Positions 1 to 64,000 of a stretch of 64,000 nucleotides of DNA are shown here, piece by piece. The translations under genes and the position numbers were made by a program. Each line of letters starts with the position of its first letter. Positions within the stretch are counted from its first letter, which is position 1. Location of the stretch: positions 7,539-71,538 of the IMG/VR virus record IMGVR_UViG_2974520824_000001; one strand, given 5' to 3'. The notes beneath the pieces were generated by a model. It made no database searches. It was not told where the DNA came from and worked only from the letters and a program-made list of their open reading frames with translations. The DNA is from a virus.

Positions 1-100
1 ATGACGCAAAGCTGGCAGAACTGATGCCTGCGCTTCGATCGCGACTTTGATTGTGGCGCAAGCATTTTCGCCCCTCGGGACTGAAAGGTAGGAAAACTCA

Positions 101-517
101 GTGTCTCGGTACGACAAGATCAATCCAAAGAACGGAAGCTACCGCGCTTCCCTTGCAGCGGATTTGCCTCCCGCCCTCGTTGAGCACACGGTTGCAGTCG
201 GTCACGACGCAAACGGTCGTCTCGTCGTTGGCGCGGGTCAAACCGGTGTCAAGGCCATCCTCATTCTGACGAAGGCATACAAGGCCGGATACCGTTGCGA
301 TCCAATGGTTTCCGGTGAGGTTGTCGAATTCGGCCCGAATGATGGCACGGCAGAAGCCGGTGTCGATTTCGCAGAGCCGGGTACGAATTACTTCGGCCAT
401 GCCGACGGAACCGTAACTGCGACAAAGGGTGCCGATGGTGTTTACGTCGGCCATACTGTCGACAACGGTCAACGACTCATTGTTCGCGTTCGCGGCGATG
501 AGAGGGAGGTTGCGTAA
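101..517 (+). CDS. hypothetical structural protein immediately upstream of capsid gene (possible head decoration/scaffold-like)
   Basis: GTG start with GAAAGGTAGGAAAA RBS; Gly/Thr-rich 138 aa; position before MCP; no motif recognised. Confidence 0.4.
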   Translation: MSRYDKINPKNGSYRASLAADLPPALVEHTVAVGHDANGRLVVGAGQTGVKAILILTKAYKAGYRCDPMVSGEVVEFGPNDGTAEAGVDFAEPGTNYFGHADGTVTATKGADGVYVGHTVDNGQRLIVRVRGDEREVA

Positions 518-519
518 TC

Positions 520-1812
520 ATGGGTGCGCTTCTTCTCGACAAAAACGTTGCGACAGAAAGGGATTCGGAAATGACGGCACTTCTCGACCGTGCCCGTCCT
601 GGTGGTTTTCATTCCATCGCGCCAAATCGGTTGTGGCTGAACAGCCTTCTGCCGTTTGGTAACGAGGACACCTCAGGCGGTTACGGAACCGAGGGCGACA
701 TTGTTTACACCACCAAGGATGGTGTGGACATCAACAGCCTTTGGGATGAAGCCCAACAGGCGCTTGCGGTTTGGAACCGTGGCCGTTCGCGTTTGGTGGA
801 AATCCTGACGTTCCCGGTTACGAACGAAATCGAAACCGTTCCGCAGGTTGGCGAGGCCGCGTTTGAGGTCGCCACGGAATTCGGTGAGCCGCAAGGTGAG
901 CGGTTGAAGCTTGGCTACTTCCAGCTTGGCTTCGATTTCGAGGACTATGACCGGGCGACTCGTTTCTCGTGGAAGGCGTTGCGCGACATGGATGCTCGCC
1001 AGGTGCGAGCAGTCAACAACGCGCTTCTGCAAGCCGACGAAAAGCTTGTCTTCAAGTTGGTCATGGCATCGGTTTTCGACAACCGCGACCGCGAAACCGA
1101 TATCCGCAATCAGGCGTACAAGGTCTATCCGCTCTACAATGGTGATGGCGTTGCCCCGCCGTCGTATCGCGGAAAGACGTTCACTGGCAGCCACTCTCAC
1201 TACATGGTGAGCGGAAACACGGTCATCGATTCCGGTGACCTTGAGGATGCCTACGAGAACATCGCTGAGCACGGTTACACGATTGAGGCCGGTACTCAAA
1301 TCGTGGTTCTGATGAACCGGAATCAACTTCGCGAGATTCGCAAGTTCCGGATGAATCAGGAGAACAACAACGGCGCGGTCGCGGAATACGACTTCATTCC
1401 GTCGCGCAATCAGCCTGCCCAATTCACTGAGCCCACAGGGCTTTTGGGTTCGCTGCCGCCCGATACCTGGAACGGCCTTCGCGTCTACGGTTCCTACGGC
1501 GACATGCTGTTGGTTGAGGAACCGTTCATGCCGGATGGTTATTTCCTCATGCTCGGTACGGGCGGAATTGGCAACTTGCAGAACCTCGTTGGTCTGCGAG
1601 AGCACGCAAACCCGGTTTACCGTGGTCTGCGAATCATTCCTGGTAACGATCAGCGGTACCCGCTGATTGAGTCCTACTACACCAGGGCATTTGGTACCGG
1701 TATTCGGCAGCGCGCCGGTGCGGTGGTCATGCAGATCAAGCCGGGAACGAATGCGAACTACGAAATCCCGACGCTGTACGACCGCACTGACCCGGGCTTC
1801 ATGCTCTGGTAA
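520..1812 (+). CDS. major capsid protein (putative)
   Basis: 430-aa ORF abutting upstream gene by 3 nt, followed by head-tail connector genes; assignment by size and synteny only. Confidence 0.55.
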   Translation: MGALLLDKNVATERDSEMTALLDRARPGGFHSIAPNRLWLNSLLPFGNEDTSGGYGTEGDIVYTTKDGVDINSLWDEAQQALAVWNRGRSRLVEILTFPVTNEIETVPQVGEAAFEVATEFGEPQGERLKLGYFQLGFDFEDYDRATRFSWKALRDMDARQVRAVNNALLQADEKLVFKLVMASVFDNRDRETDIRNQAYKVYPLYNGDGVAPPSYRGKTFTGSHSHYMVSGNTVIDSGDLEDAYENIAEHGYTIEAGTQIVVLMNRNQLREIRKFRMNQENNNGAVAEYDFIPSRNQPAQFTEPTGLLGSLPPDTWNGLRVYGSYGDMLLVEEPFMPDGYFLMLGTGGIGNLQNLVGLREHANPVYRGLRIIPGNDQRYPLIESYYTRAFGTGIRQRAGAVVMQIKPGTNANYEIPTLYDRTDPGFMLW

Positions 1813-1841
1813 CGAAAACGGTTGAGAGACAGGGGAATCCG

Positions 1842-2378
1842 GTGGCAAAGACAAATAGGGACATTCTAGAGTTTTTGCTCGCCGGTCCCCTGTTCTCAAT
1901 TTTCAAGGTACTCAATCGAATTAGGAGGGACATCGTGGGTCTTCGCGAAACCTTGCAGGGCTACAACGACCGACTCGACCGAATCACCAGCGAGCTTCGC
2001 GACGATTTCCAGCGTCTTCGCGATCAACTGGCGAATGTGTCTGTGCCCGAGGACGTTTCGGACGTTCTCGCTTCGCTGGATTCAAAGATCAGTGCTCTTG
2101 AGGGTCTGGATCAGCCCGATCCCGCAGAGCCGGTCGAAACCACCACTCCCACCGGCGGTGTCGTTCTTCCCCCGACATCGCCGGAACCGGACGAAACGAC
2201 CGCCGCATCGCCGGGTGAGCCTTTCACCACGGATGATTCCGGCAATGTCGTTCCGGTAGAGGATGATTCGGACGAGGAATCGACCGAGCCGGAAAGCTCG
2301 CCGGGTGAGCCTGCCGCAACCGATCCGGTCACCGAGACGGAAACGCCTGCGGCAGAGGATGATTCGGAGACTCAGTAA
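1842..2378 (+). CDS. hypothetical protein, N-terminal coiled coil, acidic Pro/Thr/Glu-rich C-terminal tail
   Basis: ORF with AGGAGGGA RBS region; heptad-like N-terminus (LRDDFQRLRDQL); low-complexity acidic tail. Confidence 0.45.
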   Translation: MAKTNRDILEFLLAGPLFSIFKVLNRIRRDIVGLRETLQGYNDRLDRITSELRDDFQRLRDQLANVSVPEDVSDVLASLDSKISALEGLDQPDPAEPVETTTPTGGVVLPPTSPEPDETTAASPGEPFTTDDSGNVVPVEDDSDEESTEPESSPGEPAATDPVTETETPAAEDDSETQ

Positions 2379-2380
2379 CA

Positions 2381-2692
2381 ATGAGCCGTCGAATCGAAAA
2401 CGATCATCCGTGGACTGACGAGGAAATCCAATACCAATTGGATCGCGGTCGTCAGTATGCGGTCGATCAGAACCGGAAACAGTTCCCTCCCAATGCAACT
2501 CAGGAGAAGGACGCTACGCCGGACGATGAGCAAACGCCCGAAATCGACCAGGAACTTTACCTCAAGGTGAAGAACATGGAAATCGATGATGTGAAGGCCG
2601 AACTCAAGTCCGCTGGCCTCCCGGTAACTGGGGAGCTAAAGGAACTGAAACTTCGTCTGTTCGAGCATCTTTCGGGCCAGAAGTCGGAGTAA
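2381..2692 (+). CDS. hypothetical protein with C-terminal SAP/HeH-like motif
   Basis: VKAELKSAGLPVTGELKELKLRLFEHL resembles SAP/Rho_N HeH consensus; start 3 nt after upstream stop. Confidence 0.5.
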   Translation: MSRRIENDHPWTDEEIQYQLDRGRQYAVDQNRKQFPPNATQEKDATPDDEQTPEIDQELYLKVKNMEIDDVKAELKSAGLPVTGELKELKLRLFEHLSGQKSE

Positions 2693-2698
2693 GAGGAA

Positions 2699-3061
2699 AT
2701 GGCGACGCCTGAGCAAATCGCAATCGTTAATCGGTACCTCCCTACTGCTGCAAAGCAAACGGAGGCCGAGGGCGGTTACGATTGGACCGATGAGTACATT
2801 GAAACCCTCATGGATTCAATGGCTTTCGGTCCTGCTCAGGCTGTTCGCTATTTCTGGTATCAACGCACGCAAGAGACTGCTGAGTATTTGGATGCTGGGC
2901 GACCGCTCTCCCAAATCCACAGGCAGGCAAAGGAAATGCTGGACTATTGGGACGGCATTCTCAAAACGAATCCGAATGGCATGGAACCGCCTGCCAACGT
3001 CGGAAGCGAAAGAGTCCCAATGACTTTCGGCGATATTGAGAGGCCGTGGGATGACACTTAA
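2699..3061 (+). CDS. head-to-tail connector protein (putative, first of four)
   Basis: Small tightly packed ORF between capsid and tail genes; synteny only. Confidence 0.4.
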   Translation: MATPEQIAIVNRYLPTAAKQTEAEGGYDWTDEYIETLMDSMAFGPAQAVRYFWYQRTQETAEYLDAGRPLSQIHRQAKEMLDYWDGILKTNPNGMEPPANVGSERVPMTFGDIERPWDDT

Positions 3062-3467
3062 GCCTGCGATCCTCAATGCGCTGCGAAAAGGAACCGACAC
3101 TGTAATTCGGTTCGACCCAACGGTTTTGGAGCTTCAACCTGCGCCGCTGAAAACGAAAGGCCAGGGCGGGGTAGTAAAGATGGTGCCGCAGGAAAAGCGG
3201 CCTCCCCAAACGTTTTTGGTTCAATCTGTCGGCGCGACTCTTGCTGGCGTTACTGGTACTTCCGGTGGCGCTATCGCAACCGATGGCGCGCAAGGACATT
3301 CGTGGTCATACACAATCACTGGTCGATACGATTGCCAAATGGAAATTGGCGATACGTGGCAGGATGGTGAAACCACTTATCGCATAACGGCTATCAATCC
3401 GACCAACGGATATGAAAGGGTCGGAGTCGTTGAGGCTCTAGGGAAAGACCCGCGATATGGCGTCTAA
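3051..3467 (+). CDS. head-to-tail connector protein (putative)
   Basis: ATG at 3051 preceded by GAGAGG (3038-3043); track ORF starts at TTG 3036 in same frame; overlaps upstream stop. Confidence 0.4.
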   Translation: MTLKPAILNALRKGTDTVIRFDPTVLELQPAPLKTKGQGGVVKMVPQEKRPPQTFLVQSVGATLAGVTGTSGGAIATDGAQGHSWSYTITGRYDCQMEIGDTWQDGETTYRITAINPTNGYERVGVVEALGKDPRYGV

Positions 3468-3837
3468 TCCGAGAGTCCAATTCACTGGCGTTGGCGCACT
3501 TGCCAATTCGATTCAGCAGCATGACTTGAAGGTCAAGCGAGTCATCGCAGGACAATTCCTCTACGCTAAAGATGAGGCCGTTGGCTTCGCTAAGTTGAAC
3601 GCGCCCTGGACAGATCGAACCGGAAACGCTCGCGCTGGAATTCATGGTGATGTGAAGGTCATCAACCAAGGTGAAGCGTTTGAATTGCTTCTGGCACATA
3701 CGGTTTACTACGGCATTTGGCTTGAAGTCCGATTCTCTGGCCGGTACGCAATTCTCATGCCAACGATCAATTACATTGGGGCACTTCTACTTCAACGAAT
3801 CGCTAGTTCGATTCAGAAGATGGAGGCGCTGTCATGA
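3457..3837 (+). CDS. head-to-tail connector protein (putative)
   Basis: 126-aa ORF overlapping neighbours by a few nt; synteny. Confidence 0.4.
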   Translation: MASNPRVQFTGVGALANSIQQHDLKVKRVIAGQFLYAKDEAVGFAKLNAPWTDRTGNARAGIHGDVKVINQGEAFELLLAHTVYYGIWLEVRFSGRYAILMPTINYIGALLLQRIASSIQKMEALS

Positions 3838-4265
3838 GTCGCGCAGCTTTCTACGATGCACTGATTGCCGATCCCGTTCTGAATTCCCTTGGGATAAACG
3901 ACGATACGGTGTGGCACAACTATTCCAGTGAGGAAAGGCCAAGTAACACAACACCTTTCATCATTCTGCGGTGGGGTCCAATTCCCCGCCCACGATGGCA
4001 GAGCGTGAGAAGCCCTGAACAACTTACACTTTGGGTTCATCAGCCTGTCGAAATGGGTAGCGACTTCACCCCGCTTAATGCTATCCTCGACGCGGTAGAC
4101 GATGCGACCAAGCAAATGCACGACTTGCCCGGAATCGATGGATACACACTGGCTTTCGTAGAAATTGGGGATCGATCCGGCGATCTGCTAGACGACGGAT
4201 TTAACACCCTCACGAAAAACGCTGGCTACGAACTACATTCACAAAGGAGTATCCAACATGCCTGA
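3834..4265 (+). CDS. head-to-tail connector / tail terminator protein (putative)
   Basis: 143-aa ORF, ATGA overlap with upstream gene; synteny. Confidence 0.4.
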   Translation: MSRAAFYDALIADPVLNSLGINDDTVWHNYSSEERPSNTTPFIILRWGPIPRPRWQSVRSPEQLTLWVHQPVEMGSDFTPLNAILDAVDDATKQMHDLPGIDGYTLAFVEIGDRSGDLLDDGFNTLTKNAGYELHSQRSIQHA

Positions 4266-4677
4266 CGCGAACGATTTCGCGAATGAGCCTGCGCTGCCGG
4301 GTGATTCGACTCCGCAAGAGGCGACCGCACCGCAAAAGCAAGAGGAACTGACCGACGAGCAAAAGGCTGAAAAGGCTCGTCAAGGTCTGCCGCCGTCTGT
4401 TGAAGTTGTAACTGCCGATGCCCCAATGGAATTGCAGAAGCCGATCAAGGCCGACGAATCCAAGGGTTTCATTCAGTATGTCGGAGTTGCGACCACGCGC
4501 CAAATGACTCCCGCCGACTGGGAGCGTGAGGGCGTTGACGATTTCGACCAGTTCATCGAATGGAACTACCTGAACAAAAAGTGTGTTCCCCGTTCGATTT
4601 TCACGGACAAGGCGCTGCAATACCTGCTTCGTGTCGATGGCCGATTCAAGCTTGTCGACAAGCGTCCTGAAAAGTGA
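4258..4677 (+). CDS. hypothetical protein (acidic N-terminus)
   Basis: 139-aa ORF with AGGAGTA RBS; between connector genes and major tail gene. Confidence 0.4.
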   Translation: MPDANDFANEPALPGDSTPQEATAPQKQEELTDEQKAEKARQGLPPSVEVVTADAPMELQKPIKADESKGFIQYVGVATTRQMTPADWEREGVDDFDQFIEWNYLNKKCVPRSIFTDKALQYLLRVDGRFKLVDKRPEK

Positions 4678-4694
4678 AGTGACACAACAGAATA

Positions 4695-4913
4695 ATGACA
4701 ACTGCGACCACCCAACTCCGATGCAGGAGTAAACTTCACGGAATCATCAAGCATCGCAAAGGAACTCCGGTGCTTGAAGTTCGATGCAAGGATAAGTGGT
4801 GTGCAGAGCGCGGCACCGGAGTTGTTGTGCTGCACTACTTTGATTTGGAGAGCGGGCAGCTCGTTGAAACAAAGAAATACCGTGACCCGGTATCAACGAA
4901 AGGTGAAAAGTAG
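4695..4913 (+). CDS. hypothetical small protein
   Basis: 72-aa ORF filling gap before major tail protein gene. Confidence 0.3.
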   Translation: MTTATTQLRCRSKLHGIIKHRKGTPVLEVRCKDKWCAERGTGVVVLHYFDLESGQLVETKKYRDPVSTKGEK

Positions 4914-5753
4914 ATGACTGCCCCTGTGCCAGTTGCACTTCCGTTCGGTATGCGCGATGTCAAGATTTACCCTTATCTTGACGCGAACGGCACAATCCTG
5001 GCTGAAGAAGGTTACGACCTCCCCAACGCGCAAACGTTCAGCTTCGCAGATTCCGAGGATTTCACGGACCTGCGCGGCGATGACGAACTTGTTGCCACGC
5101 ATGGCAATGGCGCACAAGTGAATTGGACGCTTGAGGCTGGCGGTATCGCGCTTCAAGTTTGGGCCATTTTCACTGGTGGTCAAATCATCGAGACCGGCAC
5201 CGCGCCGAATCGAAAGATCACTCTGCGCAAGCTTTCTGACGACGTTCGACCGTACTTCAAGGTTGTCGGTCAAATCCTGTCGGAGTCGGGCGGCGATGTC
5301 CAAGGCATCGTTTACCGCGCAAAGTGCAACGGCGACATTTCCGGTCAGTTCGGTGATGGTCAGTTCTTCGTGACTTCGGCTGACGGCATTGGTCTTTCGG
5401 TGCCTGGAACCAAGTTGCTGTACGACATCGTTCAGAACGAGACTCGTACTTTCCTGTCCACCACTCCGACCGCGAATCCGATTATGCCCCCGCGCAATAT
5501 CGGTCTTACGGCCATCGGTTCAACAACTGCCGGTGTTCAGTGGGAGCCTGTTTCGGCAGTGACCGGATACAGCTACCGGCTTTCCGACGATGGTGGAGAC
5601 ACCTGGGATGCGCCGGTCGAAAATCCCGACAACACAGTCGATTTGACCGCGCTGACTGCCGACACCGATTACCTGATTCAGGTTCGGTCGAAGGTCGGAA
5701 CCGACTACGGCGCATTCGGTCAACCGATTGCGTTCAGCACCACTCCCGCGTAA
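4914..5753 (+). CDS. major tail protein with C-terminal fibronectin type III / Ig-like domain
   Basis: Position upstream of chaperone and tape measure; C-terminal segment GVQWEPVSAVTGYSYRLSDDGGDTWDAP...YLIQVRS resembles an FN3 repeat. Confidence 0.6.
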   Translation: MTAPVPVALPFGMRDVKIYPYLDANGTILAEEGYDLPNAQTFSFADSEDFTDLRGDDELVATHGNGAQVNWTLEAGGIALQVWAIFTGGQIIETGTAPNRKITLRKLSDDVRPYFKVVGQILSESGGDVQGIVYRAKCNGDISGQFGDGQFFVTSADGIGLSVPGTKLLYDIVQNETRTFLSTTPTANPIMPPRNIGLTAIGSTTAGVQWEPVSAVTGYSYRLSDDGGDTWDAPVENPDNTVDLTALTADTDYLIQVRSKVGTDYGAFGQPIAFSTTPA

Positions 5754-5792
5754 TCCAAACGCAGACAACATAATTCCGGAAAGGAATGTTAA

Positions 5793-6620
5793 ATGTCCTA
5801 CCCTGGCGTTGACCCCGTTGATGAAATTCAGTCGAATCCTGTTGGGACACAGGTGGATTCGTCAACGGGGCATCCCGACCCCGAAAAGCCCAATCCTCTG
5901 ATCGCCCGTTCGATTGTCGAAGATGAAATTGCCGACGCCGAACGTGTCAAAGCCGCGATCAAGGAAAATGAAGTGAGAGAGGCTGCGGCCAAAGCGGTTC
6001 AGGACATGTTTGCCGTCACGTCTTGGCAGCCGTCCAAAACCGTCAAGTTCATGATTCAGTTCCAGAGTGGACAGAATGCTCTCGTAAAGCATTTGAACAC
6101 AATGGATTTGATGCGCGCCAAGCTGATTGAGGACTTGGACTTCTTCACGAAGAAGCTATTCCCTTCGGCCATCGACCAGGCGGGGAATCCTGTTGAGAAA
6201 GAAGAAGATTCGCAGGAGCGTCGCGGAATTTGGGCAGTGCTTGAAGACCCTGAAAAGCGCGCCAAGTTCCTTGACATGACGAACCGTTTGATGGTCGCGG
6301 CGTCGGTCAAGCCAAAGATCGTGAATGATGGTGTGGCACTTCGGGATGACCCTGACAATCCCGGTGAAAAGGTTGACGTGTTCGGTCATGAGATTGAATC
6401 GATTGACGAACAGATCGAATTGTTCGGTAAGCCGGTCCCAGTGCTCAAAGAGGGTGAAGCTTACGCTGGCACAATCGATTTGAACGATCGGATGGTTTTC
6501 TTCCAAGAGCTGAATAAGCCTTTGGAGTTGATCGAACCCTTTCGCGAAGGATCGGATGCTGTGCTGGCAAGTTTGGAACCAGTCCAAAGCTCTCCGGTGC
6601 AGGCCGAGCAGCCTGTATGA
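5793..6620 (+). CDS. tail assembly chaperone (upstream frame)
   Basis: 275-aa ORF directly upstream of tape measure gene; GGAAAGGAATG RBS. Confidence 0.55.
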   Translation: MSYPGVDPVDEIQSNPVGTQVDSSTGHPDPEKPNPLIARSIVEDEIADAERVKAAIKENEVREAAAKAVQDMFAVTSWQPSKTVKFMIQFQSGQNALVKHLNTMDLMRAKLIEDLDFFTKKLFPSAIDQAGNPVEKEEDSQERRGIWAVLEDPEKRAKFLDMTNRLMVAASVKPKIVNDGVALRDDPDNPGEKVDVFGHEIESIDEQIELFGKPVPVLKEGEAYAGTIDLNDRMVFFQELNKPLELIEPFREGSDAVLASLEPVQSSPVQAEQPV

Positions 6621-6915
6621 TATCGAATGGCCTTTGGCCCGTTTCTATTTCGACCGAGGAATCTACTGGTGGGGTAATTTCGTAGAACAACGGATGAATG
6701 AGGTTGAGGCTCAAGTGCGTAAGCAGATGAAAAACCGAAAGGGCACAGAGACTTTCGTTGCTTCGCAGAGGATCGCCACGTTCAACAAACTATTTGGGCT
6801 GTCGGTAGCCGCAGCATATAGGCAACCTGATCTGCCGATGAGCGCAGAAAAGCCGAAAACTCAAGAGCAGAAACAACTTCCGAAGGTTACTAACTTGAGC
6901 GGATTCGGTGGATGA
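6556..6915 (+). CDS. tail assembly chaperone, frameshift extension ORF
   Basis: Overlaps end of 5793-6620 in the +1 frame; ends with ATGA overlap at tape measure start; conserved G/GT-like arrangement. Confidence 0.4.
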   Translation: MLCWQVWNQSKALRCRPSSLYDIEWPLARFYFDRGIYWWGNFVEQRMNEVEAQVRKQMKNRKGTETFVASQRIATFNKLFGLSVAAAYRQPDLPMSAEKPKTQEQKQLPKVTNLSGFGG

Positions 6916-9900
6916 CTGAGCCTTTTGGTGGTGGAGCGGGACCGACCAATCTCGGTACGACTGTTGGTAGAGTTCGTATCGATTATGAGTCGAATTCCGC
7001 TCGCGCCGTTCGTGATGCAGAAAGATTCCAAGATACTCTCGTCGGCGTTGGTGCGTCGGCGCAATCGTCTGCGCGCCAAGTTGGTTCGGCGGTTCAGCAG
7101 ATCAACAACTTTGCGGCCCAAACCGCAAGGGTCAGTTCGCGTATCAAAAACCCGACCGAAGGGTTGGGCAAAGGTGTTGCGGCAGAAGTAAATAAGGCAC
7201 AGGATTCGCTTCGTGCTCTTGAGCGTCAAATTGAGAAGCAGACCGGAAAGGCTGTCAAACTCAAAGGCGCAGTTAACTTTACGCCGACCGATGTCAAGAT
7301 TGACAAGGGCGCGATCACCCAAGCTCTTGATCTGTTCCAGCGCAATTTCAATCAACCGCTGAAACTTAGTGCGTCCGTTCAACTTACGGCCACCGATGTT
7401 CAGATCGACAAGCGCGCAATTGAAACCGCGATTGAAGGTCTGAGTCTTGATCGAATCGTGCTTCGGACTCCGGTTCACATTGAGCCGACCGAAGTGACGG
7501 TGAACCGTGACCGTCTTCAATCAGCGGTCAATTCCGGTGGGCCAGTTAATGTTTCGGGCCAATCCGCTCAACAGCAGGGCGGGGGATCGGGCGCGGGTGC
7601 TGGCGCATTAGCCGGTTCTCTTGCGCGTGGTGGATTGGGGATGGCAGCTAGAGTCGCTGCACCGCTAGCCGCTGCGGGAGCCGTGGGATCGGTTCTGACA
7701 GCAGGTTTTTCGCGACTTGAAGCTATCGACCAAGCTACGACCAAACTTCAAGCTCTCGGTAAGACTGAGCAGGAAATCACCGCGATTTCCAAGACTGCTC
7801 TGAATACGGTGCAGGACACCGCATTTGGACTGGATGAATCATTTAGTGCTGCAACGAATGCCATTTCGTCTGGCATTCAACCGGGCCAGCAATTGAATGA
7901 TTACATGTCCGCGTTGGCTTCGACTGCGGCACTTGCCAATACGTCGATGACTGACCTTGGTGACGCTTTCTCAACTGCTGCGGTTCAAGGCAAGTTGACC
8001 GGCGATGTCATGGACATGCTGTATTCGCGTCAAGTTCCTGTATTGCAGTTGCTCGCAGACGAATACGACACGACCCAACAGCACGCGCAGGAAATGGTGT
8101 CGAACGGCGAAGTGTCGTTTGATCGCTTCATCCATGCGATGAACCAAAACGCTGATGCCGCAAAGATTATGGGCAACACGGTTCAGGGTTCATTCCAAAA
8201 CCTGTTGGCCTCTGTAAAGCGAATTGGCGCAGGCTTTTTGGCTCCGCTTTTCCAGCGTGACGCTAGCGGCGCATCGACGCTTTCCAACATAATTCAAGGA
8301 CTTACGAACCGCCTCAAGGCATTTGAGGGGTTCATGACCGAACACAAAGACACGATTGTCGATGTGTACCGAGTTGCCGGGAAAGCCGTTCTGCTGTGGG
8401 CAGATACGGTGATGACCGCTATCGGTTGGGTTTTGGAGGGCATTGGCAAACTCATTGAGGGAATCGGCCATGTCCCAAGTGCTTTCGCGGGAATCGCTGA
8501 TTTCTTTGGTGCTCACGGAGTAGCCGACAACCTTCGTCGCTATTCCGACAACATGACCAATTGGGGCACAGCAACTTTCGAGGCTGGCCAAAAGGTCTTC
8601 ACTTTCCAAGGCACCTTGGATCAAGCCTATGCCGCACTTGAGCATTGGTCGGATGAAGCCAAAAAGGGCAAGACTTCTACGGGCGAACTTGGTGACAGTG
8701 CGGAAAAGGCTGCACCGCAAGCCATTTCGCTCAAGGATGCTCTTGAAGCTCTCAAGATTCAGGCTGACCAAGCCGAAGATGCCATCAAGGGTTCAAACGA
8801 GCAATTTGAAAAGTTCATCGATCAGGTCAAGGAAAAGGGTGGGACACAAGACCTTATCGATACGCTGACGAAGATTCGGCAAGGCTACGAAAATGGTGGC
8901 CGTGCCGTCGATGAGTTCGCGGAAGCGATTGAGAACTTTGGCGACAAAACGATTGACGCCGACTCTCGCGCAAAGGAATTCATTCGGACCCTGCAAAACT
9001 TGGGTCAGGTGCCGAACGATGATGCGCTCATCCGGTACAACCAGACCGTTGAAGATGCCATCGGCTATCAGTCGAATCTTGTTGACTACCTTGACACTAC
9101 GGGCGATGCGCTCGTCAAAAACGGTGGGCAGCTTGACCTTAACTCAAAGAATGCGCGCACGCTTTCGACTGAGATTTCAAAGCTGGTGCAGGAGAGCACT
9201 TCTCTAGTCGCTAGCGGTCAAGCTTCGCCGGATGAAGCTTACGAACATACGAGCCAAGTTCTTCGGCAGTTGCTCCAAAACTTTGGCATCATGGGCCAGT
9301 CTGCGGATTCGGTCATCGAAAAGTATTTCCCGCGTGATGCATTCCAAAATGCTTTGAAGCAAACCGATCCCAAGGGTGCGCTTGAGCAAATCTTTGCCGA
9401 CGATCCGGCAGAGCTTGAGTCAAAGCTCAAGCTACTCACCACAACTCAAGACATCTTGGGTCAAATCGTTGGCGCGGACGGCCAGCTTCACGTTCCGACC
9501 GTTTTGGACGTGGACAAGTCCCAATTGCCCACGAACACACCGCCTCCCGCACCGCCTGCGCCTCCCCCGCCGACTGCTCCGTCTCCGAATGGACGTGGCC
9601 CGAGCGGAATTCCGTTGCCGCCCCAGGGTTCTCATCCAAAACAGGGCGCATCGCCGTTCGTCGGTCCTGTGGCACCGGGCGATCCGAACTTCTATCAAAT
9701 GCCGGATGGCAAGGTCTATCGCAAATCCGACATTCAGGAACCGCTCACCAATCCGAATCCGATTCCTGGTGCGCCAACTCCGCTGCCCAACAACACAATT
9801 CAGCCCACCGATTTGGGTGGTCTGTTGGGTGCGCCCGGTTCTAACTATGAACTGAGCGATGCGCAGCGAAAGTCTTTCTTGGACTTGGCAAATAACAAGG

Positions 9901-12500
9901 ATGCGCTGAATAAGGCATTCGCTGAAAATCCCGACATCGCGAACGCTCTGCAAGGTTTGGTCGATCAGGCCAACGCGCAGGGTCAGAACATGGGAGTTGC
10001 GTTCGCGCAAGGGCTTTTGACGTCCAACGATCAGGTCAAGGATGCGCTGCTGAAATTGGCGCAACTTGCACCGGACATCTTGGGCAATTCACCGGCGCGA
10101 TATGGTCCGCTTTCCGGTCGCGGCTGGACTTTGTATCGCGGCCAGAAGTTCACTTCGGATTACGCGAAAGGCATTGTCTCCCAAGCGGATTCGGTTAAGT
10201 CTGCTGGCGAGACGATTGCCGGTGGTGCAGCCGATGGATTGGGTAGTGGCCCAAGCGGTCCCGCGCTCACAATGGATGATTCGCTCACACGGACCATCAA
10301 AGACATTCAAGAGCTTTCGGACTTCGGAAAGAAGATTCTTGATTTCGGTAAGCAAATTGCCGACATCGGTTTTGGCGCAGCGAAATTCGCGAACGATTTG
10401 TCCGGTGGACGTTTGTTCCCGAAGTCGTATGTCAAAGACCCGAACTTTGATGCACGGCGGGGAAGCCCCATTGCGCCGTGGAATCCTCAAGGTTGGAATC
10501 CGACGAATCGTTCTGGCGCTCAACAGAATTCGGGCGGTACCGGCCAACAATTGCCGACCGGTCGTGTTGACCCGAATGCAAAGGGTGATGCAGCGGCCAG
10601 CGCATTCATTGCGCAAGCTCAAGCTCGCGGCTGGAATCAAGAGCAAATCCTTGCTGGCTTAGGTGTTTTCAATCAGGAAACCGGATACGCCACAAACCCG
10701 CGAACCAATGACGTTCAGAATCAGAATGGAACTGCCGGTATCACAGGCGGTTTCCAGCAGGATATGTCGTATCGGAAGTACGGCGATCCTCGCGACGTAA
10801 ACAACGCGATTAACGGATTCCTCACTGAATTCGAGAATCGTGGTCAGGGACTTAATGATCCAAACCCCTGGCGGCACGCGGTATCTGATGTCCAAATTCC
10901 GGCCGATGCCGGGGCGGGTGGCTATAACGATTCGGACGGTTCGTATCTCCGAAATCGCCAGCGGCAGCAGGCATTAGACACGTTCAATCGTTTGGCCGGT
11001 GGCGCTTCAAACGATCTGTATTCTGCGGCGAACACAAATCCCGCGTTGACCGATGCTGTCAGTAGCGTTGTCTCGTCTGTCGATGATGCACTTCTTTCGC
11101 GAATTCCTAAGGGAGAGTACGTAACTCCCGACGAAGGAAAAGACTTCGATCTTTCCAAGGGATTGGCTGATTGCTCTAGTGCAATCGAAGATTTGTATAA
11201 CGAAATGAAAGGCATTCCGACATCGGGCCGTTCACTCAGTACCGGCAACGCTGCGGATTGGCTCACTGAAAGAGGCTTTCTGCCAACGGAATCCGTTGTG
11301 CAGGGCGCATTTAACGTCGCATTCAATTCGGGCCATATGCAGGCGACGCTTCCCGGTGGCACAAACTTCAACTGGGGATCGGATTCCGCTGCGCAGCAAG
11401 GTGGCCGGACGAGCCAGGGAGCCTACGATCCCTCGCTGACCCAACGGTTCTACCTGCCGGTGGGTGCCGATGGCTCTCTGGGGCAGCCAGGGGGCAGTAC
11501 GGGCCTGCCCGTCACGCTGACCGGACCCGATCGCGGCCAACTGAGCCAAATCGCCGGTGCCACTTCAACTCTCGGAACGATGCCTGCGAAATTGCAGGAA
11601 TTGGTTGCCGGTGATCCATTGTTGCAAGGTGCGCTCACGAATCAGGCTGCGCTGACACAAGATTCGGTCGTTCCTGTTCTGCAACATATGGATGGTCTGA
11701 TTGCAGATTACTCAAAGACGAACACGCCTGAAAACAAGGCGATGGCAAGCTCTTTGAGCGACATGAAGCAGAATCTCCAAAACCGCTTTGGATTGCAAGA
11801 GGGTCCAACGGGATTGGATCAAGCACAAACGATGGTCAACGGCGTTTCGGGTATCGCATCCGATGCGTTCGCACTTTTCGATCAGGGCTTGAAAACCATT
11901 GCGGCAACACAAGATATCGCCGATACGCTCGTTCGCGGTGTGGCAAACACAAAGGACGTGAACCGGCTGATCGATGATGCACAGGAATTCGTTACGCTGT
12001 TCCAAAAGGGATTCCAATTGGCAAGTAGCGTAACAGGATTCGCGTCTCAAATCGCCGGGGCATCTGGCGGCATGGATATGGGAGCGGGTGGAGCTTTGGG
12101 TGCAGCAAGTGCGTTGACCGGCATGATTTCTCAAGCTCTCGCGGCGGTCAACACGGCAATCGATATCGGACAACAGGCGTACCAAATCACCATGAAGTAC
12201 GTTGGTCGATTCCTCACGAATTGGCTTGGGCTGCCTGGTGCTACGGACGCGAATTTCCTACTCGACACGATGACCGGACAACTCAAGGCGTACACCAGCG
12301 AAAACCCCGAAAACAAGAGCACGATGAATGTCTTCGGTCGCGAAGCTGGATTGGAAAGCGGACGTTACACCGAAAGGCAAGCTCCGACAAACATTTTGAC
12401 GATCTATCAGGGACCGGGGCAAGACCCGCGTGATACGATGAATGATGCAATGTTTGCCGTAAGGGCAAGTGGCGTAGGAGCTTTCGGGTATGCCGATTAA
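6912..12500 (+). CDS. tail tape measure protein
   Basis: 1862-aa ORF; Ala/Gln/coiled-coil-rich; Pro-rich linker (PPPAPPAPPPPTAPSP); position after chaperone pair. Confidence 0.85.
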   Translation: MTEPFGGGAGPTNLGTTVGRVRIDYESNSARAVRDAERFQDTLVGVGASAQSSARQVGSAVQQINNFAAQTARVSSRIKNPTEGLGKGVAAEVNKAQDSLRALERQIEKQTGKAVKLKGAVNFTPTDVKIDKGAITQALDLFQRNFNQPLKLSASVQLTATDVQIDKRAIETAIEGLSLDRIVLRTPVHIEPTEVTVNRDRLQSAVNSGGPVNVSGQSAQQQGGGSGAGAGALAGSLARGGLGMAARVAAPLAAAGAVGSVLTAGFSRLEAIDQATTKLQALGKTEQEITAISKTALNTVQDTAFGLDESFSAATNAISSGIQPGQQLNDYMSALASTAALANTSMTDLGDAFSTAAVQGKLTGDVMDMLYSRQVPVLQLLADEYDTTQQHAQEMVSNGEVSFDRFIHAMNQNADAAKIMGNTVQGSFQNLLASVKRIGAGFLAPLFQRDASGASTLSNIIQGLTNRLKAFEGFMTEHKDTIVDVYRVAGKAVLLWADTVMTAIGWVLEGIGKLIEGIGHVPSAFAGIADFFGAHGVADNLRRYSDNMTNWGTATFEAGQKVFTFQGTLDQAYAALEHWSDEAKKGKTSTGELGDSAEKAAPQAISLKDALEALKIQADQAEDAIKGSNEQFEKFIDQVKEKGGTQDLIDTLTKIRQGYENGGRAVDEFAEAIENFGDKTIDADSRAKEFIRTLQNLGQVPNDDALIRYNQTVEDAIGYQSNLVDYLDTTGDALVKNGGQLDLNSKNARTLSTEISKLVQESTSLVASGQASPDEAYEHTSQVLRQLLQNFGIMGQSADSVIEKYFPRDAFQNALKQTDPKGALEQIFADDPAELESKLKLLTTTQDILGQIVGADGQLHVPTVLDVDKSQLPTNTPPPAPPAPPPPTAPSPNGRGPSGIPLPPQGSHPKQGASPFVGPVAPGDPNFYQMPDGKVYRKSDIQEPLTNPNPIPGAPTPLPNNTIQPTDLGGLLGAPGSNYELSDAQRKSFLDLANNKDALNKAFAENPDIANALQGLVDQANAQGQNMGVAFAQGLLTSNDQVKDALLKLAQLAPDILGNSPARYGPLSGRGWTLYRGQKFTSDYAKGIVSQADSVKSAGETIAGGAADGLGSGPSGPALTMDDSLTRTIKDIQELSDFGKKILDFGKQIADIGFGAAKFANDLSGGRLFPKSYVKDPNFDARRGSPIAPWNPQGWNPTNRSGAQQNSGGTGQQLPTGRVDPNAKGDAAASAFIAQAQARGWNQEQILAGLGVFNQETGYATNPRTNDVQNQNGTAGITGGFQQDMSYRKYGDPRDVNNAINGFLTEFENRGQGLNDPNPWRHAVSDVQIPADAGAGGYNDSDGSYLRNRQRQQALDTFNRLAGGASNDLYSAANTNPALTDAVSSVVSSVDDALLSRIPKGEYVTPDEGKDFDLSKGLADCSSAIEDLYNEMKGIPTSGRSLSTGNAADWLTERGFLPTESVVQGAFNVAFNSGHMQATLPGGTNFNWGSDSAAQQGGRTSQGAYDPSLTQRFYLPVGADGSLGQPGGSTGLPVTLTGPDRGQLSQIAGATSTLGTMPAKLQELVAGDPLLQGALTNQAALTQDSVVPVLQHMDGLIADYSKTNTPENKAMASSLSDMKQNLQNRFGLQEGPTGLDQAQTMVNGVSGIASDAFALFDQGLKTIAATQDIADTLVRGVANTKDVNRLIDDAQEFVTLFQKGFQLASSVTGFASQIAGASGGMDMGAGGALGAASALTGMISQALAAVNTAIDIGQQAYQITMKYVGRFLTNWLGLPGATDANFLLDTMTGQLKAYTSENPENKSTMNVFGREAGLESGRYTERQAPTNILTIYQGPGQDPRDTMNDAMFAVRASGVGAFGYAD

Positions 12501-13365
12501 TAAGAACCTTGAGCCAGGCCAGTACCAAATTGGTGATCTGGTCATGGGTCCGTTCACTCCATTCGCGATTGAATCAATCGACATCGGAAACTACGATGTG
12601 AATTCGCAAGATACGCAATCGATGATGAGCGACGAAATCCGTTTCGGCCAAGACACTTTCAAGCCGAGTCCGTTGCAACTCACGATCAACGTTCAAGTGA
12701 ATCGAATGGTCGAGAACGTCGCGGCCATGATGGCTAGCGTTCCACAATTGAACTTCGCAGACGACCCGAATCTCCATGACCTGCAACGGGAATGGCGCGC
12801 ACCGGAAACACTCAAGGAGTGGGGCGCGATCAAACCTTTGCTGTTTTGTGGTGGCGACGGCATTACGCGCCAATTCTATGGTCGCCCTGGGAAATTCACT
12901 TACAAAAAGCACCGCCAGGCGGGGAGTCTGTTCTACCAATGCCAAGCGGAGTTCAGGCGGTCGGATACGTTCGCGTATTCAGATAAAGAGTTCTACGTTG
13001 ACTTCGCACCGAATGTGCCTCAAACTCTAACGCGCACAATAGGAACCGCGCCAAGTTGGGTTCGATTCTTCATCGTCGGTCCTGCGAATCATCCCGTAAT
13101 CAACTGGGGCACAAAGCAAATCGAACTGGACTGGAATGTTGAAGCCGGTCAGATTGTAGAGATTTCATCGTACCCTTGGCAGCGCAGAGTCGTTGATAAC
13201 ACAGGACTTTCGCTCGCTGCAAGGATCGTGACTGACCGACCGTATCTTGATTCGATTTACTTCAATGACCATGAGCCGAAGTTGATTTCGTGGACGGCTA
13301 CCGGAACCAACGCCGTGTCGAAAATGCGCGTTTTGTGGCATGACGGTTGGCAGGTGATGGACTGA
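12490..13365 (+). CDS. minor tail protein (distal-tail-protein position)
   Basis: 291-aa ORF overlapping tape measure end by 11 nt; synteny. Confidence 0.5.
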   Translation: MPINKNLEPGQYQIGDLVMGPFTPFAIESIDIGNYDVNSQDTQSMMSDEIRFGQDTFKPSPLQLTINVQVNRMVENVAAMMASVPQLNFADDPNLHDLQREWRAPETLKEWGAIKPLLFCGGDGITRQFYGRPGKFTYKKHRQAGSLFYQCQAEFRRSDTFAYSDKEFYVDFAPNVPQTLTRTIGTAPSWVRFFIVGPANHPVINWGTKQIELDWNVEAGQIVEISSYPWQRRVVDNTGLSLAARIVTDRPYLDSIYFNDHEPKLISWTATGTNAVSKMRVLWHDGWQVMD

Positions 13366-15401
13366 TGGCAACCCTTGAGCTGGTAGGGAATTGGACGCCA
13401 TACGCATCGGGAAGCCGTGCGGCACAAGACAAACGGTCACCGATGGTTGCGGTCGGTGGCGGCATTGTTTTGAAGCCGAAGCTCACCCTTCAAATCAACT
13501 CCGATGCCCTTTTAGCCACAGGCGATTTCGAGGGGATTGTTCCCCCGCCGTGGATGGCGAGCGCATTGCCTTCGCAGTTCTCTTGGGCTACCGACCAAAA
13601 GCATTCTGGCACAAGGTCTTTGAAGTTAGGCGCTCATTCCGCAGGTAGCACGATTGGACCGGCCAGCGTAAAGATTCCGGTTCAGTCAACAGATCGATTC
13701 CGCGCAGGACTTTGGGCTAGGCGTGATTCCGCTTACGCTTCAACGGATTCCAAGATGCGGATTTACGATGCGACTGCGGGATCGGCGCTTATTGCAACTG
13801 TCGATTACACCGGCGCTTCTACTGTGCCGCAAGTGGATACGTGGACTCAACGCACATCGGGAATTTGGGGACCGCCCGCAGGCTGTAATGAAATCGCATT
13901 TCGATTGCAGCGCAACGGAACTACTGGCACTGTTTGGGTTGATGATGTAGTTCTTGAGCAATACTACACTGCGGTAACACAATTGGTGGAATTCCACATC
14001 ATCGCGTTCGGGCCGAGCGGTGAAGTGCTCAGCGATACAACTCTCGGAACTTATTCGGCTGCCGCGAATACTGTTGGTACAACTGCCAATTCGGTCGTAC
14101 TTGGCGGTAACGATTATACGGTGCCGAAATACACGAAGAATGTTCAACTCTCCGTTAGGGTTTCGGACAAATTCAACTTCGGTACCATTTCGATGCAGCC
14201 GTCGTTGACGATGACCGCACAGGATCATGACGCGAAGACGTACTATGACCGATTCCATTATTGGGTTCAGGACATTCACGGCAATTGGCTCACGAAAGAC
14301 CTTGTGGGGCAAGATGCTTCGTTGATGCGAGTTCTGAGCGGGCCTGCACAGCTTGAGCTTAAGATTCATCCGAAAGACCCGTCGGTTCAAATGCCGGGCG
14401 AAGACGGCCCAATTCAATTCAAGCCGTGGGGTCATATCGTTCACGCGATGAAAGAAGACCTGAATGGCAATGAGGTTCCGTGGATTTCGACCATCGTCCA
14501 GCCGTCAGACGTTGATCCCCAAACAGGCGTCTTATCCCTACGGGGACAAGGCTTTTCGGGATATGCCAACGGAATCCCTTGGCTACAGAACTGGAATCCT
14601 ATTTCGGTCGATCCTTTTGAAGTCATTTGGCGCATTTGGCAACACATTCAGTCGTATCCTCAAGGCGACCTTGGGGTTACGGTCTACCCTACCGTCTCGG
14701 GCACGCAGATGCTTCCGGGCTTTTCGTTTGAAAACGAAGAATTCGTTCAAAACTTCTTCGCCATCTTCATCCGAGCCGTTGACCGAAACGATTGTGGAGA
14801 CTATATCAACAAGCTTGCTAGAGATATTCCAATAGACTACTTTGAGGAATCGGTCTTCAACGCGGCAACTAACAAGATAGACAAGAAGATTCGGCTCGCC
14901 TATCCGCAGGGCGGCGTTGACCAAACCGATTTGATCTTTCGGCTTGGCGAAAACGTAAGTGCCGCAACGCCAAAGCAAGAGACTGAAATCAACTGGTTCT
15001 CGGACATCACAATCAAGGGCTATTTTCCTGGAAAGGAATACAGCGCAACGATTTCCAATGCCGATACCGACCGTTTGCGCCGCGTGATGGATGAGCAGGA
15101 TTTGCACGTTGATTCAAACGAGCGCGCTGCGGCATGGGGTCGAAGGAGGTTGACGCGCAGGCAGATTCCGTACTACTTTGAGTCCATCGTCGTGGACCCG
15201 TACCACCCGAACGCGCCATTTGGTTCATTCGATGTTGGCGACCTGATTCGTTATCAGGGACCGATGCATTGGAAAGGCAATATCGACCAAAAGCATAAGG
15301 TCATGATGATGGGTTGGGATGAAGCCAAGGGCCAAATGGAGCTAAAGACTATGGCAGAGGGCGCGTTTAACTACGATCCAATCGTGTACGGTGCCGGATG
15401 A
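13347..15401 (+). CDS. minor tail protein
   Basis: 684-aa ORF overlapping neighbours; synteny. Confidence 0.5.
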   Translation: MAGDGLMATLELVGNWTPYASGSRAAQDKRSPMVAVGGGIVLKPKLTLQINSDALLATGDFEGIVPPPWMASALPSQFSWATDQKHSGTRSLKLGAHSAGSTIGPASVKIPVQSTDRFRAGLWARRDSAYASTDSKMRIYDATAGSALIATVDYTGASTVPQVDTWTQRTSGIWGPPAGCNEIAFRLQRNGTTGTVWVDDVVLEQYYTAVTQLVEFHIIAFGPSGEVLSDTTLGTYSAAANTVGTTANSVVLGGNDYTVPKYTKNVQLSVRVSDKFNFGTISMQPSLTMTAQDHDAKTYYDRFHYWVQDIHGNWLTKDLVGQDASLMRVLSGPAQLELKIHPKDPSVQMPGEDGPIQFKPWGHIVHAMKEDLNGNEVPWISTIVQPSDVDPQTGVLSLRGQGFSGYANGIPWLQNWNPISVDPFEVIWRIWQHIQSYPQGDLGVTVYPTVSGTQMLPGFSFENEEFVQNFFAIFIRAVDRNDCGDYINKLARDIPIDYFEESVFNAATNKIDKKIRLAYPQGGVDQTDLIFRLGENVSAATPKQETEINWFSDITIKGYFPGKEYSATISNADTDRLRRVMDEQDLHVDSNERAAAWGRRRLTRRQIPYYFESIVVDPYHPNAPFGSFDVGDLIRYQGPMHWKGNIDQKHKVMMMGWDEAKGQMELKTMAEGAFNYDPIVYGAG

Positions 15402-18400
15402 CCGCATTCCTATCGCCTGCTGGAATCGGTGCTCCCGCAAGCACTTCCACAGATACGCGAGCACTCAAGGCAATTAATTCGCGTAACCTGAGCTATGCCA
15501 ATAAAGACTTCGTCAAAAACATGGCGTGGCTTAATAGTTCAGTCGATACTCTGTCGCAGTGGTCGCAGAAATTGCAGGCCGGTGTTGACTCCGCGAATCA
15601 GAATGCGATTGAACAGATTCAGGGATTCGCCGCTGATCTGTTCGTTCTCTTTGCGGGACTTGAACCTACCGGCGTTGATATCGGTGACCTCAAATACGTA
15701 ATCCAAGGAATCGGAGCACTTCTCGGGATCAATCCCGACACTCCGTTCCCGATGAATCTGCTTGAAGCGGCAGGCCATCTTTTCAGCACGTATATCATTC
15801 CGCTGCCTCAGTTTTCGGACGTAATTTTTGACGCAATCGATGCGTGGGCTGTCGATCTTGGATTGTCGCCTGAATTCATTCAGGCCATGCACGATTTGCA
15901 AGACGCGATTGAGGCTCTGGGAGAGAACTTTTCAGACCTCTTTAATTCAATTGGCCAACTTCTAGAGGTCTTCGGTCCCGACTTCGGTCCTGTCGGGCAA
16001 CTCTGGAATGCCTTGATGGACTTGCTAGATGGAGTGGACACTGGCGCATTGAAGCCAGTGATTTCACTTCTCGCAGACTTAGGTATTCCCTTCATTCAGG
16101 CTTTGACCGCAATTGTCAACGCGGGCAACGCTTTTCTCGACCCCCTCGGAACAATCGCCGGTTCGCAGATTGCGAGCCTTGGGCAGAACATCGTTCCGAA
16201 AGTCAGTGCAGATACGACGGTTTGGTCGGTCGGATCAAACAACGTCAACGCTTGGGTTCTGGACGCGGCCCAAAGTGCTTCTGGCACAGACGGTTCCTTT
16301 ACCACTCTTGGAAACGGCCAAGCCAAACGGATTCTCACGCAGAAGACGTTCCAATGCAAGACCGGTCAGAAGTTCACCGTAAAGGGTTCGCTTCGCTGGA
16401 ACGGAATCCCAACGGGCACAACCGAATTCGGCGCAATCATCGTTTGGTATTCCGATGCCAACGAGGTCAGCACCACGACGTTGAATATCCCTGCGGGACA
16501 TGGCGCTACGGGCGGCTGGACTCAATCGATCAGCTACACCGATGTCACGGTGCCAAACAACGTCAATGGCTTCAAAATTGGTGCGCGCGTTGGGACTACG
16601 GTCACAACCGGCCAAGTGTGGGCCGACGATCTTTCGATGCAATTGCAGGGAACCATCGATCAGGGATTGATCGCGGGCCTGACCCAAACCCTTTCCAATT
16701 TCCTGAATTTCGACTTCTTTGACGACATCATCGGCTCTCCCGGTCAGACGCCGGAATCCGTTGCAGATTGGTTCCTTTCGTTCCTCACTGAGAATTCACC
16801 GATTCCAGGGCTGAACATCATCGGGTCAATCCCCGGTCGTCTTCTGCAAAACATCGGCATTGGCTCAATCGGTGGAACCGCACCAAACCTGTTGGAAAAT
16901 CCAGGGTTTGACACTGCGGTTGCTCTTGATGGCGAAGGCATTTGGACGTGGGACGGAACCATTGGCCGATCCGCTCCACTTGGCAGCGCAAAGGTAATGG
17001 GCACAGGGGTTTTCAAAGAGCTACAGACGAAGACTCCAATTCAAGTCGATCAGGGCCAAAAGCTCAATCTCTCCGGTTGGGTGACGTGGACTGGACTTGG
17101 CGGCTACGCGAGTAACCCTATCGCCCTTGGCATTTCGACCTACTCAGACATCTATGGTCAGAATCTCGTTGCGAGCGTTGAAATCGGTAATGCCGTAGGC
17201 GGTGCCGGTGCGAATAGCGGATTTGTTCAGGTCAGCGGTCAGTACCAAATTCCTGTCGGCGTGGCTAGCGTGCGAGTTCGCTTGATACTCAAGGCAACTG
17301 CCACGGCGGGGCAAGTGAACTTCGATGACCTCTATCTCGGAAAGGTTCAGCTTCTCAACTGGAATTTGGTTGATGGCCTTAACGATGCGTGGCAAGGTCT
17401 GTTGGATACGCTCGGTGGTGGAATCGGTTCCGTCATTGAAGACATCGGGAATCGCCTGTTTGCGTTGAATCCTGATGGGACACTTGATGCTTCGCAGCTT
17501 GCGAACATGCTCAACATTCCGGCCATTAACCCGTTGAAGGTTCTCGGGATCAGCGCGCCGACAATCGTTGATACGTTCCGAAACACGTTGGAACAGTTGT
17601 GGGGTGGACTCGCGAGAAGCCTTGACTACGATGGTAAGTCATTGGCTGACGTTGCAAGCCAAGCGAATAACACGTCCGAAACTGCCGACACCGCACTGCA
17701 AGTCGGTGAATGGAACAACGCGCTTCTCGGTCTGCGAAATAACAAGTCGCTCTTTGAAGGTATGGACGAAACTGAGGAATCCAATTTCACGATGGATTCC
17801 ATGATGATTGCGGGTCAAGCCGATCCACCGATCATCAACGCGACTGCGGCATCTTCGCCTGGATCTATTTGGCGCGCAAAGGAAACCGCGAAGAAAGGTT
17901 TCATTTCGTATTGGGGTCGTGGCATCACCAATGTCACCGGCCTGTACTTGGACATTTACAAGTTCAACACCGCAACGCAAACTTTGGCTCTAATGCATAC
18001 CTCTCCCAACCAAATTGGTGTGCATACTGCCAACTGGGGATTGAACGTCTATTATCTTCCAGCAGAGGCCCGATTCGATGTTGCCTCAGGCGATGTCGTT
18101 TTGGTCTGCTGGCGCGTAACCGGTACTGGCACTTTCCAATTGGCCGGTATCCAATCTCCTTGGATGACAAACCATCCCACGGTAATTCCGCGTCGGCCCG
18201 CTGTCGCGCTACCTTCCGGTGGTCCATTCAACGGTGTTGCTTTGAGTGCTCTAGATTCCTACTACTCCAACAACATTCCGTGGTTTGGTATCGGAATTGC
18301 AACCGGCGACGTTCCTCCCCCGTACTATGCGCCGCGACAAACGCAGCTAACCCAAACGGGACAATGGATTACGTGGCCGATTCCGACATGGGCCAATTTC

Positions 18401-18904
18401 GTTGACGTTGTTCTCGCGTCCGGTGCTGGCGGTGGTCACGGTGGCGACGGCGGTTTCGGCAACTCTGGTCAAGGTGGCAAAAGAGGCAACTGGGGAACTG
18501 AAACTCTACAGCGCGGAGTTGACTTCCCTAGCAACGCAACTCAACTTCAATTCTTCATTGGCGTTGGTGGAACCGCTGGCGCTAAAGAATCAAATGGTGG
18601 AAACGGTCAAGCTTCTGCTCGCGCTGCGATTACTGGTGGTAAAGCACAACTTACAGTGGCCGGTGGTCTTGGAGCGACCGGATACGACAACAACGGTTCA
18701 AACGGTGAATCGTTGCCAAACCTTGATTATCTTGGCGTTCCGTACACTGGTGGTTTGGGTGCGGCATACAATGGCGGCGATGGTGAAGCCGGTCAATCAC
18801 CCGGTGGTGGTGGCGGTGGCGGTCAAGGTGGCGTGTATACCGTTGCGTGGCCTGGTGGTAAAGGCGGCGATGGACGCGGATTCGTTACAGCGAGGCAATC
18901 GTGA
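15398..18904 (+). CDS. minor tail protein with Gly-rich C-terminal module
   Basis: 1168 aa; C-terminus GAGGGHGGDGGFGNSGQGGKRGNWG...GGGGGGGQGG; paralogous to C-terminus of next gene. Confidence 0.6.
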   Translation: MTAFLSPAGIGAPASTSTDTRALKAINSRNLSYANKDFVKNMAWLNSSVDTLSQWSQKLQAGVDSANQNAIEQIQGFAADLFVLFAGLEPTGVDIGDLKYVIQGIGALLGINPDTPFPMNLLEAAGHLFSTYIIPLPQFSDVIFDAIDAWAVDLGLSPEFIQAMHDLQDAIEALGENFSDLFNSIGQLLEVFGPDFGPVGQLWNALMDLLDGVDTGALKPVISLLADLGIPFIQALTAIVNAGNAFLDPLGTIAGSQIASLGQNIVPKVSADTTVWSVGSNNVNAWVLDAAQSASGTDGSFTTLGNGQAKRILTQKTFQCKTGQKFTVKGSLRWNGIPTGTTEFGAIIVWYSDANEVSTTTLNIPAGHGATGGWTQSISYTDVTVPNNVNGFKIGARVGTTVTTGQVWADDLSMQLQGTIDQGLIAGLTQTLSNFLNFDFFDDIIGSPGQTPESVADWFLSFLTENSPIPGLNIIGSIPGRLLQNIGIGSIGGTAPNLLENPGFDTAVALDGEGIWTWDGTIGRSAPLGSAKVMGTGVFKELQTKTPIQVDQGQKLNLSGWVTWTGLGGYASNPIALGISTYSDIYGQNLVASVEIGNAVGGAGANSGFVQVSGQYQIPVGVASVRVRLILKATATAGQVNFDDLYLGKVQLLNWNLVDGLNDAWQGLLDTLGGGIGSVIEDIGNRLFALNPDGTLDASQLANMLNIPAINPLKVLGISAPTIVDTFRNTLEQLWGGLARSLDYDGKSLADVASQANNTSETADTALQVGEWNNALLGLRNNKSLFEGMDETEESNFTMDSMMIAGQADPPIINATAASSPGSIWRAKETAKKGFISYWGRGITNVTGLYLDIYKFNTATQTLALMHTSPNQIGVHTANWGLNVYYLPAEARFDVASGDVVLVCWRVTGTGTFQLAGIQSPWMTNHPTVIPRRPAVALPSGGPFNGVALSALDSYYSNNIPWFGIGIATGDVPPPYYAPRQTQLTQTGQWITWPIPTWANFVDVVLASGAGGGHGGDGGFGNSGQGGKRGNWGTETLQRGVDFPSNATQLQFFIGVGGTAGAKESNGGNGQASARAAITGGKAQLTVAGGLGATGYDNNGSNGESLPNLDYLGVPYTGGLGAAYNGGDGEAGQSPGGGGGGGQGGVYTVAWPGGKGGDGRGFVTARQS

Positions 18905-20220
18905 GTTGGGGTATCAATCCTTCAATTACGCTGCCTAAGCCAGTAAAGGGATGGGCGGTCAATCCTCCTGCGCCACAACTGGATTCGACAACCGGATGGT
19001 TTGCGATCCAATACATTCTGGCTCAAGCTAGCACGCTCGGAATTTCACCGGCTGCATACTTGATCGCAATTGCTAACGGGCAGGCCACTTCTCCGGTAAT
19101 TTCCCCCGCCGTAGCGTTGAGAGTGATTGCGACAGCTAGGGCTACTGCTCCGAATATCACTGCGGCAGGCCAACTTTCGATGGTGGCAAATGCCATCGCT
19201 GATACGCTCGGGATCAATCCGGCTGTTGTCGCGACGGTGATCGGAAACGCTGCCAGCGATCCAATCGGAATCGCAAGCGCGGCAGCAACTTTGATCGCAA
19301 TTGCCGATGCGCCTGCCGATCCGGTCATCATCAATCCGGCTGGAAACGCTAGCAACTTCAACCTGGGAACCGTTGCAGGACAAGCAGATTCGCCCAACAT
19401 TCTGCCTGCGGCCCTGGTCAACGTGCTGGCAACCGCTGTCGCACAGGCGATTTCGATTGCAAACGCTAGCGCAGCCGCGTCGGTCATTTCTGCTGCGATG
19501 GCCGATCCGCTCGCTTTGGCCGACGCCTACGGTGTGGGTTCTGTTGTCTCCCTTGCCAATTCAGACGCTCCGACAATCAGCCCCTGGTCTGATGGCATCG
19601 TAATCGCTTCTGCCCCAACACTTTCGCCAACTCCATCACCGACCGCATCGGGCGCATTTCCGGCTTTCGCGTCAACAAACCAAACCCTAACTGCCACAGG
19701 GTATTTAATCATTCCCTATTGGTGTCGCTACATTGACCTCATCGTAATCAGCGGCGGGGCAGGCGGTCACGGTGGCAATGGTGGTAACGGCCAAGACGGT
19801 ATGGGTGGAAATCCCGGTAACTGGAATGCCATCACGATTGAGCGTGGAGTCCATATCCCTTGGGCCTCAACGCAATTGTATTCAGTTGTCGGTGCTGGCG
19901 GTGCTGGAACTGCGAGCCGCGAACAAAACGGTGGCCCTGGTGGTGATGCCTACGTTTACGATCAATCGAATAACGTGCTGCTCTATGCCGTCGGTGGACA
20001 ACCGAGGAATGGGTATACCTCAGGCGGTGCCGGAATCAGTGCTCCCGCATACACTTTCAACGGAATCACCTACCCTGGTGGTACTGGTGGCGCGTTGAAC
20101 AATCCCGGCAATCCCGCTGGCGGTGGCGGTGGTGGTGGTTATGGTGGTTTCTTCACCAGTGCAGGAAAAGGATATCCCGGTGCTCGCGGCCAAACATGGT
20201 CCGTTTACCGTCAATCATAA
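18901..20220 (+). CDS. minor tail protein with Ala-rich repeats and Gly-rich C-terminal module
   Basis: 439 aa; ATGA overlap upstream; C-terminus GGAGGHGGNGGNGQDGMGGNPGNWN...GGGGGGGYGG mirrors previous gene. Confidence 0.55.
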   Translation: MSWGINPSITLPKPVKGWAVNPPAPQLDSTTGWFAIQYILAQASTLGISPAAYLIAIANGQATSPVISPAVALRVIATARATAPNITAAGQLSMVANAIADTLGINPAVVATVIGNAASDPIGIASAAATLIAIADAPADPVIINPAGNASNFNLGTVAGQADSPNILPAALVNVLATAVAQAISIANASAAASVISAAMADPLALADAYGVGSVVSLANSDAPTISPWSDGIVIASAPTLSPTPSPTASGAFPAFASTNQTLTATGYLIIPYWCRYIDLIVISGGAGGHGGNGGNGQDGMGGNPGNWNAITIERGVHIPWASTQLYSVVGAGGAGTASREQNGGPGGDAYVYDQSNNVLLYAVGGQPRNGYTSGGAGISAPAYTFNGITYPGGTGGALNNPGNPAGGGGGGGYGGFFTSAGKGYPGARGQTWSVYRQS

Positions 20221-20235
20221 AGGGAGGCAAGGAAA

Positions 20236-20442
20236 TTGGAGTGCTATAGCTGCGGGACGATTCATGATTCGTTGTCGGAACAGGGATTCTGCAAGGAATG
20301 CCAGGCCGTTTACGATGAGGGAGTCGAGCGCGCAAAGAAAATCGAAGATCGTCATGACGAACTTGAAAAGGCAAGGGAGACAGGCGATTCCGATACAGTG
20401 GTGAAAATCGTCACTGAGATTGCACAGGAGGGTGTGGTCTAA
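20236..20442 (+). CDS. small zinc-ribbon-like protein
   Basis: TTG start 8 nt after AGGGAGG; CxxC...CxxC (CYSCG...CKEC). Confidence 0.4.
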   Translation: MECYSCGTIHDSLSEQGFCKECQAVYDEGVERAKKIEDRHDELEKARETGDSDTVVKIVTEIAQEGVV

Positions 20443-20784
20443 ATGGGATGGCCGGTAGGAACGAAGAACCAAACGCTGACTTACCTTGCGGGACTTGGTA
20501 ACTGGATTTCGCTGCATACTGCGGACCCCGGTACAACCGGCGCAAGTGAAGCCACCGGTGGTTCATATGCACGAAAGCAAACCGCTTGGGGCGCAGCCGC
20601 TTCCGCGCTCATCACAGGTTCGCAGGTGTCCTTTACAGGACTGATCGCAGCGGCGTACACTTACTTTGGGGTGTGGACCGCGAGCACAGCAGGCACATTC
20701 CTCTACGGATTCGCTTTGAGTCCTGGTGCGACACTGAATGGTTCGGGCGGTTTCAACGTGACGCCTTCAATTCCGTGGCCGTAA
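20443..20784 (+). CDS. hypothetical protein (Gly/Thr/Ala-rich)
   Basis: 113-aa ORF starting one nt after upstream stop. Confidence 0.4.
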   Translation: MGWPVGTKNQTLTYLAGLGNWISLHTADPGTTGASEATGGSYARKQTAWGAAASALITGSQVSFTGLIAAAYTYFGVWTASTAGTFLYGFALSPGATLNGSGGFNVTPSIPWP

Positions 20785-20798
20785 CCTGAAAGGACAAG

Positions 20799-22370
20799 AT
20801 GACTGAAAAGGTTCTACCTTACGACCGTTCCATAGTTCCGCAGGAAACGGGCTATTGGTGCGGTCCCGCTTCAACTCAGGTGATTCTCAATTCGCGTGGA
20901 ATCATTTGGAAAGAAAGCGATTTGGCGCGTGAAATCGGAACGACCACGCGAGGCACTGATTACGTTGGTTTGATCGAACGTGTCTTGGATCGTGTTACGC
21001 CCGATGCGAATTACACGTCGGTTTACACCGAACGCGATCCGATGACGAACGACCAGAAAGAAACGTTCTGGCGCAACATCGTTCAGTCAATCGATGGCGG
21101 TTACGGGGTAAGCACGAATATCGTTGCGCCACCGAACAATAAGCCGCGTGGAGTGCTCGGATCGGTTTCGCCGTCGTATAGCGGTGGGACCACCTATCAC
21201 TACATTGCCATCATGGGCTATCACATCGGAGACGATGGATTCCGCGCAGTTTGGGTGGCAGACAGTGGTTTTCGTCCGTTTGGCTACTGGTGTTCGTTCG
21301 ATCAAATGGCGACGTTGGTCCCGCCAAAGGGATACTGCTACGCCAACACTGGGCCGGTGGTTCCTCCGACTGCGCCCCAAATCGTCCCTGTCGCACTGTT
21401 TTCCAAGGCGATGGGCGATACGATTGGCCTTGACCAGTACGCGGCACTATTGCCGGGATTTGTCGATGCCTGCGAAAAGCTCGGTGTAACTGAGAACAAC
21501 GAAATTGCAATGCTCGCAGCACAATTCGGGCACGAATCCGTTGGTCTGAAATACATGCGTGAATTGTGGGGTCCGACTGCGGACCAACTCAACTACGATC
21601 ACATGATGGGTAATGGTCCCGGTGAAGGTCGAAAGTACCTGGGGCGCGGTCCAATTCAGGTCACTGGAAAGGACAATTACCGCGAGCTATCACGATGGGC
21701 GTTCGATCAGAAATACATCGATTCGCCAACGCTGTTCCTAGATCAACCAGAGTTGTTGGAACAGCCGCAATTTGGGTTCCTTGGTGCGGTTTGGTACATC
21801 AAGGTCAAACAACCTCGCTTCATGGAATACGCCAGGGCGGGGGACATTGAAAACGCATCGAAGGCGATTAACGCACCGGCCTGGATCGGTACGCAAAATC
21901 GTGCCCGAGGCATTGATGATCGAATTGCACGGTGGAACCGTTGCCGCGCAATGGATTTGATGCCGTTACTACGAGAGGAAGATGATCCATTGTCCGACCC
22001 GATTCTGGCGAAGCTGATTGGAGAAATCCACGGCGCGCTATTCAATCCGATTCCGTCTCTGTCGCGGTACAGGGAGGATTACGAGGGAAATGCCTTGACT
22101 ACCAAGGATATTCCTCGCAACGTTGACAAGTTCAGTCATGAGGAATGGACCGAAACAGCGGCCATTCGTGGCAATCCCAAGGCCGTAAAGATGGTGGCGC
22201 GCAATGCTTCTCGTGGTGATTCAATGGCTATGGACGTGTTTGCCCGGATTCCTGCGGAGACGCTTGCTGCCAACGGAATCGACAGTGCCGCAGTCAAATC
22301 CGGCTACGACAAGTCCCAAGCCGAAGACCCCAATCGTTCGGTCTTCGCACTACCCCCGAAGGGAAATTGA
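20799..22370 (+). CDS. lysA: endolysin (lysin A): N-terminal Cys-peptidase-like domain + GH19 glycoside hydrolase domain
   Basis: GYWCGPAS motif (papain/C39-like catalytic Cys context); GH19 signature-like YLGRGPIQVTGKDNY; AAGGACAAGATG RBS. Confidence 0.8.
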   Translation: MTEKVLPYDRSIVPQETGYWCGPASTQVILNSRGIIWKESDLAREIGTTTRGTDYVGLIERVLDRVTPDANYTSVYTERDPMTNDQKETFWRNIVQSIDGGYGVSTNIVAPPNNKPRGVLGSVSPSYSGGTTYHYIAIMGYHIGDDGFRAVWVADSGFRPFGYWCSFDQMATLVPPKGYCYANTGPVVPPTAPQIVPVALFSKAMGDTIGLDQYAALLPGFVDACEKLGVTENNEIAMLAAQFGHESVGLKYMRELWGPTADQLNYDHMMGNGPGEGRKYLGRGPIQVTGKDNYRELSRWAFDQKYIDSPTLFLDQPELLEQPQFGFLGAVWYIKVKQPRFMEYARAGDIENASKAINAPAWIGTQNRARGIDDRIARWNRCRAMDLMPLLREEDDPLSDPILAKLIGEIHGALFNPIPSLSRYREDYEGNALTTKDIPRNVDKFSHEEWTETAAIRGNPKAVKMVARNASRGDSMAMDVFARIPAETLAANGIDSAAVKSGYDKSQAEDPNRSVFALPPKGN

Positions 22371-22371
22371 A

Positions 22372-22833
22372 ATGGCTGAAACCACAACGGAGACAACCGA
22401 ATCCGGCGTGTTGAATTTTCTCAAGGTCAATGCCAAGGCCGTTGTTGCGTTTGTTGTCGGCGTCATTCTGAATGCCGTCAATGACGTTATCAGCGGTAAG
22501 GCTCCGTGGCCGACCTCGCTGGCCGATTGGGGTCGGTATCTCGGTACGAGTTTGATTGGCGCAGTTGTTGTTTGGGCAACCGGCAACAAGCTGACCGAAA
22601 AGCAGATCGTGAATGCTGCTGTGAAGCAAGGCGTTACAGTAGTGACCAACACCGCAATTGATGCTGCTGCTAGCGCGGCTCAAAACACGGTGGAACAGGC
22701 CACTTCCGTATTGCCGCAGCCCGCCGCAGAAGTGGTAAACAATGTGGCACAACAGGTTTCGACCACCGTTACCAATGTTTTGAAGGGAGTCGCGAACAAC
22801 TTCGATGACGTCTTGCCGGAATTCCACCGGTGA
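22372..22833 (+). CDS. holin-like membrane protein (2 predicted TM segments)
   Basis: ATG 1 nt after lysA stop; hydrophobic stretches AVVAFVVGVILNAV and YLGTSLIGAVVVWATG; track ORF 22204 extends upstream across lysA and was not used. Confidence 0.45.
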   Translation: MAETTTETTESGVLNFLKVNAKAVVAFVVGVILNAVNDVISGKAPWPTSLADWGRYLGTSLIGAVVVWATGNKLTEKQIVNAAVKQGVTVVTNTAIDAAASAAQNTVEQATSVLPQPAAEVVNNVAQQVSTTVTNVLKGVANNFDDVLPEFHR

Positions 22834-23330
22834 TTCATCGATGGCTACAGAAGCTACGAAAGCGATTGCCGCCCAAGTGGTTTCTTAAGCCCACACGCCT
22901 AGACCACGGTCGCATGTATATGTGTGTGACCGTGGGTCTTTGGCTGTTTGCGTTGTCCCTCATGATAATTGGGCCAACGCGGTCGTCCAGCCTTTCAGAC
23001 CTCAACATTCTCACTCAAAAGGCAGTGGGATTTGTGATGTTCGTCGGAACCACGATGAAGATTCACGGATTCCTTTCTGGCACAAGAGTTTTGATGCCTA
23101 AACGTGACCTGAGAGATTCGTACCTGCAAGCACTTTGGGCGATCCTCGCGACCAACATCGGTCTAGTCATTTACATCTTCTCGCTGTTCAATGCCTATGG
23201 GTGGAAGACACTTTCAACGTTTGGTGTCATTGGTGCAACGATGGTGGCCGGAGCGATCTGGAATGCCTGGGATTTCAGCAACGAAATCGATAGGCTAAAT
23301 GAGGCTGTCGGAGGTACCACGTTGAAATGA
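22830..23330 (+). CDS. membrane protein, about 4 TM helices (second holin-like candidate)
   Basis: Four hydrophobic segments (e.g. LWAILATNIGLVIYIFSLF); ATGA-type overlap. Confidence 0.5.
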   Translation: MIHRWLQKLRKRLPPKWFLKPTRLDHGRMYMCVTVGLWLFALSLMIIGPTRSSSLSDLNILTQKAVGFVMFVGTTMKIHGFLSGTRVLMPKRDLRDSYLQALWAILATNIGLVIYIFSLFNAYGWKTLSTFGVIGATMVAGAIWNAWDFSNEIDRLNEAVGGTTLK

Positions 23331-23791
23331 AAGAGTATCTAGAAGGCGCGGCAATCGTTGTGGCAGCACTAGTTTCGTTGGCCGGTGCTTACATTTCGAT
23401 TCGGAACAGGAAGACCGATACCAAAAAGGTCGAATCCGAAACGAATCTCAATGAGGCGCAACAGGCTTCAATCGTCAAGCAACTAGCCAATTCAACTGAG
23501 GAAATGTACCTCAAGCGGATCGACTCGTTCAAAGACGATATTAAGCTGTTGCGGGATGAACTGAGGACCGTTCGTGAAGACCATCGCAAGGAGATTGATT
23601 CTGCGAGAAAGGAATTGGCTGAGGTCCGTGATGAGGCTGCCCTCCTAGAGGAATATTTCTTTCAGCACCACGTCCCGTGGGATCGGGAGGCCGCTAGGGA
23701 GATTCAGAAAACGAATCCCCAGTTTCCGGAACCGCCCTCGTGGCTAATCTTCTTGCGCGGCAAGCAAAAAGAAAAGGGAGAGAGTGAATAA
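23327..23791 (+). CDS. membrane-anchored coiled-coil protein
   Basis: N-terminal TM (AAIVVAALVSLAGAYISI) then charged heptad-rich region; ATGA overlap upstream. Confidence 0.45.
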   Translation: MKEYLEGAAIVVAALVSLAGAYISIRNRKTDTKKVESETNLNEAQQASIVKQLANSTEEMYLKRIDSFKDDIKLLRDELRTVREDHRKEIDSARKELAEVRDEAALLEEYFFQHHVPWDREAAREIQKTNPQFPEPPSWLIFLRGKQKEKGESE

Positions 23792-24123
23792 TGGCTAGTC
23801 CAGAGCAGGAAATTCAAGGCAAGCTAGACGGTCGCGATCCGAATACGCCGAACTATCTGGCGTTGCCGTATCGTGGTGTGTCCCTTTATCGTTCGGTCGA
23901 ATTGGGTCAATCGACTGTCGTGCGCCCCGCCGGTGCTGATCCTGGTAAGAAGCCTGGCGAATTGTGGTGGACGACAAGCACTTTGGATGAGGTAACGGTC
24001 ATGGCCGAAATCCTCACGAATAAGTACCACGGCCAAACGATTTGGAACATGATTACCGGCTTGTTTGCGGTAGTCGTGGAAGGCAAGTCACCCGAAGACG
24101 TGCGAAAGGCATTGAGCCTGTGA
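23791..24123 (+). CDS. hypothetical protein
   Basis: 110-aa ORF, ATG overlapping upstream TAA. Confidence 0.4.
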   Translation: MASPEQEIQGKLDGRDPNTPNYLALPYRGVSLYRSVELGQSTVVRPAGADPGKKPGELWWTTSTLDEVTVMAEILTNKYHGQTIWNMITGLFAVVVEGKSPEDVRKALSL

Positions 24124-24926
24124 GTCTTTGGGACGTTGTAGCCAAGCTTGATGGAAAAGAGTTCGTCAAGCGACAGATTTACAACATGGCCGGTACTTCG
24201 GCAAATTGGGATACGCCGACTGATCCGACCAATGTTGTAGCTTCGGCAGCAGACCCGAGATACTATGACCGCCAAGGGATTTGGTATCCGGCGAAGGCTG
24301 TTCCGATGGGACCGTCTGTTGACCAAGGCACCGCTGAGCACTTGCGGTTGCTTCGGCTCAAACCGCCCCGAAAGCGTTGGGTTGGAGTGTATTACAGCCA
24401 ATCCGGCATCGTGGCATACGAGGTCTACGAAGCAATCAAGGGTTCTGATTTGGATGAAACCCTTGATGCCATGCTGATTTTCGGCCCGCCCTGTCGTGCA
24501 AAGGGTGTCGCTCGCGGAAATGAATACGCGGGATGGGAAATGCCGCACCCGAATTCACGCGGCATTGCTGATCGACACTTCCCTGCCGACGAAAAGCGGG
24601 TCTATGATTTCGTCCGTCGCGGTGACATGTACGCCGAGGTTGACGATTCAGACGCCGGTGAAGACATGACGATGGTCTTCAATGTCGTTCAAGACCCGAA
24701 AGCCCTTGTGGCAGGCACTGATTCGGCACTGGAACAGGTGACCGAAATTTTCACGTCTCCCCTCAAGGAAATCCCGTCTGCGGCAAAGGCGATTTGGAAC
24801 GGCCTAACGTTCCTGACGGCGAAAAACCCTCAGGGACAAGTCGTTCCGACCTACCCGCACATTTCGTATGACCCTCAACCGGCCATCCGATTGGTGAACG
24901 AGATTGGAGAAAAGTGGGCAGCGTAA
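24120..24926 (+). CDS. lysB: lysin B-like esterase (cutinase-like)
   Basis: GTG start in GTGA overlap with upstream stop; GVYYSQSG resembles cutinase/LysB G-Y-S-Q-G nucleophile motif; position after lysA. Confidence 0.5.
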   Translation: MSLWDVVAKLDGKEFVKRQIYNMAGTSANWDTPTDPTNVVASAADPRYYDRQGIWYPAKAVPMGPSVDQGTAEHLRLLRLKPPRKRWVGVYYSQSGIVAYEVYEAIKGSDLDETLDAMLIFGPPCRAKGVARGNEYAGWEMPHPNSRGIADRHFPADEKRVYDFVRRGDMYAEVDDSDAGEDMTMVFNVVQDPKALVAGTDSALEQVTEIFTSPLKEIPSAAKAIWNGLTFLTAKNPQGQVVPTYPHISYDPQPAIRLVNEIGEKWAA

Positions 24927-25156
24927 TCGTCTACGGTCGTGAAGGTTGCTATCAATGCAAAGCGACCGTGAAAGCTCTTGATAAGAGCCACATTCCGCAT
25001 GAGTACAAGCATATCGATGAGGCACCCGAATCCCACCGGGCGGGGGTCGCTTCGTTGCCGATTGTTGTTGCGGGAGAACAGAAGTGGGGCGGTTTCCGTC
25101 CTGATCGGATCAAAGAGCTTGCTGAAACACCAAAGCAGGTGATGCGCAGTGAATAA
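24914..25156 (+). CDS. nrdH: NrdH-like glutaredoxin / redoxin
   Basis: 80 aa with CYQC active-site motif near N-terminus, thioredoxin-fold-like spacing. Confidence 0.6.
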   Translation: MGSVIVYGREGCYQCKATVKALDKSHIPHEYKHIDEAPESHRAGVASLPIVVAGEQKWGGFRPDRIKELAETPKQVMRSE

Positions 25157-25290
25157 GCAAGTGGAGCAACAACTTTCACTCTTTGGTCTGAAACCCACGG
25201 CCAAGATGAACCGAGAGCCGGTCGGACAGTTGTCAATTGAAGTGCTGGAACTGTCCGAGTCGCCAAAGCAGATGATGCAGGAGAATCATC

Positions 25291-25830
25291 GTGACCGAAC
25301 CGGCTGAAATCGAAAGCGTCCCTTTGCAACCCGCAGCCATCGGGCTGAATATGGACCCTGAAACTGCCTCGTATGTCGGCATGTTGGAGGGAACCATTGC
25401 GGCACTTGTGATTTCGGACGTGAAGAACCGCACCCTGTTGGAGCTTCTGACCGGCGATGGCTGGGAGGCAGCGCGAGTCGATTTCAATGGGGATGCCCTT
25501 ATCGGGCTTGCTGTTTCGGCGCTCGTCAAACAAACCGGAATGTCGACGGCCAACGCGAAAATCCTCGTAATGAAGCGTTGGGCCGAAAGAAACCATCCTG
25601 CCGATTACATCATTCCGCAGGCGGTATCGATTGACCAAATGACCGGCAACGTGCCCACCAGTGGGCAAGATGTCCCGGCCATGTCCGAGCGCGTGAAGGC
25701 ATGGCGAGCTAAGCAGCAAGCCGAAATTGCCGAATTGTCAAGTGCCGCAACAGATTCCGCTAGCGAAACCCCAAGCGGCGCAAGCGATTTGGAGAAGCAA
25801 GCGGAAACTGGCACGAACGTACCAGAGTAG
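25291..25830 (+). CDS. hypothetical protein (last gene of late operon); contains palindrome copy 1
   Basis: GTG start after GCAGGAGAATCATC; 179 aa. Confidence 0.45.
   Translation: MTEPAEIESVPLQPAAIGLNMDPETASYVGMLEGTIAALVISDVKNRTLLELLTGDGWEAARVDFNGDALIGLAVSALVKQTGMSTANAKILVMKRWAERNHPADYIIPQAVSIDQMTGNVPTSGQDVPAMSERVKAWRAKQQAEIAELSSAATDSASETPSGASDLEKQAETGTNVPE
25652..25667. repeat. 16-bp palindrome copy 1 (TGCCCACCAGTGGGCA), inside CDS, encodes PTSG
   Basis: Exact palindrome seen in sequence. Confidence 0.8.
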
Positions 25831-25847
25831 TACAACTGAATCTGATT

Positions 25848-25899
25848 GCGCGGCAAGGGTTTTCGATCACTGAATTCCCTTGTCGCGCTTTCGTTTCCG
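25848..25899 (+). terminator. putative factor-independent terminator of late operon
   Basis: GCGCGGCAAGGG...CCCTTGTCGCGC 12-bp stem (one G-U) followed by TTTCGTTTCC. Confidence 0.45.
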
Positions 25900-27347
25900 T
25901 GAAAGCGGACTAGGGTCCGGTATTGTGTAGAACTTGACAGGTGTCAATTTTGAAACCCTAACTGTTGCAAAGGATTTCAAATCTGAAAAACGTTGCAGCA
26001 CAAGGCTTTTCGGCCAAAGTTAGTTAACGGCCATTCACTTTTCGGTTTGGGCACCGGACTGTAGTCCGCTTAGGCTGTAGCAAACAGATTATGTCAACCT
26101 AAACGGAACGTGCGTTCTGATCGCCTGTTTTCGCTGGTCAGCGACCTAATTTGGAGGGTGTGAGATAGGTCACACTTTCCAGCAAACTGATGTTTTCCCT
26201 GCATCTACCTGGGTTTTTGGTATAGTGGTGGTTGAAGTGTGTTTATTGAACACATGGTGATTGAAAACTACATAGCGGGTGACGAGCGAACTACTTGGAT
26301 AGTTCGATGCCACGCGAAACGCGCTCGGATTCGACAATGGAAATTTTCCTAGAATCGCAACAGTGAGCCACGCCGCCGGGTATCGATACAAAGTGTGTGT
26401 GAGTGAAAAGCCAACGATGTGGGCGGCCGGATCGAAACACGCGAACACGTATTCCAAGCAAGCGTTGCAAGTGAGCCGAGAACTCATTAGCTTACGAAGT
26501 ACCGATCAGGAGACGTGCGACAATGGCACTGATTGAATCGCGAACCGGATAGTCACCCGCTATGCAGTACAGGCCAGCACCACGGCCAGACAACTAGATA
26601 CGAGGAAACGCGAAAGTTGGCTAATACCAGCAACTTTCACGGAGTATCCGTATCGAATAGTGTACCGCTGCAAGGGTTTTCAAAGACCGGAGTTAGCGCG
26701 TAGTGTTCATCCGGCGATAACGGAGAGACAACCGGAGTCCGCATAGCGGCCCGCCGATCAGGGGACACCCTTTGACCTGAGACTACGTGTGAAATATGGC
26801 ACCCTGAGCAGCGCAATCGAATCGGTGAAAACGTTTGGTGCTGGCACGTTCTGACGATTCGATTGGTGTTCGGTAGGTTCCTACAATTGATAAGACCTGT
26901 TCAGTCAGGCCCAATCCCTAGTCCTACCAACACATTCCATCCATCCTCGGTACAGGGGTTTTCCTCTGTACCAACAGATTTCACGAACAGATAACCGCTG
27001 GTCGTGGCGTCCGTTGGTGCAGGTGGCAGGCTTAGAAATATGGCACGTCCGTATTGGTACCTGGCTGGAACGTAGAAAAGAGTGACCCCGTCTCCGCTAC
27101 TATAATAAGGCGATTTTTCAAAAGTGTCTCAGATTGGCTCTCAGGCCCGGGAATGGGCTTTTGACCAGGACTTTTGTAGGGCATCTCCCAGGACGTGACC
27201 AGGCCGGTACGCGCCAGTACCACACCAAATGGCTTCCCAGACATACGGTTTGGGATTTTGGATTGAAACCTGTTGTGCGGCAACGCATTTCGGGCAGGCA
27301 TCCAAACGAAAGACCTTGCGCTGCAAGGCAATCCGAGAGGATAGGGA

Positions 27348-27485
27348 ATGAAGTTTGCGGTCTGCACTGCTAGCGGCAACGTCCTGGCACGTTTCGGAAA
27401 CGTGACGTGGGCACGTCGTTTTGCGCGTGAGAACAAACCGTGTGTTTTGTGGAATACCAAGACAAACAAGCAACTTCGCTTCTGA
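27348..27485 (+). CDS. small hypothetical protein (45 aa), first gene carrying the conserved GAGAGGAT leader
   Basis: ATG preceded by CCGAGAGGATAGGGA; not in ORF track (<60 aa); ends 10 nt before first tRNA-like element. Confidence 0.35.
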   Translation: MKFAVCTASGNVLARFGNVTWARRFARENKPCVLWNTKTNKQLRF

Positions 27486-27495
27486 GAGCAGTAAG

Positions 27496-27539
27496 GCCCG
27501 CAACGGTTTTCAACGTAGGTTCGATTCCTACGGCGGGTA
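27496..27539 (+). ncRNA. tRNA-like top-half element U1 (acceptor stem + T-arm, no anticodon arm)
   Basis: GCCCGC-AACGGTTTTCAAC-GTAGGTTCGATTCCTAC-GCGGGT-ACG; perfect T-loop TTCGATT. Confidence 0.5.
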
Positions 27540-27568
27540 CGTTATAGCGAAACACGCTATATGAGAGG

Positions 27569-27763
27569 ATGATTCAAATGGCGTTGAATCGTGAGCAGAA
27601 GAAAATGCTCGGAGATGCGGCGTTCGGCAAGGCAATCCAATTGGTCGAATTCTTCGGTGAAGACGAGACCACGGAAGCTCTTGCCGCACAAGGCATTAAA
27701 CCCAGCGAGGCGCGAGAGCAAATCGAAATCTGGTTCTCCAAGATTCCATCGACGTACAAGTAA
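27569..27763 (+). CDS. hypothetical small protein (cassette gene 1)
   Basis: Leader TGAGAGGATGATTCAAATG; consensus alignment suggests true start at second ATG 27578. Confidence 0.45.
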   Translation: MIQMALNREQKKMLGDAAFGKAIQLVEFFGEDETTEALAAQGIKPSEAREQIEIWFSKIPSTYK

Positions 27764-27775
27764 TGAATCACGTTC

Positions 27776-27828
27776 GGGCACAACGGTTTCCGCGCTAGCG
27801 GGCGGGGGTTCGATTCCCCCGGTGCCTA
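27776..27828 (+). ncRNA. tRNA-like top-half element U2
   Basis: GGGCAC-AACGGTTTCC(GCGCTAGCGG)-GGGGGTTCGATTCCCCC-GTGCCT-ACA; extra mini-hairpin in linker. Confidence 0.5.
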
Positions 27829-27863
27829 CAATGCACCAAATCGGTTGCAGGAGAGGATGAATC

Positions 27864-28157
27864 ATGGCTGACATCAAAGCACGCAATCGAATCTGCACCA
27901 ATTGCCAGGTCGATGTGGACGTGCGCCAATGTGATTGCAACGCAAGGGTTACCACGCTGATTTCGTGGGACTGCACACGTTGCGGCACAGAGGTTGTCAC
28001 CAGCGGCGGTCACGACGTTGATTGCCGCAAATGTGGTGCTTGCTACAACGGTTCAGGCCAACGTCTCCGCGACGATTGGCGTTCCAATCCTTCGGTCTAC
28101 GATGACGAAATCGGAGATATGGAAGGGTACGAATTGCAGCACGCGAACGATTGGTGA
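27864..28157 (+). CDS. Cys-rich small protein (putative zinc-binding)
   Basis: Leader GCAGGAGAGGATGAATCATG; CTNC...CDC...CTRC...CRKCGAC motifs. Confidence 0.5.
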   Translation: MADIKARNRICTNCQVDVDVRQCDCNARVTTLISWDCTRCGTEVVTSGGHDVDCRKCGACYNGSGQRLRDDWRSNPSVYDDEIGDMEGYELQHANDW

Positions 28158-28170
28158 CGTAATCACCGGA

Positions 28171-28211
28171 GGGACAACGGTTTTCGGGTAGGTTCGATTC
28201 CTACCGTCCCA
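28171..28211 (+). ncRNA. tRNA-like top-half element U3
   Basis: GGGAC-AACGGTTTTCG-GGTAGGTTCGATTCCTACC-GTCCC-ACG; preceded by hairpin GGTGACGTAATCACC. Confidence 0.5.
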
Positions 28212-28250
28212 CGCTTCAACCAAATCGGTTGGCAGAGAGGGTGGTTCACG

Positions 28251-28490
28251 ATGTCTGATTATTCCTTTCACATCGAAGTCACTGACACGACAGTGGCTTA
28301 CGAGTGTGAGGCAGACCGGGCAGAACGTGAGGGATTCGACAACGTGGCGAAACGTCAACGTGCAATTGCTTTGCACTTGAAGAACGCATACGAACACATG
28401 CGCGACATTTGCCCCGAAGGTTACCGGGTCGAAACGAAAATCGTTGTCTCACATGTCCCTAACGTCAACCCTGTTCTGAATAGACGCTGA
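28251..28490 (+). CDS. hypothetical small protein
   Basis: Leader CAGAGAGGGTGGTTCACGATG after hairpin CCAAATCGGTTGG. Confidence 0.45.
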   Translation: MSDYSFHIEVTDTTVAYECEADRAEREGFDNVAKRQRAIALHLKNAYEHMRDICPEGYRVETKIVVSHVPNVNPVLNRR

Positions 28491-28499
28491 ATCATGGTG

Positions 28500-28541
28500 G
28501 GCCGGAACGGTATTAGGTGGGTTCAACTCCCACCCCGGCTA
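28500..28541 (+). ncRNA. tRNA-like top-half element U4
   Basis: GGCCGG-AACGGTATTAG-GTGGGTTCAACTCCCAC-CCGGCT-ACA; acceptor stem identical to U7. Confidence 0.45.
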
Positions 28542-28577
28542 CAATGCGACGAAATACGTTGCAGGAGAGGATGGTTC

Positions 28578-29357
28578 ATGATGAACGACGATCTGGCTTA
28601 CGTGGCTAAGTGCTGCTTTCATTCCTCTGACGATCACAACCCCATTGGTGGTTGGGACGCCGGTTACTGCTCTGGAAACAGTTGCGGTTGCGAGGAATTG
28701 AGCGATGAGCGCGCCACGGTGCTTGAGGTCTTGAATCATGAGTACGGAACCGCTTTGACTGCAAGCGATTTGGAATACAAAAACGACGTTCCTCGTGAAT
28801 GGTCACACATTCTCAAGCTTGGACCGTATGGTCGGAATCTCGTAATCGACTTGACCAGCGCACGCGATGTGCATGGTTACGATGACGCGCTGACGACCTC
28901 CAATTACGAAGTCCTGCAAGAGAATTGGAAAGGCTACGACGCACTATGCGACGGTGGCTACTCCAATTGCTATTCCATTGGCCTGCAATTCGATGAGGCA
29001 TCCCCCGCCGATCTGGTTTCCACGGTCAAGTCTCTGGAAGACTATCCCGCACTTGATGATTCGCGAATGAGCGAGCTTGAGTGGGAATGGATTACAGAGC
29101 AGTGGAGCGACCACGGCATTCAGGATGCTCGAATCAAGCTGTCGGAGTTGCTATCTCACGATGGCAAGACGCGGTTTGAAATCGAATTGCCTGACGGTGA
29201 TTGGTTCGATGAGATGATTCGGGCCGACATCTTCGGTGACGATTCAAACGTTCCGTACTACGAATCGGGCGGCGGCGCTGTGTATCCCATTGACGAAATC
29301 CTTTCGGACAGTGCGACACTCGCCAAGTACGGTTCAATACTGTTTGCCCTGGTCTAA
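28578..29357 (+). CDS. hypothetical acidic protein (259 aa)
   Basis: Leader GCAGGAGAGGATGGTTCATGATG; in-frame ATG 28578 chosen over upstream track start 28494, which would read through U4. Confidence 0.5.
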   Translation: MMNDDLAYVAKCCFHSSDDHNPIGGWDAGYCSGNSCGCEELSDERATVLEVLNHEYGTALTASDLEYKNDVPREWSHILKLGPYGRNLVIDLTSARDVHGYDDALTTSNYEVLQENWKGYDALCDGGYSNCYSIGLQFDEASPADLVSTVKSLEDYPALDDSRMSELEWEWITEQWSDHGIQDARIKLSELLSHDGKTRFEIELPDGDWFDEMIRADIFGDDSNVPYYESGGGAVYPIDEILSDSATLAKYGSILFALV

Positions 29358-29366
29358 AGGGCAGGA

Positions 29367-29407
29367 GCGCCAACGGTTTTCGGTGAGGTTCGATTCCTCA
29401 CGGCGCA
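29367..29407 (+). ncRNA. tRNA-like top-half element U5
   Basis: GCGCC-AACGGTTTTCG-GTGAGGTTCGATTCCTCAC-GGCGC-ACG. Confidence 0.5.
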
Positions 29408-29442
29408 CGTATCCCAAACGGGAAACAAGAGAGGATGGAACA

Positions 29443-29727
29443 GTGGCGAATACTACCTTCAAAGGTGTTGAGATTTACCGGGTTTCGCGCAACAAGGCCA
29501 GTGGTACCAACGGTAACCCACGGTTCACATTGCACACGGATCGCGGCGAAATGCACACCGGCGTAGACGCTTCCCTTGGTTACGGCATCGAAAACCTGAC
29601 CAATAAGCGGCTCCCTGAGACGTTCGTGATCGGAAACCCCGGTGTCACAGTCGATTTGGTCGGTTGTGGCAGCCGACCGGATTCCAACATCATTCACGTC
29701 ATTCGGGACGGTAAACAGCTGATGTAA
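29443..29727 (+). CDS. hypothetical small protein
   Basis: Leader CAAGAGAGGATGGAACAGTG; GTG start; track ORF 29236 would read through U5. Confidence 0.45.
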   Translation: MANTTFKGVEIYRVSRNKASGTNGNPRFTLHTDRGEMHTGVDASLGYGIENLTNKRLPETFVIGNPGVTVDLVGCGSRPDSNIIHVIRDGKQLM

Positions 29728-29735
29728 TCCAAAGA

Positions 29736-29779
29736 GGGCCAACGGTTTTCGTTGGGGTTCGATTCCCCAAGGCCCACCA
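29736..29779 (+). ncRNA. tRNA-like top-half element U6 (3' end ACCA encoded)
   Basis: GGGCC-AACGGTTTTCGT-TGGGGTTCGATTCCCCA-AGGCCC-ACCA. Confidence 0.5.
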
Positions 29780-29822
29780 TGCTCCAATTCGTTTGGTGCA
29801 GTAGTGAACAGAGGATGGAAAC

Positions 29823-30269
29823 ATGGTAAGCAAGATCATTCTGGTGAATGCGTCTACCCAACTCGATCCGATCCGCAAAGGCATTGCGCAGGCACGACAT
29901 TCGTTGCGTGTTTGCGTCGATGGTGATGCGGTCAAGTTCAAAATCGATGGCGGCACTTGGTCGCCCGGTTACGGTGGCATTGATCCAGGATCGGATTACG
30001 CCTACTACCAACGCAATTCGGAAGCTGAGAAGTGCATCGCCATTGTCTTGAATGATGATGGCACGATGGAAGATCAGTGCTACACCTGGGAAACCGCACA
30101 GACTTACGCCCAACAGGGCAAGGTGGTTCGTGCGGTCCAGGCCGATGGTCACATGAGTATTGAAGCGATTCAACGACTCTGCGACGCCGACCGCGAAAGG
30201 TATTGGGACTGTTTCGATCCCGGTGACCAGTACACCGGTCCTACTCCGAGAGAGTTTGACGACGTGTGA
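29823..30269 (+). CDS. hypothetical protein (148 aa)
   Basis: Leader ACAGAGGATGGAAACATG after hairpin CACCA...TGGTG. Confidence 0.5.
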   Translation: MVSKIILVNASTQLDPIRKGIAQARHSLRVCVDGDAVKFKIDGGTWSPGYGGIDPGSDYAYYQRNSEAEKCIAIVLNDDGTMEDQCYTWETAQTYAQQGKVVRAVQADGHMSIEAIQRLCDADRERYWDCFDPGDQYTGPTPREFDDV

Positions 30270-30475
30270 AAACCATTGATCCAAACATGAACGCGGACAA
30301 GCAATATCGCGAAGCGTTCATGTTACGCCATAGAGCAGTAGCCATCGGAGATATCGAAATGTCAAGGTACATAGACGATTTGATATGGATGATGGCCTGC
30401 TCAATCGCCGAAGGGTTGCCGCAACCCTGGTCCCAATTCTATCCAATGTTTCAAGAAGAATTTGGGATCGAATAG
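30266..30475 (+). CDS. hypothetical small protein
   Basis: 69-aa ORF overlapping upstream stop by 4 nt; no leader cassette. Confidence 0.4.
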   Translation: MKTIDPNMNADKQYREAFMLRHRAVAIGDIEMSRYIDDLIWMMACSIAEGLPQPWSQFYPMFQEEFGIE

Positions 30476-30480
30476 TGGTG

Positions 30481-30522
30481 GGCCGGAATGGTTTTCGGAG
30501 GGTTCGATTCCCTCCCCGGCTA
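30481..30522 (+). ncRNA. tRNA-like top-half element U7
   Basis: GGCCGG-AATGGTTTTCG-GAGGGTTCGATTCCCTC-CCGGCT-ACG. Confidence 0.5.
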
Positions 30523-30564
30523 CGTAATCGGTTGAACCACAACCGGATACAGAGAGGATGGAAC

Positions 30565-30966
30565 ATGACCACGACTACCCTTGAGGACCGTGCTGCCGAG
30601 CTTGGCAAGGACTACGGAAAGGCTGTTGGATCATGGGTCGTTGACGGTAACACGTCAAAAGAGCAGTGCGACAAGCTGATTGAGGGTATCGATACGTGCG
30701 ATCCCGAAGTCATGGACTTGATTCCATCGCCTCTGTCCGGCGAATTTGCCGACGGCCCAACGGTTTACAGCGTTCTAAAAGAACTTGGCCTTGATCCGGC
30801 AGTGTTCGATGAACAGTTCGATCACTTGATCGACGTTTACGAAGAAGCATTCAGCGAAAGCTGGTGTGACACAGTCTATCAGGCCGCTCATGCCAATCAT
30901 CCTGACTACGATCCGTGCTCGGTTTGTGGTCTGTATGGGCATAAGTGGAAAGAACACGTCGATTGA
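30565..30966 (+). CDS. hypothetical acidic protein
   Basis: Leader ACAGAGAGGATGGAACATG; ATG 30565 in frame with track ORF 30385. Confidence 0.5.
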   Translation: MTTTTLEDRAAELGKDYGKAVGSWVVDGNTSKEQCDKLIEGIDTCDPEVMDLIPSPLSGEFADGPTVYSVLKELGLDPAVFDEQFDHLIDVYEEAFSESWCDTVYQAAHANHPDYDPCSVCGLYGHKWKEHVD

Positions 30967-31101
30967 ATGTATCGCGAAAACCCGTACCTCCCAACGCCTT
31001 TGAGGTGGTACGAGTACGTGATACACAATGGACGAAAACACCGTGCGCTCAAGAACTTTCGCGGTTTGACCGTGATACTTGAGTGCGTGGAGTAGTGGTT
31101 A

Positions 31102-31143
31102 TCCCCGATGGTCGTAGCCGTGGTTCGACTCCACGGCGGGGAA
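31102..31143 (+). ncRNA. tRNA-like top-half element U8
   Basis: TCCCC-GATGGTCGTA-GCCGTGGTTCGACTCCACGGC-GGGGA-ACG; 7-bp T-stem. Confidence 0.45.
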
Positions 31144-31188
31144 CGAGCGCGCCAATTCCGGTGTGCCACAAAAAGAAAGAGGATGGTA

Positions 31189-31416
31189 ATGGGTATGGCT
31201 ACCGTACAGAACCGCCAATCGGCCTACGTTCGTAGGCTCCGAGTAGGCGACAAGTTCAACGAAGACGGTACTACCTGGATCGTGACCCGAGAGCCGGAAG
31301 TAATCGACGGCGCAGAGGTTGCGGTCTACCTGAAACCCCTTCCGTCACCGCCACGTTCGCGGTCGCGACGATTCTCCTACGCAATGGATGCGCGGGTTCA
31401 CATCGTCCGGTCCTAA
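31189..31416 (+). CDS. hypothetical small protein
   Basis: Leader AAAGAAAGAGGATGGTAATGGGTATG; start ambiguous between ATG 31183, 31189 and 31195. Confidence 0.4.
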   Translation: MGMATVQNRQSAYVRRLRVGDKFNEDGTTWIVTREPEVIDGAEVAVYLKPLPSPPRSRSRRFSYAMDARVHIVRS

Positions 31417-31434
31417 GTGAGTAGACGGGGGATA

Positions 31435-31498
31435 GCCCGGTTGGTACGAATTCGGTTGAAAGACACCGAATTTCGCAAGTTCAATCCTTGCGCGGGCA
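31435..31498 (+). ncRNA. tRNA-like element U9 (acceptor + long internal hairpin + T-arm; atypical)
   Basis: GCCCG...AATTCGGT-TGAAAGAC-ACCGAATT...GCAAGTTCAATCCTTGC-CGGGC-ACT; T-loop TTCAATC. Confidence 0.35.
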
Positions 31499-31565
31499 CT
31501 ATCTCAGATGCTATTCTGAGAACACCAACGAATCTCGTTGGGACACACAAAGAAAGAGGATGGAT

Positions 31566-32753
31566 ATGAGCCAGGAAACGATGGAATGGTTGAACAAGTA
31601 CATTCTGGTTGGGAACTGCAAGGCCCGACCGAATGCTTGGCACAACCGTCCTGAATTCCGCGAGGCAAATGGTTTGGAGGAAAACCACTTTCAAGACCCG
31701 ATTCCGTATCGGGTTGTGGTTGACCGGCTTTTCAACTGGAAAGCAATCAGCGCCCCGAAAGCGAATCTCATCCCGGTTCCGAAACGAGACGCCAATTGGT
31801 TTGACGCAGACGGCAATCCGTTCAAGATTGTCATGTCGTCCGAGTACGACTACAAAAAGCGTGAAATCATCGGTGGCGAACAGGGTATCGTCAAGTCAGA
31901 TACCTTGGAGCACATCGCAACTCACAGTGGCAAGTACAAAATCCACGATTACGAACAGTGGCTTTTGCAGTTGCAGTCCAACGTGATTGGCGATACGCTC
32001 TCGATTCTCGGTGCCGGTCTACTTCGCAACGGTGCGCAAGCCTACGTTCAGGTGGCACTGCCAGAAACCGTGCAGGACAACAACTCTGGTATGGAATTCG
32101 TTCCGTACATCATGGGGTCAACGTCGCTGGACGGTTCGATTCCGAGCACTTACAGCGCGGGATCGCTTCTGGTGGTTTGCGATAACACCAGAGACGGAGC
32201 GATTGCACAGGCGAACCAGTCGGGTCGCATCTACAAGGCCAAGCACACGTCGAAATCCCTTGATACGGATAGCATTAAAGACGTGCAGCAGGCGTTGGGA
32301 ATCGTCCACCAGACCGCCGAGTCCATGAAGCATGAATTTGCTGAACTGGCCGCTATCGACATGAACCGTCGGCAGACGCTGAAAGTGCTTGATATCATTC
32401 AGCCTATCCCGAAGGAAAAAGACGGTGCGACCAAGCGACAGGTTGTAATCGCGGAAAACAAGCGAGAGGGGTTGCTGCACGCAATCTTTCGCGATCCCAC
32501 AGGCGGCGCGGAATGGAAGAACACCGCGCTTGGCCTGAGCAATGGCGTCTCCACGTACTTCACTTGGAACACCAGCGTTAAGGGAAATCGCTTGGAGCGC
32601 AACGCCGAAAAGGCCATCAAGGCTGGCGTTGAGCGTCGGAAAGCGTTGGAGTTGGGCGCGATTGAATCGGGCGCAACATTCAGAGACGTTGACCGGCAAA
32701 CCATGATGGCGATTGCTCACGTCATGAATCGACCGGAGTTGGTCGGCAAGTAG
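31566..32753 (+). CDS. hypothetical protein (395 aa), largest cassette gene; possibly a DUF932-like phage/plasmid protein (unverified)
   Basis: Leader AAAGAAAGAGGATGGATATG after two hairpins; the family resemblance is a recollection only. Confidence 0.5.
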   Translation: MSQETMEWLNKYILVGNCKARPNAWHNRPEFREANGLEENHFQDPIPYRVVVDRLFNWKAISAPKANLIPVPKRDANWFDADGNPFKIVMSSEYDYKKREIIGGEQGIVKSDTLEHIATHSGKYKIHDYEQWLLQLQSNVIGDTLSILGAGLLRNGAQAYVQVALPETVQDNNSGMEFVPYIMGSTSLDGSIPSTYSAGSLLVVCDNTRDGAIAQANQSGRIYKAKHTSKSLDTDSIKDVQQALGIVHQTAESMKHEFAELAAIDMNRRQTLKVLDIIQPIPKEKDGATKRQVVIAENKREGLLHAIFRDPTGGAEWKNTALGLSNGVSTYFTWNTSVKGNRLERNAEKAIKAGVERRKALELGAIESGATFRDVDRQTMMAIAHVMNRPELVGK

Positions 32754-32759
32754 TAAGGA

Positions 32760-32805
32760 GGGTAGCTCTGGTGAGCTTAGTTCAGGTTCGATTCCTGACT
32801 ACCCA
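32760..32805 (+). ncRNA. tRNA-like element U10 (acceptor + small D-like hairpin + T-arm)
   Basis: GGGTAG-CTCTGGTGAGCTTAG-TCAGGTTCGATTCCTGA-CTACCC-ACG. Confidence 0.5.
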
Positions 32806-32847
32806 CGTAAGCCGTTGACAGTCAACGGAATACAGAGAGGATGGAAC

Positions 32848-33168
32848 GTGCGAATCCCCATGAGGACGAAGTATGTCCGCGAGGATCACGCCTTGCTGAA
32901 AAGCAATGTGTACGTTGATGGTTCAAAGATGATCCAAGTCTTTTCGGCCATCGGCGAACCGCTTCTGACGGCAACCGTGTGTCTTGAGGCATACGGTGAA
33001 AAGCCCGATGAGGGAAACGTTTTCATCAAGACGTGGTCCGAAAACGAAGGTGTCTTTGAGGCACTGCACAAGGCGGGGGTGATTGGCAACGCGGTGCGAA
33101 TGATTCCGGTCGGTGGTCATGATGCTCAAGTTGCCGAATGCCCTCTGCTCGCGAAAGGTCGTTTCTAA
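32848..33168 (+). CDS. hypothetical protein
   Basis: Leader ACAGAGAGGATGGAACGTG after perfect hairpin CCGTTGACAGTCAACGG; GTG start (alternative ATG 32860). Confidence 0.45.
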   Translation: MRIPMRTKYVREDHALLKSNVYVDGSKMIQVFSAIGEPLLTATVCLEAYGEKPDEGNVFIKTWSENEGVFEALHKAGVIGNAVRMIPVGGHDAQVAECPLLAKGRF

Positions 33169-33169
33169 C

Positions 33170-33415
33170 ATGGCATTTGAGACACGGATCAGAAATCGGA
33201 ACACGATTGAAAAGGTCAATCCTTCAACCGGTCACGTCATCGCCAAAGCTGTCAGAGCACAGCCGGGAGCGAATTGGCATGTCGGAGCAGAGATTCAGAC
33301 CGATATGGGAAAGAAGATGACCAACGTCGGAGAGATCGCGGCCCATCTTCCCGAAGTGATGCAACGAAAGCTCGCTTTGAGCTGGGTTGATTCACTGCCT
33401 TTCAATCTGTACTGA
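33170..33415 (+). CDS. hypothetical small protein
   Basis: ATG 33170 two nt after upstream TAA, in frame with track ORF 33113. Confidence 0.4.
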   Translation: MAFETRIRNRNTIEKVNPSTGHVIAKAVRAQPGANWHVGAEIQTDMGKKMTNVGEIAAHLPEVMQRKLALSWVDSLPFNLY

Positions 33416-33424
33416 ATCACGGTA

Positions 33425-33466
33425 TGCCGGAACGGTTTTCAGTGGGGTTCGATTCCCCGCCCGGCA
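33425..33466 (+). ncRNA. tRNA-like top-half element U11
   Basis: TGCCGG-AACGGTTTTCAG-TGGGGTTCGATTCCCCG-C-CCGGCA-GCA. Confidence 0.5.
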
Positions 33467-33504
33467 GCAATGCGGCGAATGACCGCAGGAAAGAGGATGG
33501 AAAC

Positions 33505-34044
33505 ATGAAATTCGTTGACCTGAGCCAGAATCCGCCCGCCGAGGTTACGGTTCTGACCTTGCGAGACATCGCGTTCAAAATCAACGGGAACGACGCATCG
33601 ACCTACTCTGGATACGCTCGTGTTTCAGTCCTCCAAAACTGGCACGACGATCCCGAAATCGAAACTCCCGCACCGGATTACACGATCAGTGAAGTTGACT
33701 ACTGGCTTCCCGAGCGTGTCTCCGAGTGGGATATGTTGTATTCCAATGAGATTCAGCGCGAAGAAGACCGAAAGGCCGAACGTCTCAAAAAGGAAAAGAT
33801 CAGCAAGTCCGATCTGATCGAAACCCTGTTGGATCAAGCCAAAGATGTGGAGCGCCGAAACTCTCGGTGCTACAACCACAATCGCGGCAACTCCATGCAG
33901 GACGGTCGGAAACGGGTTCTGGCTCTTGAAGGTGCCAAAGATTTCGTCGAGTCCATGCTTGGCGAATCATCCATGACGAAGGAGCAGCGTACCAAGTGGA
34001 ACGAATTGCTGAGCCAGGCCAAAGCTCACGTGAAAATGCAGTAA
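33505..34044 (+). CDS. hypothetical protein with charged coiled-coil-like C-terminal half
   Basis: Leader GGAAAGAGGATGGAAACATG after hairpin TGCGG..CCGCA. Confidence 0.5.
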   Translation: MKFVDLSQNPPAEVTVLTLRDIAFKINGNDASTYSGYARVSVLQNWHDDPEIETPAPDYTISEVDYWLPERVSEWDMLYSNEIQREEDRKAERLKKEKISKSDLIETLLDQAKDVERRNSRCYNHNRGNSMQDGRKRVLALEGAKDFVESMLGESSMTKEQRTKWNELLSQAKAHVKMQ

Positions 34045-34199
34045 AGGTCAAGCGTGCCAGAGCATTTGGCGTGAACCTGTTTTTCGCAACGTGTGACGAG
34101 TGCCGATGCTGGATCAAATCTGGTGTCGGCCAACACGTTTGGGAACAGAGAACACAGGCGCGTGCAGCGGCACTAGCACATCGGCACTGAATTAAGGTG

Positions 34200-34241
34200 G
34201 CCCACAGTGGTTTTCGCCAGGGTTCGATTCCCTGGGTGGGC
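34200..34241 (+). ncRNA. tRNA-like top-half element U12
   Basis: GCCCAC-AGTGGTTTTCG-CCAGGGTTCGATTCCCTGG-GTGGGC-GCG. Confidence 0.5.
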
Positions 34242-34270
34242 GCGCTGACCAAAGCGGTCACAAAGAGAGG

Positions 34271-34675
34271 ATGGAAATGAAATCGGTACGAGATTGTGCG
34301 ATCACGTTCGTCGTCGTATCCGCAATCATCGCAAGCTTTTTCGCGGTCTATATGCTGTTCGCTCCAAAGGCGAAGGCAGACGGCTACGACTTCGGTTGCG
34401 AGACAATTCATTGGGGGTTCCTCGGATCGCAACGTCGCATCATCTGTGACGGGCCGAAACGTCCCGATGGATCGTGGGAGCGCGGTCGCGTCATTCTGAC
34501 ACCTGCCCACTACGTTCCCAGAAGTTGTTATTTCGGAACGTATTCCAGCAGTTGCAGCGGCGGTTACCAAGTTGATACCACCGTGCAGGCCAGAGAGTCT
34601 TACATCGTTTTTGATTCAAACGTTCTGCCGGATGAGCCGGGATGGCTGCCGCCAGGAACGGACACTCTGCGATGA
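34271..34675 (+). CDS. secreted/membrane protein (N-terminal signal-anchor)
   Basis: Leader CAAAGAGAGGATGGAAATG; hydrophobic N-terminus ITFVVVSAIIASFFAVYMLFAPKA. Confidence 0.5.
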   Translation: MEMKSVRDCAITFVVVSAIIASFFAVYMLFAPKAKADGYDFGCETIHWGFLGSQRRIICDGPKRPDGSWERGRVILTPAHYVPRSCYFGTYSSSCSGGYQVDTTVQARESYIVFDSNVLPDEPGWLPPGTDTLR

Positions 34676-34782
34676 AAGCTCTTGCGGCCCTGTTGATTTC
34701 GACAATCGTTTTGACCGGCTGTGAAGCGCCGCGAGGAACGACCGACGAACACCCGGTTTACGCAACCTGCGTGAATCGCTGA
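34672..34782 (+). CDS. 36-aa lipoprotein precursor (micro-ORF)
   Basis: ATGA overlap with upstream stop; MKALAALLISTIVLTGC has a lipobox-like LTGC; not in ORF track. Confidence 0.4.
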   Translation: MKALAALLISTIVLTGCEAPRGTTDEHPVYATCVNR

Positions 34783-34791
34783 ATCAAGGTG

Positions 34792-34835
34792 TCCCCCAAT
34801 GGTTTTGAAAGGCAGGTTCGATTCCTGCCGGGGGA
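34792..34835 (+). ncRNA. tRNA-like top-half element U13
   Basis: TCCCCC-AATGGTTTTGAAA-GGCAGGTTCGATTCCTGCC-GGGGGA-GCG. Confidence 0.5.
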
Positions 34836-34875
34836 GCGTTACCGGCCATAGCGGTCGGAACAGAGAGAGGATGGA

Positions 34876-35082
34876 ATGTATTCTGTCACAGTTCAATTGA
34901 ACCATGTGAAGGATTCTGACGACCTGTTGCTCCAACTTGTCAGACTACAAATGGCATTCAATCAGGACGTGGACTGGCTCGCGAAGCTCGCTCAACGAAC
35001 GAATCGTGGGTGCGGTCCATTTCCGTTAGCCTACAAGGGCATTCAGCGGATCGGCACGATTGAGGTCATGCGCAATGGCTAG
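34876..35082 (+). CDS. hypothetical small protein
   Basis: Leader ACAGAGAGAGGATGGAATG. Confidence 0.4.
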   Translation: MYSVTVQLNHVKDSDDLLLQLVRLQMAFNQDVDWLAKLAQRTNRGCGPFPLAYKGIQRIGTIEVMRNG

Positions 35083-35362
35083 GCAGCAGGCGGGGAAAGC
35101 GAAATCCATTCAGGCAGAACCGAAACGAGGTCACAAGTCGAGTACCGCAGACTTGCAGGCCAAAACTCTCAGAAAGGCCCATCGTCAGGGTATGGCGTGG
35201 GATGATTACGAGGTAACGGCTCTAGTGAAAGGAATCGAAAGGGACGCAACAACTTTCGATATCGCCATGTCGATTGGTCGTAGCTACTACGCGGTCATGA
35301 CGACTCGCCGCGCTGTCGGTTTCGCCATGCGACACGCCAACGCGATTTGGGGTGACAAGTGA
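35075..35362 (+). CDS. putative small DNA-binding protein (helix-turn-helix-like)
   Basis: ATG 35075 overlapping upstream stop by 8 nt; TFDIAMSIGRSYYAVMTTRR segment looks HTH-like. Confidence 0.4.
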   Translation: MARQQAGKAKSIQAEPKRGHKSSTADLQAKTLRKAHRQGMAWDDYEVTALVKGIERDATTFDIAMSIGRSYYAVMTTRRAVGFAMRHANAIWGDK

Positions 35363-35508
35363 GAAACAAGGTCCGAAAGAAGGTTCGCGCCAAGAACGTT
35401 GAAAAGCACCGCAGGCGTTTGGAAGATCAGAGATTGATTGACTTCCACAAGACGTTGGCCGATGAGATTCGCGCCGAACGTCAACGCCAAACAGAATCCA
35501 ACAGGTAA
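35359..35508 (+). CDS. 49-aa basic Lys/Arg-rich micro-protein
   Basis: GTG in GTGA overlap with upstream stop; not in ORF track; followed by strong terminator. Confidence 0.3.
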   Translation: MRNKVRKKVRAKNVEKHRRRLEDQRLIDFHKTLADEIRAERQRQTESNR

Positions 35509-35520
35509 CCATTTCAAATG

Positions 35521-35583
35521 AAAACCCCGGTGAGGCAATCGATTTCGCGTAGAAGTCGTGCGTCTCTCCGGGGTTTTCGTCGT
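35521..35583 (+). terminator. rho-independent terminator (bidirectional-looking)
   Basis: AAAACCCCGG(TGAG)...(CTCT)CCGGGGTTTTCGTCGTT: GC stem flanked by A-tract and T-tract. Confidence 0.55.
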
Positions 35584-35681
35584 TGGGGGTGGCTGAGGTA
35601 CCGGCCATGCTATGCTCGTCAGCGAGCGTGGCGTACAGCCGGTCGCACGGCCATCTCCGCAGGTCAACGAGAGGGTCGAAA

Positions 35682-35900
35682 GTGCTTGACAGAGTACGGA
35701 TTTGGGACGGCGAGAACGGAAACGTTCATATTGAACTAAAGGATGAAGACGACGTGCCGTTTTCTCACACCGTGATTCCTCCGCATGAGTGGAAAGAGTT
35801 GCGAGACAATATGATTAAAACGTTCCCCGCCAACGTGTCGGTTTCACTGCTCACGGACTACTTAGTTGCGCTAGGTATCCATGCACTTGAAATGCGGTAA
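35682..35900 (+). CDS. hypothetical small protein
   Basis: GTG 35682 after GAGGGTCGAAA; in frame with track ORF 35583. Confidence 0.35.
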   Translation: MLDRVRIWDGENGNVHIELKDEDDVPFSHTVIPPHEWKELRDNMIKTFPANVSVSLLTDYLVALGIHALEMR

Positions 35901-35957
35901 GAGTCAATGCATTTCATTTGGGATAGAAGAAAGGAGACGACACGCCGGTACAGCTAC

Positions 35958-35986
35958 TTGAATATGTAGGCACTGTGACATACTCT
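35958..35986 (+). promoter_or_regulatory. sigma70-like promoter candidate (TTGAAT-17-TACTCT)
   Basis: -35 TTGAAT 35958-35963, 17-nt spacer, -10 TACTCT 35981-35986, upstream of gene 36042. Confidence 0.3.
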
Positions 35987-36041
35987 TAGGTGGTCTGTCG
36001 ATTCCGGCAGGCAACCTCACTGCACCAAGAGAGAGGTAGCT

Positions 36042-36794
36042 ATGGCTGCACGGCCACGGAGAAGTTCTGTCAAGGAACCATCCCAAATCGAAAAGGACGC
36101 AAGCGAATTCGGCGTCGGAGTGCGTTGTGGCGGTTGGCGGCTCGGTTTGCTTGTCGCCCGAAACGTCATGAAGGTTGGTCAAGGTACTCGCTCGGACTTG
36201 CCCACTAGTGGGCAGGTCGATGGGCAAGTAACGAAGGTGTCAGCGAACCAATTTGCCAAGCTAGCAGGGGTCAGCTCATCCACGGTTGATTACTACTACA
36301 ACGCTTGGCAATTCGCTGCGAAGGCCAGCCTCGTTCCAGACGCCGAAAAGGTGAAGCCAGGAGACGAAGACATCTGCGTTGACGCCGATGCCATCGAAGA
36401 CGAGGACAACCCTCGCACTCACTGGTCACACTTTTACGGCCTTGCGAAGAATCCTCCGAAGGAATCCAAAAAGGCTGAGAAGAAACAAGATTCAAAGCCT
36501 GAACCGGAATCTGACGAGGATGAATCAGACGCCATCGATGAAGACTTCGGCATCAGTGAGGCCGATGCGATGACGGAAGATGAACGGGCAGAAGCGGATT
36601 CGTCAATCAATCGAAACGAACTGCTCGAAATCCTAGAGAGCGCACAGGGTTTGAAGTCGCGTCTTTCTCGGATCGATTCAATCACCGGTCACGAATCTCT
36701 TGCAGCGCAGATCGCAACGGCTGCAAGCGAATTGGCCGATTTGGCTAGCGGAATGGCAGCAACGGACGAAAAGCCGCAACTCCGCGCCGTCTAG
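36042..36794 (+). CDS. putative HTH DNA-binding protein with acidic C-terminal half; contains palindrome copy 2
   Basis: GAGAGAGGTAGCTATG RBS; VSANQFAKLAGVSSSTVDYYYNAWQ looks HTH-like; Asp/Glu-rich region 36360-36600. Confidence 0.5.
   Translation: MAARPRRSSVKEPSQIEKDASEFGVGVRCGGWRLGLLVARNVMKVGQGTRSDLPTSGQVDGQVTKVSANQFAKLAGVSSSTVDYYYNAWQFAAKASLVPDAEKVKPGDEDICVDADAIEDEDNPRTHWSHFYGLAKNPPKESKKAEKKQDSKPEPESDEDESDAIDEDFGISEADAMTEDERAEADSSINRNELLEILESAQGLKSRLSRIDSITGHESLAAQIATAASELADLASGMAATDEKPQLRAV
36199..36214. repeat. 16-bp palindrome copy 2 (TGCCCACTAGTGGGCA), in CDS, encodes PTSG
   Basis: Exact palindrome. Confidence 0.8.
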
Positions 36795-36802
36795 GGGGAA
36801 TA

Positions 36803-36834
36803 GGCCAGTCTCGGGGGTCTGGCCGAAACCTTTT
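36803..36834 (+). terminator. possible terminator hairpin directly upstream of tRNA-Gln
   Basis: GGCCAGTC-TCGGGG-GTCTGGCC then GAAACCTTTT. Confidence 0.35.
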
Positions 36835-36905
36835 GCCCTGTAGTGTAATTGGCAACACTTGGGACTTTGGTTCCCACATTTCAGGTTCGAGTCCTGGCAG
36901 GGCAG
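36834..36905 (+). tRNA. tRNA-Gln (anticodon UUG)
   Basis: Full cloverleaf: acceptor TGCCCTG/CAGGGCA, D-arm GTGT-AATTGGCA-ACAC, anticodon arm TGGGA-CTTTGGT-TCCCA (U33, UUG, R37), T-arm TCAGG-TTCGAGT-CCTGG; 72 nt, no encoded CCA. Confidence 0.85.
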
Positions 36906-37062
36906 CGATCCCACGCTTTTGAAGGGAGGATAGGCAGACCCGATGGGCTGAGAACGTCCCTTGGACGTAAAACTTAACTTTTGCGCGAACACCATGTGAG
37001 GCAGTAAACCGCAATCCGGCTCTGCGGTAAGGGAAATGGATCACCCTTGAGAAACCGGCCAA

Positions 37063-37131
37063 GCCCCATGACTGGTCCCAACGCCAGCTTTAGCACCTGG
37101 CAGCGGGAGGGTTCGATTCCCTTGTGGGGCA
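37063..37131 (+). ncRNA. tRNA-like element U14 (7-bp acceptor, D-arm and T-arm present; anticodon region too short)
   Basis: GCCCCAT-GA-CTGG-TCCCAACG-CCAG-19 nt-GAGGGTTCGATTCCCTT-GTGGGGC-A-CG. Confidence 0.5.
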
Positions 37132-37158
37132 CGCTATTTCAGCAGAGAGGATGGATCG

Positions 37159-37719
37159 ATGGCGAACGCCGTTCAAAAGGCCGAATCGATTGGCAAGATG
37201 GCTACAAAGTCAGGATGGAAAGGCGGCATGGATTCCGAAGTGCGCGAAGGCATTCGGATCACAAAGCTTGAACTTGTCCGAAACGAAGACGAGTACGCCT
37301 ATTTCATCTGGCACGGCTCAAAGCTGGTCGAATCGAACTATCAGATTTTCGACGGCCCGCTCATTCCCATCGATTCCAAACGTAAACTCCTGCAATACAT
37401 TTCGGGCTGGCCTAGTCTAATTGAACTGTTCCAGACATATCCCGAATTCAATCGGCCCATGCTTGTGCAGCAATTCCGCAAGCTGCCGTTTTCATTTGAA
37501 GATGACAATGACACGATCATCGATTCCCTTATAAACAAACAGCTTTGGTGGTACGAACATGAAGGTGCCACAATTCGTTACGATCAATCAAAACTCAAGC
37601 GCAACAGCAAGTTTCGCATCGTAGACATTGGGCACCGTAAGCTCTTTCACGCCGACTGCGAGCAGGCCGGTCTTCGATCATTTCATTTGGATACCTTGCT
37701 TGAGGTCCGTGAAAGATGA
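37159..37719 (+). CDS. hypothetical protein (186 aa)
   Basis: Leader GCAGAGAGGATGGATCGATG immediately after U14. Confidence 0.5.
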   Translation: MANAVQKAESIGKMATKSGWKGGMDSEVREGIRITKLELVRNEDEYAYFIWHGSKLVESNYQIFDGPLIPIDSKRKLLQYISGWPSLIELFQTYPEFNRPMLVQQFRKLPFSFEDDNDTIIDSLINKQLWWYEHEGATIRYDQSKLKRNSKFRIVDIGHRKLFHADCEQAGLRSFHLDTLLEVRER

Positions 37720-38081
37720 GTGCCGACAAGACAATTGGCGTCGGCCAGTGCCGAAAGTGTGGTCGGCCTGCGAGCCTATACAAAACTCACGTTTGCTACA
37801 CCTGTCGCGAAATCGAAAAGGCCGAACGCGAGGACCGTCTAAAGTCGTTGGCAGGCATGGTATCTGCCGACGCTGAGCAAGAGACGATCACGATTCCAAT
37901 TTCGGAATACGAGGGTCTGCTACGAAAAGCCATGAAGGTCAAGGCAATTCGTGAAAAGCTAGACGAATACCACATACGCAAAAAGCTGGTCAGTGCCCAT
38001 GTCACTCATGACCATCTACATCGATTGCGCCGCAAGACATTAGCAGAGATTTACCAACTAATTATCGCGAAAGAGGTCTGA
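37716..38081 (+). CDS. zinc-ribbon protein
   Basis: ATGA overlap; CRKCG...CYTC Cys pairs. Confidence 0.45.
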   Translation: MSADKTIGVGQCRKCGRPASLYKTHVCYTCREIEKAEREDRLKSLAGMVSADAEQETITIPISEYEGLLRKAMKVKAIREKLDEYHIRKKLVSAHVTHDHLHRLRRKTLAEIYQLIIAKEV

Positions 38082-39943
38082 TGGCTAAGGCGAGATTGTA
38101 TCGCGTTTCAAAAGCTGAGCTTGAGCTAGTCTCACCGGATAAGTCTGGGAGAGAACGCTTTCCGTTCAGCTATGAGTCAACCCTCGAAATTCGCGATCTG
38201 TGTCAGCAGCGCAAATGGCGTGTCTCCGTTGAGGAACGGCTCAAGGAATGGATCAAAAACGAGACGGCCAAACGGAATTGGGACTTTGATCTGATCCCGC
38301 TTGAGTCTCCGCTTGGAACTGCGTTGTCGCAGAGGTCATTTCAGCGTGACGGCATCAAGTTCGTCAATGAGCACAAGAGCGTTTTGATTGCGGATGAACC
38401 CGGCCTGGGAAAGACTCTGCAAGCGATGGGGTCTGTAATCCAAAGTGGCGTAACAGGTTCCGTGCTAGTCGTTGCACCGAAATCTGCGGCGTATGTGACG
38501 TGGCCTCACGAATTGGAAACGTGGTTCAGTGATGTTGCGCCCTTTGATGAATGGATCATCATTGGCGGTTCGATGACCAAGCTTCAAAGAGTGCGAGCCG
38601 TAAAGCGTGCTCTCCGTTGGGATATGGGCAAGGGTCGAATCGGTCCACGCCAATGGGTTATCGTGTCCCCCAACTACTTACGGATCAAAGCGCAGACCGA
38701 CAGGCGGGGGAATTTCGTCTACGACGATGACGGATCGAAGATTTATCGCCCTGTGCGAGAAGCGATCCCGGCTTTGTTGGCATTCGATTGGAAAGCGGTG
38801 ATTGTCGATGAAGCCCACCAAACCCTCAGTGGCGCAACAGGAGACGTCAAAAAGCAGTCTGCTCAGCGACAGGGACTTGGCCTACTTGAAACGGGTGATG
38901 ACGCGCTGCGAATCGCTGTCTCGGGTACGCCGTTTCGCGGAAAGCACGAAAACCTTTGGGGCATCCTAAATTGGTTGTACCCCAATGACTTTCGGCATTA
39001 TTGGCCGTGGGTTGATCGGCACTTCAATGTATACGTTGACCCGTTGAGCAATCAGCGAATCGTTGGTGAAGTCAAAGACATGGACAAGCTGCAAAATGAG
39101 TTGCGGCACATCATGATTCGACGCACCAAGCAAGAGGTTGCAAAGGAACTGCCGCGAAAGCGTTACGGTGGAACACCTTTGAAACTTGCCACCGGAAAGC
39201 CTGGGCCGATTGCTGTTTGGTTGGATATGGAAGGCCAACAGAAGAAAGCCTACGAATCGATGGTTCAATCAGCGATGGCCGAACTTGAAGGCGGCACGTT
39301 GATGGCGAACGGTGTTCTGGCAGAAATGATTCGGTTGAAGCAATTCGCCAACAGCTACGGATTCATCGGTGGCACAGACGAATTCTTTCCGACCTTCCCA
39401 TCCAACAAATTTGATTGGATCGTGGATTTTCTGGCCGAACGTGGCATCGACGGTAACGGACCTGGCGAGTCGAAAGTCATTATCGCAAGCCAGTTTACGA
39501 AGCACGTCAACCTGTTCTCTGATCGATTGAGAGAGCAACACAAAATTCCGACGTTCACACTGACCGGCGCAACCAAAAGCGACGAAAGGATAAGGCTCCA
39601 AAGGGATTTCCAGCGAAACCAACTAGACGACGGTTCACCGGCACCGGACGTTTTCTTTCTAAATACGATGGCCGGTGGTGTCTCGCTTACGCTTGACGCT
39701 GCGGATGATGTTGTCCTGATTGACAGTACGTTCAATCATGACGATCAGGAACAGGTAGAGAATCGTGCTCATCGATTGAGCCGACTGGATCACAACGTGA
39801 CGATCTGGAACTTGGCCTCTACCAACAGCATTGACGAATCCATTGCACGTCACACGTTCCAAATGGATACGTCGATCAAACAAATCCTTGATGGCGAGCG
39901 CGGGGTCGATTTCGCCCGAATGCTGTTGAGTGATGCAATGTGA
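38081..39943 (+). CDS. SNF2-family (Rad54-like) helicase/ATPase
   Basis: DEPGLGKT (motif I), VIVDEAHQ (DEAH-like motif II), C-terminal helicase domain; 620 aa. Confidence 0.75.
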   Translation: MAKARLYRVSKAELELVSPDKSGRERFPFSYESTLEIRDLCQQRKWRVSVEERLKEWIKNETAKRNWDFDLIPLESPLGTALSQRSFQRDGIKFVNEHKSVLIADEPGLGKTLQAMGSVIQSGVTGSVLVVAPKSAAYVTWPHELETWFSDVAPFDEWIIIGGSMTKLQRVRAVKRALRWDMGKGRIGPRQWVIVSPNYLRIKAQTDRRGNFVYDDDGSKIYRPVREAIPALLAFDWKAVIVDEAHQTLSGATGDVKKQSAQRQGLGLLETGDDALRIAVSGTPFRGKHENLWGILNWLYPNDFRHYWPWVDRHFNVYVDPLSNQRIVGEVKDMDKLQNELRHIMIRRTKQEVAKELPRKRYGGTPLKLATGKPGPIAVWLDMEGQQKKAYESMVQSAMAELEGGTLMANGVLAEMIRLKQFANSYGFIGGTDEFFPTFPSNKFDWIVDFLAERGIDGNGPGESKVIIASQFTKHVNLFSDRLREQHKIPTFTLTGATKSDERIRLQRDFQRNQLDDGSPAPDVFFLNTMAGGVSLTLDAADDVVLIDSTFNHDDQEQVENRAHRLSRLDHNVTIWNLASTNSIDESIARHTFQMDTSIKQILDGERGVDFARMLLSDAM

Positions 39944-40308
39944 TAGAGGGATTCATTTATGGGTTCTGTTGTGGCGCAAGCCTTTTTAGCCTACTTGGTT
40001 GGCGTGTCCATCGGCGTATGTGCGCTCGTATCGACCGTCACCGTGAGCAGGAGATTGAAGCGCGTCGTCTCGAAATTCAAAGGGACGCATACGATTACGG
40101 AGTGACTGACGAATCCCCGCCTGGTGCGGGACCGGAGGCCGACGAATCTAGTTTGTTTGCAACTCATCCCGGCACGATGTACCTAGACCACATGGCCGAG
40201 AGAATTGCCAAAAATCTGCCCGAACACGTTGACTCTCACCAGTTTTCGACTACACTGGACAACGTCACAGGGTCGCAAGGCCAGACATCAGAAATCGACG
40301 GAAGGTAG
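39940..40308 (+). CDS. hypothetical protein
   Basis: ATGA overlap with helicase stop; weak. Confidence 0.3.
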   Translation: MIEGFIYGFCCGASLFSLLGWRVHRRMCARIDRHREQEIEARRLEIQRDAYDYGVTDESPPGAGPEADESSLFATHPGTMYLDHMAERIAKNLPEHVDSHQFSTTLDNVTGSQGQTSEIDGR

Positions 40309-40311
40309 TTC

Positions 40312-40806
40312 ATGAGTACCGATGTGGCAGAAGCCAATTCGACTGAAACCGAAGCCCCCAAGTCCACGAAGAAGCGTGGCGGCCAGCGCGGCGAGCGTCC
40401 GTGGCGTCCGAAGCCGACCGCACGCGAGCGCGTGATGACTCAGAGCCTCGCGGATTATGTGCGGGAGGAAACGGGCAAGGAGGTTTCGCCGGAAACCGTT
40501 CGCGCCATTCGTTTTTGCCTGCCGAAGTGGTCGAATGCGGATTCCACGAAGAAGCTCCGCGACAACATGGACAAGAAGCTTGAGAAGGCCAAGCTTCAAG
40601 ACAAGCGCGAGAAGGCACTTGCCATGCTGCGTGAGGCTGAGTCCGAGCTTGGAAAGTTCGACGGTGACGCCGATCTGGACGACGACGACGAAGACGAGGA
40701 CGACGACGAGGACGCCGAAAACGTTGACTACGACGACGATTCGGACGATTCCGACGACGACGAAGACATCTTCGGCGACGACAAGGTGAGCGCGGACTTC
40801 TCGTAA
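40312..40806 (+). CDS. hypothetical protein, basic N-terminus and poly-Asp/Glu C-terminal tail
   Basis: 164 aa; DADLDDDDEDEDDDEDAENVDYDDDSDDSDDDED tail. Confidence 0.45.
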   Translation: MSTDVAEANSTETEAPKSTKKRGGQRGERPWRPKPTARERVMTQSLADYVREETGKEVSPETVRAIRFCLPKWSNADSTKKLRDNMDKKLEKAKLQDKREKALAMLREAESELGKFDGDADLDDDDEDEDDDEDAENVDYDDDSDDSDDDEDIFGDDKVSADFS

Positions 40807-40809
40807 ACC

Positions 40810-40825
40810 TGCCCACCAGTGGGTA
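40810..40825. repeat. 16-bp palindrome copy 3 (TGCCCACCAGTGGGTA), intergenic, 3 nt after stop
   Basis: 15/16 match to palindrome; followed by GTGCGA as in copy 5. Confidence 0.75.
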
Positions 40826-40848
40826 AGTGCGACAACTGAATAAGACGA

Positions 40849-40898
40849 CCCCTCAGGCCCGGTGGCCATCCTCTCCTGGGTCTGAGGGTTCAAAAAGG
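40849..40898 (+). terminator. long GC hairpin, possible terminator
   Basis: CCCCTCAGGCCC...GGGTCTGAGGG; no U-tract. Confidence 0.25.
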
Positions 40899-41030
40899 TT
40901 GCAGGGCAATCGATCTCACTACCGCGATGCTAACCCCATCGTTGAGGCTACGGCAATGTAGTGATGTCCTGCAATCTCTTTGAATGAACGGGTCGAAATA
41001 GCAGGGTCGATGAAGAAACAGGTGGTATAG

Positions 41031-42062
41031 GTGAATGCTGTTCCGTTGCTTCGGAATTCAGAACGCACGGACTTTCGGCGGTGCCCGCAACGGTGGCACT
41101 GGCGTTGGAATGAATATCTAGTTCCAATCGAATTGAACCACGGCCCATTGGTTTTCGGAACCTTTGGGCATTTGGCGCTGGCCGAGTGGTATAAGCCTGG
41201 GACCAAGCGCGGGCCGCATCCTGCCGAGACGTGGGATCGAATCACCGAAGATTTCATGGATCAAATTCGTGTTCCCACAACGGGTTACATCGATGAAGAT
41301 ACCGAAATGTCTTGGGAGGACGCACGTTCCCTGGGCCACGATCTTCTCGTCAACTACGTGGATTACTATGGGACAGACGATCATTGGGAAGTTCTGTGGG
41401 TTGAGCGTCCTGGTGACGAATTGATTCGACACCCCTATGACAAGTCGAAAGCCATTGTGCGCTATGCGTTTACGATGGATTTGATTGTTCGCGATCATGC
41501 GGCCAACGGTCGGATTCGCTACGTCGATCACAAGTTCATGAAAGCCATTGAGAAGCGCCATCTTTGGATCGATTCTCAGAACGGCGGCTACCTGGCAATC
41601 GGGACTCACCAGCTACGTAAAGATGGAGTGATCGGCCCGAAAGAGGCAGTCCGCGATCTGGTCTACAATTTCGTGCGGAAAGCGCGCTACCCCGACAAAG
41701 AGCGAAATCACTTGGGGGAGTGGCTAAATAAGGATGGTACGCCGAGCAAGCGCCAGCCGCCGCCATTCTTTGACCGAGTGCCAATCACGAAGACCGCGAA
41801 AGAGCGCAATCAGCAAATCGTTCATATCGGAAATGAAGCCTTGCACATGAAGGCTTTTCGCGATGGCCGACTTCCGTTGCATAAGAATCCCTCTCGCGAC
41901 TGTGCTTGGGATTGCTCGTTTTTCACGCTCTGTGGCATTCATGAGTCAGGCGGGGATGTCGAAGGTACGAAGAAAGTTCTGTTTAGAACAGAAGACCCGT
42001 ACCAGGAATACAAGGATCATTCCAAGTCAACCAAGACTCTTGAAAGGCGACTCAACGAATGA
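41031..42062 (+). CDS. Cas4-like / RecB-family PD-(D/E)XK exonuclease
   Basis: N-terminal Cys (RRCPQRW) plus C-terminal CAWDCSFFTLC cluster; VDHK motif; 343 aa. Confidence 0.55.
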   Translation: MNAVPLLRNSERTDFRRCPQRWHWRWNEYLVPIELNHGPLVFGTFGHLALAEWYKPGTKRGPHPAETWDRITEDFMDQIRVPTTGYIDEDTEMSWEDARSLGHDLLVNYVDYYGTDDHWEVLWVERPGDELIRHPYDKSKAIVRYAFTMDLIVRDHAANGRIRYVDHKFMKAIEKRHLWIDSQNGGYLAIGTHQLRKDGVIGPKEAVRDLVYNFVRKARYPDKERNHLGEWLNKDGTPSKRQPPPFFDRVPITKTAKERNQQIVHIGNEALHMKAFRDGRLPLHKNPSRDCAWDCSFFTLCGIHESGGDVEGTKKVLFRTEDPYQEYKDHSKSTKTLERRLNE

Positions 42063-42895
42063 CCGATATTCCATTGCCAGACAACATCGTTGATCTGGAA
42101 TCGATCACCGCTCACCCGAACATTCTTCTGTTCTCAAAACCCAAGGCGGGCAAGACAACTTGGGCATGTTCAGACGACGACGTTCTACTCATCAACTGCG
42201 AGGTTGAGGGTGAAATCAGCGCGGCCAACTCTGACATCGTTGGAAAGCACGTAAAGCAATGGCGCGTAAGGAAATACGAGGACTTTCAGGCCGCGAAGGA
42301 TTGGCTGATCGAAACAGAACGTAAGTACGGCAAAATCCCGTTCAAATGGGTTGTCGTGGATACTATTACGACTCTGCAAGATCGACAGCTCATGCGCTAC
42401 ATCTTGGATAAGATGTTGGCTAAGAAGCCATCCCGAAACAAGTACATTCCCGATCAGCCCGAATACCTTGAGAACCAACTAACTTTGGTGCAGGACATCA
42501 AAGAACTGTGCGACCTCCCGGTGAACGTGATTCTGACCGCTCACACGATGATGCACGAAGACCCCGACGGCAATTCATTTTACTTCCCCAAGATTCAGGG
42601 GAAGAAATTTGAAGTGGCACAAGCGATTATCGCGATGATGACCAGCTACGGGTACATGTACGTCAAGGACCGGATGACGACGAAAGATGGGAAGAAAGTT
42701 CCGGTCATTCAGGGCGGTCGAAAGATCAAGGACCGCTACATCATGTGGGAAGATTCGGGTCATATGCAGGGAGGCGATAGAACCGGAGTTTTGGGTCAAT
42801 ACACGAAAAACCTTACGCTCAAAGAACTTTCAGAGCGATTGCAGAAGAAAGCCGAAGAAGTGGCACAAGCCAAAGCGGCAGAACAGAAAGGGTAG
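42059..42895 (+). CDS. RecA-like / AAA ATPase (Sak4-like recombination protein candidate)
   Basis: Walker A SKPKAGKTT, Walker B WVVVDTITTL; ATGA overlap with nuclease. Confidence 0.5.
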   Translation: MTDIPLPDNIVDLESITAHPNILLFSKPKAGKTTWACSDDDVLLINCEVEGEISAANSDIVGKHVKQWRVRKYEDFQAAKDWLIETERKYGKIPFKWVVVDTITTLQDRQLMRYILDKMLAKKPSRNKYIPDQPEYLENQLTLVQDIKELCDLPVNVILTAHTMMHEDPDGNSFYFPKIQGKKFEVAQAIIAMMTSYGYMYVKDRMTTKDGKKVPVIQGGRKIKDRYIMWEDSGHMQGGDRTGVLGQYTKNLTLKELSERLQKKAEEVAQAKAAEQKG

Positions 42896-42901
42896 GAAAA
42901 G

Positions 42902-43594
42902 ATGCCAGTCATCAAGCCTAAGAACGACCTTCGGAATGAGGAATCCGGTGTTTATTCCGGCCCGCTTCCGAAGGCTGGCCCGTACAAGGGTGTCGTTAAT
43001 GGCATGTGGTACAACACAATCAAGAAGGGCGATAACGCCGGGGAGGATCAGTACACGGTTTCGGTGAAGATCACCGAAGGCCAGTACAAGGGATTCACCA
43101 CCCTGCACAATCTGCCCCAATTGAAGCAAAACGGTTGGAGCACAAACCAATTCCTTGACGCCATGACCGATGGCTCCGAGAAGCAGCGCAAGTTGCTGCG
43201 GGATTGGTTCTACGACAACGGTTGCGACGTTGCGCCCGACGATGAGGCCAACAAGATCGGTGTTCCGGTGCGGAAGATTCTTTCGCCCAAGGGTCCAAAG
43301 GCCAAGGGGTTCACGCCCGTTGGTAAGGAAATCGGGTTCATTCTCAAAAAGGACAACTACGGCGATCAGGAACGCATGATCGTTGACCGGTTCGTTCTGA
43401 ACGTGAATGATCCTGAGCCGGAACAGGAATCGGACGACGACAATCTCGGTGCGCCTGAGGACGATTCCACCCCTGATGATTCCACGCCGGATACCGATGC
43501 GGCAGAGGATGATTCGACCGAAGACGTTGACACCGAGGATTCGCCGCCGAGTGAAGACGGTGACGGTGACGACGACGACGATCCCTGGTCGTAA
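42902..43594 (+). CDS. possible ssDNA-binding protein (acidic C-terminal tail ending DDDDDPWS)
   Basis: Position after nuclease/ATPase pair; SSB-like acidic tail; fold not verifiable. Confidence 0.35.
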   Translation: MPVIKPKNDLRNEESGVYSGPLPKAGPYKGVVNGMWYNTIKKGDNAGEDQYTVSVKITEGQYKGFTTLHNLPQLKQNGWSTNQFLDAMTDGSEKQRKLLRDWFYDNGCDVAPDDEANKIGVPVRKILSPKGPKAKGFTPVGKEIGFILKKDNYGDQERMIVDRFVLNVNDPEPEQESDDDNLGAPEDDSTPDDSTPDTDAAEDDSTEDVDTEDSPPSEDGDGDDDDDPWS

Positions 43595-43632
43595 AACCAA
43601 GGGGCACAATTAAATAGGGCCGCTACTGGAAT

Positions 43633-43660
43633 GGGGCAGGCTTTCGGGTCTGCCCCTTTT
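43633..43660 (+). terminator. rho-independent terminator
   Basis: GGGGCAGGC-TTTCGG-GTCTGCCCC followed by TTTT. Confidence 0.65.
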
Positions 43661-43697
43661 CCAGACCTTTGAGTGTGAGAGAATGTGAGGAAACCTC

Positions 43698-43892
43698 ATG
43701 CCGCACATACAGATTGAAGTCAACTATCCGGTTGACCTGAAACACTATCCAGGGATCGAAAGTGCAACAGAGGCAATGCTTTTCGATTGCCGACAGATCG
43801 AATCGGGAGACGGAGACATCGGTCTTCTAATCGAAAACGATCTGAAAATCGTTGGCGTAGTTGATGATGAGGGAAACCTACATGAGCTCTGA
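43698..43892 (+). CDS. hypothetical small protein
   Basis: GAGGAAACCTCATG RBS. Confidence 0.4.
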   Translation: MPHIQIEVNYPVDLKHYPGIESATEAMLFDCRQIESGDGDIGLLIENDLKIVGVVDDEGNLHEL

Positions 43893-44151
43893 AATCACAA
43901 TTACGTTGCCGCTCAGCGTTTTTGGTGATGCTTCCGTTGATGAGGTAATCAAGGGAATCAAAGAACGCGAGTCGGCCATGCGAGTGGTAAACGAACTCAA
44001 GGGTGCCGTTGAGCGCCAACGAACCGCGATGAGCAATTTGATTCAATCGCTGAATCAGATCATCGAATCAGACCTGGAACCGTTCAGCAAGTTCCAGCAA
44101 CTCCGTCAATTGCAAACGGAGGCAAACAATTTCATGAGAGGGTCGATATGA
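43882..44151 (+). CDS. hypothetical small protein
   Basis: ATG after GAGGGAAACCTAC; in frame with track ORF 43861. Confidence 0.4.
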   Translation: MSSEITITLPLSVFGDASVDEVIKGIKERESAMRVVNELKGAVERQRTAMSNLIQSLNQIIESDLEPFSKFQQLRQLQTEANNFMRGSI

Positions 44152-44756
44152 CAGAGACAGGGCAGCGAATGTATTTCGGTGACGCGAACCGGATTTCGAT
44201 TCCGACGCCGGAAAACCAAGTGCCGCAACCGAATCACGATCCGTTCCACGGTTGGGTTACGATGGATGGCCGGTTCACCGAGCAAGCCTCTTTCGTAATC
44301 GAATGGGCACTAAAGGTTTTGGCGAAGGGTTGCTTCGTCAACTCCAAAGCTCACGGTTGGTACGAGCCGTACATGCAACAGGCCACCGTGGACGGCGACA
44401 CCGTAAATGTGTTGGGGCAGCGTAACTTTGGTGAAGTGATGGCCCTTATCACTTCCGAGGTTTCCGAAGCCTTTGAGGAATTCCGCAACGGCGATGACCA
44501 GACGCGGATTTACTACAAGGCCAAGCGTCCCGATGGCTCTGAGTGGAAATGGGAAGGGCCGCAACAACTTACGGATAATGAAACCGGTGAGCAGACTTTG
44601 GGCAAACCCGAAGGAATCGCCGCCGAGTTGGCCGACGTTCTGATCCGCGTTTTGGATTACGTTGGGGCATACGGGATTCCGATTTCGGATGCGGTTTTGC
44701 AGAAACATCACTACAATCAGACACGTCCCTATCGACACGGAGGTAAGTTGGCATGA
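44148..44756 (+). CDS. MazG-like nucleotide pyrophosphohydrolase
   Basis: EVSEAFEE (E-x-x-E metal motif) and ELADVLIRVLD segments typical of MazG/NTP-PPase fold. Confidence 0.5.
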   Translation: MTETGQRMYFGDANRISIPTPENQVPQPNHDPFHGWVTMDGRFTEQASFVIEWALKVLAKGCFVNSKAHGWYEPYMQQATVDGDTVNVLGQRNFGEVMALITSEVSEAFEEFRNGDDQTRIYYKAKRPDGSEWKWEGPQQLTDNETGEQTLGKPEGIAAELADVLIRVLDYVGAYGIPISDAVLQKHHYNQTRPYRHGGKLA

Positions 44757-45184
44757 AGGTATTTGGAATCAGCGGAGCAGAGGCCGAGGGAATTCTCGCC
44801 AATGGCGGTTCAATGGAGGACGTGATCGCAGCGGCAATTCGCGGCGGGGAAGTCACCGGAGAAGAAGCCGAAAAGGTAACGGAGGCAATCGGTTACAGCA
44901 AAAAGTCCAAGGGGTCGAAGTCGGCTGTTGAGGCCGAAAAGGCGATGATTATTGAATTGCTCGTCGTGGCATTCAAGCACGCCTATGTTCGGACCACGAA
45001 AGTCTTTGGCATTCAAGGCAATCCGGACATCGTTCGCGGAATGTTGGCTCATTCGCTGGCGTCGGATGAAGGTCTGCCGGATGACAAGCTCAAGCCGATG
45101 TACGACGAATTGCTGCCGAAGGTGTTTGAAGCCCTTGGTATGCAGTTCAATCCGTACAGCGACATCGGTCTGAACACTCACTGA
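44753..45184 (+). CDS. hypothetical protein
   Basis: ATGA overlap. Confidence 0.4.
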   Translation: MKVFGISGAEAEGILANGGSMEDVIAAAIRGGEVTGEEAEKVTEAIGYSKKSKGSKSAVEAEKAMIIELLVVAFKHAYVRTTKVFGIQGNPDIVRGMLAHSLASDEGLPDDKLKPMYDELLPKVFEALGMQFNPYSDIGLNTH

Positions 45185-45381
45185 TGCCCAAAAGTGATGT
45201 GGCCCTGTCCATCGCGGACAGGACACCGGGCCATCCTGAAATGAAACTGCAAGTGGCCGAAGACAATTGGACCTTGCAGTGTGGTGGAGAGTCAATGACC
45301 CTTCCGAGCGCGACAGCCGCAATGGCAGCAAAAACCTTGCTGGACAAAGGACTTCGCGCCGTATCAGAAATGAGTATGTAA
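45184..45381 (+). CDS. hypothetical small protein
   Basis: ATG abutting upstream TGA. Confidence 0.3.
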   Translation: MPKSDVALSIADRTPGHPEMKLQVAEDNWTLQCGGESMTLPSATAAMAAKTLLDKGLRAVSEMSM

Positions 45382-45382
45382 G

Positions 45383-48300
45383 ATGCCCAATCGACCCATG
45401 AGATTCGTTAGCCTGCACAGTCATTCAACGTTCTCTAGCGGTGACGGCTATGAACTGCCCAAGGTTCATGTGACCCGAATCGTTGAGCTTGGAATGAAAG
45501 CCCTTGCGCTAAGCGAACACGGCAACGTTTCCTCATGGGTCGATTTGGAGCAAGCTGCCGAAAAGGCAGGCGTGCAACCAATTTTCGCAATCGAAATATA
45601 CTTTGGCCGTCCGAAGGTTCGCGCCAAGACCCACATGGTTTTAATCGCCATGAATGAGGTTGGCTTGCAGAATATCAACCGGATCGTCACCCGTTCGTGG
45701 CAGCAATTCTATTACAGCCCAACGGTTTACTGGAAAGACTTGGTGGAGTTCAATGAGGGGATTATCGCGCTCTCGGGTTGCGCCGACTCCGCACTCAGTT
45801 GTGAGTTGTTGGGTGGAAAGTGGTTCGGCCCAAAGACATTGGAACCCGAAGACGGAGCGTATGAACGTGCCGTTAGGGGAGTTCGACGGTTCCAGCAGGT
45901 ATTTGGTGACCGATACTATTTGGAAGTTCAGCGATTTCCTGGCCTTGAGCGTACTTGTGCTCTTAACCCGCTACTTGCCCAAATATCAAGAGACACAGGC
46001 GTTCCCCTTGTTGCTACGGCAGATGTCCATTATCCCTACCCTCACCAAAACGAGATTCAGCGGATTCTTCATGCGGCAGATCGCGGAAAAGATGTCGAAA
46101 CTACTGACGCCTCATGGGAATACGACATTCTCCTGACCTACCCTTTATCCGACCGCGAAATCCTGAATGACCTTGTGGGAACGGGACTTTCGCTGGACGA
46201 GGCCAAAGAATCGGTTTTGAATACCGAACGAATTACCGACCGCTGCAAGGGAGTTCGACTGCCAAAGGCTCCCCCGCCGAGGTTCAAGCCGGATGAGCAC
46301 CATGATTTCGTAGGTGACCCGAAAAAGCTTCTGTCCGAATGGATTACGCTTGGCTGGAACTACCGCTTGAAGCACAACAAACACATGCGGGAAAACAAGG
46401 CCGCGTACAAAGAGAGGATGAAGCATGAGTATGAAACGATTTGTGCGAGAGAGGGTTTCGCTGATTACTTTCTCATTGTCTCTGATCTTATCACTTGGGC
46501 AAAATCGCAAGGAATCGCTGTTGGCCCGGGGCGGGGAAGTGCCGCCGGTAGTTTGGTGTGCTATTTGCTCCAAATTACTGAAATCGACTCAATGCAATTC
46601 CCTATGCTCTTTGAACGCTTTCTTGATCCAACACGCACGGACCCACCAGACATCGACATCGACTTTGAAGACGAACGTAGGGATGAGGTATTCCAGTATG
46701 CCGCAAGGGTTTACGGCTCCGATTACGTAGCGAACATTCTGAACTTCACACGCTACAAAGGCAATTCGGCCCTAGACGATATCGGCAAGGTCTACCATCT
46801 TCCGAAGTGGAAAATCGATGCCGTCAAGTCAAAGTTGTTGGAGCGTCCCGAAGGTCACCCTCGTTTCGATAAGTCAATCGAAGATACGTACAACACGTTT
46901 CCCGAGATTCGGCAGTTGGTCGAAGACACGCCCGAATTGGCTTTTGCCCCAAGGCTTGAGGGAAACCTACAGGGATTCAACGTTCACGCGGCAGGCATGG
47001 CAATCGGTTCTGTCCCAACAAATTTCGTGTCGGCAACCTACGAACGTGAAATCAATGGCGTTATCCGACAAGGCATTGCGTATGACAAACGCGGCGCGGC
47101 CTATCTCGGTATGCTCAAGTTCGATATTCTGTCGCTAATCACGATGGGAGAGATTGCCGGTATCTGCAAGATGGCCGGAATGAAGTTGGAGGATTTGTAC
47201 CGAGTTCCCTTGGACGACAACGAAACTCTGCAAGCGTTCCGCGATGGCGACATCATGGGCATTTTCCAATTCGAGGGTGTGACCACGCGGCGCATTCTAA
47301 AGGCAGTGCAGCCAACACGATTCATGCACCTAGCCGACGTGAACGCTCTGGCCCGACCAGGCGCAGACGACAAGGGTTACATTCGGAACAAAAACAGCGG
47401 TGAGCTACCGGATTTCGCGCATCCAATCATCAAGCAGCACACCACCGTTTGGCCGAACACCTACGGCGTTATCACATACGAAGAACAAATCCTAATGATA
47501 CTAAGGGATTTGGGAGGGTTCGCACCGGCTGAGCTTAACCGGATGCGAAAGATCATTCACGACAAGTTGGGATCGACGGCGTTCAATGAGTATTTTCAAC
47601 GATTTCTCAAAGGCTGTGCTGCGCAAGGACTTTCAGAAGATACAGCACGCGAAGTATGGGACGGCATGGTTAGTGCGTCTGGATACGCCTTCAACATCGC
47701 CCATTCTGTCAGCTACGCTCATATTGGGTACTGGCAACAGTTCCTTAAAATCCACCATCCAGCTGAGTTTTACGCTAAGAAACTTACGAAATGCCCTACT
47801 AGTCCAGAGGGCGTTATTCGTAGAGGCAAATTCATCCAAGAGGCCGGTCGTCACGGCATTGATGTTGAACCCCCGAGACTTCTTGAGTCAGGCCATGATT
47901 GGACGCTCATTCCCGAAAAGAAACTGATCGTTGCTGGAATGGCATCGGTTCATGGCATCGGCCCGAAAACCGTTGATAAGATTATCGATTGGCGAAACGA
48001 GAACGCCGACCGTGATCTGAAATGGGATGACCTACTTGAGATTTCGGGCATCGGTGTCAAAAAGATCGCGATGATTACCAATTTCGTGTACGCCGACGAT
48101 CCCTTTGGCGTGCAACGTGTTCCGCGAGTGTTGAACCGAATTCGCAATCAGATCAAGCGCGGTGAGTTCTCGGGAGTGCCTGAGCCAGACACGATTTCGA
48201 TTGACATTGACCCGACCTCAGAGGAACAGGTCTGCTACATCGGAATTGTACGCCAAAGGAAATACTACGATGCTGTTGAACAACTTCAAAAGAAGTCGAA

Positions 48301-48562
48301 GGAGGATTTAAGTTACGAAGATGCCCTAGCACAAATCGATGACCCGCATTTGCTCACCTATGTTGCTTTGGACGTTGAAGACGAGTATGGTGAGATAGTG
48401 CGAGTTTGGCTGTGGCGCAACAAGTTTCAGCCGTTCGCGAATGCAGTCGATAAGATCAAGCTCAACCGAGACGTGGTGATCGCCAGAGGCAGGCCGAGTG
48501 AATTCGGTGGAATCTCCATCAGCGCAAATCAATTCGTAGTCATCAACCCCGAAAGCGAATGA
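45383..48562 (+). CDS. dnaE: DNA polymerase III alpha subunit (DnaE-type) with N-terminal PHP domain
   Basis: FVSLHSHSTFSSGDGY PHP motif; 1059 aa; polymerase core size. Confidence 0.85.
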   Translation: MPNRPMRFVSLHSHSTFSSGDGYELPKVHVTRIVELGMKALALSEHGNVSSWVDLEQAAEKAGVQPIFAIEIYFGRPKVRAKTHMVLIAMNEVGLQNINRIVTRSWQQFYYSPTVYWKDLVEFNEGIIALSGCADSALSCELLGGKWFGPKTLEPEDGAYERAVRGVRRFQQVFGDRYYLEVQRFPGLERTCALNPLLAQISRDTGVPLVATADVHYPYPHQNEIQRILHAADRGKDVETTDASWEYDILLTYPLSDREILNDLVGTGLSLDEAKESVLNTERITDRCKGVRLPKAPPPRFKPDEHHDFVGDPKKLLSEWITLGWNYRLKHNKHMRENKAAYKERMKHEYETICAREGFADYFLIVSDLITWAKSQGIAVGPGRGSAAGSLVCYLLQITEIDSMQFPMLFERFLDPTRTDPPDIDIDFEDERRDEVFQYAARVYGSDYVANILNFTRYKGNSALDDIGKVYHLPKWKIDAVKSKLLERPEGHPRFDKSIEDTYNTFPEIRQLVEDTPELAFAPRLEGNLQGFNVHAAGMAIGSVPTNFVSATYEREINGVIRQGIAYDKRGAAYLGMLKFDILSLITMGEIAGICKMAGMKLEDLYRVPLDDNETLQAFRDGDIMGIFQFEGVTTRRILKAVQPTRFMHLADVNALARPGADDKGYIRNKNSGELPDFAHPIIKQHTTVWPNTYGVITYEEQILMILRDLGGFAPAELNRMRKIIHDKLGSTAFNEYFQRFLKGCAAQGLSEDTAREVWDGMVSASGYAFNIAHSVSYAHIGYWQQFLKIHHPAEFYAKKLTKCPTSPEGVIRRGKFIQEAGRHGIDVEPPRLLESGHDWTLIPEKKLIVAGMASVHGIGPKTVDKIIDWRNENADRDLKWDDLLEISGIGVKKIAMITNFVYADDPFGVQRVPRVLNRIRNQIKRGEFSGVPEPDTISIDIDPTSEEQVCYIGIVRQRKYYDAVEQLQKKSKEDLSYEDALAQIDDPHLLTYVALDVEDEYGEIVRVWLWRNKFQPFANAVDKIKLNRDVVIARGRPSEFGGISISANQFVVINPESE

Positions 48563-48563
48563 A

Positions 48564-49037
48564 ATGGGAAAGAAGAAGCGGAAACCTCAAGGGCAGCAAG
48601 GCAATCCGAAGCCGGGTCCATTTGAGAGCATGAAACAGCAAGAGGCCGTTGAGCGTTTGAGCCGACTGCTGCGATTCGCCAGCGCGCCACCTGAGCCGAT
48701 CTTGGCTATGCTCACACGTCTCGGAATCCCTTATCACACAGGAGAATTGAATCAGGAACTCGACGGCGACCCGATTGGTCAGAAGTATCTCGTCATCAAG
48801 GCCGAAGACCTGGAGGCGGGGGAAAAGAAGAACCAGGCCCAAGGTTCAGTTCTCGCAAGGCTTTACGGGCCGCAGACTCAGAATCCGCAGCAAGTGGTGA
48901 TCGGTCGCGATACGAGCCACATGCCCACCAGTGGGCGGGTTGGAGAGCCAACCGAGCACGTCGTCATGGACGAGGCGAAAAGGATTGCGCCAGAAGACAA
49001 TCCAGAAGATGAATACCTGAGAGGAATTCAAGGCTAA
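48564..49037 (+). CDS. hypothetical protein; contains palindrome copy 4
   Basis: ATG 1 nt after dnaE stop. Confidence 0.45.
   Translation: MGKKKRKPQGQQGNPKPGPFESMKQQEAVERLSRLLRFASAPPEPILAMLTRLGIPYHTGELNQELDGDPIGQKYLVIKAEDLEAGEKKNQAQGSVLARLYGPQTQNPQQVVIGRDTSHMPTSGRVGEPTEHVVMDEAKRIAPEDNPEDEYLRGIQG
48922..48937. repeat. 16-bp palindrome copy 4 (TGCCCACCAGTGGGCG), in CDS, encodes PTSG
   Basis: 15/16 match. Confidence 0.75.
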
Positions 49038-49258
49038 TGCAGGACTACCGGTGCTCTAGCTGCAACCGTCACATCGGCGCGATGTTCGATGAGAAAGGCC
49101 AGCCCGAGCTATTCAAATGCCCTCACAGTGGCCGGATTTCGCACTGTGTGCCGGATCGCCGTCAAGGCCGAAAGACTCCGCCGTTGCCGAATTGGCTTAA
49201 GCCAGAAGATGTTTCGGAACGTGCGAAGAAACGGCGCTCTGCATCCGCAGACGTCTGA
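49037..49258 (+). CDS. zinc-ribbon protein
   Basis: CSSCNRH...CPHSG; ATG overlapping TAA. Confidence 0.4.
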   Translation: MQDYRCSSCNRHIGAMFDEKGQPELFKCPHSGRISHCVPDRRQGRKTPPLPNWLKPEDVSERAKKRRSASADV

Positions 49259-49284
49259 ATCACTAAGTAAGGGAAGGGAATTCC

Positions 49285-50163
49285 GTGTTCAGTACCATTC
49301 TCATGGTTATCCTGATTCTAGTAATCGTGGGTAGCCTGCTGTTCGGACTTGGAAAGGGTGAGCCTGCCGCACTTTTGGTGGCCGGTGTTGCGGTCATCAT
49401 TTTCATTATCACGGCGGCGCTTGCTTGCACATCGATTGTCGGCACGCGACAGGTCGGAATCGTGACCAAGTGGAACAAGCCGACTGGTGAAACATTCGAT
49501 AGCGGACTGCATTTCGTGCTGCCTTGGACCGACGTTCACGAAATGGACGCGGCCATTCAGAACGATGTCTTCAACGGAGACAAGCGAATTCAGGTTCGTT
49601 TGGGCAACAACTCAACTGCGTTGGCAGACGTGAACATTCGTTGGGAAATCAAGCAAGACCAGGCCGACGAATTGTTCCAGCAGTACAAGACATTCGACAA
49701 CGTGAAGTCGAATCTCATTGAGCGCAACCTTCGTACCGCGCTAAATGAGGCGTTCATGAAGTTCGATCCGCTGGCCGGTGAGCCGGAAAAGGGTGCGCCG
49801 CCCAACGCCACGCTTTCGTCTGTCACCGCTGACACTCTTGCGCTGATGAAGCAAAAGAGCGGGAATCAGGTTAACATTCTTGACCTTTCGATCCCGGTCA
49901 TCGATTACGACGACAACACCGAACAGCGAATCAACGCGATCAATGCGGCCCGAGCACAAACGACCCAAGCGGAGCAGGATGCGAAGACTGCAACCCAAAG
50001 GCGTTTGGCCGCAGAGGAATTGAGCAAGCAGCCGGTTCCTGATCTGAAAATCGCCATCGCGGCGTGCGTGAACAAGATGGCCGAATCGGGTCAGAATCTC
50101 AATTGCTTCCCGATTGGCTCGAATGTCCTTCCGACACTTGCGGTTCCGAATCCCGCAGGCTAA
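49285..50163 (+). CDS. SPFH/band-7 (prohibitin-like) membrane protein
   Basis: GTG start after GGGAAGGGAA; two N-terminal TM helices then VGIVTKW...GLHFVLPWTDV band-7-like core. Confidence 0.5.
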   Translation: MFSTILMVILILVIVGSLLFGLGKGEPAALLVAGVAVIIFIITAALACTSIVGTRQVGIVTKWNKPTGETFDSGLHFVLPWTDVHEMDAAIQNDVFNGDKRIQVRLGNNSTALADVNIRWEIKQDQADELFQQYKTFDNVKSNLIERNLRTALNEAFMKFDPLAGEPEKGAPPNATLSSVTADTLALMKQKSGNQVNILDLSIPVIDYDDNTEQRINAINAARAQTTQAEQDAKTATQRRLAAEELSKQPVPDLKIAIAACVNKMAESGQNLNCFPIGSNVLPTLAVPNPAG

Positions 50164-50220
50164 GTAGGGTCGAAGTGGGGCGCGCATACTCATCACGCGC
50201 ACTTAGACTTAGGAGACGAA

Positions 50221-50484
50221 ATGCCAAGCGGCGCAACGGAAATGAAGAAAATCATGCGGCATTCAAAGCCTGTGCCGCAGACCGGACGAACCCTCATCAA
50301 TCGCATTGAGGCGCAGATGGATAAGCGCCGGAAAGCTATGGAAAACCATTATGTCGCAACCGGACAGCAGGATACAATCAATCGCGGCCGTTACGAGGGA
50401 CTTGCCGCAGCACTTGCCATTCTTAGGTCAAGTTCAGTTGCCGTGGAATACGAGCGATCAAACGAACGGCTTGGAATCGATTAA
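50221..50484 (+). CDS. hypothetical small protein
   Basis: GGAGACGAAATG RBS. Confidence 0.4.
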   Translation: MPSGATEMKKIMRHSKPVPQTGRTLINRIEAQMDKRRKAMENHYVATGQQDTINRGRYEGLAAALAILRSSSVAVEYERSNERLGID

Positions 50485-50722
50485 GGCCAAAGTCTATTGG
50501 GACAAAGACGGCGGCATAGATGAAGACGGCATTTGGGTTTGTGAAGTTCCGACCCAAATCACCGCGAGTTCTGTTGGCTGGCAACGAACTAAGTACGCCA
50601 GACGAACCACGGTACGATGGGATGAGGCCATCGATCTTTACATTCGATGGTTCGACCATGTAATCGTAAATGGAAACTTTGAAGCCACGTTCCGTGATGG
50701 CGTCTTTCTAGTGGAGTGCTGA
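50471..50722 (+). CDS. hypothetical small protein (TTG start; upstream part of track ORF 50306 rejected)
   Basis: Only in-frame start codon downstream of the overlapping gene. Confidence 0.3.
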   Translation: MESIKAKVYWDKDGGIDEDGIWVCEVPTQITASSVGWQRTKYARRTTVRWDEAIDLYIRWFDHVIVNGNFEATFRDGVFLVEC

Positions 50723-51309
50723 TGAGTTACCTTGGGCCGAAACCACATTCGCTGGCTGGCGGTAAAGAGCTACGCGAATCAACGATGCCGGGACCGTGCC
50801 TGCCGTTGATCGCTCTTGATCCTGGCGGCATGACGGGCTGGTCGCTAATTGTGTTGCCTGCCAACATCTTTGACCAGAAGCTCCCGCTTGACCAATTACT
50901 CCAAAGGAAATCGTTGTGGGTTCACGGTCAGACCGAATGCTACGACGTGAATCACGGCGCGCATATTCTGCGCAAGTACCTGATTGACCAATGGCCTACT
51001 GCCGCACTGGTTTTCGAGACGTTTTTCCTACGCGGGAATACGAAGTCTGTTGACCTCACGCCGGTAGAACTGAATGCCATTCTTGGACACCATCTTTGGA
51101 TCAAAAAGCGTGACCGCCATTGGCAACAGCCAGCGATGGCGAAGCGGTTAGACAATGACCGATTGAAGCTCATGAACGTCTATACGTCGGAGGGAGGAAT
51201 GCAGCACGCAAGAGACGCAGATCGTCACGCGCTCATGATGATTCGGCGTTGCATGGAGGGCAAGGGAATGAAAGAGAGGTTATGGCCGCATGTTTACCAA
51301 ACAGGTTAA
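50716..51309 (+). CDS. RuvC-like Holliday junction resolvase
   Basis: LIALDPGGMTGWSL resembles RuvC ILGIDPG; VFETFF and HARDADRHALMM resemble catalytic E and D motifs; start may be ATG 50785. Confidence 0.5.
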   Translation: MLMSYLGPKPHSLAGGKELRESTMPGPCLPLIALDPGGMTGWSLIVLPANIFDQKLPLDQLLQRKSLWVHGQTECYDVNHGAHILRKYLIDQWPTAALVFETFFLRGNTKSVDLTPVELNAILGHHLWIKKRDRHWQQPAMAKRLDNDRLKLMNVYTSEGGMQHARDADRHALMMIRRCMEGKGMKERLWPHVYQTG

Positions 51310-51478
51310 GCTACACGGTGGGCCGAAGGATGGCGAAGTTTATCCCTACGGTGATCCATTGCCGAAAGTCCTTGTGATAGCGGAGGTTTCGGAACGAAAA
51401 GGTCCGGTCTACCACGATTACATGCAGGTCGGTGAAACCGAGGACTACAATTGGATTGGTAAAACAAAGGCGAAATGA
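51290..51478 (+). CDS. hypothetical small protein
   Basis: 62-aa ORF. Confidence 0.35.
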   Translation: MFTKQVKLHGGPKDGEVYPYGDPLPKVLVIAEVSERKGPVYHDYMQVGETEDYNWIGKTKAK

Positions 51479-51801
51479 GATACGCCGTCAATCAAGGCCC
51501 GCGATCAGAGGCCGTTCGTGTTGGAATGGAAGTTGCCCTAAAGCAATTCGTGGTCGATTACGCTGCGGACATGGGCATGAGCGAATCAGCGGCAGCGCGT
51601 CGGATGATTCTAATTGGAGCACGATGCGAAGCTGAGCACGGAAATGCCCGAATGCCAGCATCTTTCGCGCAGTTGTTCTATGATAGTGAAACGGCGGCCA
51701 GGGAGGTAGACGAGGCAGTCAAGCAGTACGAGCAAGACGGCAAAGACGACGAATTCGATTGGGAAGGAGGCGAATCCGATGGCGATTCGCGTACAGTGTG
51801 A
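51475..51801 (+). CDS. hypothetical protein
   Basis: ATGA overlap. Confidence 0.4.
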   Translation: MRYAVNQGPRSEAVRVGMEVALKQFVVDYAADMGMSESAAARRMILIGARCEAEHGNARMPASFAQLFYDSETAAREVDEAVKQYEQDGKDDEFDWEGGESDGDSRTV

Positions 51802-51976
51802 CAATTGCGAGAAGATTCTGCGAAACGAGCCGGATGACACCGGAGCAGAGCCAGAGGCCCATTACGTCCTCGCTTTGACAGCGAGCAAGGGAGACAAGAC
51901 AATTCATCCGTTGCAGATGGATTTGTGCCCGCGATGCGCCAAGCGGTATTTCAAGGTTTTGAAAGACCCGGTGTAA
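51779..51976 (+). CDS. zinc-ribbon protein
   Basis: CDNC...CPRC. Confidence 0.35.
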   Translation: MAIRVQCDNCEKILRNEPDDTGAEPEAHYVLALTASKGDKTIHPLQMDLCPRCAKRYFKVLKDPV

Positions 51977-51977
51977 C

Positions 51978-52229
51978 ATGTTGAGCACCTTGGCATCTAG
52001 CCTGATTTCGCTATTCAGCGGCGGGGGAATGGCTTGGGCGTACCGAGATATGGTGTGGCGCAAGAAGATTGCGAACTCATGTCCTCATCACTATAACGAG
52101 TGGGAAGACGTTGAGCTACACAATCATTGGGCATGGGAGAAGTCGAAGAAAGTTTCAAAGACTGTGCCCGCCATGCGAAGAACGTGCGATTTCTGCGGTG
52201 ATGTCCAAGTGAAAGTGCTTGAATCATGA
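51978..52229 (+). CDS. hypothetical small protein
   Basis: ORF, 83 aa. Confidence 0.35.
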   Translation: MLSTLASSLISLFSGGGMAWAYRDMVWRKKIANSCPHHYNEWEDVELHNHWAWEKSKKVSKTVPAMRRTCDFCGDVQVKVLES

Positions 52230-52510
52230 GCGTTTTGGAAGGGCCAACTTTCAAGGCCAAGTACGGCGGCGTGTGCAATCAGTGCGGATTCTCCTACGAG
52301 AAAGGCGAAGCCGTCCACTACGTGAAAGACCGTGTGGCACATGAACATTGCCATGCCAATACGCAGTTCGACAACTACCCCGCCGTAGATGATGAAGACC
52401 GCCGAATTCATCGCTCTGTGGCGAACTCAGAGGGGTATGTCGCACGCGGTATCCGAAAGCCCAAGCTGTGCAAGGAATGTCACATCGAACACGCAGGAGA
52501 ATGCTGGTGA
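52226..52510 (+). CDS. Cys/His-rich small protein
   Basis: CNQCG...HEHCH...CKECH. Confidence 0.4.
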   Translation: MSVLEGPTFKAKYGGVCNQCGFSYEKGEAVHYVKDRVAHEHCHANTQFDNYPAVDDEDRRIHRSVANSEGYVARGIRKPKLCKECHIEHAGECW

Positions 52511-52824
52511 GTAAACACTTCACGTTCGTACCCGATTGGTCCTTACCATCTTTCGACCTCGTAAAGACGTGGGTCAAATTCAAGTGGGAATGGGCCGTCT
52601 TCTATGAGGAATGGACACGAACCGCAGGGCACTATCGTCAGAAGAAGATTGTTTGCGAATCCCGAAGGGAGGCAAGGATTTTCAGGGACAACCTGAATGT
52701 CCGCGTCAAGTACGGAGACAAGATTCGCAACGTCGTGATGAAACGTCGTCTGATTCAAGTGAATTGGGATGAGTACCACGACTCATTCAGCTACAACGCG
52801 AAGGGTAATGGCAATGGCCGATAA
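52501..52824 (+). CDS. hypothetical protein
   Basis: ATG after CAGGAGA; overlaps upstream stop. Confidence 0.4.
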   Translation: MLVSKHFTFVPDWSLPSFDLVKTWVKFKWEWAVFYEEWTRTAGHYRQKKIVCESRREARIFRDNLNVRVKYGDKIRNVVMKRRLIQVNWDEYHDSFSYNAKGNGNGR

Positions 52825-53116
52825 GCCTGTGGCACTTGATCGTAACGTTCTGATTCAGTTTTTGGACTGGTACGATCCTGAAGCCTCTCACCGCGATATC
52901 GGCCTTGCCGGGGTTGTCGATTCATTCTTGGCAGAGAAGACCAGTGGCCGATCCGGCGAGCGTCTAGACGACAAGACTTTTCTGGAATACACAGACAAGG
53001 TCGCAAAATCGTTGGCGCACAACGCCGCTCATTCATTCGCTGTCCCAATCTATGAGTTGAATCTTCTACTCATCGAATGCGACAAGAGATTGAAAGAGGC
53101 CGAGGATGGCCGCTGA
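52808..53116 (+). CDS. hypothetical protein
   Basis: ATG after AAGGGTA. Confidence 0.4.
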   Translation: MAMADKPVALDRNVLIQFLDWYDPEASHRDIGLAGVVDSFLAEKTSGRSGERLDDKTFLEYTDKVAKSLAHNAAHSFAVPIYELNLLLIECDKRLKEAEDGR

Positions 53117-53369
53117 ATGCATTTGCGCCATACCGGATTCGTTCAATGTTCGGATGAGCGACCTTCGCAATCCACGGTGCCCGGTTCATGGCGTGCCAAT
53201 TGTGGAGGGCGACAAGGCAACTCACGATGAGTTGAAGAATCTGCTTCGTGAGCAAATGCAGGAAATCCAACTTACCCCAGGAATGTACGTGTTCGCTATT
53301 TCAAACGCGGACATTGACACCTGTGCTCGAAATCTGTTGGCACGCTACGACATTCGGAGAAAGCGATGA
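53106..53369 (+). CDS. hypothetical small protein
   Basis: ORF, 87 aa. Confidence 0.35.
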   Translation: MAAECICAIPDSFNVRMSDLRNPRCPVHGVPIVEGDKATHDELKNLLREQMQEIQLTPGMYVFAISNADIDTCARNLLARYDIRRKR

Positions 53370-53575
53370 GTGCTGATTCTCACGCACCGTGCCCAAAGTG
53401 CAACGCGCCGTTGGTAATTGACCAAACCAATCCTGAGCAGTATGACCTGCCCACGCCGGTGCGTGAAAATTACGAATTCTACATCAAGGATAATCGGGTG
53501 GTCGCTGATTATCGTGCCGACTGTTGGGACTGCGGTTGGCATTTCGAGTTCAAACATGAGGAGCCAATACCATGA
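53366..53575 (+). CDS. zinc-ribbon protein
   Basis: CPKCNAP...CWDCGW. Confidence 0.35.
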   Translation: MSADSHAPCPKCNAPLVIDQTNPEQYDLPTPVRENYEFYIKDNRVVADYRADCWDCGWHFEFKHEEPIP

Positions 53576-53850
53576 GCACGTACCTGTACCTTGAATGCGC
53601 CGACCACGATCCTCCGATCAAATCCAATGGTGAAGTGGGACAGCATCTTTCAGACGTTCCGCACATTCAAGAGAACCTGAACAATCGGGAAATCTTCATC
53701 GCCAACCGAGAGCGTGACCTGATCGCTGAGTACCGCGATTTCTTCACAACGAACACGGCGTACTTTTTGTGCGCTCATCCCAAGTGCCGCATCGTAATTC
53801 GTGATGAGTACGGAGAAGAACATGGCGGAATTGCTGCCATTCCAAGTTGA
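53572..53850 (+). CDS. hypothetical small protein
   Basis: ORF, 92 aa. Confidence 0.35.
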   Translation: MSTYLYLECADHDPPIKSNGEVGQHLSDVPHIQENLNNREIFIANRERDLIAEYRDFFTTNTAYFLCAHPKCRIVIRDEYGEEHGGIAAIPS

Positions 53851-54242
53851 AACAATCTGCGGCTGTGTGTGTTACGACTGCCGACACGGCCAGTGTTGCG
53901 AGGGGATCTATTGCCGTGATGCCGAATGATCTTCCCTTTCGACCGTGGTGGTGGAAACCCACATACAACGGAAAGCACAGGGGCACATACGAATTCAGAC
54001 AGGGTGGCGAATCCTACGCCAAAGTCATTCCGTTCGGAATCCGATCAATCATGATAAGGCCATACGTCGATGCGATTGCTGAAACTCACCCCAGTTACCA
54101 ACCGCCCCAATGGGTTAATACCCTACGTCTCAGCCGATTGCATCGTTGGCTGCGAAGTAGACGAAATCGCCGGGGAGACAAGGGTTCACACGTCGAACAA
54201 ATACCTGATGCTCAGGTGCTCAGATTCACCGGAAGCGATTGA
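53847..54242 (+). CDS. hypothetical protein
   Basis: ORF, 131 aa. Confidence 0.4.
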   Translation: MKQSAAVCVTTADTASVARGSIAVMPNDLPFRPWWWKPTYNGKHRGTYEFRQGGESYAKVIPFGIRSIMIRPYVDAIAETHPSYQPPQWVNTLRLSRLHRWLRSRRNRRGDKGSHVEQIPDAQVLRFTGSD

Positions 54243-54396
54243 GCGGCTTGCCAATTCGGACGCTGAACGTGAGCCGAACTTTCACATGCTGGTGGAATTC
54301 GCACGTTGGTTCAGTGAGCACAAAGTTGAGACTTTGGGCCGAAGCTACGGAAATATCGTGGATCGATTCATCACTGAACGTCGGTCGAACATCTAG
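54208..54396 (+). CDS. hypothetical small protein (start uncertain)
   Basis: Downstream part of track ORF 54070. Confidence 0.25.
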   Translation: MLRCSDSPEAIERLANSDAEREPNFHMLVEFARWFSEHKVETLGRSYGNIVDRFITERRSNI

Positions 54397-54508
54397 TGTT
54401 TGCTGGAACCGCTCACCCCAACATCTAGTGTCCTTGTCTACCAGGGCATTTGGGTGTAGGGTGGGTGGTTCCGGCCCGACGTAATCCTTTGCGCCAGTTA
54501 GGAATTCG

Positions 54509-57223
54509 ATGGCTTTGAATCAGCCGCGTTCAATCAACTCCACTAGGCCGTTTCATGCGACGGCACGCGAATATGTTCAAAAGGGTTGGGGCGTACTGCC
54601 TTTGCCCGAACGCAGGAAAGAATACCCTCCCGTAGGCTTCACCGGTCGTGCCGGTCGATTTGCGACAGAGGATGATCTAAATGAGTGGCTTAACCCCAAT
54701 GGCGCATATGTCAAGGGCAACATCGCTATTCGAGTCGGAAATGTCATCGACCTCAAAGGCGTTCGTCATGAAGTCATTGGGATTGATGTCGACGCACATA
54801 GCGGAAAGCGCGGCGCTCGCGATTTGGCGCGTCTTGAAAAGAAGTGCGGAAAGCTCCCCGCCACATGGACTTCCAGTTCTCGCACTGATGGAGTATCTGG
54901 AATCCGATTTTACCTCGTTCCCTACGGCTTTGGATTTAGAGGCCAAGCGTCAGACTGCATCGATATTGTTCAGCGCGTTCATCGATATGCCGTTGTTTAC
55001 CCCTCTTGGCATCCCGAAACCAAAGCCCAATACTTTTGGTATCCTCCTGGGGAATCCCCTGACGGCCAAGGATTTTCGACAGACATTCCTAAGGCAGCTA
55101 CACTTCCGCTGCTTCCCGATGCATGGATCGATGAACTTACCGCTAACCGGCAACAGGATACAGATGGTCAGTACGGCATAGACCTGGATTCAACACCGGA
55201 TGAGCTAAAGGCTTGGCGCGCAAAGGTTTTCAATCCCGATATCCCCGATGAGGTCGGGGGAATGTGCCCGCTCATGCGGAAGGCAGTTGAACGCCACATC
55301 GAAAAGATTGAGTCGTCACCGAGCAATCACGACAAAATCACTCGCGCTCACCATTCGCTGTTAAACCTTGCAGCAGAAGGACATTCGGGAATCTCTAACG
55401 CGATTCAAGAGGTCGAAGCGGTTTGGCTCAAGGATATCAAGGCGAAAGCCAAACGGCCCGAACACATGGTGAAGCGTGAAATCACGCGCAGCTATTGGGG
55501 CGCACTGCGAAAGCTCAAGGCTAAGGCCGATGGTTTCAAAGAGCTTGGGCTGCAACTGTTTTCGGCTGAATGCTGTATTTTGGATAAGGACTGGCAGAAG
55601 CCACCGTCACCGGCGGGGAAAGATGACCGACACTGGATCGACACAATACCATTCGACAAGTCCGTTCCCCCAAGGGAATTCGATTGCAATGATGTCAGCC
55701 AGGCTCACCACTTTCATGATCGAGTGGGGGACAATGTTCGATACCTCAATGATTATAACGCTTGGCTCCTTTACGATGGGAACACTTGGCACATAGACGA
55801 TTTCACGCTAGTTCGTGACCTATTCGATAGGTGCTGTGTTCGACCGTCTCGCGGTCAGGCATTCAAATTGCAGAAGAAACTAGCCGAGCATATGACGCAA
55901 GGCGGTTCAGATTCCGATAACATCGGTGCGCCGTTAAAGCGTGATGCCGCAAAGCTTTTCAAGGTTTCGGACACGTACCGCAATGACCCGAAAATCAAGG
56001 CCATGCTCAATTGCATGAAGTCGATCCCCGGTGTCGCGATGCGCTATTCCGAATTGAATTGGGACGCAACGATTCTCGCGATGCCCGATGGCAACTGCCT
56101 GAAATTGGATGAGCCGAAGTCAAAGCCTGACCCAAAAGCTAAGGGGTTCACTGTTGTTGAAAACGAAAAGCAGTTCTACACGACGATGGCGACGAAAGTT
56201 GAATACCGGCAAGACATTTCACGTCGAGAAATCCAACTCTGGTCTGACTATCTCGACCTTTTTCTGCCAGACGCAGATTACCGTCGCTTTGTTCAAAAAG
56301 CGTTGGGCTACATACTTATTGGTGGCAACCCCGAAAAGCTCGCGCTGTTTCTGGTGGGACAATCGAATACTGGTAAATCCACGATGCTTCAAGCGATTCA
56401 AGGTGTCCTAAATGACTATGGCGCAACGTTTCAGCCGTCTGCGGTTTTCAAAGACGCTGGAAGTGGTCTTAACCCGGAACTCGGGAACCTACTACATAAA
56501 CGCGGTATCTTTTCGAGTGAGTCTGGGTCGCAGAGAATTTACGCTAATCCGCTTAAGAGGAATACGGGTGGAGACAAGATTTCTGTTACCCGTAAGTACG
56601 CCAACGACCAAATCGTCGGGATTCCTCAATTCACCCCTGTTGTTGCAACTAATCAACCACCAACGATCGATGATGCGGACGAGGCGCTAGTCAAACGAAT
56701 CTTGGTGCTGCCCTTCACAACTCGCGTACCTGAGAATCAGAATGACAAACGAGCTGATGTCACTTTGGCCCGAGACGCTAAGCACGCGATTTTCAATTGG
56801 CTGGTGCATGGGTACAAAAGGTATGTGCGCGAAGGACTTTCGCACGATACATGGCATCCGTGGTCGATTGCTGCCACACTCGAATTCGCTAGCGAACTAA
56901 GCGATGTTGCTACATTCCTGAGCGAAACCTGTACTGCCGCAGACGATTCGCTCAAGCAATTCCTGACGAGTGATGTTGTCACGCCGGAACATGAAGCGGC
57001 AGTTAAGGAGTGGTCGAAGGTTTCGGTCAATGGTCTCTATATGGCGTATCAACGCGAATGTGCTGAATCTGGTCAAACACCAATGGCGACAAGACTTTTC
57101 AGTAAGAAAGTCAGGCAGGTATTCGGCGTTACTACGATTCCTGTTCGTCGTGAGGGAAAGGTCGCGAAACACTACCTCGGAATCAAGTATCAAAATGAGG
57201 CATCGAACCAAATCACCACGTAG
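54509..57223 (+). CDS. bifunctional primase-polymerase (PrimPol-like N-terminus) / D5-P4-type SF3 helicase
   Basis: 904 aa; Walker A FLVGQSNTGKST in C-terminal half; N-terminal region typical of phage/plasmid primase. Confidence 0.7.
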   Translation: MALNQPRSINSTRPFHATAREYVQKGWGVLPLPERRKEYPPVGFTGRAGRFATEDDLNEWLNPNGAYVKGNIAIRVGNVIDLKGVRHEVIGIDVDAHSGKRGARDLARLEKKCGKLPATWTSSSRTDGVSGIRFYLVPYGFGFRGQASDCIDIVQRVHRYAVVYPSWHPETKAQYFWYPPGESPDGQGFSTDIPKAATLPLLPDAWIDELTANRQQDTDGQYGIDLDSTPDELKAWRAKVFNPDIPDEVGGMCPLMRKAVERHIEKIESSPSNHDKITRAHHSLLNLAAEGHSGISNAIQEVEAVWLKDIKAKAKRPEHMVKREITRSYWGALRKLKAKADGFKELGLQLFSAECCILDKDWQKPPSPAGKDDRHWIDTIPFDKSVPPREFDCNDVSQAHHFHDRVGDNVRYLNDYNAWLLYDGNTWHIDDFTLVRDLFDRCCVRPSRGQAFKLQKKLAEHMTQGGSDSDNIGAPLKRDAAKLFKVSDTYRNDPKIKAMLNCMKSIPGVAMRYSELNWDATILAMPDGNCLKLDEPKSKPDPKAKGFTVVENEKQFYTTMATKVEYRQDISRREIQLWSDYLDLFLPDADYRRFVQKALGYILIGGNPEKLALFLVGQSNTGKSTMLQAIQGVLNDYGATFQPSAVFKDAGSGLNPELGNLLHKRGIFSSESGSQRIYANPLKRNTGGDKISVTRKYANDQIVGIPQFTPVVATNQPPTIDDADEALVKRILVLPFTTRVPENQNDKRADVTLARDAKHAIFNWLVHGYKRYVREGLSHDTWHPWSIAATLEFASELSDVATFLSETCTAADDSLKQFLTSDVVTPEHEAAVKEWSKVSVNGLYMAYQRECAESGQTPMATRLFSKKVRQVFGVTTIPVRREGKVAKHYLGIKYQNEASNQITT

Positions 57224-57243
57224 CCAAAGGGATTCAAATGCTC

Positions 57244-57434
57244 GGTTACAATGTTTTCCCAGGTCAGAGCATGTGTGTAACTGTAACCGAAATCTCTGAG
57301 GTAGCTAATAGTGTGAGAGAGGTTGTGAGGGAATGTGATAACCCCGTCTAGGTAGGGGTCGTGAATTTCGCTCGGTTACGGTTACAGACCGCCTCCTACC
57401 TGCGAGGATCGTGTAACCGAACTGCTGACCTGGG
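57244..57434. repeat. iteron-like GGTTAC/GTAACC repeat cluster plus inverted 10-mer CCCAGGTCAG (candidate origin/regulatory region)
   Basis: Six GGTTAC hexamers in direct and inverted orientation plus CCCAGGTCAG and CTGACCTGGG 167 nt apart. Confidence 0.4.
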
Positions 57435-57437
57435 CTT

Positions 57438-57749
57438 TTGCAGAATCAACACCAAAATGAAAGGGAGACAATGGAATCCGATGAGAACGAGTCAGTTCGT
57501 AAAAAGATGTTCTGCATTCGATGCGGTGAGGAAATCCTAAGGCACGAACCATATTTCGCGATCCAAAAGGATATTCGTGCAGAGCGGTATTTCTTCCACG
57601 GTGACGAATTGCAGTGCGAGGCAATCCAATTGGCAAAGACCGCGACGTTCTGGCCTGCCAGTGGGAAGACCTGCCAGACATGGGAGCATTTCACTGACCT
57701 GCAAAAGAAAACGCTAATCGATTGGTGCCGAAAGGAATTGACGAAATGA
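57438..57749 (+). CDS. Cys-containing small protein
   Basis: GGGAGACAATG RBS; CIRCGEE. Confidence 0.4.
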   Translation: MQNQHQNERETMESDENESVRKKMFCIRCGEEILRHEPYFAIQKDIRAERYFFHGDELQCEAIQLAKTATFWPASGKTCQTWEHFTDLQKKTLIDWCRKELTK

Positions 57750-57967
57750 TGGGGCTACCGAACATCGACGTTCCGGCCATGATGCAGAAACTAGAGCGTG
57801 GAGTTGTCGCGCTGGAAAAGATTGCAGGCCAACAGAATTCCGGTGAATCAGTCACCGAAGCGCAATTGACCCGATGGTATCAGCGCACGATAGATGGTAT
57901 ATCGAAGAATGAGGCCCAAAGGCTAGCGCACGCAATGATTTTTGACTACGACGTGAAGGTGAAGTAA
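57722..57967 (+). CDS. hypothetical small protein
   Basis: ORF, 81 aa. Confidence 0.35.
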   Translation: MVPKGIDEMMGLPNIDVPAMMQKLERGVVALEKIAGQQNSGESVTEAQLTRWYQRTIDGISKNEAQRLAHAMIFDYDVKVK

Positions 57968-58374
57968 TGATCGGTGGGCATGGGCATGTGGTTCCGCGAC
58001 CGGACGGAATGAAGGCCCGATGTGGTGGACCGGGAATGTGTGCTGAATGTTCAAGAGAGCAAGCACAATTGAATGATCCAATCAACGTAGCAGAGGCCAA
58101 GCTTGAAATGTGGCGTCAAGGTGGAGGAATCACCTATATCGCCTCTGCGCTGGATGCCCTAATCAATGCCGTTAAAGCACAACGGGTTTCGGTAATCGGA
58201 ACGAACGTAATCGGCACAGGCGGGGAAATCGTTAGCGCGATACCGGATGAGGTTGACGAGGGCACACTTTCAAGCGCATTATGGGATATAGCGCGGGAAG
58301 GCCATGCCGGGAATTTCAATCCGCAGTTTGTAGCGCGAGAGTTGTTGAAACGCTTCGTGATTCAAGAGAGGTAA
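57967..58374 (+). CDS. hypothetical protein
   Basis: ATGA overlap. Confidence 0.4.
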   Translation: MIGGHGHVVPRPDGMKARCGGPGMCAECSREQAQLNDPINVAEAKLEMWRQGGGITYIASALDALINAVKAQRVSVIGTNVIGTGGEIVSAIPDEVDEGTLSSALWDIAREGHAGNFNPQFVARELLKRFVIQER

Positions 58375-58377
58375 CAA

Positions 58378-58743
58378 ATGACCGAAGGACCGATGGACCC
58401 GAACAATTACGGTTTTGATGGGCCGACTGAATTCTCTTGGGGCGCAGGGCTATTCCCTCCCGGTATTGCAGACAATGAAGGCCAGTCTCGCTATCAGGAT
58501 GACTTCGGAGACAACATGATTCCGCAGACGAATCGAATCGGAGGTAGTGACGATGCATACGCTAGGGCCGTGGCAGACCGCAGGACTGATTCTACTGATC
58601 CTGATAGTGGCCGTGATTTTGAGACGCTTGGTAATCCTGATCGTTACGGCAAACAGCCTCCGCTTGTCCGAGATTCGCCGCAGCGCAACGTTTCTCAACG
58701 GGACGACCGAGTTGAGCGTAAACCCCTCGAAAGAGGATGGTGA
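58378..58743 (+). CDS. hypothetical low-complexity Asp/Gly/Pro-rich protein (alternative to overlapping 58547 ORF)
   Basis: AGAGAGGTAACAAATG RBS; overlaps 58547 ORF by 197 nt; unclear which is real. Confidence 0.3.
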   Translation: MTEGPMDPNNYGFDGPTEFSWGAGLFPPGIADNEGQSRYQDDFGDNMIPQTNRIGGSDDAYARAVADRRTDSTDPDSGRDFETLGNPDRYGKQPPLVRDSPQRNVSQRDDRVERKPLERGW

Positions 58744-58885
58744 TAGTTCCAATTCAATTGCAACAGAAGACAATCCACCTAGTTCTACCGGAATCGTGCC
58801 AGGTGGTGTAAGCTGGACATCGGCACCACCTGTGCCAAATCCCAAGGCCCGCATGAGTATTCGGGTAGGAAAGAGAACTAAATGA
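58547..58885 (+). CDS. small membrane protein (one strong TM helix)
   Basis: GGAGGTAGTGACGATG RBS; GLILLILIVAVILRRLVILIV. Confidence 0.35.
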   Translation: MTMHTLGPWQTAGLILLILIVAVILRRLVILIVTANSLRLSEIRRSATFLNGTTELSVNPSKEDGDSSNSIATEDNPPSSTGIVPGGVSWTSAPPVPNPKARMSIRVGKRTK

Positions 58886-59193
58886 TTGAGTTCGTGTCCA
58901 ACAACCCAGGAATTACCCTGGCCGCAATGTTGATGTTTTTCGCTCTCGCGTGGAATCTGGTGGATCGGATCGCAGAAGTCAGGCGAACCAAATGGCTATC
59001 CACCAATTGCTTGAAATGTGCTGAGCGGGAACAGAATCCACCAAACCTGTTGAATGATCCAGGTTTTGAGGCAGCCGACAAATTCGACAATGCAGTGTTC
59101 GACCTGCATACGTTCGTGAAGTTCCTTGATGAAAAGGGTTGTCTCCGTGAAGGATTCCGCTACGACAAGGTAGTGGAGGAATACATCGCATGA
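58882..59193 (+). CDS. small membrane protein
   Basis: TM ITLAAMLMFFALAWNLV; ATGA overlap. Confidence 0.4.
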   Translation: MIEFVSNNPGITLAAMLMFFALAWNLVDRIAEVRRTKWLSTNCLKCAEREQNPPNLLNDPGFEAADKFDNAVFDLHTFVKFLDEKGCLREGFRYDKVVEEYIA

Positions 59194-59294
59194 TTACGTG
59201 GCGAATGTTGTTGGCCGTCATGGCATTTGCCGCTGTTGTATCAGTCGGAAGTATGTGGCTCGCACTAGAATTCGGACAGGGGTTTTGCAAATGA
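59190..59294 (+). CDS. 34-aa hydrophobic membrane peptide (micro-ORF)
   Basis: ATGA overlaps at both ends; MITWRMLLAVMAFAAVVSVGSMWLALEFGQGFCK; not in ORF track. Confidence 0.35.
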   Translation: MITWRMLLAVMAFAAVVSVGSMWLALEFGQGFCK

Positions 59295-59551
59295 AACTCA
59301 TCGGCATTTGGGTCTTCATCGTTGGAGTCCTTTTGACATTGACCGGTGTTTGGTCGATATTCGATTTCCTCGCAAGGGATTTGGACTTGCAGCTTGGAAT
59401 CGGAGCGTTGATTCGTGTGGTCAACGGAACTACGTTCATCATGATTTCGATGGCGATTTACCGGGCGCATCAATACCTGGAACAGCCAACGAAGTTTGAA
59501 TTCCCTTCTCTTTCAAAGCTTTTGAAGGGGAATGACGATGACAAGATATGA
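59291..59551 (+). CDS. small membrane protein (2 TM)
   Basis: MKLIGIWVFIVGVLLTLTGVWSIF; track start 59198 would override the micro-ORF. Confidence 0.45.
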   Translation: MKLIGIWVFIVGVLLTLTGVWSIFDFLARDLDLQLGIGALIRVVNGTTFIMISMAIYRAHQYLEQPTKFEFPSLSKLLKGNDDDKI

Positions 59552-60488
59552 CGCGAATTCGGTAGACTACGCCATCGCGCAAAGAGGCTTCAAAGATATT
59601 GGAGTCATTCAGACTAACGATCAAGTCGTTAGGTTGATTGAGGGTCGCAACTTTCAGGAAATCCCGGTCGAATACAAGTCACGTCCTTTTGAAGACGCAA
59701 ATCCTTGGCCTCCCAAGATGTTTCGGTGCTCTCTGTGCCGCAAGGATTTCGATTCGATTGATTCACACTTGCGTCATGACCGATGCGAAGCGTCAACGTG
59801 CTTTTGCCGCAATTGTGGTGAGAGCGTTGATCTTTGGGATGGTGATTCAGAAGAAGATTTCTGCCTGCCGACGCTTCATGAGTGCAGCGATCAAGGGCGG
59901 CATTCGTATGAAACCCGTACTAGCGCAACGTATTACGTTCGGGTGACTGGATTCGGCAATCGTGGAAAGCACCATTACGACCCTACGCGCAAACAGTTCG
60001 TTTGGGTCGAAAGCCTAACTGACGCAGGCAAATTCAGGATGGTGTCGAATAAGACCAAGCCAATGATCGGTCGATTCAGCAACGGGATGCCAGCGTATGC
60101 CAATGAAGACGGCACGATTTCTAGCGGTCGAATCCCTTGCAGCAAAACCGATTTCACGTTCATTCCCAACGATGCGATTCCACCGGGCTACACGATTCCT
60201 GATGGAATGGTCGATGATCTGAAAGCCTATGTGGCAGAACGCTTTCCGAATGGACTGCCGAAAGTTGTGCAGGGCCGACGTTGGGGCAAGTCTCCCACGG
60301 GCGGGGAATTCGTATCAAAGCTTTTGGCTCGCTTCATGTTTCGGGGTAAAAAGCCGGAAGTTGATGAAGACGACCTAGATGATTGCCAATGTGATTGTGC
60401 GCCATGCCAATCCGGCAATCATTGCGAAGACATCCTGAAAGACTGCTACGAGGGAGAATATGACTATGATGAACACTTCTACCATTAA
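59532..60488 (+). CDS. Cys-rich protein (318 aa)
   Basis: Multiple Cys pairs (CSLCRK, CFCRNCG, CQCDCAPCQSGNHC). Confidence 0.45.
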   Translation: MTMTRYDANSVDYAIAQRGFKDIGVIQTNDQVVRLIEGRNFQEIPVEYKSRPFEDANPWPPKMFRCSLCRKDFDSIDSHLRHDRCEASTCFCRNCGESVDLWDGDSEEDFCLPTLHECSDQGRHSYETRTSATYYVRVTGFGNRGKHHYDPTRKQFVWVESLTDAGKFRMVSNKTKPMIGRFSNGMPAYANEDGTISSGRIPCSKTDFTFIPNDAIPPGYTIPDGMVDDLKAYVAERFPNGLPKVVQGRRWGKSPTGGEFVSKLLARFMFRGKKPEVDEDDLDDCQCDCAPCQSGNHCEDILKDCYEGEYDYDEHFYH

Positions 60489-60729
60489 GCGTCAACCGAC
60501 CGTAGCAGAGGTTCGGGAAGCGAAAGCTGTTCGGCGCGTAATGATTTGCGATGAACCCTACGCTGTAGGCCAACGTCGTTACGATACCGCGATTCGGATT
60601 CGTGATGTTGATGCGATGTCGGATGAAGCGATTCAAAAGGACATCGAACGAATTGAGCAGGCGCAGAACAAGATTGTCGAAGTGAAGTGCTTGAGCGTCA
60701 AGGGAATTCAGTGGGAGATTGATCGATGA
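60460..60729 (+). CDS. hypothetical small protein
   Basis: ORF, 89 aa. Confidence 0.4.
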   Translation: MTMMNTSTIKRQPTVAEVREAKAVRRVMICDEPYAVGQRRYDTAIRIRDVDAMSDEAIQKDIERIEQAQNKIVEVKCLSVKGIQWEIDR

Positions 60730-61079
60730 CGTATGCCTATCATTGGTCACCGGCATACAACCATGATTCAATCATCAAGCGCGGCTTGCTAGTTCCGAAG
60801 GATCACCCGCGTTTGACTACTCCGGTCACATGCTCGGAAGGCCATCGAAATCCTCACATTTCATTGGGTCGAACCCCTTTGCACGCTTGGGAATTGAGCG
60901 GTGGATTTCTCAAAGACTGCACTGAGAGGGATTTCGCGCTCAAGTGGGATTTGTGGCAGGTTGATATTGGGCCTACTCGTAAGTGGCGTGAAGACGACCA
61001 TGAGTATGCGTCCACGAAAGATATTGCCCCGCAATGGGTTACGTACTTAGCGACTAGATCGATGTTGGAGCACGCATAA
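60726..61079 (+). CDS. hypothetical protein
   Basis: ATGA overlap. Confidence 0.4.
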   Translation: MTYAYHWSPAYNHDSIIKRGLLVPKDHPRLTTPVTCSEGHRNPHISLGRTPLHAWELSGGFLKDCTERDFALKWDLWQVDIGPTRKWREDDHEYASTKDIAPQWVTYLATRSMLEHA

Positions 61080-61439
61080 ATGGGAATCGCAATTCTGGAC
61101 GAAGGCCACAAATTCACCGCATCATTTCTCGCATCGCTTAACCCGCCGCGATGGGATATCGGGATTGACTTAGGTGATGGCACATACGATTTGATTGGGT
61201 TTTCGGTAGAGGAACCGAATCCTGAGGACATGCTAGTTCCTCGCGTAATCCATTTCGCCCCAGCGTTTTTGCATGAGTTCGATTCGTACCCGCGTGCAAT
61301 CTGTGATCGGTTCCCGCAGTGGAAAGTCAGCCCGTATTTCGTAACCTACAAATCCGAACGCCTGCAACGACATTGGATTTGGAAACGGTCGAAGCAATTC
61401 AATGAGGCCGGGTTTGAACTCGCGACATGGCCGGATTAG
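61080..61439 (+). CDS. hypothetical protein
   Basis: ORF, 119 aa. Confidence 0.4.
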   Translation: MGIAILDEGHKFTASFLASLNPPRWDIGIDLGDGTYDLIGFSVEEPNPEDMLVPRVIHFAPAFLHEFDSYPRAICDRFPQWKVSPYFVTYKSERLQRHWIWKRSKQFNEAGFELATWPD

Positions 61440-61726
61440 AAAGGGAGACAATGACAGTGAAAGAGTACGCACGGTGGCATCGTCTCGCGAGCGAGAATCT
61501 GATGGATGCTGCAATTGCAATGGAAGATGAAGGCCAGGCGCATAAGGCTGCCGAACATATAAGGGCCGCAGAGGAATACGCGAAGCTTGCGTTCGATCAC
61601 GTATCTGGCGAATTCACTCGCGCTCTGAATCAAGGCATCACCGGATCGATTGCGTTCCTCAAGATGATGGTCGAATCGGGCAGGCTTTCAAAAAGAGCCG
61701 ATGATGTTGCGGCGCAAGACAACTGA
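61427..61726 (+). CDS. hypothetical protein
   Basis: GAAAGGGAGACAATG RBS. Confidence 0.4.
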   Translation: MAGLERETMTVKEYARWHRLASENLMDAAIAMEDEGQAHKAAEHIRAAEEYAKLAFDHVSGEFTRALNQGITGSIAFLKMMVESGRLSKRADDVAAQDN

Positions 61727-61919
61727 GCAAAGCTGGCGTGAGGTCAGCAAATCGTTCATATGGTTGCGCGGCTATGTCGATGAGTGCGGAACGTTCTGCT
61801 CTGACGAACTTGATAAATTATCAAGCATCGCAGAGGAATTGGCGACCAAAGGACTAGTTGGAAATGGGCAGCAGGCCAAAGGGCAAGTGCCGCATAGTGA
61901 TTCTGCGGAGACGCCGTGA
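61701..61919 (+). CDS. hypothetical small protein
   Basis: ORF, 72 aa. Confidence 0.3.
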   Translation: MMLRRKTTEQSWREVSKSFIWLRGYVDECGTFCSDELDKLSSIAEELATKGLVGNGQQAKGQVPHSDSAETP

Positions 61920-61932
61920 TTACCTAGAGCGC

Positions 61933-62136
61933 ATGATTGCCGAAGACCCCGAGGGCGGTCTATCATGGGATAAGGCCGAAAAGTCTGCGCTTGATTGGGC
62001 AATCGAAACCCTTGAGAGCAACGGACTTTCGGACGATGACCGAATCGTTTGCCACTATTGCGGAAAGAAGTATCCACCAGACAAGTTGGATCGACACCGC
62101 GAGAGATGCGAGATGGAATATGAGCGCGCCGGTTAA
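61933..62136 (+). CDS. small Cys-containing protein (CHYCG...C)
   Basis: ATG 61933 in frame with track ORF 61858. Confidence 0.35.
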   Translation: MIAEDPEGGLSWDKAEKSALDWAIETLESNGLSDDDRIVCHYCGKKYPPDKLDRHRERCEMEYERAG

Positions 62137-63364
62137 ATTCGTCGGAAACCCTACTGGCCCAATGAAATTCATCAAAGAACTGGGCCGTGAGGTTCCGACC
62201 TTTGTTGAAAAGCCAGGTGGGAAGACGAAAGCCCTTCGGCACCATGTACCTTTGGAGTGCCGAGGGGATTACCGGCCATCCGATTTGGCAAACTTTGATC
62301 CCGAATTCAATTACAGGACAGACCCTTTCGGAAGGGTTCTCTGCTATGCGTACACAAAAGCCGGTGAACGGTGCTCAAAGCGTGCGGTCAATCGTTACCC
62401 GCGCTGCGATATCCACGGTGGTCGAATTCACCCGCTGGACAAGATTGCTCCGAAATCCGGTGCAGATCAAGCGGTTTCACGGTATCAGCTCTTTAAGGCT
62501 GGGCAGATCGGTGTTGACGATCTGGACGACGAAGAACTCGCTACGTGTGGATTTCGCGCTTCGGATGGTCGAATCTATAAGCCTCGCAACGTTCCTCGTG
62601 AAATGGCCCAAGCATTCACGAAGGCCATCTATGAGCGTGCGCAAGAGCAATTACGTGCTCTAACAGTCGATGCCGTACAGACTTTGGGCGACATCATGAA
62701 GAATAAGTCGGTCGAACCCGATGTGCGCCTAAAGTCTGCCCTTTCAATTATCGAACGCAACCTTGGGAAAACGCCTCAGGCCGTTGTGCTTTCGACAGAG
62801 AAGCCATTTGAGGAAATTTTTGATGACATCGAACACGGAAGCCGTGAAGACTACCGACGATCCAAAGCCATTGAGTCAGAACGAATTATCGAAGCAGAAA
62901 TCGTTCCCGACCCAGGACGAAATCGACCGGATTTTGCTGATGCAGATGAAAGCCGATCTGGAAGTGATGGAACAGATCGTGGAAGCGTTGGGGGAGAACA
63001 GGATTCGGTACAAGGTTCCGATGCGGGCCAATCTGACGCGGATGAATCAGCTGGTGGATTCGTTAACCCGCGTATGTACGAGCGAAACGAAGCCGTCCTA
63101 GCACAAGTGGTGGAGCGCAAGCCATTTGAATATGACTTGAGCGATCATTCCGAAGATGTCAAAAAGGCAACCCAAAAGCGGTATGTCGCAAGGGCATTGG
63201 GCGAAGACATCATCGAAGGAACCGGGCCATACGAAACAGAGGAAATCCCTCTGCCTGACGGTGGCCGCATAATTAAGAACGTCGATCCAGAACGCCCAAA
63301 ACCCAAGAGCGACAAAGATTCTCGGGCAAAGAGTCGAAAGCGGTTCACGCTAGACGACTTCTGA
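62120..63364 (+). CDS. hypothetical protein with Cys/His cluster and acidic low-complexity region
   Basis: ATG 62120 in frame with track ORF 61937; CYAYTKAGERCSKRAVNRYPRCDIHGG. Confidence 0.45.
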   Translation: MSAPVKFVGNPTGPMKFIKELGREVPTFVEKPGGKTKALRHHVPLECRGDYRPSDLANFDPEFNYRTDPFGRVLCYAYTKAGERCSKRAVNRYPRCDIHGGRIHPLDKIAPKSGADQAVSRYQLFKAGQIGVDDLDDEELATCGFRASDGRIYKPRNVPREMAQAFTKAIYERAQEQLRALTVDAVQTLGDIMKNKSVEPDVRLKSALSIIERNLGKTPQAVVLSTEKPFEEIFDDIEHGSREDYRRSKAIESERIIEAEIVPDPGRNRPDFADADESRSGSDGTDRGSVGGEQDSVQGSDAGQSDADESAGGFVNPRMYERNEAVLAQVVERKPFEYDLSDHSEDVKKATQKRYVARALGEDIIEGTGPYETEEIPLPDGGRIIKNVDPERPKPKSDKDSRAKSRKRFTLDDF

Positions 63365-63500
63365 TAGCGAATTCGCGTGTGTCCCTTGGCAATCCAGCCT
63401 GGGCGGGGTACCCTAATGTCGAAGGGTGGTCGCCGCTGGCTGCATAGCCCTACCCCGCAGAAAGCCGAAAAGGCTTGTAAGAGAAAGGTTTACGAGCCAA

Positions 63501-63746
63501 ATGGCTAAGAAGCGTTTCACTCCGGTCAAGCAAGTTGGTCCGAACACGTCCGATCCGATCAATGCTATTCCGCGTGATCGGGACAATACCGACGATTTGC
63601 TCGCCGCCGAACAAGCTGTGCACACACGTTATTCACACATTCGTGCGCCGCAGGGAACCAAGTCCAAGTCTGCTACCAAGGGTGCATTCGATCCGGCAGA
63701 TAACACCGCATTCAATGGGAACAAGGTCGTCACGCGAAAGACGTAG
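63501..63746 (+). CDS. hypothetical small basic protein
   Basis: ATG after GAGAAAGG; follows structured intergenic region. Confidence 0.4.
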   Translation: MAKKRFTPVKQVGPNTSDPINAIPRDRDNTDDLLAAEQAVHTRYSHIRAPQGTKSKSATKGAFDPADNTAFNGNKVVTRKT

Positions 63747-63772
63747 ACGAATATCGAAGGGAGGCAACCCAA

Positions 63773-63961
63773 TTGAGCGCCAATCGTAGCGAGGCCGTTG
63801 CCATCGCTCGGGCAGCCGTTGGGATTGAAGGGAACCGGTCAGTCCTCGACCCGCTGGCCGGTATCCCGAATCATCCCTTCTTTGATCGGAAGCTCCGATT
63901 TTTCAGTGGCTGTGACAGCAAGGGACGAATTCGCCTGTACGCCATGACAATTCAGGATTAA
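63773..63961 (+). CDS. hypothetical small protein
   Basis: ORF, 62 aa. Confidence 0.3.
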   Translation: MSANRSEAVAIARAAVGIEGNRSVLDPLAGIPNHPFFDRKLRFFSGCDSKGRIRLYAMTIQD

Positions 63962-63963
63962 CT

Positions 63964-63979
63964 TGCCCACCGGTGGGCA
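63964..63979. repeat. 16-bp palindrome copy 5 (TGCCCACCGGTGGGCA), intergenic, 2 nt after stop
   Basis: Exact palindrome; followed by GTGCGA as in copy 3. Confidence 0.8.
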
Positions 63980-64000
63980 TGTGCGAAGGGAGGTCAGGGA

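Follow-up and report, generated by a model that had tools for sequence, protein, structure and literature searches.

A repeated intergenic unit in the cassette array

The window analysed here, a 64,000-nt stretch of viral DNA (positions 7,539 to 71,538 of IMG/VR record IMGVR_UViG_2974520824_000001), is from Mycobacterium phage Indlulamithi, and window coordinate + 7538 gives the coordinate in NC_048824.1. It carries a rightward array of small cassette genes punctuated by repeated intergenic units, in which a stop codon, a mini tRNA-like element, a short hairpin, a leader and a start codon follow one another in this order, the leader being present in 14/14 units (Table 1). When the upstream regions of all annotated genes were tabulated, the leader ARAGAGGATGGAA was found 0-6 nt upstream of the start codon in 14 genes in the range gp41-gp63 (gp41, 42, 43, 44, 45, 46, 48, 49, 50, 51, 53, 55, 57 and 63), with weak copies in three more, gp40 (27348), gp60 and gp61. 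An earlier note on this DNA had described a near-identical leader before at least 13 genes, a weaker copy at 27348 and a variable hairpin between tRNA-like element and leader; all three were recovered, the hairpin measuring 5-10 bp and occurring in every unit, and the three leader strings quoted there were located at gp42, gp48 and gp55.

Table 1 Features of the cassette array, of the gene-free region upstream and of anti-leader 2 (window coordinates)
Feature	Position	Strand	tRNA-like element	Hairpin	Leader	Start codon	Other
Gene-free region	25831..27347	+					1517 nt, between lysis genes and array
Terminator-like hairpin after gp39	25848..25898	+		12 bp			then TTTCGTTTCC
Promoter-like island	25927..25955	+					gaacTTGACAggtgtcaa...; conserved with contig 3300037439_000038
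Promoter-like island	26210..26247	+					TGgTATAGT = extended -10; conserved with contig 3300037439_000038
Predicted domain directly 5' of AL1	26866..26933	+					closing helix 26866-26877 with 26923-26933, MFE fold
Anti-leader 1 (AL1)	26935..26948	+					TTCCATCCATCCTC; upstream of array, coding strand
Hairpin directly 3' of AL1	26949..26972	+		10 bp			GGTACAGGGG-TTTT-CCTCTGTACC, one G.U pair
Weak leader before gp40	27333..27347	+	none	upstream	CCGAGAGGATAGGGA
Unit before gp41	27486..27577	+	27496-27539	27543-27561	27562-27577 TGAGAGGATGATTCAA	ATG 27578
Unit before gp42	27764..27863	+	27776-27828	27832-27849	27850-27863 GGAGAGGATGAATC	ATG 27864
Unit before gp43	28158..28250	+	28171-28211	28214-28235	28234-28250 AGAGAGGGTGGTTCACG	ATG 28251	GGGTGG variant without internal ATG
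Unit before gp44	28491..28580	+	28500-28541	28545-28563	28564-28580 GGAGAGGATGGTTCATG	ATG 28581 (annotated)
Unit before gp45	29358..29442	+	29367-29407	29409-29426	29428-29442 AGAGAGGATGGAACA	GTG 29443
Unit before gp46	29728..29822	+	29736-29776	29780-29800	29808-29822 ACAGAGGATGGAAAC	ATG 29823
Unit before gp48	30476..30564	+	30481-30522	30524-30550	30551-30564 AGAGAGGATGGAAC	ATG 30565
Unit before gp49	31098..31188	+	31102-31143	31147-31166	31176-31188 AAAGAGGATGGTA	ATG 31189
Long unit before gp50 (DUF932)	31417..31565	+	31435-31498	31502-31541 (hairpins)	31553-31565 AAAGAGGATGGAT	ATG 31566
Unit before gp51	32754..32847	+	32760-32805	32807-32833	32834-32847 AGAGAGGATGGAAC	GTG 32848
Unit before gp53	33416..33504	+	33425-33467	33471-33487	33490-33504 AAAGAGGATGGAAAC	ATG 33505
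Unit before gp55	34191..34276	+	34200-34242	34246-34260	34264-34276 AGAGAGGATGGAA	ATG 34277
Unit before gp57	34783..34875	+	34792-34836	34838-34861	34864-34875 AGAGAGGATGGA	ATG 34876
Terminator-like hairpin after gp59	35521..35585	+
Weak leader-like site before gp60	35668..35681	+			ACGAGAGGGTCGAAA
Weak leader-like site before gp61	36027..36041	+			AAGAGAGAGGTAGCT
Unit before gp63	37063..37158	+	37063-37131	37133-37143 (weak)	37144-37158 AGAGAGGATGGATCG	ATG 37159
Anti-leader 2 (AL2) hairpin	40850..40888	+		13-bp stem 40850-40862 / 40875-40888

T and acceptor stems of at least 11 bp were present in 11 of 13 tRNA-like elements, compared with 1.3% of flank shuffles, and Rfam matches were weak and sub-threshold (tmRNA model, 27782-27821 in the gp42 unit; mascRNA model, 34200-34241 in the gp55 unit). 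The gp42 element has an extra arm in its linker, the gp63 element a long linker, and the gp50 element is fuller and includes an anticodon-arm-like hairpin; the units preceding the likely gp50 counterparts in Cuke (380 aa) and MrMiyagi (377 aa) are likewise long, and the tRNA-like part of the gp43 unit is ~91% identical to a Cuke unit. For gp53, the leader indicates the ATG listed in Table 1 instead of the annotated GTG 33442, which falls within the tRNA-like element, while gp44 has a second ATG at 28578 beside the annotated one. The strong hairpin after gp59 (-40 kcal/mol) probably ends the first array operon.

The motif is restricted to the array. The + strand has 11 exact copies of AGAGGATGG from 28566 to 37154, and with one mismatch allowed the window has 30, compared with 12.8 +/- 3.1 in shuffled sequences (0/100 shuffles reached 30); a stray copy at 58732, within the last codons of gp99, was rejected as a leader. 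A search for the 12-mer GAGAGGATGGAA, which the earlier note had proposed, returned five exact copies, all inside the array. The ribosome-binding sites of structural, lysis and replication genes are of the GGAGG, GAAAGG or AGGAG types, and GGATGG is absent from the 20 nt before the start in all 93 remaining genes that have upstream sequence, so the comparison with late genes does not reduce the motif to a generic strong Shine-Dalgarno.

Conservation of the leader and its pairing with 16S rRNA

The repeated unit with its GGATGGAA core occurs about 70 times over seven divergent phage lineages, and together with one metagenome fragment these lineages provided 72 non-identical leader sites. Across the ~70 sites GG, U and nearly always the next GG-AA are fixed, a uniformity that is partly by construction since the search tolerated one mismatch to GGATGG, and no GGAGG variant was found among them. 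Nearly every unit has its own stem sequences in the adjoining hairpin and tRNA-like element, which argues that selection, not copying, has preserved the leader motif.

The extreme 3' tail of mycobacterial 16S rRNA, which we take to be 3'-UCUUUCCU-5', is complementary to the 5' half of the leader, ARAGAGGA, over up to 8 bp, and this half is therefore a Shine-Dalgarno. The same 16S end agrees with the pairing described in PMC3203893. What the lineages share as a core is GGATGGAA, preceded by a purine-rich 5' flank, and not the GAGAGGA given as the Shine-Dalgarno in the earlier note. The flank has A or G wherever a position would face a U of the 16S tail, and duplexes with the tail were more stable for leaders than for other genes (-12.8 vs -9.5 kcal/mol, p = 1e-4). 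The invariant UGGAA has no pairing with the tail, and the leader is more than a generic Shine-Dalgarno. The ATG within GGATGG, which had been described as out of frame and 5-7 nt before the start, is indeed mostly out of frame in the array, but lies 5-10 nt upstream and is in frame in 3/13 leaders (gp49, gp50, gp55).

Two conserved complements of the leader

The new result of this analysis is the presence of two conserved leader complements, anti-leader 1 (AL1) and anti-leader 2 (AL2). AL1 is complementary to GAGGATGGA (9 bp) or GGATGGAA (8 bp) and is the sole TCCATCC in the 71.5-kb genome. It is identical in seven lineages, each time on the array strand and upstream of the array, in gaps that have almost nothing else in common, and is the longest exact string shared by the gaps of Indlulamithi, Cuke, MrMiyagi and c20599. 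Its duplex energy was -15.4 with leaders and -7.6 with other genes (p = 7e-9).

Local folds predict AL1 to be unpaired; as a point against the antisense reading, in the MFE folds of the Cuke-group ncRNA it pairs in part with an upstream GGGAUGGUAUGGAA-like stretch. The hairpin directly 3' of it (z = -4.45 in Indlulamithi, -4.4 to -4.9 overall) has five different stem sequences in the seven lineages, with 7/10 pairs changed on both sides, a covariation score reached by 0/500 shuffles. On the 5' side, the predicted helix-closed domain has an equivalent helix in the consensus fold predicted for the relatives. The surrounding gene-free region, which had no Rfam match at E <= 1, contains several further islands conserved in related phages, two of which would be candidate promoters.

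AL2 precedes the exonuclease/recombination genes. Its loop (40863-40874) reads TGGCCATCCTCT, and CCATCCTCTC (40866-40875) is complementary to GAGAGGATGG. In a search of the + strand of the whole genome AL2 was the top partner of the consensus leader (-20.4 kcal/mol; mean -6.4, sd 2.6); AL1 ranked fifth over the 71.5 kb, and the two were the only intergenic sites in the top 12. Since the 8-mer CCATCCTC is not rare, with a third copy inside gp11 at 255, the anti-leader case rests on conservation and context. AL2 is syntenic in three of the lineages, Indlulamithi, Cuke and MrMiyagi, and in the latter two the complement again lies in the loop of a hairpin in the same gap, with different stem sequences. 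Moreover, leader flanks and AL2 change in step from lineage to lineage: for Indlulamithi leaders, pairing is stronger with the phage's own AL2 than with that of Cuke (-19.7 vs -16.5, p = 0.0012), and the preference is reversed for Cuke leaders (own AL2 -16.0 vs -14.1, p = 0.009). An unrelated lineage (contig 3300043754_000046) has the same kind of units with a different leader, GGAAAGGGGAU, and a long hairpin (z = -4.46) whose loop holds one exact complement, AUCCCCUUUCC.

These data leave the interpretation of the earlier note partly supported. Coordinated translational control is strengthened by a leader exceeding a generic Shine-Dalgarno and by AL1 and AL2, whereas transcriptional control by the leader gains no support, no promoter-like site lying within the units. 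Modular acquisition of genes behind a fixed leader has one clear example, an extra cassette in MrMiyagi relative to Cuke with breakpoints inside repeated units.

Proposed antisense control and alternative explanations

We consider it somewhat more probable than otherwise that the leader is the shared ribosome-binding part of a standardised intergenic module under antisense control. Its A-R-A-G-A-G-G-A half would act as the Shine-Dalgarno on the 16S tail, while the invariant U-G-G-A-A, turning canonical GGAGG into GGAUGG, would make it a private address matched by two same-strand antisense elements: AL1 (UUCCAUCCAUCCUC), left single-stranded between two helices where a long conserved noncoding region reaches its 3' end, and AL2, displayed by a long hairpin in its apical loop. 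The tRNA-like elements would be cleaved by RNase P and RNase Z of the host, so that each cassette mRNA has a protective hairpin a few nt from its 5' end and then an open leader, and RNAs bearing AL1 or AL2 would pair with this leader over 9-10 bp in competition with the 30S subunit. All cassette genes would thereby be controlled together at the post-transcriptional level, and most likely shut off as the anti-leader RNAs build up. Mitochondrial tRNA punctuation and the MALAT1 mascRNA likewise have tRNA or tRNA-like folds at which RNase P and RNase Z cut to free the units, and mitochondrial punctuation places them between coding units. Unlike these, the Indlulamithi elements are minimal (acceptor, T arm and D-like linker, no anticodon arm), occur in a DNA phage and come together with a fixed hairpin and leader, and their cleavage is putative.

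Some observations weigh against antisense control. Predicted accessibility was not significantly higher for leaders than for other ribosome-binding sites (0.51 vs 0.45, p = 0.057), AL1 and AL2 may stay untranscribed or be hidden within larger folds, and AL1, if carried solely on the array's own transcript, would face its targets at a stoichiometry of 1 to 14. The low-GC lineage L235 has like units with canonical GAGGAGGAAA in the leader position and no leader complement within 8.6 kb upstream. The latter finding also favours an alternative that we consider unlikely, namely that the leader is simply an optimised Shine-Dalgarno with its spacer, made uniform by unit duplication and recombination, and that its complements are ordinary local RBS-sequestering or structural sequences, anti-SD-like by necessity. 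Units do recombine, the 5' half pairs with 16S rRNA, strong Shine-Dalgarno sequences pair with any anti-SD-like C-rich run, and AL1 could also pair with the gp40 site of the first cistron (-14.6 kcal/mol). Against it, the U and GGAA that are unpaired with 16S are fixed in ~70 sites of seven lineages, with no GGAGG variant, while adjacent stems diverged freely; both anti-leaders carry an A opposite that U and fit the leader better than the 16S tail does; AL2, ~150 nt from gp68, shows no match to the ribosome-binding site of that gene; and leaders and AL2 covary.

An inverted DNA site and an antisense RNA are formally the same sequence, and a phage DNA-binding protein, possibly the HTH protein gp58 or the MerR-like gp61, could recognise double-stranded GAGGATGGAA at each cassette start and, inverted, at AL1 and AL2. 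The precedent would be the Cluster A stoperators, 13-bp asymmetric DNA sites at which a repressor blocks elongation and which, like the leader, have many intergenic copies in one orientation relative to transcription. We regard this as quite unlikely. The site is short, asymmetric and in one orientation throughout the operon, extra copies lie close to probable promoters, a tandem CCATCCATCC makes up AL1, as expected of two half-sites, and the array encodes HTH proteins. However, the core ends 1-7 nt from the start codon, at Shine-Dalgarno distance, whereas stoperators keep no such distance and lack an RNA-structure context; RNA helices with G.U pairs valid on the + strand only lie on either side of AL1, and AL2 lies in hairpin loops with covarying stems. 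In the unrelated lineage, a loop that holds the exact complement of a different leader would be unexpected for a protein site. Stoperators are also contrasted with the start-associated sequences discussed below in PMC3203893.

Very unlikely, in our view, is a phage or host RNA-binding protein or endoribonuclease that recognises the leader and represses or cleaves early messages as a class. It would suit a single-stranded motif of 8-13 nt that is invariant and marks the ribosome-binding sites of one gene class, and the ACA-R-GGAUG context resembles the CsrA SELEX consensus. In the same way, T4 RegA and RegB are proteins that shut off one phage gene class through a shared ribosome-binding-site feature. 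Nevertheless, a Pfam scan of 20 array proteins returned no CsrA, RegA or RegB-like family, and AL1 and AL2 would be left unexplained unless they were decoys for the same factor. Finally, that the ATG in GGATGG is a decoy or upstream start modulating the real one, a role suggested in the earlier note, is barely credible, since this ATG, although present in nearly all leaders, varies in frame (32/26/8 in 66 family sites) and distance (5 to 11 nt in the family), directly follows the 16S-pairing GGA without usable Shine-Dalgarno spacing, is missing from GGGTGG variants and opens no conserved ORF.

The antisense reading has parallels in known systems. The SAS motif of Cluster K mycobacteriophages (Pope et al. 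2011, PMC3203893) is a 13-nt asymmetric sequence 3-8 nt upstream of the start in 11-19 genes, each behind an intergenic gap of unusual length; consistently with our leader, it combines a Shine-Dalgarno core with conserved positions unable to pair with 16S rRNA, K1-type genomes have one copy on the complementary strand, and the proposed role is translational. Roughly half of the SAS are preceded by a structured element, ESAS, 17-bp inverted repeats that the authors judged not to be RNA hairpins (PMC3203893). In CrimD we found the complementary-strand copy in a gene-free gap, where a long hairpin carries it in its loop, while Keshu has none despite 17 SAS, which counts against antisense control. 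The SAS sequence, GGGATAGGAGCCC, differs from the leader, the phages are unrelated, ESAS are not tRNA-like and the antisense copy is not universal. The 6C/B11 sRNA of Actinobacteria similarly exposes single-stranded C-rich sequences in loops or beside hairpins and binds G-rich sites in several mycobacterial mRNAs without a chaperone such as Hfq (PMC6486639). It is a host sRNA with heterogeneous targets, whereas the Indlulamithi targets are built identical and the seed A matches a non-canonical U.

A further likeness to the proposed mechanism is c4, a phage antisense RNA encoded upstream in its targets' own operon, released by RNase P, which blocks translation at the ribosome-binding region. 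It is described for the immI operon of phages P1/P7 (Hartmann et al. 1995, as cited in PMC11143913). Unlike the Indlulamithi array, c4 belongs to another host group, serves one target operon with two short sites and has no tRNA-like punctuation between genes. If the antisense reading is true, one RNA element would address at least 14 standardised leaders at once, and our data suggest that a single RNA switch controls the translation of the whole gene set.

The leader and the repeated unit of the gp40-gp63 array

The genome of Mycobacterium phage Indlulamithi (NC_048824.1, 71,538 bp), the sole member of its genus, matches the window over bases 7539-71538 at 100% identity, and all genes of the window lie on the + strand. 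Structural and lysis genes finish at 25830 (window numbering, here and below) and are followed by a gene-free stretch, by an array of small, mostly orphan genes (gp40-gp63, 27348-37719) and, downstream of the array, by the replication and recombination genes. Of the 20 array proteins scanned against Pfam, only gp50 (DUF932) and gp55 (a CDGP domain) gave a match. The genome encodes the HTH proteins gp58 and gp61, and neither an immunity repressor nor an integrase is annotated in it.

Using the 30 nt upstream of every annotated gene, we found the leader ahead of 14 array genes (gp41, 42, 43, 44, 45, 46, 48, 49, 50, 51, 53, 55, 57 and 63), exactly those whose upstream intergenic gap measures about 85-250 nt, with weak copies ahead of gp40, gp60 and gp61; the shared leader that the earlier note had described ahead of the cassette genes is therefore real. 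Its motif in Indlulamithi is ARAGAGGATGGAA, and AGAGGATGG has 11 exact copies on the + strand between 28566 and 37154 and, with one mismatch, 30 matches in the window against 12.8 expected (0/100 shuffles reached 30). The 93 other genes for which upstream sequence exists all lack GGATGG near the start, and their sites are of the GGAGG, GAAAGG or AGGAG type, so the leader is not a generic Shine-Dalgarno (SD) sequence equally common at late genes, the outcome that the same note had named as fatal to its reading. The family consensus from 72 non-identical sites is A-R-A-G-A-GGATGG-AA, in which GG and U are invariant and the only real core variants are GGGTGG and GGATGA (3 sites each), an invariance that is partly by construction since sites were gathered with at most one mismatch to GGATGG. 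The core stands 1-7 nt from the start codon, with modes of 2 and 4.

The mycobacterial 16S rRNA ends in ...CCUCCUUUCU-3'. The leader segment A-R-A-G-A-G-G-A pairs with 3'-UCUUUCCU-5' of this tail over up to 8 bp, and the purine-only variation of the flank is that expected for A-U or G.U pairing with the U-run. With d the distance from core to start codon, the last paired A lies 3 + d nt from the start, in keeping with SD placement (4-10 nt). Duplexes with the 16S tail reach -12.8 kcal/mol for leader genes versus -9.5 for the rest (p = 1e-4), with some other genes at -22; the leader therefore holds a good but not exceptional SD. Opposite the U that follows GGA stands a C, which a canonical site would meet with G, and GGAA finds no partner in 16S rRNA. 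Ribosome pairing gives no explanation for the invariance of U-G-G-A-A and, judged on sequence, the leader is more than a generic SD. The 16S pairing described for the start-associated sequences (SAS) of Cluster K mycobacteriophages agrees with the tail used here (PMC3203893).

Each leader closes a repeated unit that spans the stop codon, often TGAATCANGGTG, to the next start. The unit opens with a mini tRNA-like element, made of an acceptor stem of 5-6 bp, a linker of 10-11 nt (AAYGGTTTTCG), a T stem of 6 bp and the loop TTCGATT, and followed by a discriminator A and CG; a hairpin of 5-10 bp begins 2-5 nt beyond the CG, where the earlier note had placed one, and a short purine- or CA-rich stretch leads to the leader. 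Almost every unit has stems of its own sequence, with pairing preserved. T and acceptor stems together reach at least 11 bp in 11/13 elements versus 1.3% of flank shuffles, and the coaxial acceptor and T helix (~12 bp), T-loop and discriminator are those of the mascRNA and tmRNA TLD type. Consistently, Rfam at relaxed thresholds gave sub-threshold matches to the tmRNA and mascRNA models on the units.

Several other identities of the unit were rejected. ARAGORN and Rfam at gathering thresholds called only a true tRNA-Gln (36834-36906) and none of the array elements, which lack D and anticodon arms and are not tRNA genes. Integron gene cassettes (IntI, attI, attC) share with the array only the cassette-like layout; no integrase is annotated, and the repeats are tRNA-like, not attC. 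One promoter per cassette was dropped because a scan for sigma-70-type promoters came up empty in every unit and gave fewer sites than shuffled sequence did. The leader also resembles the reverse complement of GGTTCGATTCC and pairs with the T arm of its own unit in 2/6 MFE folds, which we judge incidental because this duplex (8 bp, interrupted by a bulge and a mismatch) faces competition from the much more stable T arm. Accessibility of the leader was not significantly higher than that of other ribosome-binding sites.

The tRNA-like elements (13 of them at 27496-37131) are of two coupled flavours across the family, in which linker AAYGGTTTTCG goes with T-loop TTCGATT and linker AHTGGCAKACA with T-loop TTCGAGT; this coupling suggests a putative tertiary contact between a D-like linker and the T-loop. 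In several of them (gp42, gp63 and c9693 units) the linker includes an additional arm. The element before gp50 (31435-31498) is nearly a whole tRNA, with acceptor, D-like linker, an 8-bp anticodon-arm-like hairpin and T arm, and received no ARAGORN call; the likely gp50 counterparts in Cuke (380 aa) and MrMiyagi (377 aa) likewise follow long units of ~200 nt. An unannotated 42-codon ORF (30967-31095), which begins in a TGAATG overlap with the gp48 stop and occupies the extra 130 nt ahead of the gp49 unit, may be a small coupled gene. At least gp53 needs a new start on the evidence of the leader: its annotated GTG (33442) lies inside the tRNA-like element, and the leader indicates ATG 33505, giving 179 aa versus the annotated 200 aa.

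Coordinates of the noncoding features (window numbering unless another record is named)
Feature	Position	Setting	Remarks
Gene-free stretch	25831-27347	after the lysis genes	1517 nt
Promoter-like islands	25927-25955 and 26210-26247	in the gene-free gap	conserved with one relative
AL1	26935-26948	in the gene-free gap	+ strand
Terminator-like hairpin	27235-27255	between AL1 and gp40	
Strong terminator-like hairpin		after gp59	
AL2	40863-40874	224-nt gap, methyltransferase-exonuclease genes	12-nt loop of 13-bp hairpin
CrimD antisense SAS hairpin	L278 8915-8965 = CrimD record 58814-58864	after a terminator	

Two elements complementary to the leader

A search with the reverse complement of the leader returned a single + strand match, TTCCATCCATCCTC, here called anti-leader 1 (AL1), which holds the only TCCATCC of the 71.5-kb genome. 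Exactly one copy of the identical 14-mer, lying upstream of the array and on its strand, was found in the cultured phages Cuke, MrMiyagi and Fowlmouth and, likewise placed, in contigs 3300009693_000002, 3300020599_000001 and 3300037439_000038. It forms the longest exact string common to the gaps of Indlulamithi and of Cuke, MrMiyagi and c20599 (16-17 nt; shuffles, mean 10.4 and maximum 14 nt). AL1 is predicted to be unpaired, between a domain-closing helix directly 5' and a stable hairpin directly 3' (z -4.4 to -4.9). This hairpin is found in five different sequences, with 7/10 pairs changing on both sides and 89% of cells paired, a score that 0/500 shuffles reach; read on the other strand, its G.U pairs would become C.A mismatches, which points to a + strand RNA. 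The AL1-leader duplex (9 bp) has a predicted energy of -15.4 kcal/mol, versus -7.6 for the other 96 genes (p = 7e-9). A leftward leader or inverted unit was rejected for AL1, as no minus-strand ORF is conserved and no inverted tRNA-like element adjoins it, and so was a natural external guide sequence for RNase P, as the 3' RCCA and the T-arm layout are absent.

Cuke gp034 (L004 4545-4694, minus strand), the only minus-strand gene annotated thereabouts, overlaps AL1 and its hairpin, has no MrMiyagi counterpart and is probably a misannotation. Upstream of the small terminase gene gp110, a site (62263-62292, GCGAGATGGAATATG) pairs unusually well with AL1 (-16.6 kcal/mol); gp110 is the only non-array gene to do so, and this may be chance. 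Short islands common to related phages are scattered through the gene-free stretch (GCGATAACGGA at 26714, GAAAACTACATAGCGG at 26263, TGACCAGGACTTTT at 27162, and the promoter-like islands). The stretch looks like at least one structured noncoding RNA of a class without Rfam counterpart; Rfam at E <= 1 gave no match in the 1.5-kb gap. The motif RGGGTTTTC / ACGGTTTTC recurs at 25856, 26672 and 26955, in tRNA-like linkers, in gap hairpin loops and in the AL1 hairpin of two lineages, as well as just 5' of the second anti-leader, AL2, in Cuke (L334 ~6353) and MrMiyagi.

AL2 contains CCATCCTCTC, the exact complement of GAGAGGATGG over 10 bp. The same gap in Cuke and MrMiyagi holds a long hairpin with a different stem, whose loop contains TTCCATCCTCC or CTCCATCCTCC. 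When the whole + strand was scanned for partners of the consensus leader, AL2 ranked first (-20.4 kcal/mol versus a mean of -6.4, sd 2.6) and AL1 fifth, and these were the only intergenic sites in the top 12. Both are unpaired in predicted folds, and their contiguous complementarity to the leader (9 and 10 bp) is above the 7 nt expected at the least of an antisense RNA and its target.

Leaders and AL2 covary. Indlulamithi leaders are conserved on their 5' side (GAGAGGATGG) and Cuke leaders on their 3' side (AGGATGGAA), and in each phage its own AL2 covers the conserved side. Indlulamithi leaders pair better with their own AL2 than with that of Cuke (-19.7 versus -16.5 kcal/mol, p = 0.0012), and Cuke leaders better with theirs than with that of Indlulamithi (-16.0 versus -14.1 kcal/mol, p = 0.009). 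Beside this reciprocal best match stands a separate pair in an unrelated lineage, IMGVR_UViG_3300043754_000046 (109 kb), which has at least 13 units punctuated by tRNA-like elements with the leader GGAAAGGGGA(U) (L197; L332 742-12520). The 14.6 kb searched there contain one AUCCCCUUUCC, an exact leader complement on the same strand, in the loop or apical part of a long intergenic hairpin inside the array (L332 12053-12165; z = -4.46), and the chance of this 11-mer in the sequence searched is below 0.01.

Units in other phages and the Cluster K precedent

The unit architecture with leader core AAAGGATGGAA was found in Cuke, MrMiyagi and Fowlmouth, in three metagenomic viral contigs and in many activated-sludge and digester contigs; in Cuke and MrMiyagi arrays the motif is present in every long intergenic gap. 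A prophage scan of 185,579 bacterial genomes revealed no unit arrays, only single chance matches and one short mis-binned fragment. Compared with Cuke, MrMiyagi contains an additional cassette, and the alignment breaks inside the flanking units, which therefore act as recombination joints, in support of the acquisition of genes behind a fixed leader that the earlier note had proposed.

In more distant viral contigs, which differ in base composition, the tripartite unit is combined with other leaders, ATGAGGAGGAAA in L235 and GGAAAGGGGAT in L197/L332. L235, a low-GC contig, carries six ATGAGGAGGAAA units on the minus strand (8675-11900), and their hairpins are all TTGACAC-N4-GTGTCAA, so that here the hairpin sequence itself is kept. 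No complement of its leader, a canonical GAGGAGGAAA, was found in the 8.6 kb upstream. L235 is consistent with a private antisense partner being possible for a private leader only, and also shows that the unit can work without such a partner.

The closest described system is the SAS of Cluster K with its upstream elements, ESAS (PMC3203893). Both SAS and the present leader lie a few nt before starts, after long gaps, and combine an SD core with conserved non-pairing positions, whereas motif and upstream elements differ; with ARAGAGGATGGAA as its motif, the leader is not a Cluster K SAS proper (GGGATAGGAGCCC with at most 2 departures). The literature searched gave no description of an Indlulamithi-type system. 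Several K1 genomes carry a single SAS on the complementary strand (PMC3203893). In CrimD this antisense SAS, with one mismatch, forms the apical loop (10 nt, CCUCCUAUCC) of a long hairpin (z = -4.41) located in a 422-nt gene-free gap; in Validus and Amelie (L327, L328) it likewise occupies a hairpin loop, within a gene-free gap that follows a terminator. Keshu (L326/L329) has the hairpin with another loop and lacks the antisense copy, yet keeps 17 SAS, so the parallel is suggestive and not general. Keshu further carries a second repeated leader, CACAACTGAATAG, ahead of several genes.

A candidate RNA switch for a gene class

From the motif, its restriction to the array, its complementarity to AL1 and AL2, their structural display and the covariation, we infer the following steps. 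The array would be transcribed from the promoter-like islands, with a first operon ending at the terminator-like hairpin after gp59. RNase P and RNase Z would cut at the tRNA-like elements, so that each downstream message would carry an open leader and, 2-5 nt from its 5' end, a hairpin. RNAs bearing AL1 or AL2 would then base-pair with this leader in competition with the 30S subunit; the duplex predicted is stronger than that of SD and anti-SD. Since AL2 stands in front of recombination/replication genes, the most natural reading is that cassettes would be shut off as the next gene class is expressed. As precedents for such antisense pairing we take the mycobacterial 6C sRNA, whose C-rich loops bind several mRNA targets independently of a chaperone (PMC6486639), and the P1/P7 c4 antisense RNA, which work cited in PMC11143913 describes as released by RNase P from the operon it controls.

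Among other explanations, a protein or nuclease site is possible; it would leave the complements unexplained, and no CsrA, RegA or RegB-type Pfam family was found among 20 array proteins. A DNA operator present in two orientations is formally possible and is disfavoured by the coupling to SD distance, the strand-specific G.U pairs, the display in loops and the second lineage. Duplication of units that keeps a plain strong SD uniform leaves unexplained a fixed U-GGAA amid freely diverged stems, as well as AL1, AL2 and the covariation. A Cluster A stoperator would be positioned independently of translation signals, and all copies here are at SD distance from a start codon. Nothing favours an upstream-ATG effect, nor an upstream ORF or leader peptide, since the ATG within the leader has no fixed frame to the start (32/26/8) and opens no conserved ORF. 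The earlier interpretation is partly supported: coordinated translational control and modular acquisition have support, and a role of the internal ATG in initiation has none.

As predicted from sequence, the leader is of the start-associated type with a concrete candidate antisense partner. Our tentative overall reading, to which we give somewhat less than even credence, is that an actinobacteriophage family, together with more distant relatives infecting other hosts, has an early region of interchangeable cassettes in which tRNA-like cuts, protective 5' hairpins and a private non-canonical leader would operate under one or two RNAs mimicking the anti-SD (AL1, AL2), an RNA master switch for a whole gene class. 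By analogy, the same logic may lie behind the SAS of Cluster K.

Mycobacteriophage start-associated sequences have been without known function since 2011, and the present leader adds a second, unrelated example together with a candidate partner in the form of conserved antisense elements. If the reading is true, a single RNA would allow a lytic phage to control the timing of dozens of small genes that are rapidly exchanged, the swapping of such genes as ready-to-express cassettes would be explained, and minimal tRNA-like elements would be seen to punctuate the mRNAs of DNA phages. Joined as a module, tRNA-like element, hairpin and leader would also make a compact multi-gene expression tool for mycobacteria.

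Follow-up and report, generated by a model that had tools for sequence, protein, structure and literature searches.

The 247-bp non-coding gap between gp95 and gp96 of Mycobacterium phage Indlulamithi is, judging from its sequence, probably a replication origin, and it would be used by gp95 as initiator, helicase and primase in one protein. The gap lies at 64.76-65.01 kb of the virus record and spans positions 57224-57470 of the window, by which we mean the whole 64,000-nt stretch of DNA that was analyzed and whose source is Indlulamithi. A first-pass annotation had described an iteron-type origin adjoining a primase-helicase gene, and this reading now appears to be supported both by conservation of the repeats and by an architecture like that of SaPI and pRN1 origins.

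Two inverted composite units in the gap

The gap had initially been given as 215 bp, with gp96 starting at TTG 57438. In GenBank, gp96 starts at ATG 57471, preceded by the ribosome-binding site AAAGGGAG, and the gap is therefore 247 bp long. The repeats, which we refer to collectively as the module, begin 19 bp past the gp95 stop codon (57221-57223), with the first hexamer about 20 bp past it. No Pfam family matched gp96. The features are as follows.

54509-57223, + strand: gp95, the presumed initiator (GenBank: DNA primase/polymerase)
57232-57239, + strand: ATTCAAAT motif directly before the left arm (sequence)
57242-57290, + strand: left unit, spacer type A (sequence; repeat comparison)
57242-57250: outer arm of the left unit, TCGGTTACA, followed by spacer ATGTTTTCC
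57260-57269, + strand: core of the left unit, CAGGTCAGAG
57277-57282 and 57283-57290: inner arms of the left unit, GTAACT and GTAACCGA
57291-57371, no strand: center between the units, proposed unwinding element (low computed stability)
57341-57359: small hairpin ACCCC/GGGGT within the center
57372-57420, - strand: right unit, spacer type B, inverted (sequence; repeat comparison)
57372-57379 and 57380-57385: inner arms of the right unit, TCGGTTAC and GGTTAC
57395-57402, - strand: degenerate core of the right unit, CCTACCTG (reverse complement CAGGTAGG)
57413-57420: outer arm of the right unit, GTAACCGA, with spacer CGAGGATCGT
57425-57434, - strand: extra core copy CTGACCTGGG, exact inverted partner of 57258-57267, then CTTTTGC
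57460-57467, + strand: gp96 ribosome-binding site AAAGGGAG (sequence)
57471-57749, + strand: gp96, the next gene and right boundary of the module (GenBank annotation; sequence)

The first-pass annotation had counted six GGTTAC/GTAACC hexamers. Five are exact, at 57244(+), 57283(-), 57374(+), 57380(+) and 57413(-), and the sixth, at 57277, reads GTAACT, a one-mismatch copy; together they span 57244-57418. These hexamers are portions of longer repeats, the arms of two inverted 49-bp units, each laid out as an arm, about 10 nt, the core CAGGTCAG, about 8 nt and one or more arms. The hexamers are thus present as claimed, but account for just one motif class out of three. Conservation is highest in the core, which had been noted merely as a 10-bp inverted pair. 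That pair, CCCAGGTCAG at 57258 and CTGACCTGGG at 57425, is exact, with neither 10-mer found exactly elsewhere in the window, and its two members (57258-57267 and 57425-57434) close a 177-nt stem-loop as single-stranded DNA.

The two units are arranged symmetrically. Segments 57242-57290 and 57372-57420 are 73% reverse-complementary over 49 nt, and the hexamer pairs 57244/57413, 57277/57380 and 57283/57374 share an identical dyad center at 57331.0, with three arm sites per side in mirror symmetry about 57331. Two further words, GCTCGGTTAC and TGTAACCGAA, occur in two copies each, 130 bp apart. The repeat cluster is real, and chance is excluded. The window holds 33 GGTTAC sites, compared with 14.1 +/- 3.8 in shuffles, and the Poisson probability of five such sites inside 175 bp is ~2e-8, or ~8e-6 when corrected for window placement. 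Four of the five copies of the 8-mer TCGGTTAC in the window lie at the module (corrected P ~1e-9). In a whole-genome search, the composite unit was found at this locus only.

The center between the units has low computed stability. The least stable 50-bp stretch of the neighborhood, 57271-57320, has z = 2.8 in a nearest-neighbor calculation and ranks in the top 0.2% of segments across the final 14 kb of the window. The equivalent center lies at or near the locus's least stable 50-bp segment in almost all of 17 loci scored, P0004 being the exception. AT-richness of the center is moderate in Indlulamithi and much higher in Fowlmouth (z = 4.7) and Cuke (z = 5.3). The center also contains TGTGA three times, at 57312, 57324 and 57334, spaced 12 and 10 bp apart; TGTGA[GT] occurs three times in the 247-bp gap versus 0.24 per kb elsewhere, always on the + strand.

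Cumulative GC skew, which had been proposed as a check on the origin, climbs monotonically, with neither a minimum nor a sign change at the module. Locally the skew steps up near the module, with the sign predicted for an origin; the step ranks within the top 2.4% of positions genome-wide in Indlulamithi and 1.8% in Fowlmouth, is weak in Cuke (top 12.5%), and could be a composition effect of the large primase gene. Because there is only this local step and no sign change, GC skew is a weak test for an origin here.

Conservation of the module next to the primase gene

Conservation of the repeats in related phages had been named as another check, and here three cultured genera and 12 metagenomic relatives have the module immediately past the 3' end of the primase gene; overall it recurs in about 17 related phages. 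Fowlmouth, MrMiyagi and Cuke carry it after the primase gene, and in all three the left unit aligns by blastn to this post-primase gap. The 12 metagenomic relatives with the module, whose primases are 41-65% identical, were reached by a word-based protein search with full-length gp95. Phage databases contain roughly 200 homologs of gp95 that are full-length. The same kind of search with the C-terminal 145 aa of gp95 alone gave no match, and an IMG/VR scan with gp95 did not find relatives. More distant carriers are Sampudon, GOATification and DrLupo, whose primases share 25-31% identity across the alignment; a single small gene separates the primase gene from the module in DrLupo. Adjutor (Cluster D) has a weak, degenerate version with GGTTAC/GTAAC sites and a pyrimidine-rich center, with no clear core, and in Rhodococcus phage CoffeeBean the primase gene is not followed by a gap. 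In the relatives that carry it, the module stays tied to the primase gene while the downstream genes differ.

Core and arms vary in different ways. The core barely varies across lineages, whereas the arms vary between lineages and are uniform within each genome, with about ten variants: GGTTAC, GGTTAG, GGAAAC/TGAAACA, CGGCTTCG, CGGAGTTA, CGGCCCA, GAGTAACA, CTTGTTACA and CGGTAAG. Uniformity within a genome extends to tandem doublets and triplets of the arm, not all of which are able to pair. From this pattern, the arms would seem to behave as sites read in trans. The spacer signatures remain specific to the unit, GTTTTCC in left and CATCGTCG in right units. Spacing is kept in most units, with 9-10 nt before the core and the next arm 8 nt after it, or 13-15 nt where there is a doublet. 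In P0016 and P0015 the arm orientation differs, so the geometry is not rigid. Most relatives have an extra core after the right unit, in the same orientation in P0002 and P0015 and in the opposite one in Fowlmouth, Cuke, P0012, P0014 and P0016. Cuke, P0002, P0015 and P0016 likewise have the ATTCAAAT motif ahead of the left arm, and in many relatives it appears again at the next gene's ribosome-binding site and start.

The motifs are concentrated at the module. Of all genomic copies of TCGGTTAC, 4/5 in Indlulamithi, 8/10 in Fowlmouth and 5/7 in Cuke are at the module, and for CAGGTCAG the corresponding fractions are 2/4, 4/5 and 3/5. A scan for the pattern TCGGTTAC-N5-20-CAGGTCAG returned 115 loci; the 84 that were listed are single, apparently chance matches, the exceptions being Cuke itself and a giant-virus contig matched twice.

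A predicted RFX-like winged helix at the C-terminus of gp95

gp95 has a Prim-Pol domain (aa 19-183), D5_N (399-578), an SF3 P-loop helicase (~587-748) and a C-terminal winged helix (827-894). Prim-Pol (PF09250; 9.4e-17) and D5_N (1.5e-9) score above the curated Pfam cut-offs; DUF5906 (1.4e-5), RFX_DNA_binding (4e-5) and Pox_D5 (5e-4) score below theirs. In a PDB sequence search, aa 587-748 matched the poxvirus D5/E5 helicase. Two features of the gene bear on DNA recognition.

56987-57190, + strand: coding region of the RFX-like winged helix, aa 827-894 (Pfam; AlphaFold2; Foldseek)
57131-57178, + strand: coding region of the wing beta-hairpin, aa 875-890 (AlphaFold2)

An AlphaFold2 model of aa 745-904 (pLDDT 89) places a helix at 861-872 and a beta-hairpin at 875-890. 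The best Foldseek matches to this model were the RFX1 DNA-binding domain (1dp7; E 3.4e-4, TM 0.81 on target) and RFX5, followed by Orc1/Cdc6 winged helices. We are confident in predicting from this model that the C-terminal domain is a winged helix nearest to the RFX DNA-binding domain. The RFX wing, lying in the major groove, reads GTNRCC/RGYAAC half-sites (PMC5752003, PMC2533330), and the arms GGTTACC/GGTAACC agree with this half-site.

We also compared gp95 segments with arm class. Among eight segments, the one that best tracks arm class is the wing (excess identity +0.067, p 0.018, uncorrected and with phylogeny uncontrolled), and the Prim-Pol and linker segments also gave p 0.02-0.04. The wing sequence may thus tend to change along with the arms, with weak statistics.

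Comparison with known origins

In SaPIs, six to twelve iterons of five or six nucleotides follow rep immediately, in opposed orientation around an AT-rich center, and their initiator is an SF3 helicase, fused to a primase in some islands, whose C-terminal winged helix reads the iterons (PMC9371898). The Indlulamithi locus shares these features: gp95 is an SF3 helicase with a C-terminal winged helix, six hexamer sites begin about 20 bp past its stop codon, and three sites per side face in opposed directions across a low-stability center that is only moderately AT-rich. There are also differences. The primase of gp95 is an archaeo-eukaryotic-type Prim-Pol, and a complete phage of Mycobacteriales, rather than a satellite, carries the element. 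Its iterons form 40-49-bp composite units around an invariant CAGGTCAG, accompanied by TGTGAG repeats, neither of which is mentioned in the SaPI description (PMC9371898). No SaPI Rep chain was among the PDB sequence matches of gp95 at E up to 1.

In pRN1, the origin is a ~100-nt stem-loop downstream of orf904, and its integrity is required for replication; orf904 encodes a Prim-Pol, SF3 helicase and winged-helix protein, and a similar arrangement has been reported for proposed origins of phages BIP-1, BPP-1 and BMP-1 (PMC4234260). gp95 has the same order of Prim-Pol, SF3 helicase and C-terminal winged helix, and the module lies just downstream of its gene, as a ~180-bp imperfect inverted repeat whose single-stranded DNA stem-loop has z = -2.8. 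However, pRN1 lacks iterons according to its authors (PMC4234260), whereas the Indlulamithi module is dominated by short repeats with non-complementary spacers. The middle domain also differs, pRN1_helical in pRN1 and D5_N in gp95, and the pRN1 host is archaeal. Because the architecture at Indlulamithi matches that of SaPI and pRN1 origins, the reading of the gap as an origin appears well supported, short of proof.

Three other systems share fewer features. The alpha protein of P4 combines a primase and an SF3 helicase with a winged-helix origin-binding domain at the C-terminus, which reads origin repeats; its primase is of the bacterial Toprim type rather than the Prim-Pol type of gp95 (PMC4234260). 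gp95 likewise joins a primase, an SF3 helicase and a C-terminal winged helix in one protein, and several of its relatives are named 'P4 family phage/plasmid primase' by database sources; the P4 origin-binding domain was absent from the top structural matches of the gp95 C-terminal domain. The P4 iteron is an octamer found both at ori and, apart from it, at crr, but the Indlulamithi composite unit occurs at a single locus. In RSF1010, ssiA and ssiB are two inverted 40-nt hairpin-forming signals on complementary strands, read by the AEP-like primase RepB' after helicase unwinding (PMC8567376). The Indlulamithi units are similar in being ~40-49 nt long, inverted and hairpin-capable, with a conserved core. 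They have no sequence similarity to the RSF1010 signals, however, and in RSF1010 the RepC initiator, RepA helicase and RepB' primase are separate and the iterons lie apart from the ssi signals. Finally, in the core origin of SV40 and polyomaviruses, the SF3 helicase large T antigen reads GAGGC pentamers one base apart, in inverted pairs flanked by easily melted DNA. Adjacent pentamers in Indlulamithi are also one base apart (GTAAC-T-GTAAC and GGTTAC-GGTTAC). SV40 differs in the fold of its origin-binding domain, in having its pentamers adjacent at the center and not flanking it, and in being a eukaryotic virus.

Alternative explanations for the gap

No Rfam family, conserved ORF or consensus promoter accounts for the gap. 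We rejected a small ORF over the left unit (38 codons from ATG 57237), whose frame and length are not conserved among Indlulamithi, Cuke, P0002 and Fowlmouth.

It is unlikely that the arms and core are instead operators for a phage regulator, possibly gp95, that governs read-through into gp96-112 or a promoter for the gp96-112 block. Such a role would fit the position of the module between two co-directional gene blocks (GenBank annotation), the conserved T-run (TTTTTGCC / CTTTTGC) after the last core, and a core-like box within a conserved promoter-like block upstream of the primase gene. The association of that block with the module is putative.

54434-54462, + strand: promoter-like block upstream of gp95, TTGTCT, 17 nt, TAGGGT
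54438-54445, + strand: core-like box CTACCAGG in the spacer of this block

The block is kept in relatives, with CTGACCAG, CTGGTCAG or CTACCAG boxes, and was not called by a consensus promoter scan of 54300-54600. Arrays of the core also lie upstream of an operon in phage Bantam, distant from any gp95-type gene. No gp95 homolog was found in the searched half of the Bantam genome, so the reader of the core may not be gp95. Against transcriptional control, a scan of 56800-57900 called no consensus promoter and no + strand terminator; the sole terminator-like site there falls outside the gap, at 57859-57839 of the minus strand. The idea that the region is simply a promoter for gp96, which had been raised as a possible refutation of the origin, is therefore unsupported. 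Moreover, the motifs occur at a single locus per genome and not at several promoters, the locus is tied to the primase gene though downstream genes vary, and the low-stability center, mirror symmetry and 6-11 sites exceed typical operator needs. Initiators often regulate their own genes, and a regulatory role would thus be compatible with an origin.

It is improbable that the gap encodes a structured RNA within a polycistronic transcript, such as an RNase III/E processing or stability hairpin, a terminator/attenuator or a small RNA gene. As RNA, the gap folds into a long rod (-83.4 kcal/mol, z = -2.9), and double changes preserve arm pairing at all 9 stem positions, with 69.8% of cells paired versus 58.4% in shuffles. 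However, folding of the opposite strand is just as good (z = -3.0), which is what a DNA palindrome would give and a strand-specific RNA would not, and RNAalifold found no consensus structure in the unit alignment. The left and right spacers are complementary at 7/17 positions, barely above chance, and the long rod is therefore apparently not selected. On these grounds we rejected the long RNA hairpin as the selected feature. Unit stems shrink to only 5-6 bp in Cuke, a hairpin would need neither a single arm sequence per genome nor tandem arm copies, and, with units in both orientations, the core is in sense in only some. Rfam gave no match at 57100-57600 at E up to 10 and, at gathering thresholds over the whole window, none other than tRNA-Gln; tRNA and Rfam searches of the window together yielded only this tRNA-Gln, at 36834. 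Conservation is concentrated in short motifs, and the stem-loop as such is not clearly the selected feature.

Some other kind of DNA site, whether for packaging (pac), recombination or partition (a centromere), or what is left of a small mobile element with inverted repeats, is very improbable: each unit does have terminal inverted repeats, centromeres and small-terminase-subunit sites are also typically repeat arrays, and the DrLupo module and Bantam array lie at the right end of the deposited sequence, but the Indlulamithi module is 6.5 kb from the end of a record that begins at the terminase gene, no partition genes are annotated in the examined parts of the Indlulamithi, Fowlmouth and Cuke records, the linkage is with the primase gene and not with terminase or recombinase genes, and the units are confined to one locus per genome and so show no sign of mobility.

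A possible mechanism of initiation

[quoted passage not shown] The duplex would then open at the center, including the segment of low computed stability at 57271-57320, and the strands so exposed would be primed by the Prim-Pol domain. The inverted arms exactly bracket the core CAGGTCAG, which reads on the + strand in the left unit and the - strand in the right, and the core is thus a candidate loading or priming signal. Each unit can also form a hairpin or cruciform whose loop contains the core, like the 40-nt ssiA and ssiB of RSF1010.

More tentatively, a large group of actinobacteriophages might share a two-part origin code, a possibility that we consider rather less likely than not. Lineage-specific arms would be read by the RFX-like wing, and an invariant start signal would be formed by the core CAGGTCAG together with the GTTTTCC or CATCGTCG spacer flanking it. 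The core might be read by the Prim-Pol/D5_N part of gp95 or by a Mycobacteriales host factor, might act as an ssi-like loading or priming site and as an operator at the primase promoter, and might find a second use as arrays in unrelated phages, Bantam among them.

To our knowledge, very few actinobacteriophages have mapped replication origins, and our literature searches on Indlulamithi, Fowlmouth, MrMiyagi, mycobacteriophage origins and post-primase origins found nothing on this element. If our reading is correct, it would provide a precise origin together with a candidate initiator-DNA recognition pair, and would apply to Indlulamithi, Fowlmouth- and Cuke-type phages, the Barnyard-type DrLupo, Gordonia Lambovirus phages and many uncultured relatives. 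The paired arm and wing variants would form a natural series for studying how initiator specificity evolves, and a defined origin and initiator would be useful for phage-derived replicons and engineered therapeutic mycobacteriophages.

A repeat module between gp95 and gp96

The window was 100% identical to Mycobacterium phage Indlulamithi (MN585993 / NC_048824), with window positions equal to record positions minus 7538. The terminase gene is the first in the Indlulamithi record, and every annotated gene in the last 15.6 kb lies on the + strand. The sole RNA gene found in the window was a tRNA-Gln (anticodon TTG) at 36834-36906; its counterparts in Fowlmouth and Cuke come after a small gene of ~265 codons annotated as a serine integrase. 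The locus studied here comprises the following features.

54509-57223, + strand: gene 95 (gp95), annotated DNA primase/polymerase (GenBank)
57224-57470: non-coding gap from gene 95 to gene 96, 247 bp
57244(+), 57283(-), 57374(+), 57380(+), 57413(-): exact GGTTAC/GTAACC hexamers
57242-57290: left unit; TCGGTTACA, 9 nt, CAGGTCAGAG, 7 nt, GTAACT, GTAACCGA
between the units: centre, 81 bp
57372-57420, other strand: right unit; TCGGTTAC, 10 nt, CAGGTAGG, 9 nt, GTAACC, GTAACCGA
57425: third core copy, CTGACCTGGG, after the right unit
57471, + strand: gene 96 start, ATG (GenBank), with RBS AAAGGGAG upstream

The first-pass annotation had started the downstream gene at a TTG at 57438; the annotated start is instead the ATG that follows AAAGGGAG, and Cuke's related gene begins at the equivalent ATG. 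In many relatives the RBS and start of the next gene read GGAGATTCAAAATG. Cuke gene 108, annotated with 43 codons (4129-4257 of L003, the Cuke piece), spans the right unit there and is probably not real. Short ORFs over the left unit (ATG 57237 in Indlulamithi) were likewise set aside, their frame and length being unconserved.

Six hexamers had been claimed for the gap. Five are exact, and the site at 57277 is a one-mismatch copy, GTAACT. The window holds 33 GGTTAC/GTAACC hexamers versus 14 expected, and five of them fall inside 175 bp (Poisson P ~2e-8; 8e-6 corrected for window placement). Four of the five window copies of the 8-mer TCGGTTAC lie at this locus, the reported 10-bp inverted pair (CCCAGGTCAG / CTGACCTGGG) is exact with no further exact copy of either 10-mer in the window, and all three hexamer pairs share a dyad centre at 57331.0. 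The repeat cluster is thus real and far from chance, and the original observation stands with small corrections. The hexamers form the arms of two 49-bp units, mutually inverted and 73% complementary, each built around a core. Duplex stability in the neighborhood is lowest over the 50 bp at 57271-57320, a segment that extends into the centre and is among the 0.2% least stable in the last 14 kb (z = 2.8). Within the centre TGTGA occurs three times, at 57312, 57324, and 57334, always on the + strand, compared to 0.24 per kb elsewhere.

These TGTGA copies belong to a repeat, (A)GTGTGAG(G/T)G, found in tandem arrays with a 10-bp phase and exclusively on the + strand; three copies lie in the Indlulamithi module centre (57312-57338). 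In the uncultured relatives P0005, P0014, and P0012, arrays occur directly 3' of the primase stop codon (pieces L133 4320-4380, L134 4200-4320, and L137 4195-4330), and none was found in Fowlmouth or Cuke.

Conservation of the module among relatives

Used as a sensitive blastn query, the gap matched solely the non-coding DNA right after the primase/polymerase gene of Fowlmouth, MrMiyagi, and Cuke, phages of different genera whose primases are 66-67% identical to gp95. They share the Indlulamithi arms and core. Each has two left units and a single inverted right unit, together with an AT-rich centre of ~100 bp and an extra core. Fowlmouth and MrMiyagi carry ~200 additional non-coding bp (L002 4230-4400) with several ATTCAAA/TTGAATG copies in both orientations. 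Genome-wide, the locus accounts for 4/5 copies of TCGGTTAC in Indlulamithi, 8/10 in Fowlmouth, and 5/7 in Cuke, and for 2/4, 4/5, and 3/5 copies, respectively, of the core CAGGTCAG. No composite unit was found outside this locus in these three genomes. Arm and core motifs are therefore locus-specific genome-wide.

Searching a large protein collection with gp95 yielded uncultured relatives that form a graded series at 41-65% identity. We compared twelve of their contigs along with three more distant phages known from culture, Sampudon, GOATification (Gordonia), and DrLupo (Barnyardvirus); over the alignment, the primases of these three share 25-31% identity with gp95. Nearly all relatives examined have a post-primase non-coding gap of 100-611 bp with the shared unit plan; in most units 9-10 nt precede the core, with the arm 8 nt beyond it, or 13-15 nt where there is a doublet. 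Conservation of the repeats in related phages, which the first-pass annotation had suggested checking, was thereby borne out across cultured and uncultured relatives. The core is nearly invariant (CAGGTCAG, often CAGGTCAGAG), and the arms vary by lineage.

Arm sequences by lineage (P numbers are uncultured relatives)
GGTTAC: Indlulamithi, Fowlmouth, Cuke, P0004, P0005, P0009, P0016, Sampudon
GGTTAG: P0012, P0019
GGAAAC/TGAAACA: P0014, DrLupo
Remaining variants: CGGCTTCG, CGGAGTTA, CGGCCCA, GAGTAACA, CTTGTTACA, CGGTAAG

Each genome uses one arm sequence in all copies, tandem doublets and triplets included, and the spacer 5' of the core reads GTTTTC(C/G) in most left units and (C)ATCGTCG in most right units. 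Because each unit type has kept a spacer of its own while arms are uniform within a genome, we infer that the two are old paralogs whose arms evolved in concert. We scored 17 loci of 5-8 kb each, and in almost every one, P0004 being the exception, the centre coincides with or lies close to the least stable 50 bp of the entire locus. In several lineages the motif (G)ATTCAAAT (window 57232-57239) stands immediately 5' of the left arm.

The last 427 bp of the record of Adjutor (Cluster D; L128 4453-4879), which follow its primase/polymerase, contain scattered GGTTAC/GTAAC sites and a centre of pyrimidine-rich CTAC repeats resembling Fowlmouth and Cuke. No clear CAGGTCAG core was found in these 427 bp; the stretch may represent the module in a degenerate or diverged form.

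A predicted winged helix at the C-terminus of gp95

gp95 combines a Prim-Pol domain (aa 19-183; E 9e-17), D5_N (aa 399-578), and a P-loop SF3 helicase core (aa 587-748; PDB sequence matches to poxvirus D5/E5 and a Pfam DUF5906 match), with sub-threshold RFX_DNA_binding and Pox_D5 matches at aa 827-894. An AlphaFold2 model of aa 745-904, built from 38 homologs, was confident (pLDDT 89). It places a winged helix at the end of the protein, where residues 861-872 are helical and 875-890 make up the beta-hairpin wing. Its best structural matches were the DNA-bound RFX1 DNA-binding domain (1dp7; E 3.4e-4; TM 0.81 on target) and RFX5, followed by Orc1/Cdc6 origin-binding winged helices and the C-terminal region of the NrS-1 primase-polymerase. 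RFX domains recognise GTNRCC(0-3N)RGYAAC, with the wing making major-groove contacts (PMC5752003, PMC2533330), and the arms GGTTACC/GGTAACC resemble the RFX half-site.

We aligned 18 primases to compare wings with arms. Most GGTTAC lineages have the wing (K/Q/E)V(S/A/V)K.Y.G, and the GGTTAG lineages have KN(S/T)K.YLG; the exceptions with GGTTAC arms are P0016 (KLSRFYVG) and Sampudon (KNTKRYRG). Lineages with unrelated arms have quite different wings despite similar overall identity. Regressed on rest-of-protein identity, the wing showed the largest excess identity among same-arm pairs (+0.067, permutation p 0.018, uncorrected for the eight segments or phylogeny, with two other segments at p 0.02-0.04). 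These patterns are suggestive of a wing sequence that tracks arm class.

GC skew and alternative functions

An inflection in cumulative GC skew, proposed at first pass as a mark of the origin, was not seen: skew climbs over the entire Indlulamithi genome, as follows from all genes lying on one strand, with no minimum at the module. Measured as 3 kb right minus 3 kb left, the local step at the module is upward, as expected for an origin; its rank among genome positions is top 2.4% in Indlulamithi, 1.8% in Fowlmouth, and only 12.5% in Cuke. The largest Indlulamithi step lies ~500 bp to the left, within the primase gene, and the module's step could reflect that gene's composition. At most, it supports an origin weakly.

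In the gap upstream of gp95 (54397-54508), a conserved promoter-like block, TTGTCT-N17-TAGGGT at 54434-54462, holds a core-like box in its spacer (CTACCAGG; CTGACCAG or CTGGTCAG in relatives). The block precedes the primase gene in most relatives (L002 811-989, L003 825-1017, and the upstream gaps of L132-L143); a consensus promoter scan did not call the Indlulamithi copy. The box is a hint of autoregulation by the factor that reads the core. Gordonia phage Bantam (NC_031074) has eight exact core copies in ~360 bp, split six to two by orientation, within its 1.5-kb non-coding right end (L130 1-600, the reverse complement of record 91,981-92,580). Most are part of a longer repeat, GAAAACCGC(N)TCTGACCTGCG. 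Bantam's replication proteins are of a different type, and a search of 46.6 kb of its record (46,000-92,580) found no homolog of gp95. Given this array and the upstream box, something other than gp95 may read the core. That the module itself is a transcriptional control region is unlikely.

An RNA element is less probable still. The gap does fold, equally on both strands (z = -2.9 and -3.0); RNAalifold gave no consensus fold, Rfam had no match at the locus even at E up to 10, and the left and right spacers are complementary at 7/17 positions, barely above chance. The long rod fold is thus best seen as a by-product of inverted units, and the gap is unlikely to function as a strand-specific RNA. 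When folded as single-stranded DNA, the module gives a stem-loop whose closing stem is formed by the two cores (z = -2.8), and hairpin or cruciform extrusion of the DNA may play a role. Arm complementarity is preserved through double changes at 9/9 stem positions (69.8% paired cells vs 58.4% in shuffles), which would be expected equally of inverted binding sites and of a hairpin. We favor recognition of the arm sequence in trans as the candidate reading because all copies within a genome are uniform, tandem copies could not all pair, units occur in both orientations, and Cuke stems are down to 5-6 bp. Some other kind of DNA site is very improbable.

Comparison with known replication origins

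We conclude that the module is probably a replication origin. This reading has good support in synteny, in the conservation of the motifs and of the low-stability centre, in the concerted evolution of the arms, in the domain set of the presumed initiator, and in close experimental precedents. By description, SaPI origins come closest: the Rep helicase reads penta- or hexanucleotide iterons through a C-terminal winged helix, 6-12 iterons lie directly downstream of the rep ORF with oppositely pointing iterons on either side of an AT-rich centre, and some islands fuse a primase to Rep (PMC9371898). [quoted passage not shown] P4 alpha shares the logic and differs in its Toprim primase and two-part origin. 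The 40-nt inverted hairpin signals ssiA/ssiB of RSF1010, read by an AEP-like primase (PMC8567376), provide a model for the alternative that module units act as single strands. As these four systems are described, the module with its probable origin function differs from all of them in placing iterons inside composite units around an invariant core, and in having two paralogous unit types that face each other.
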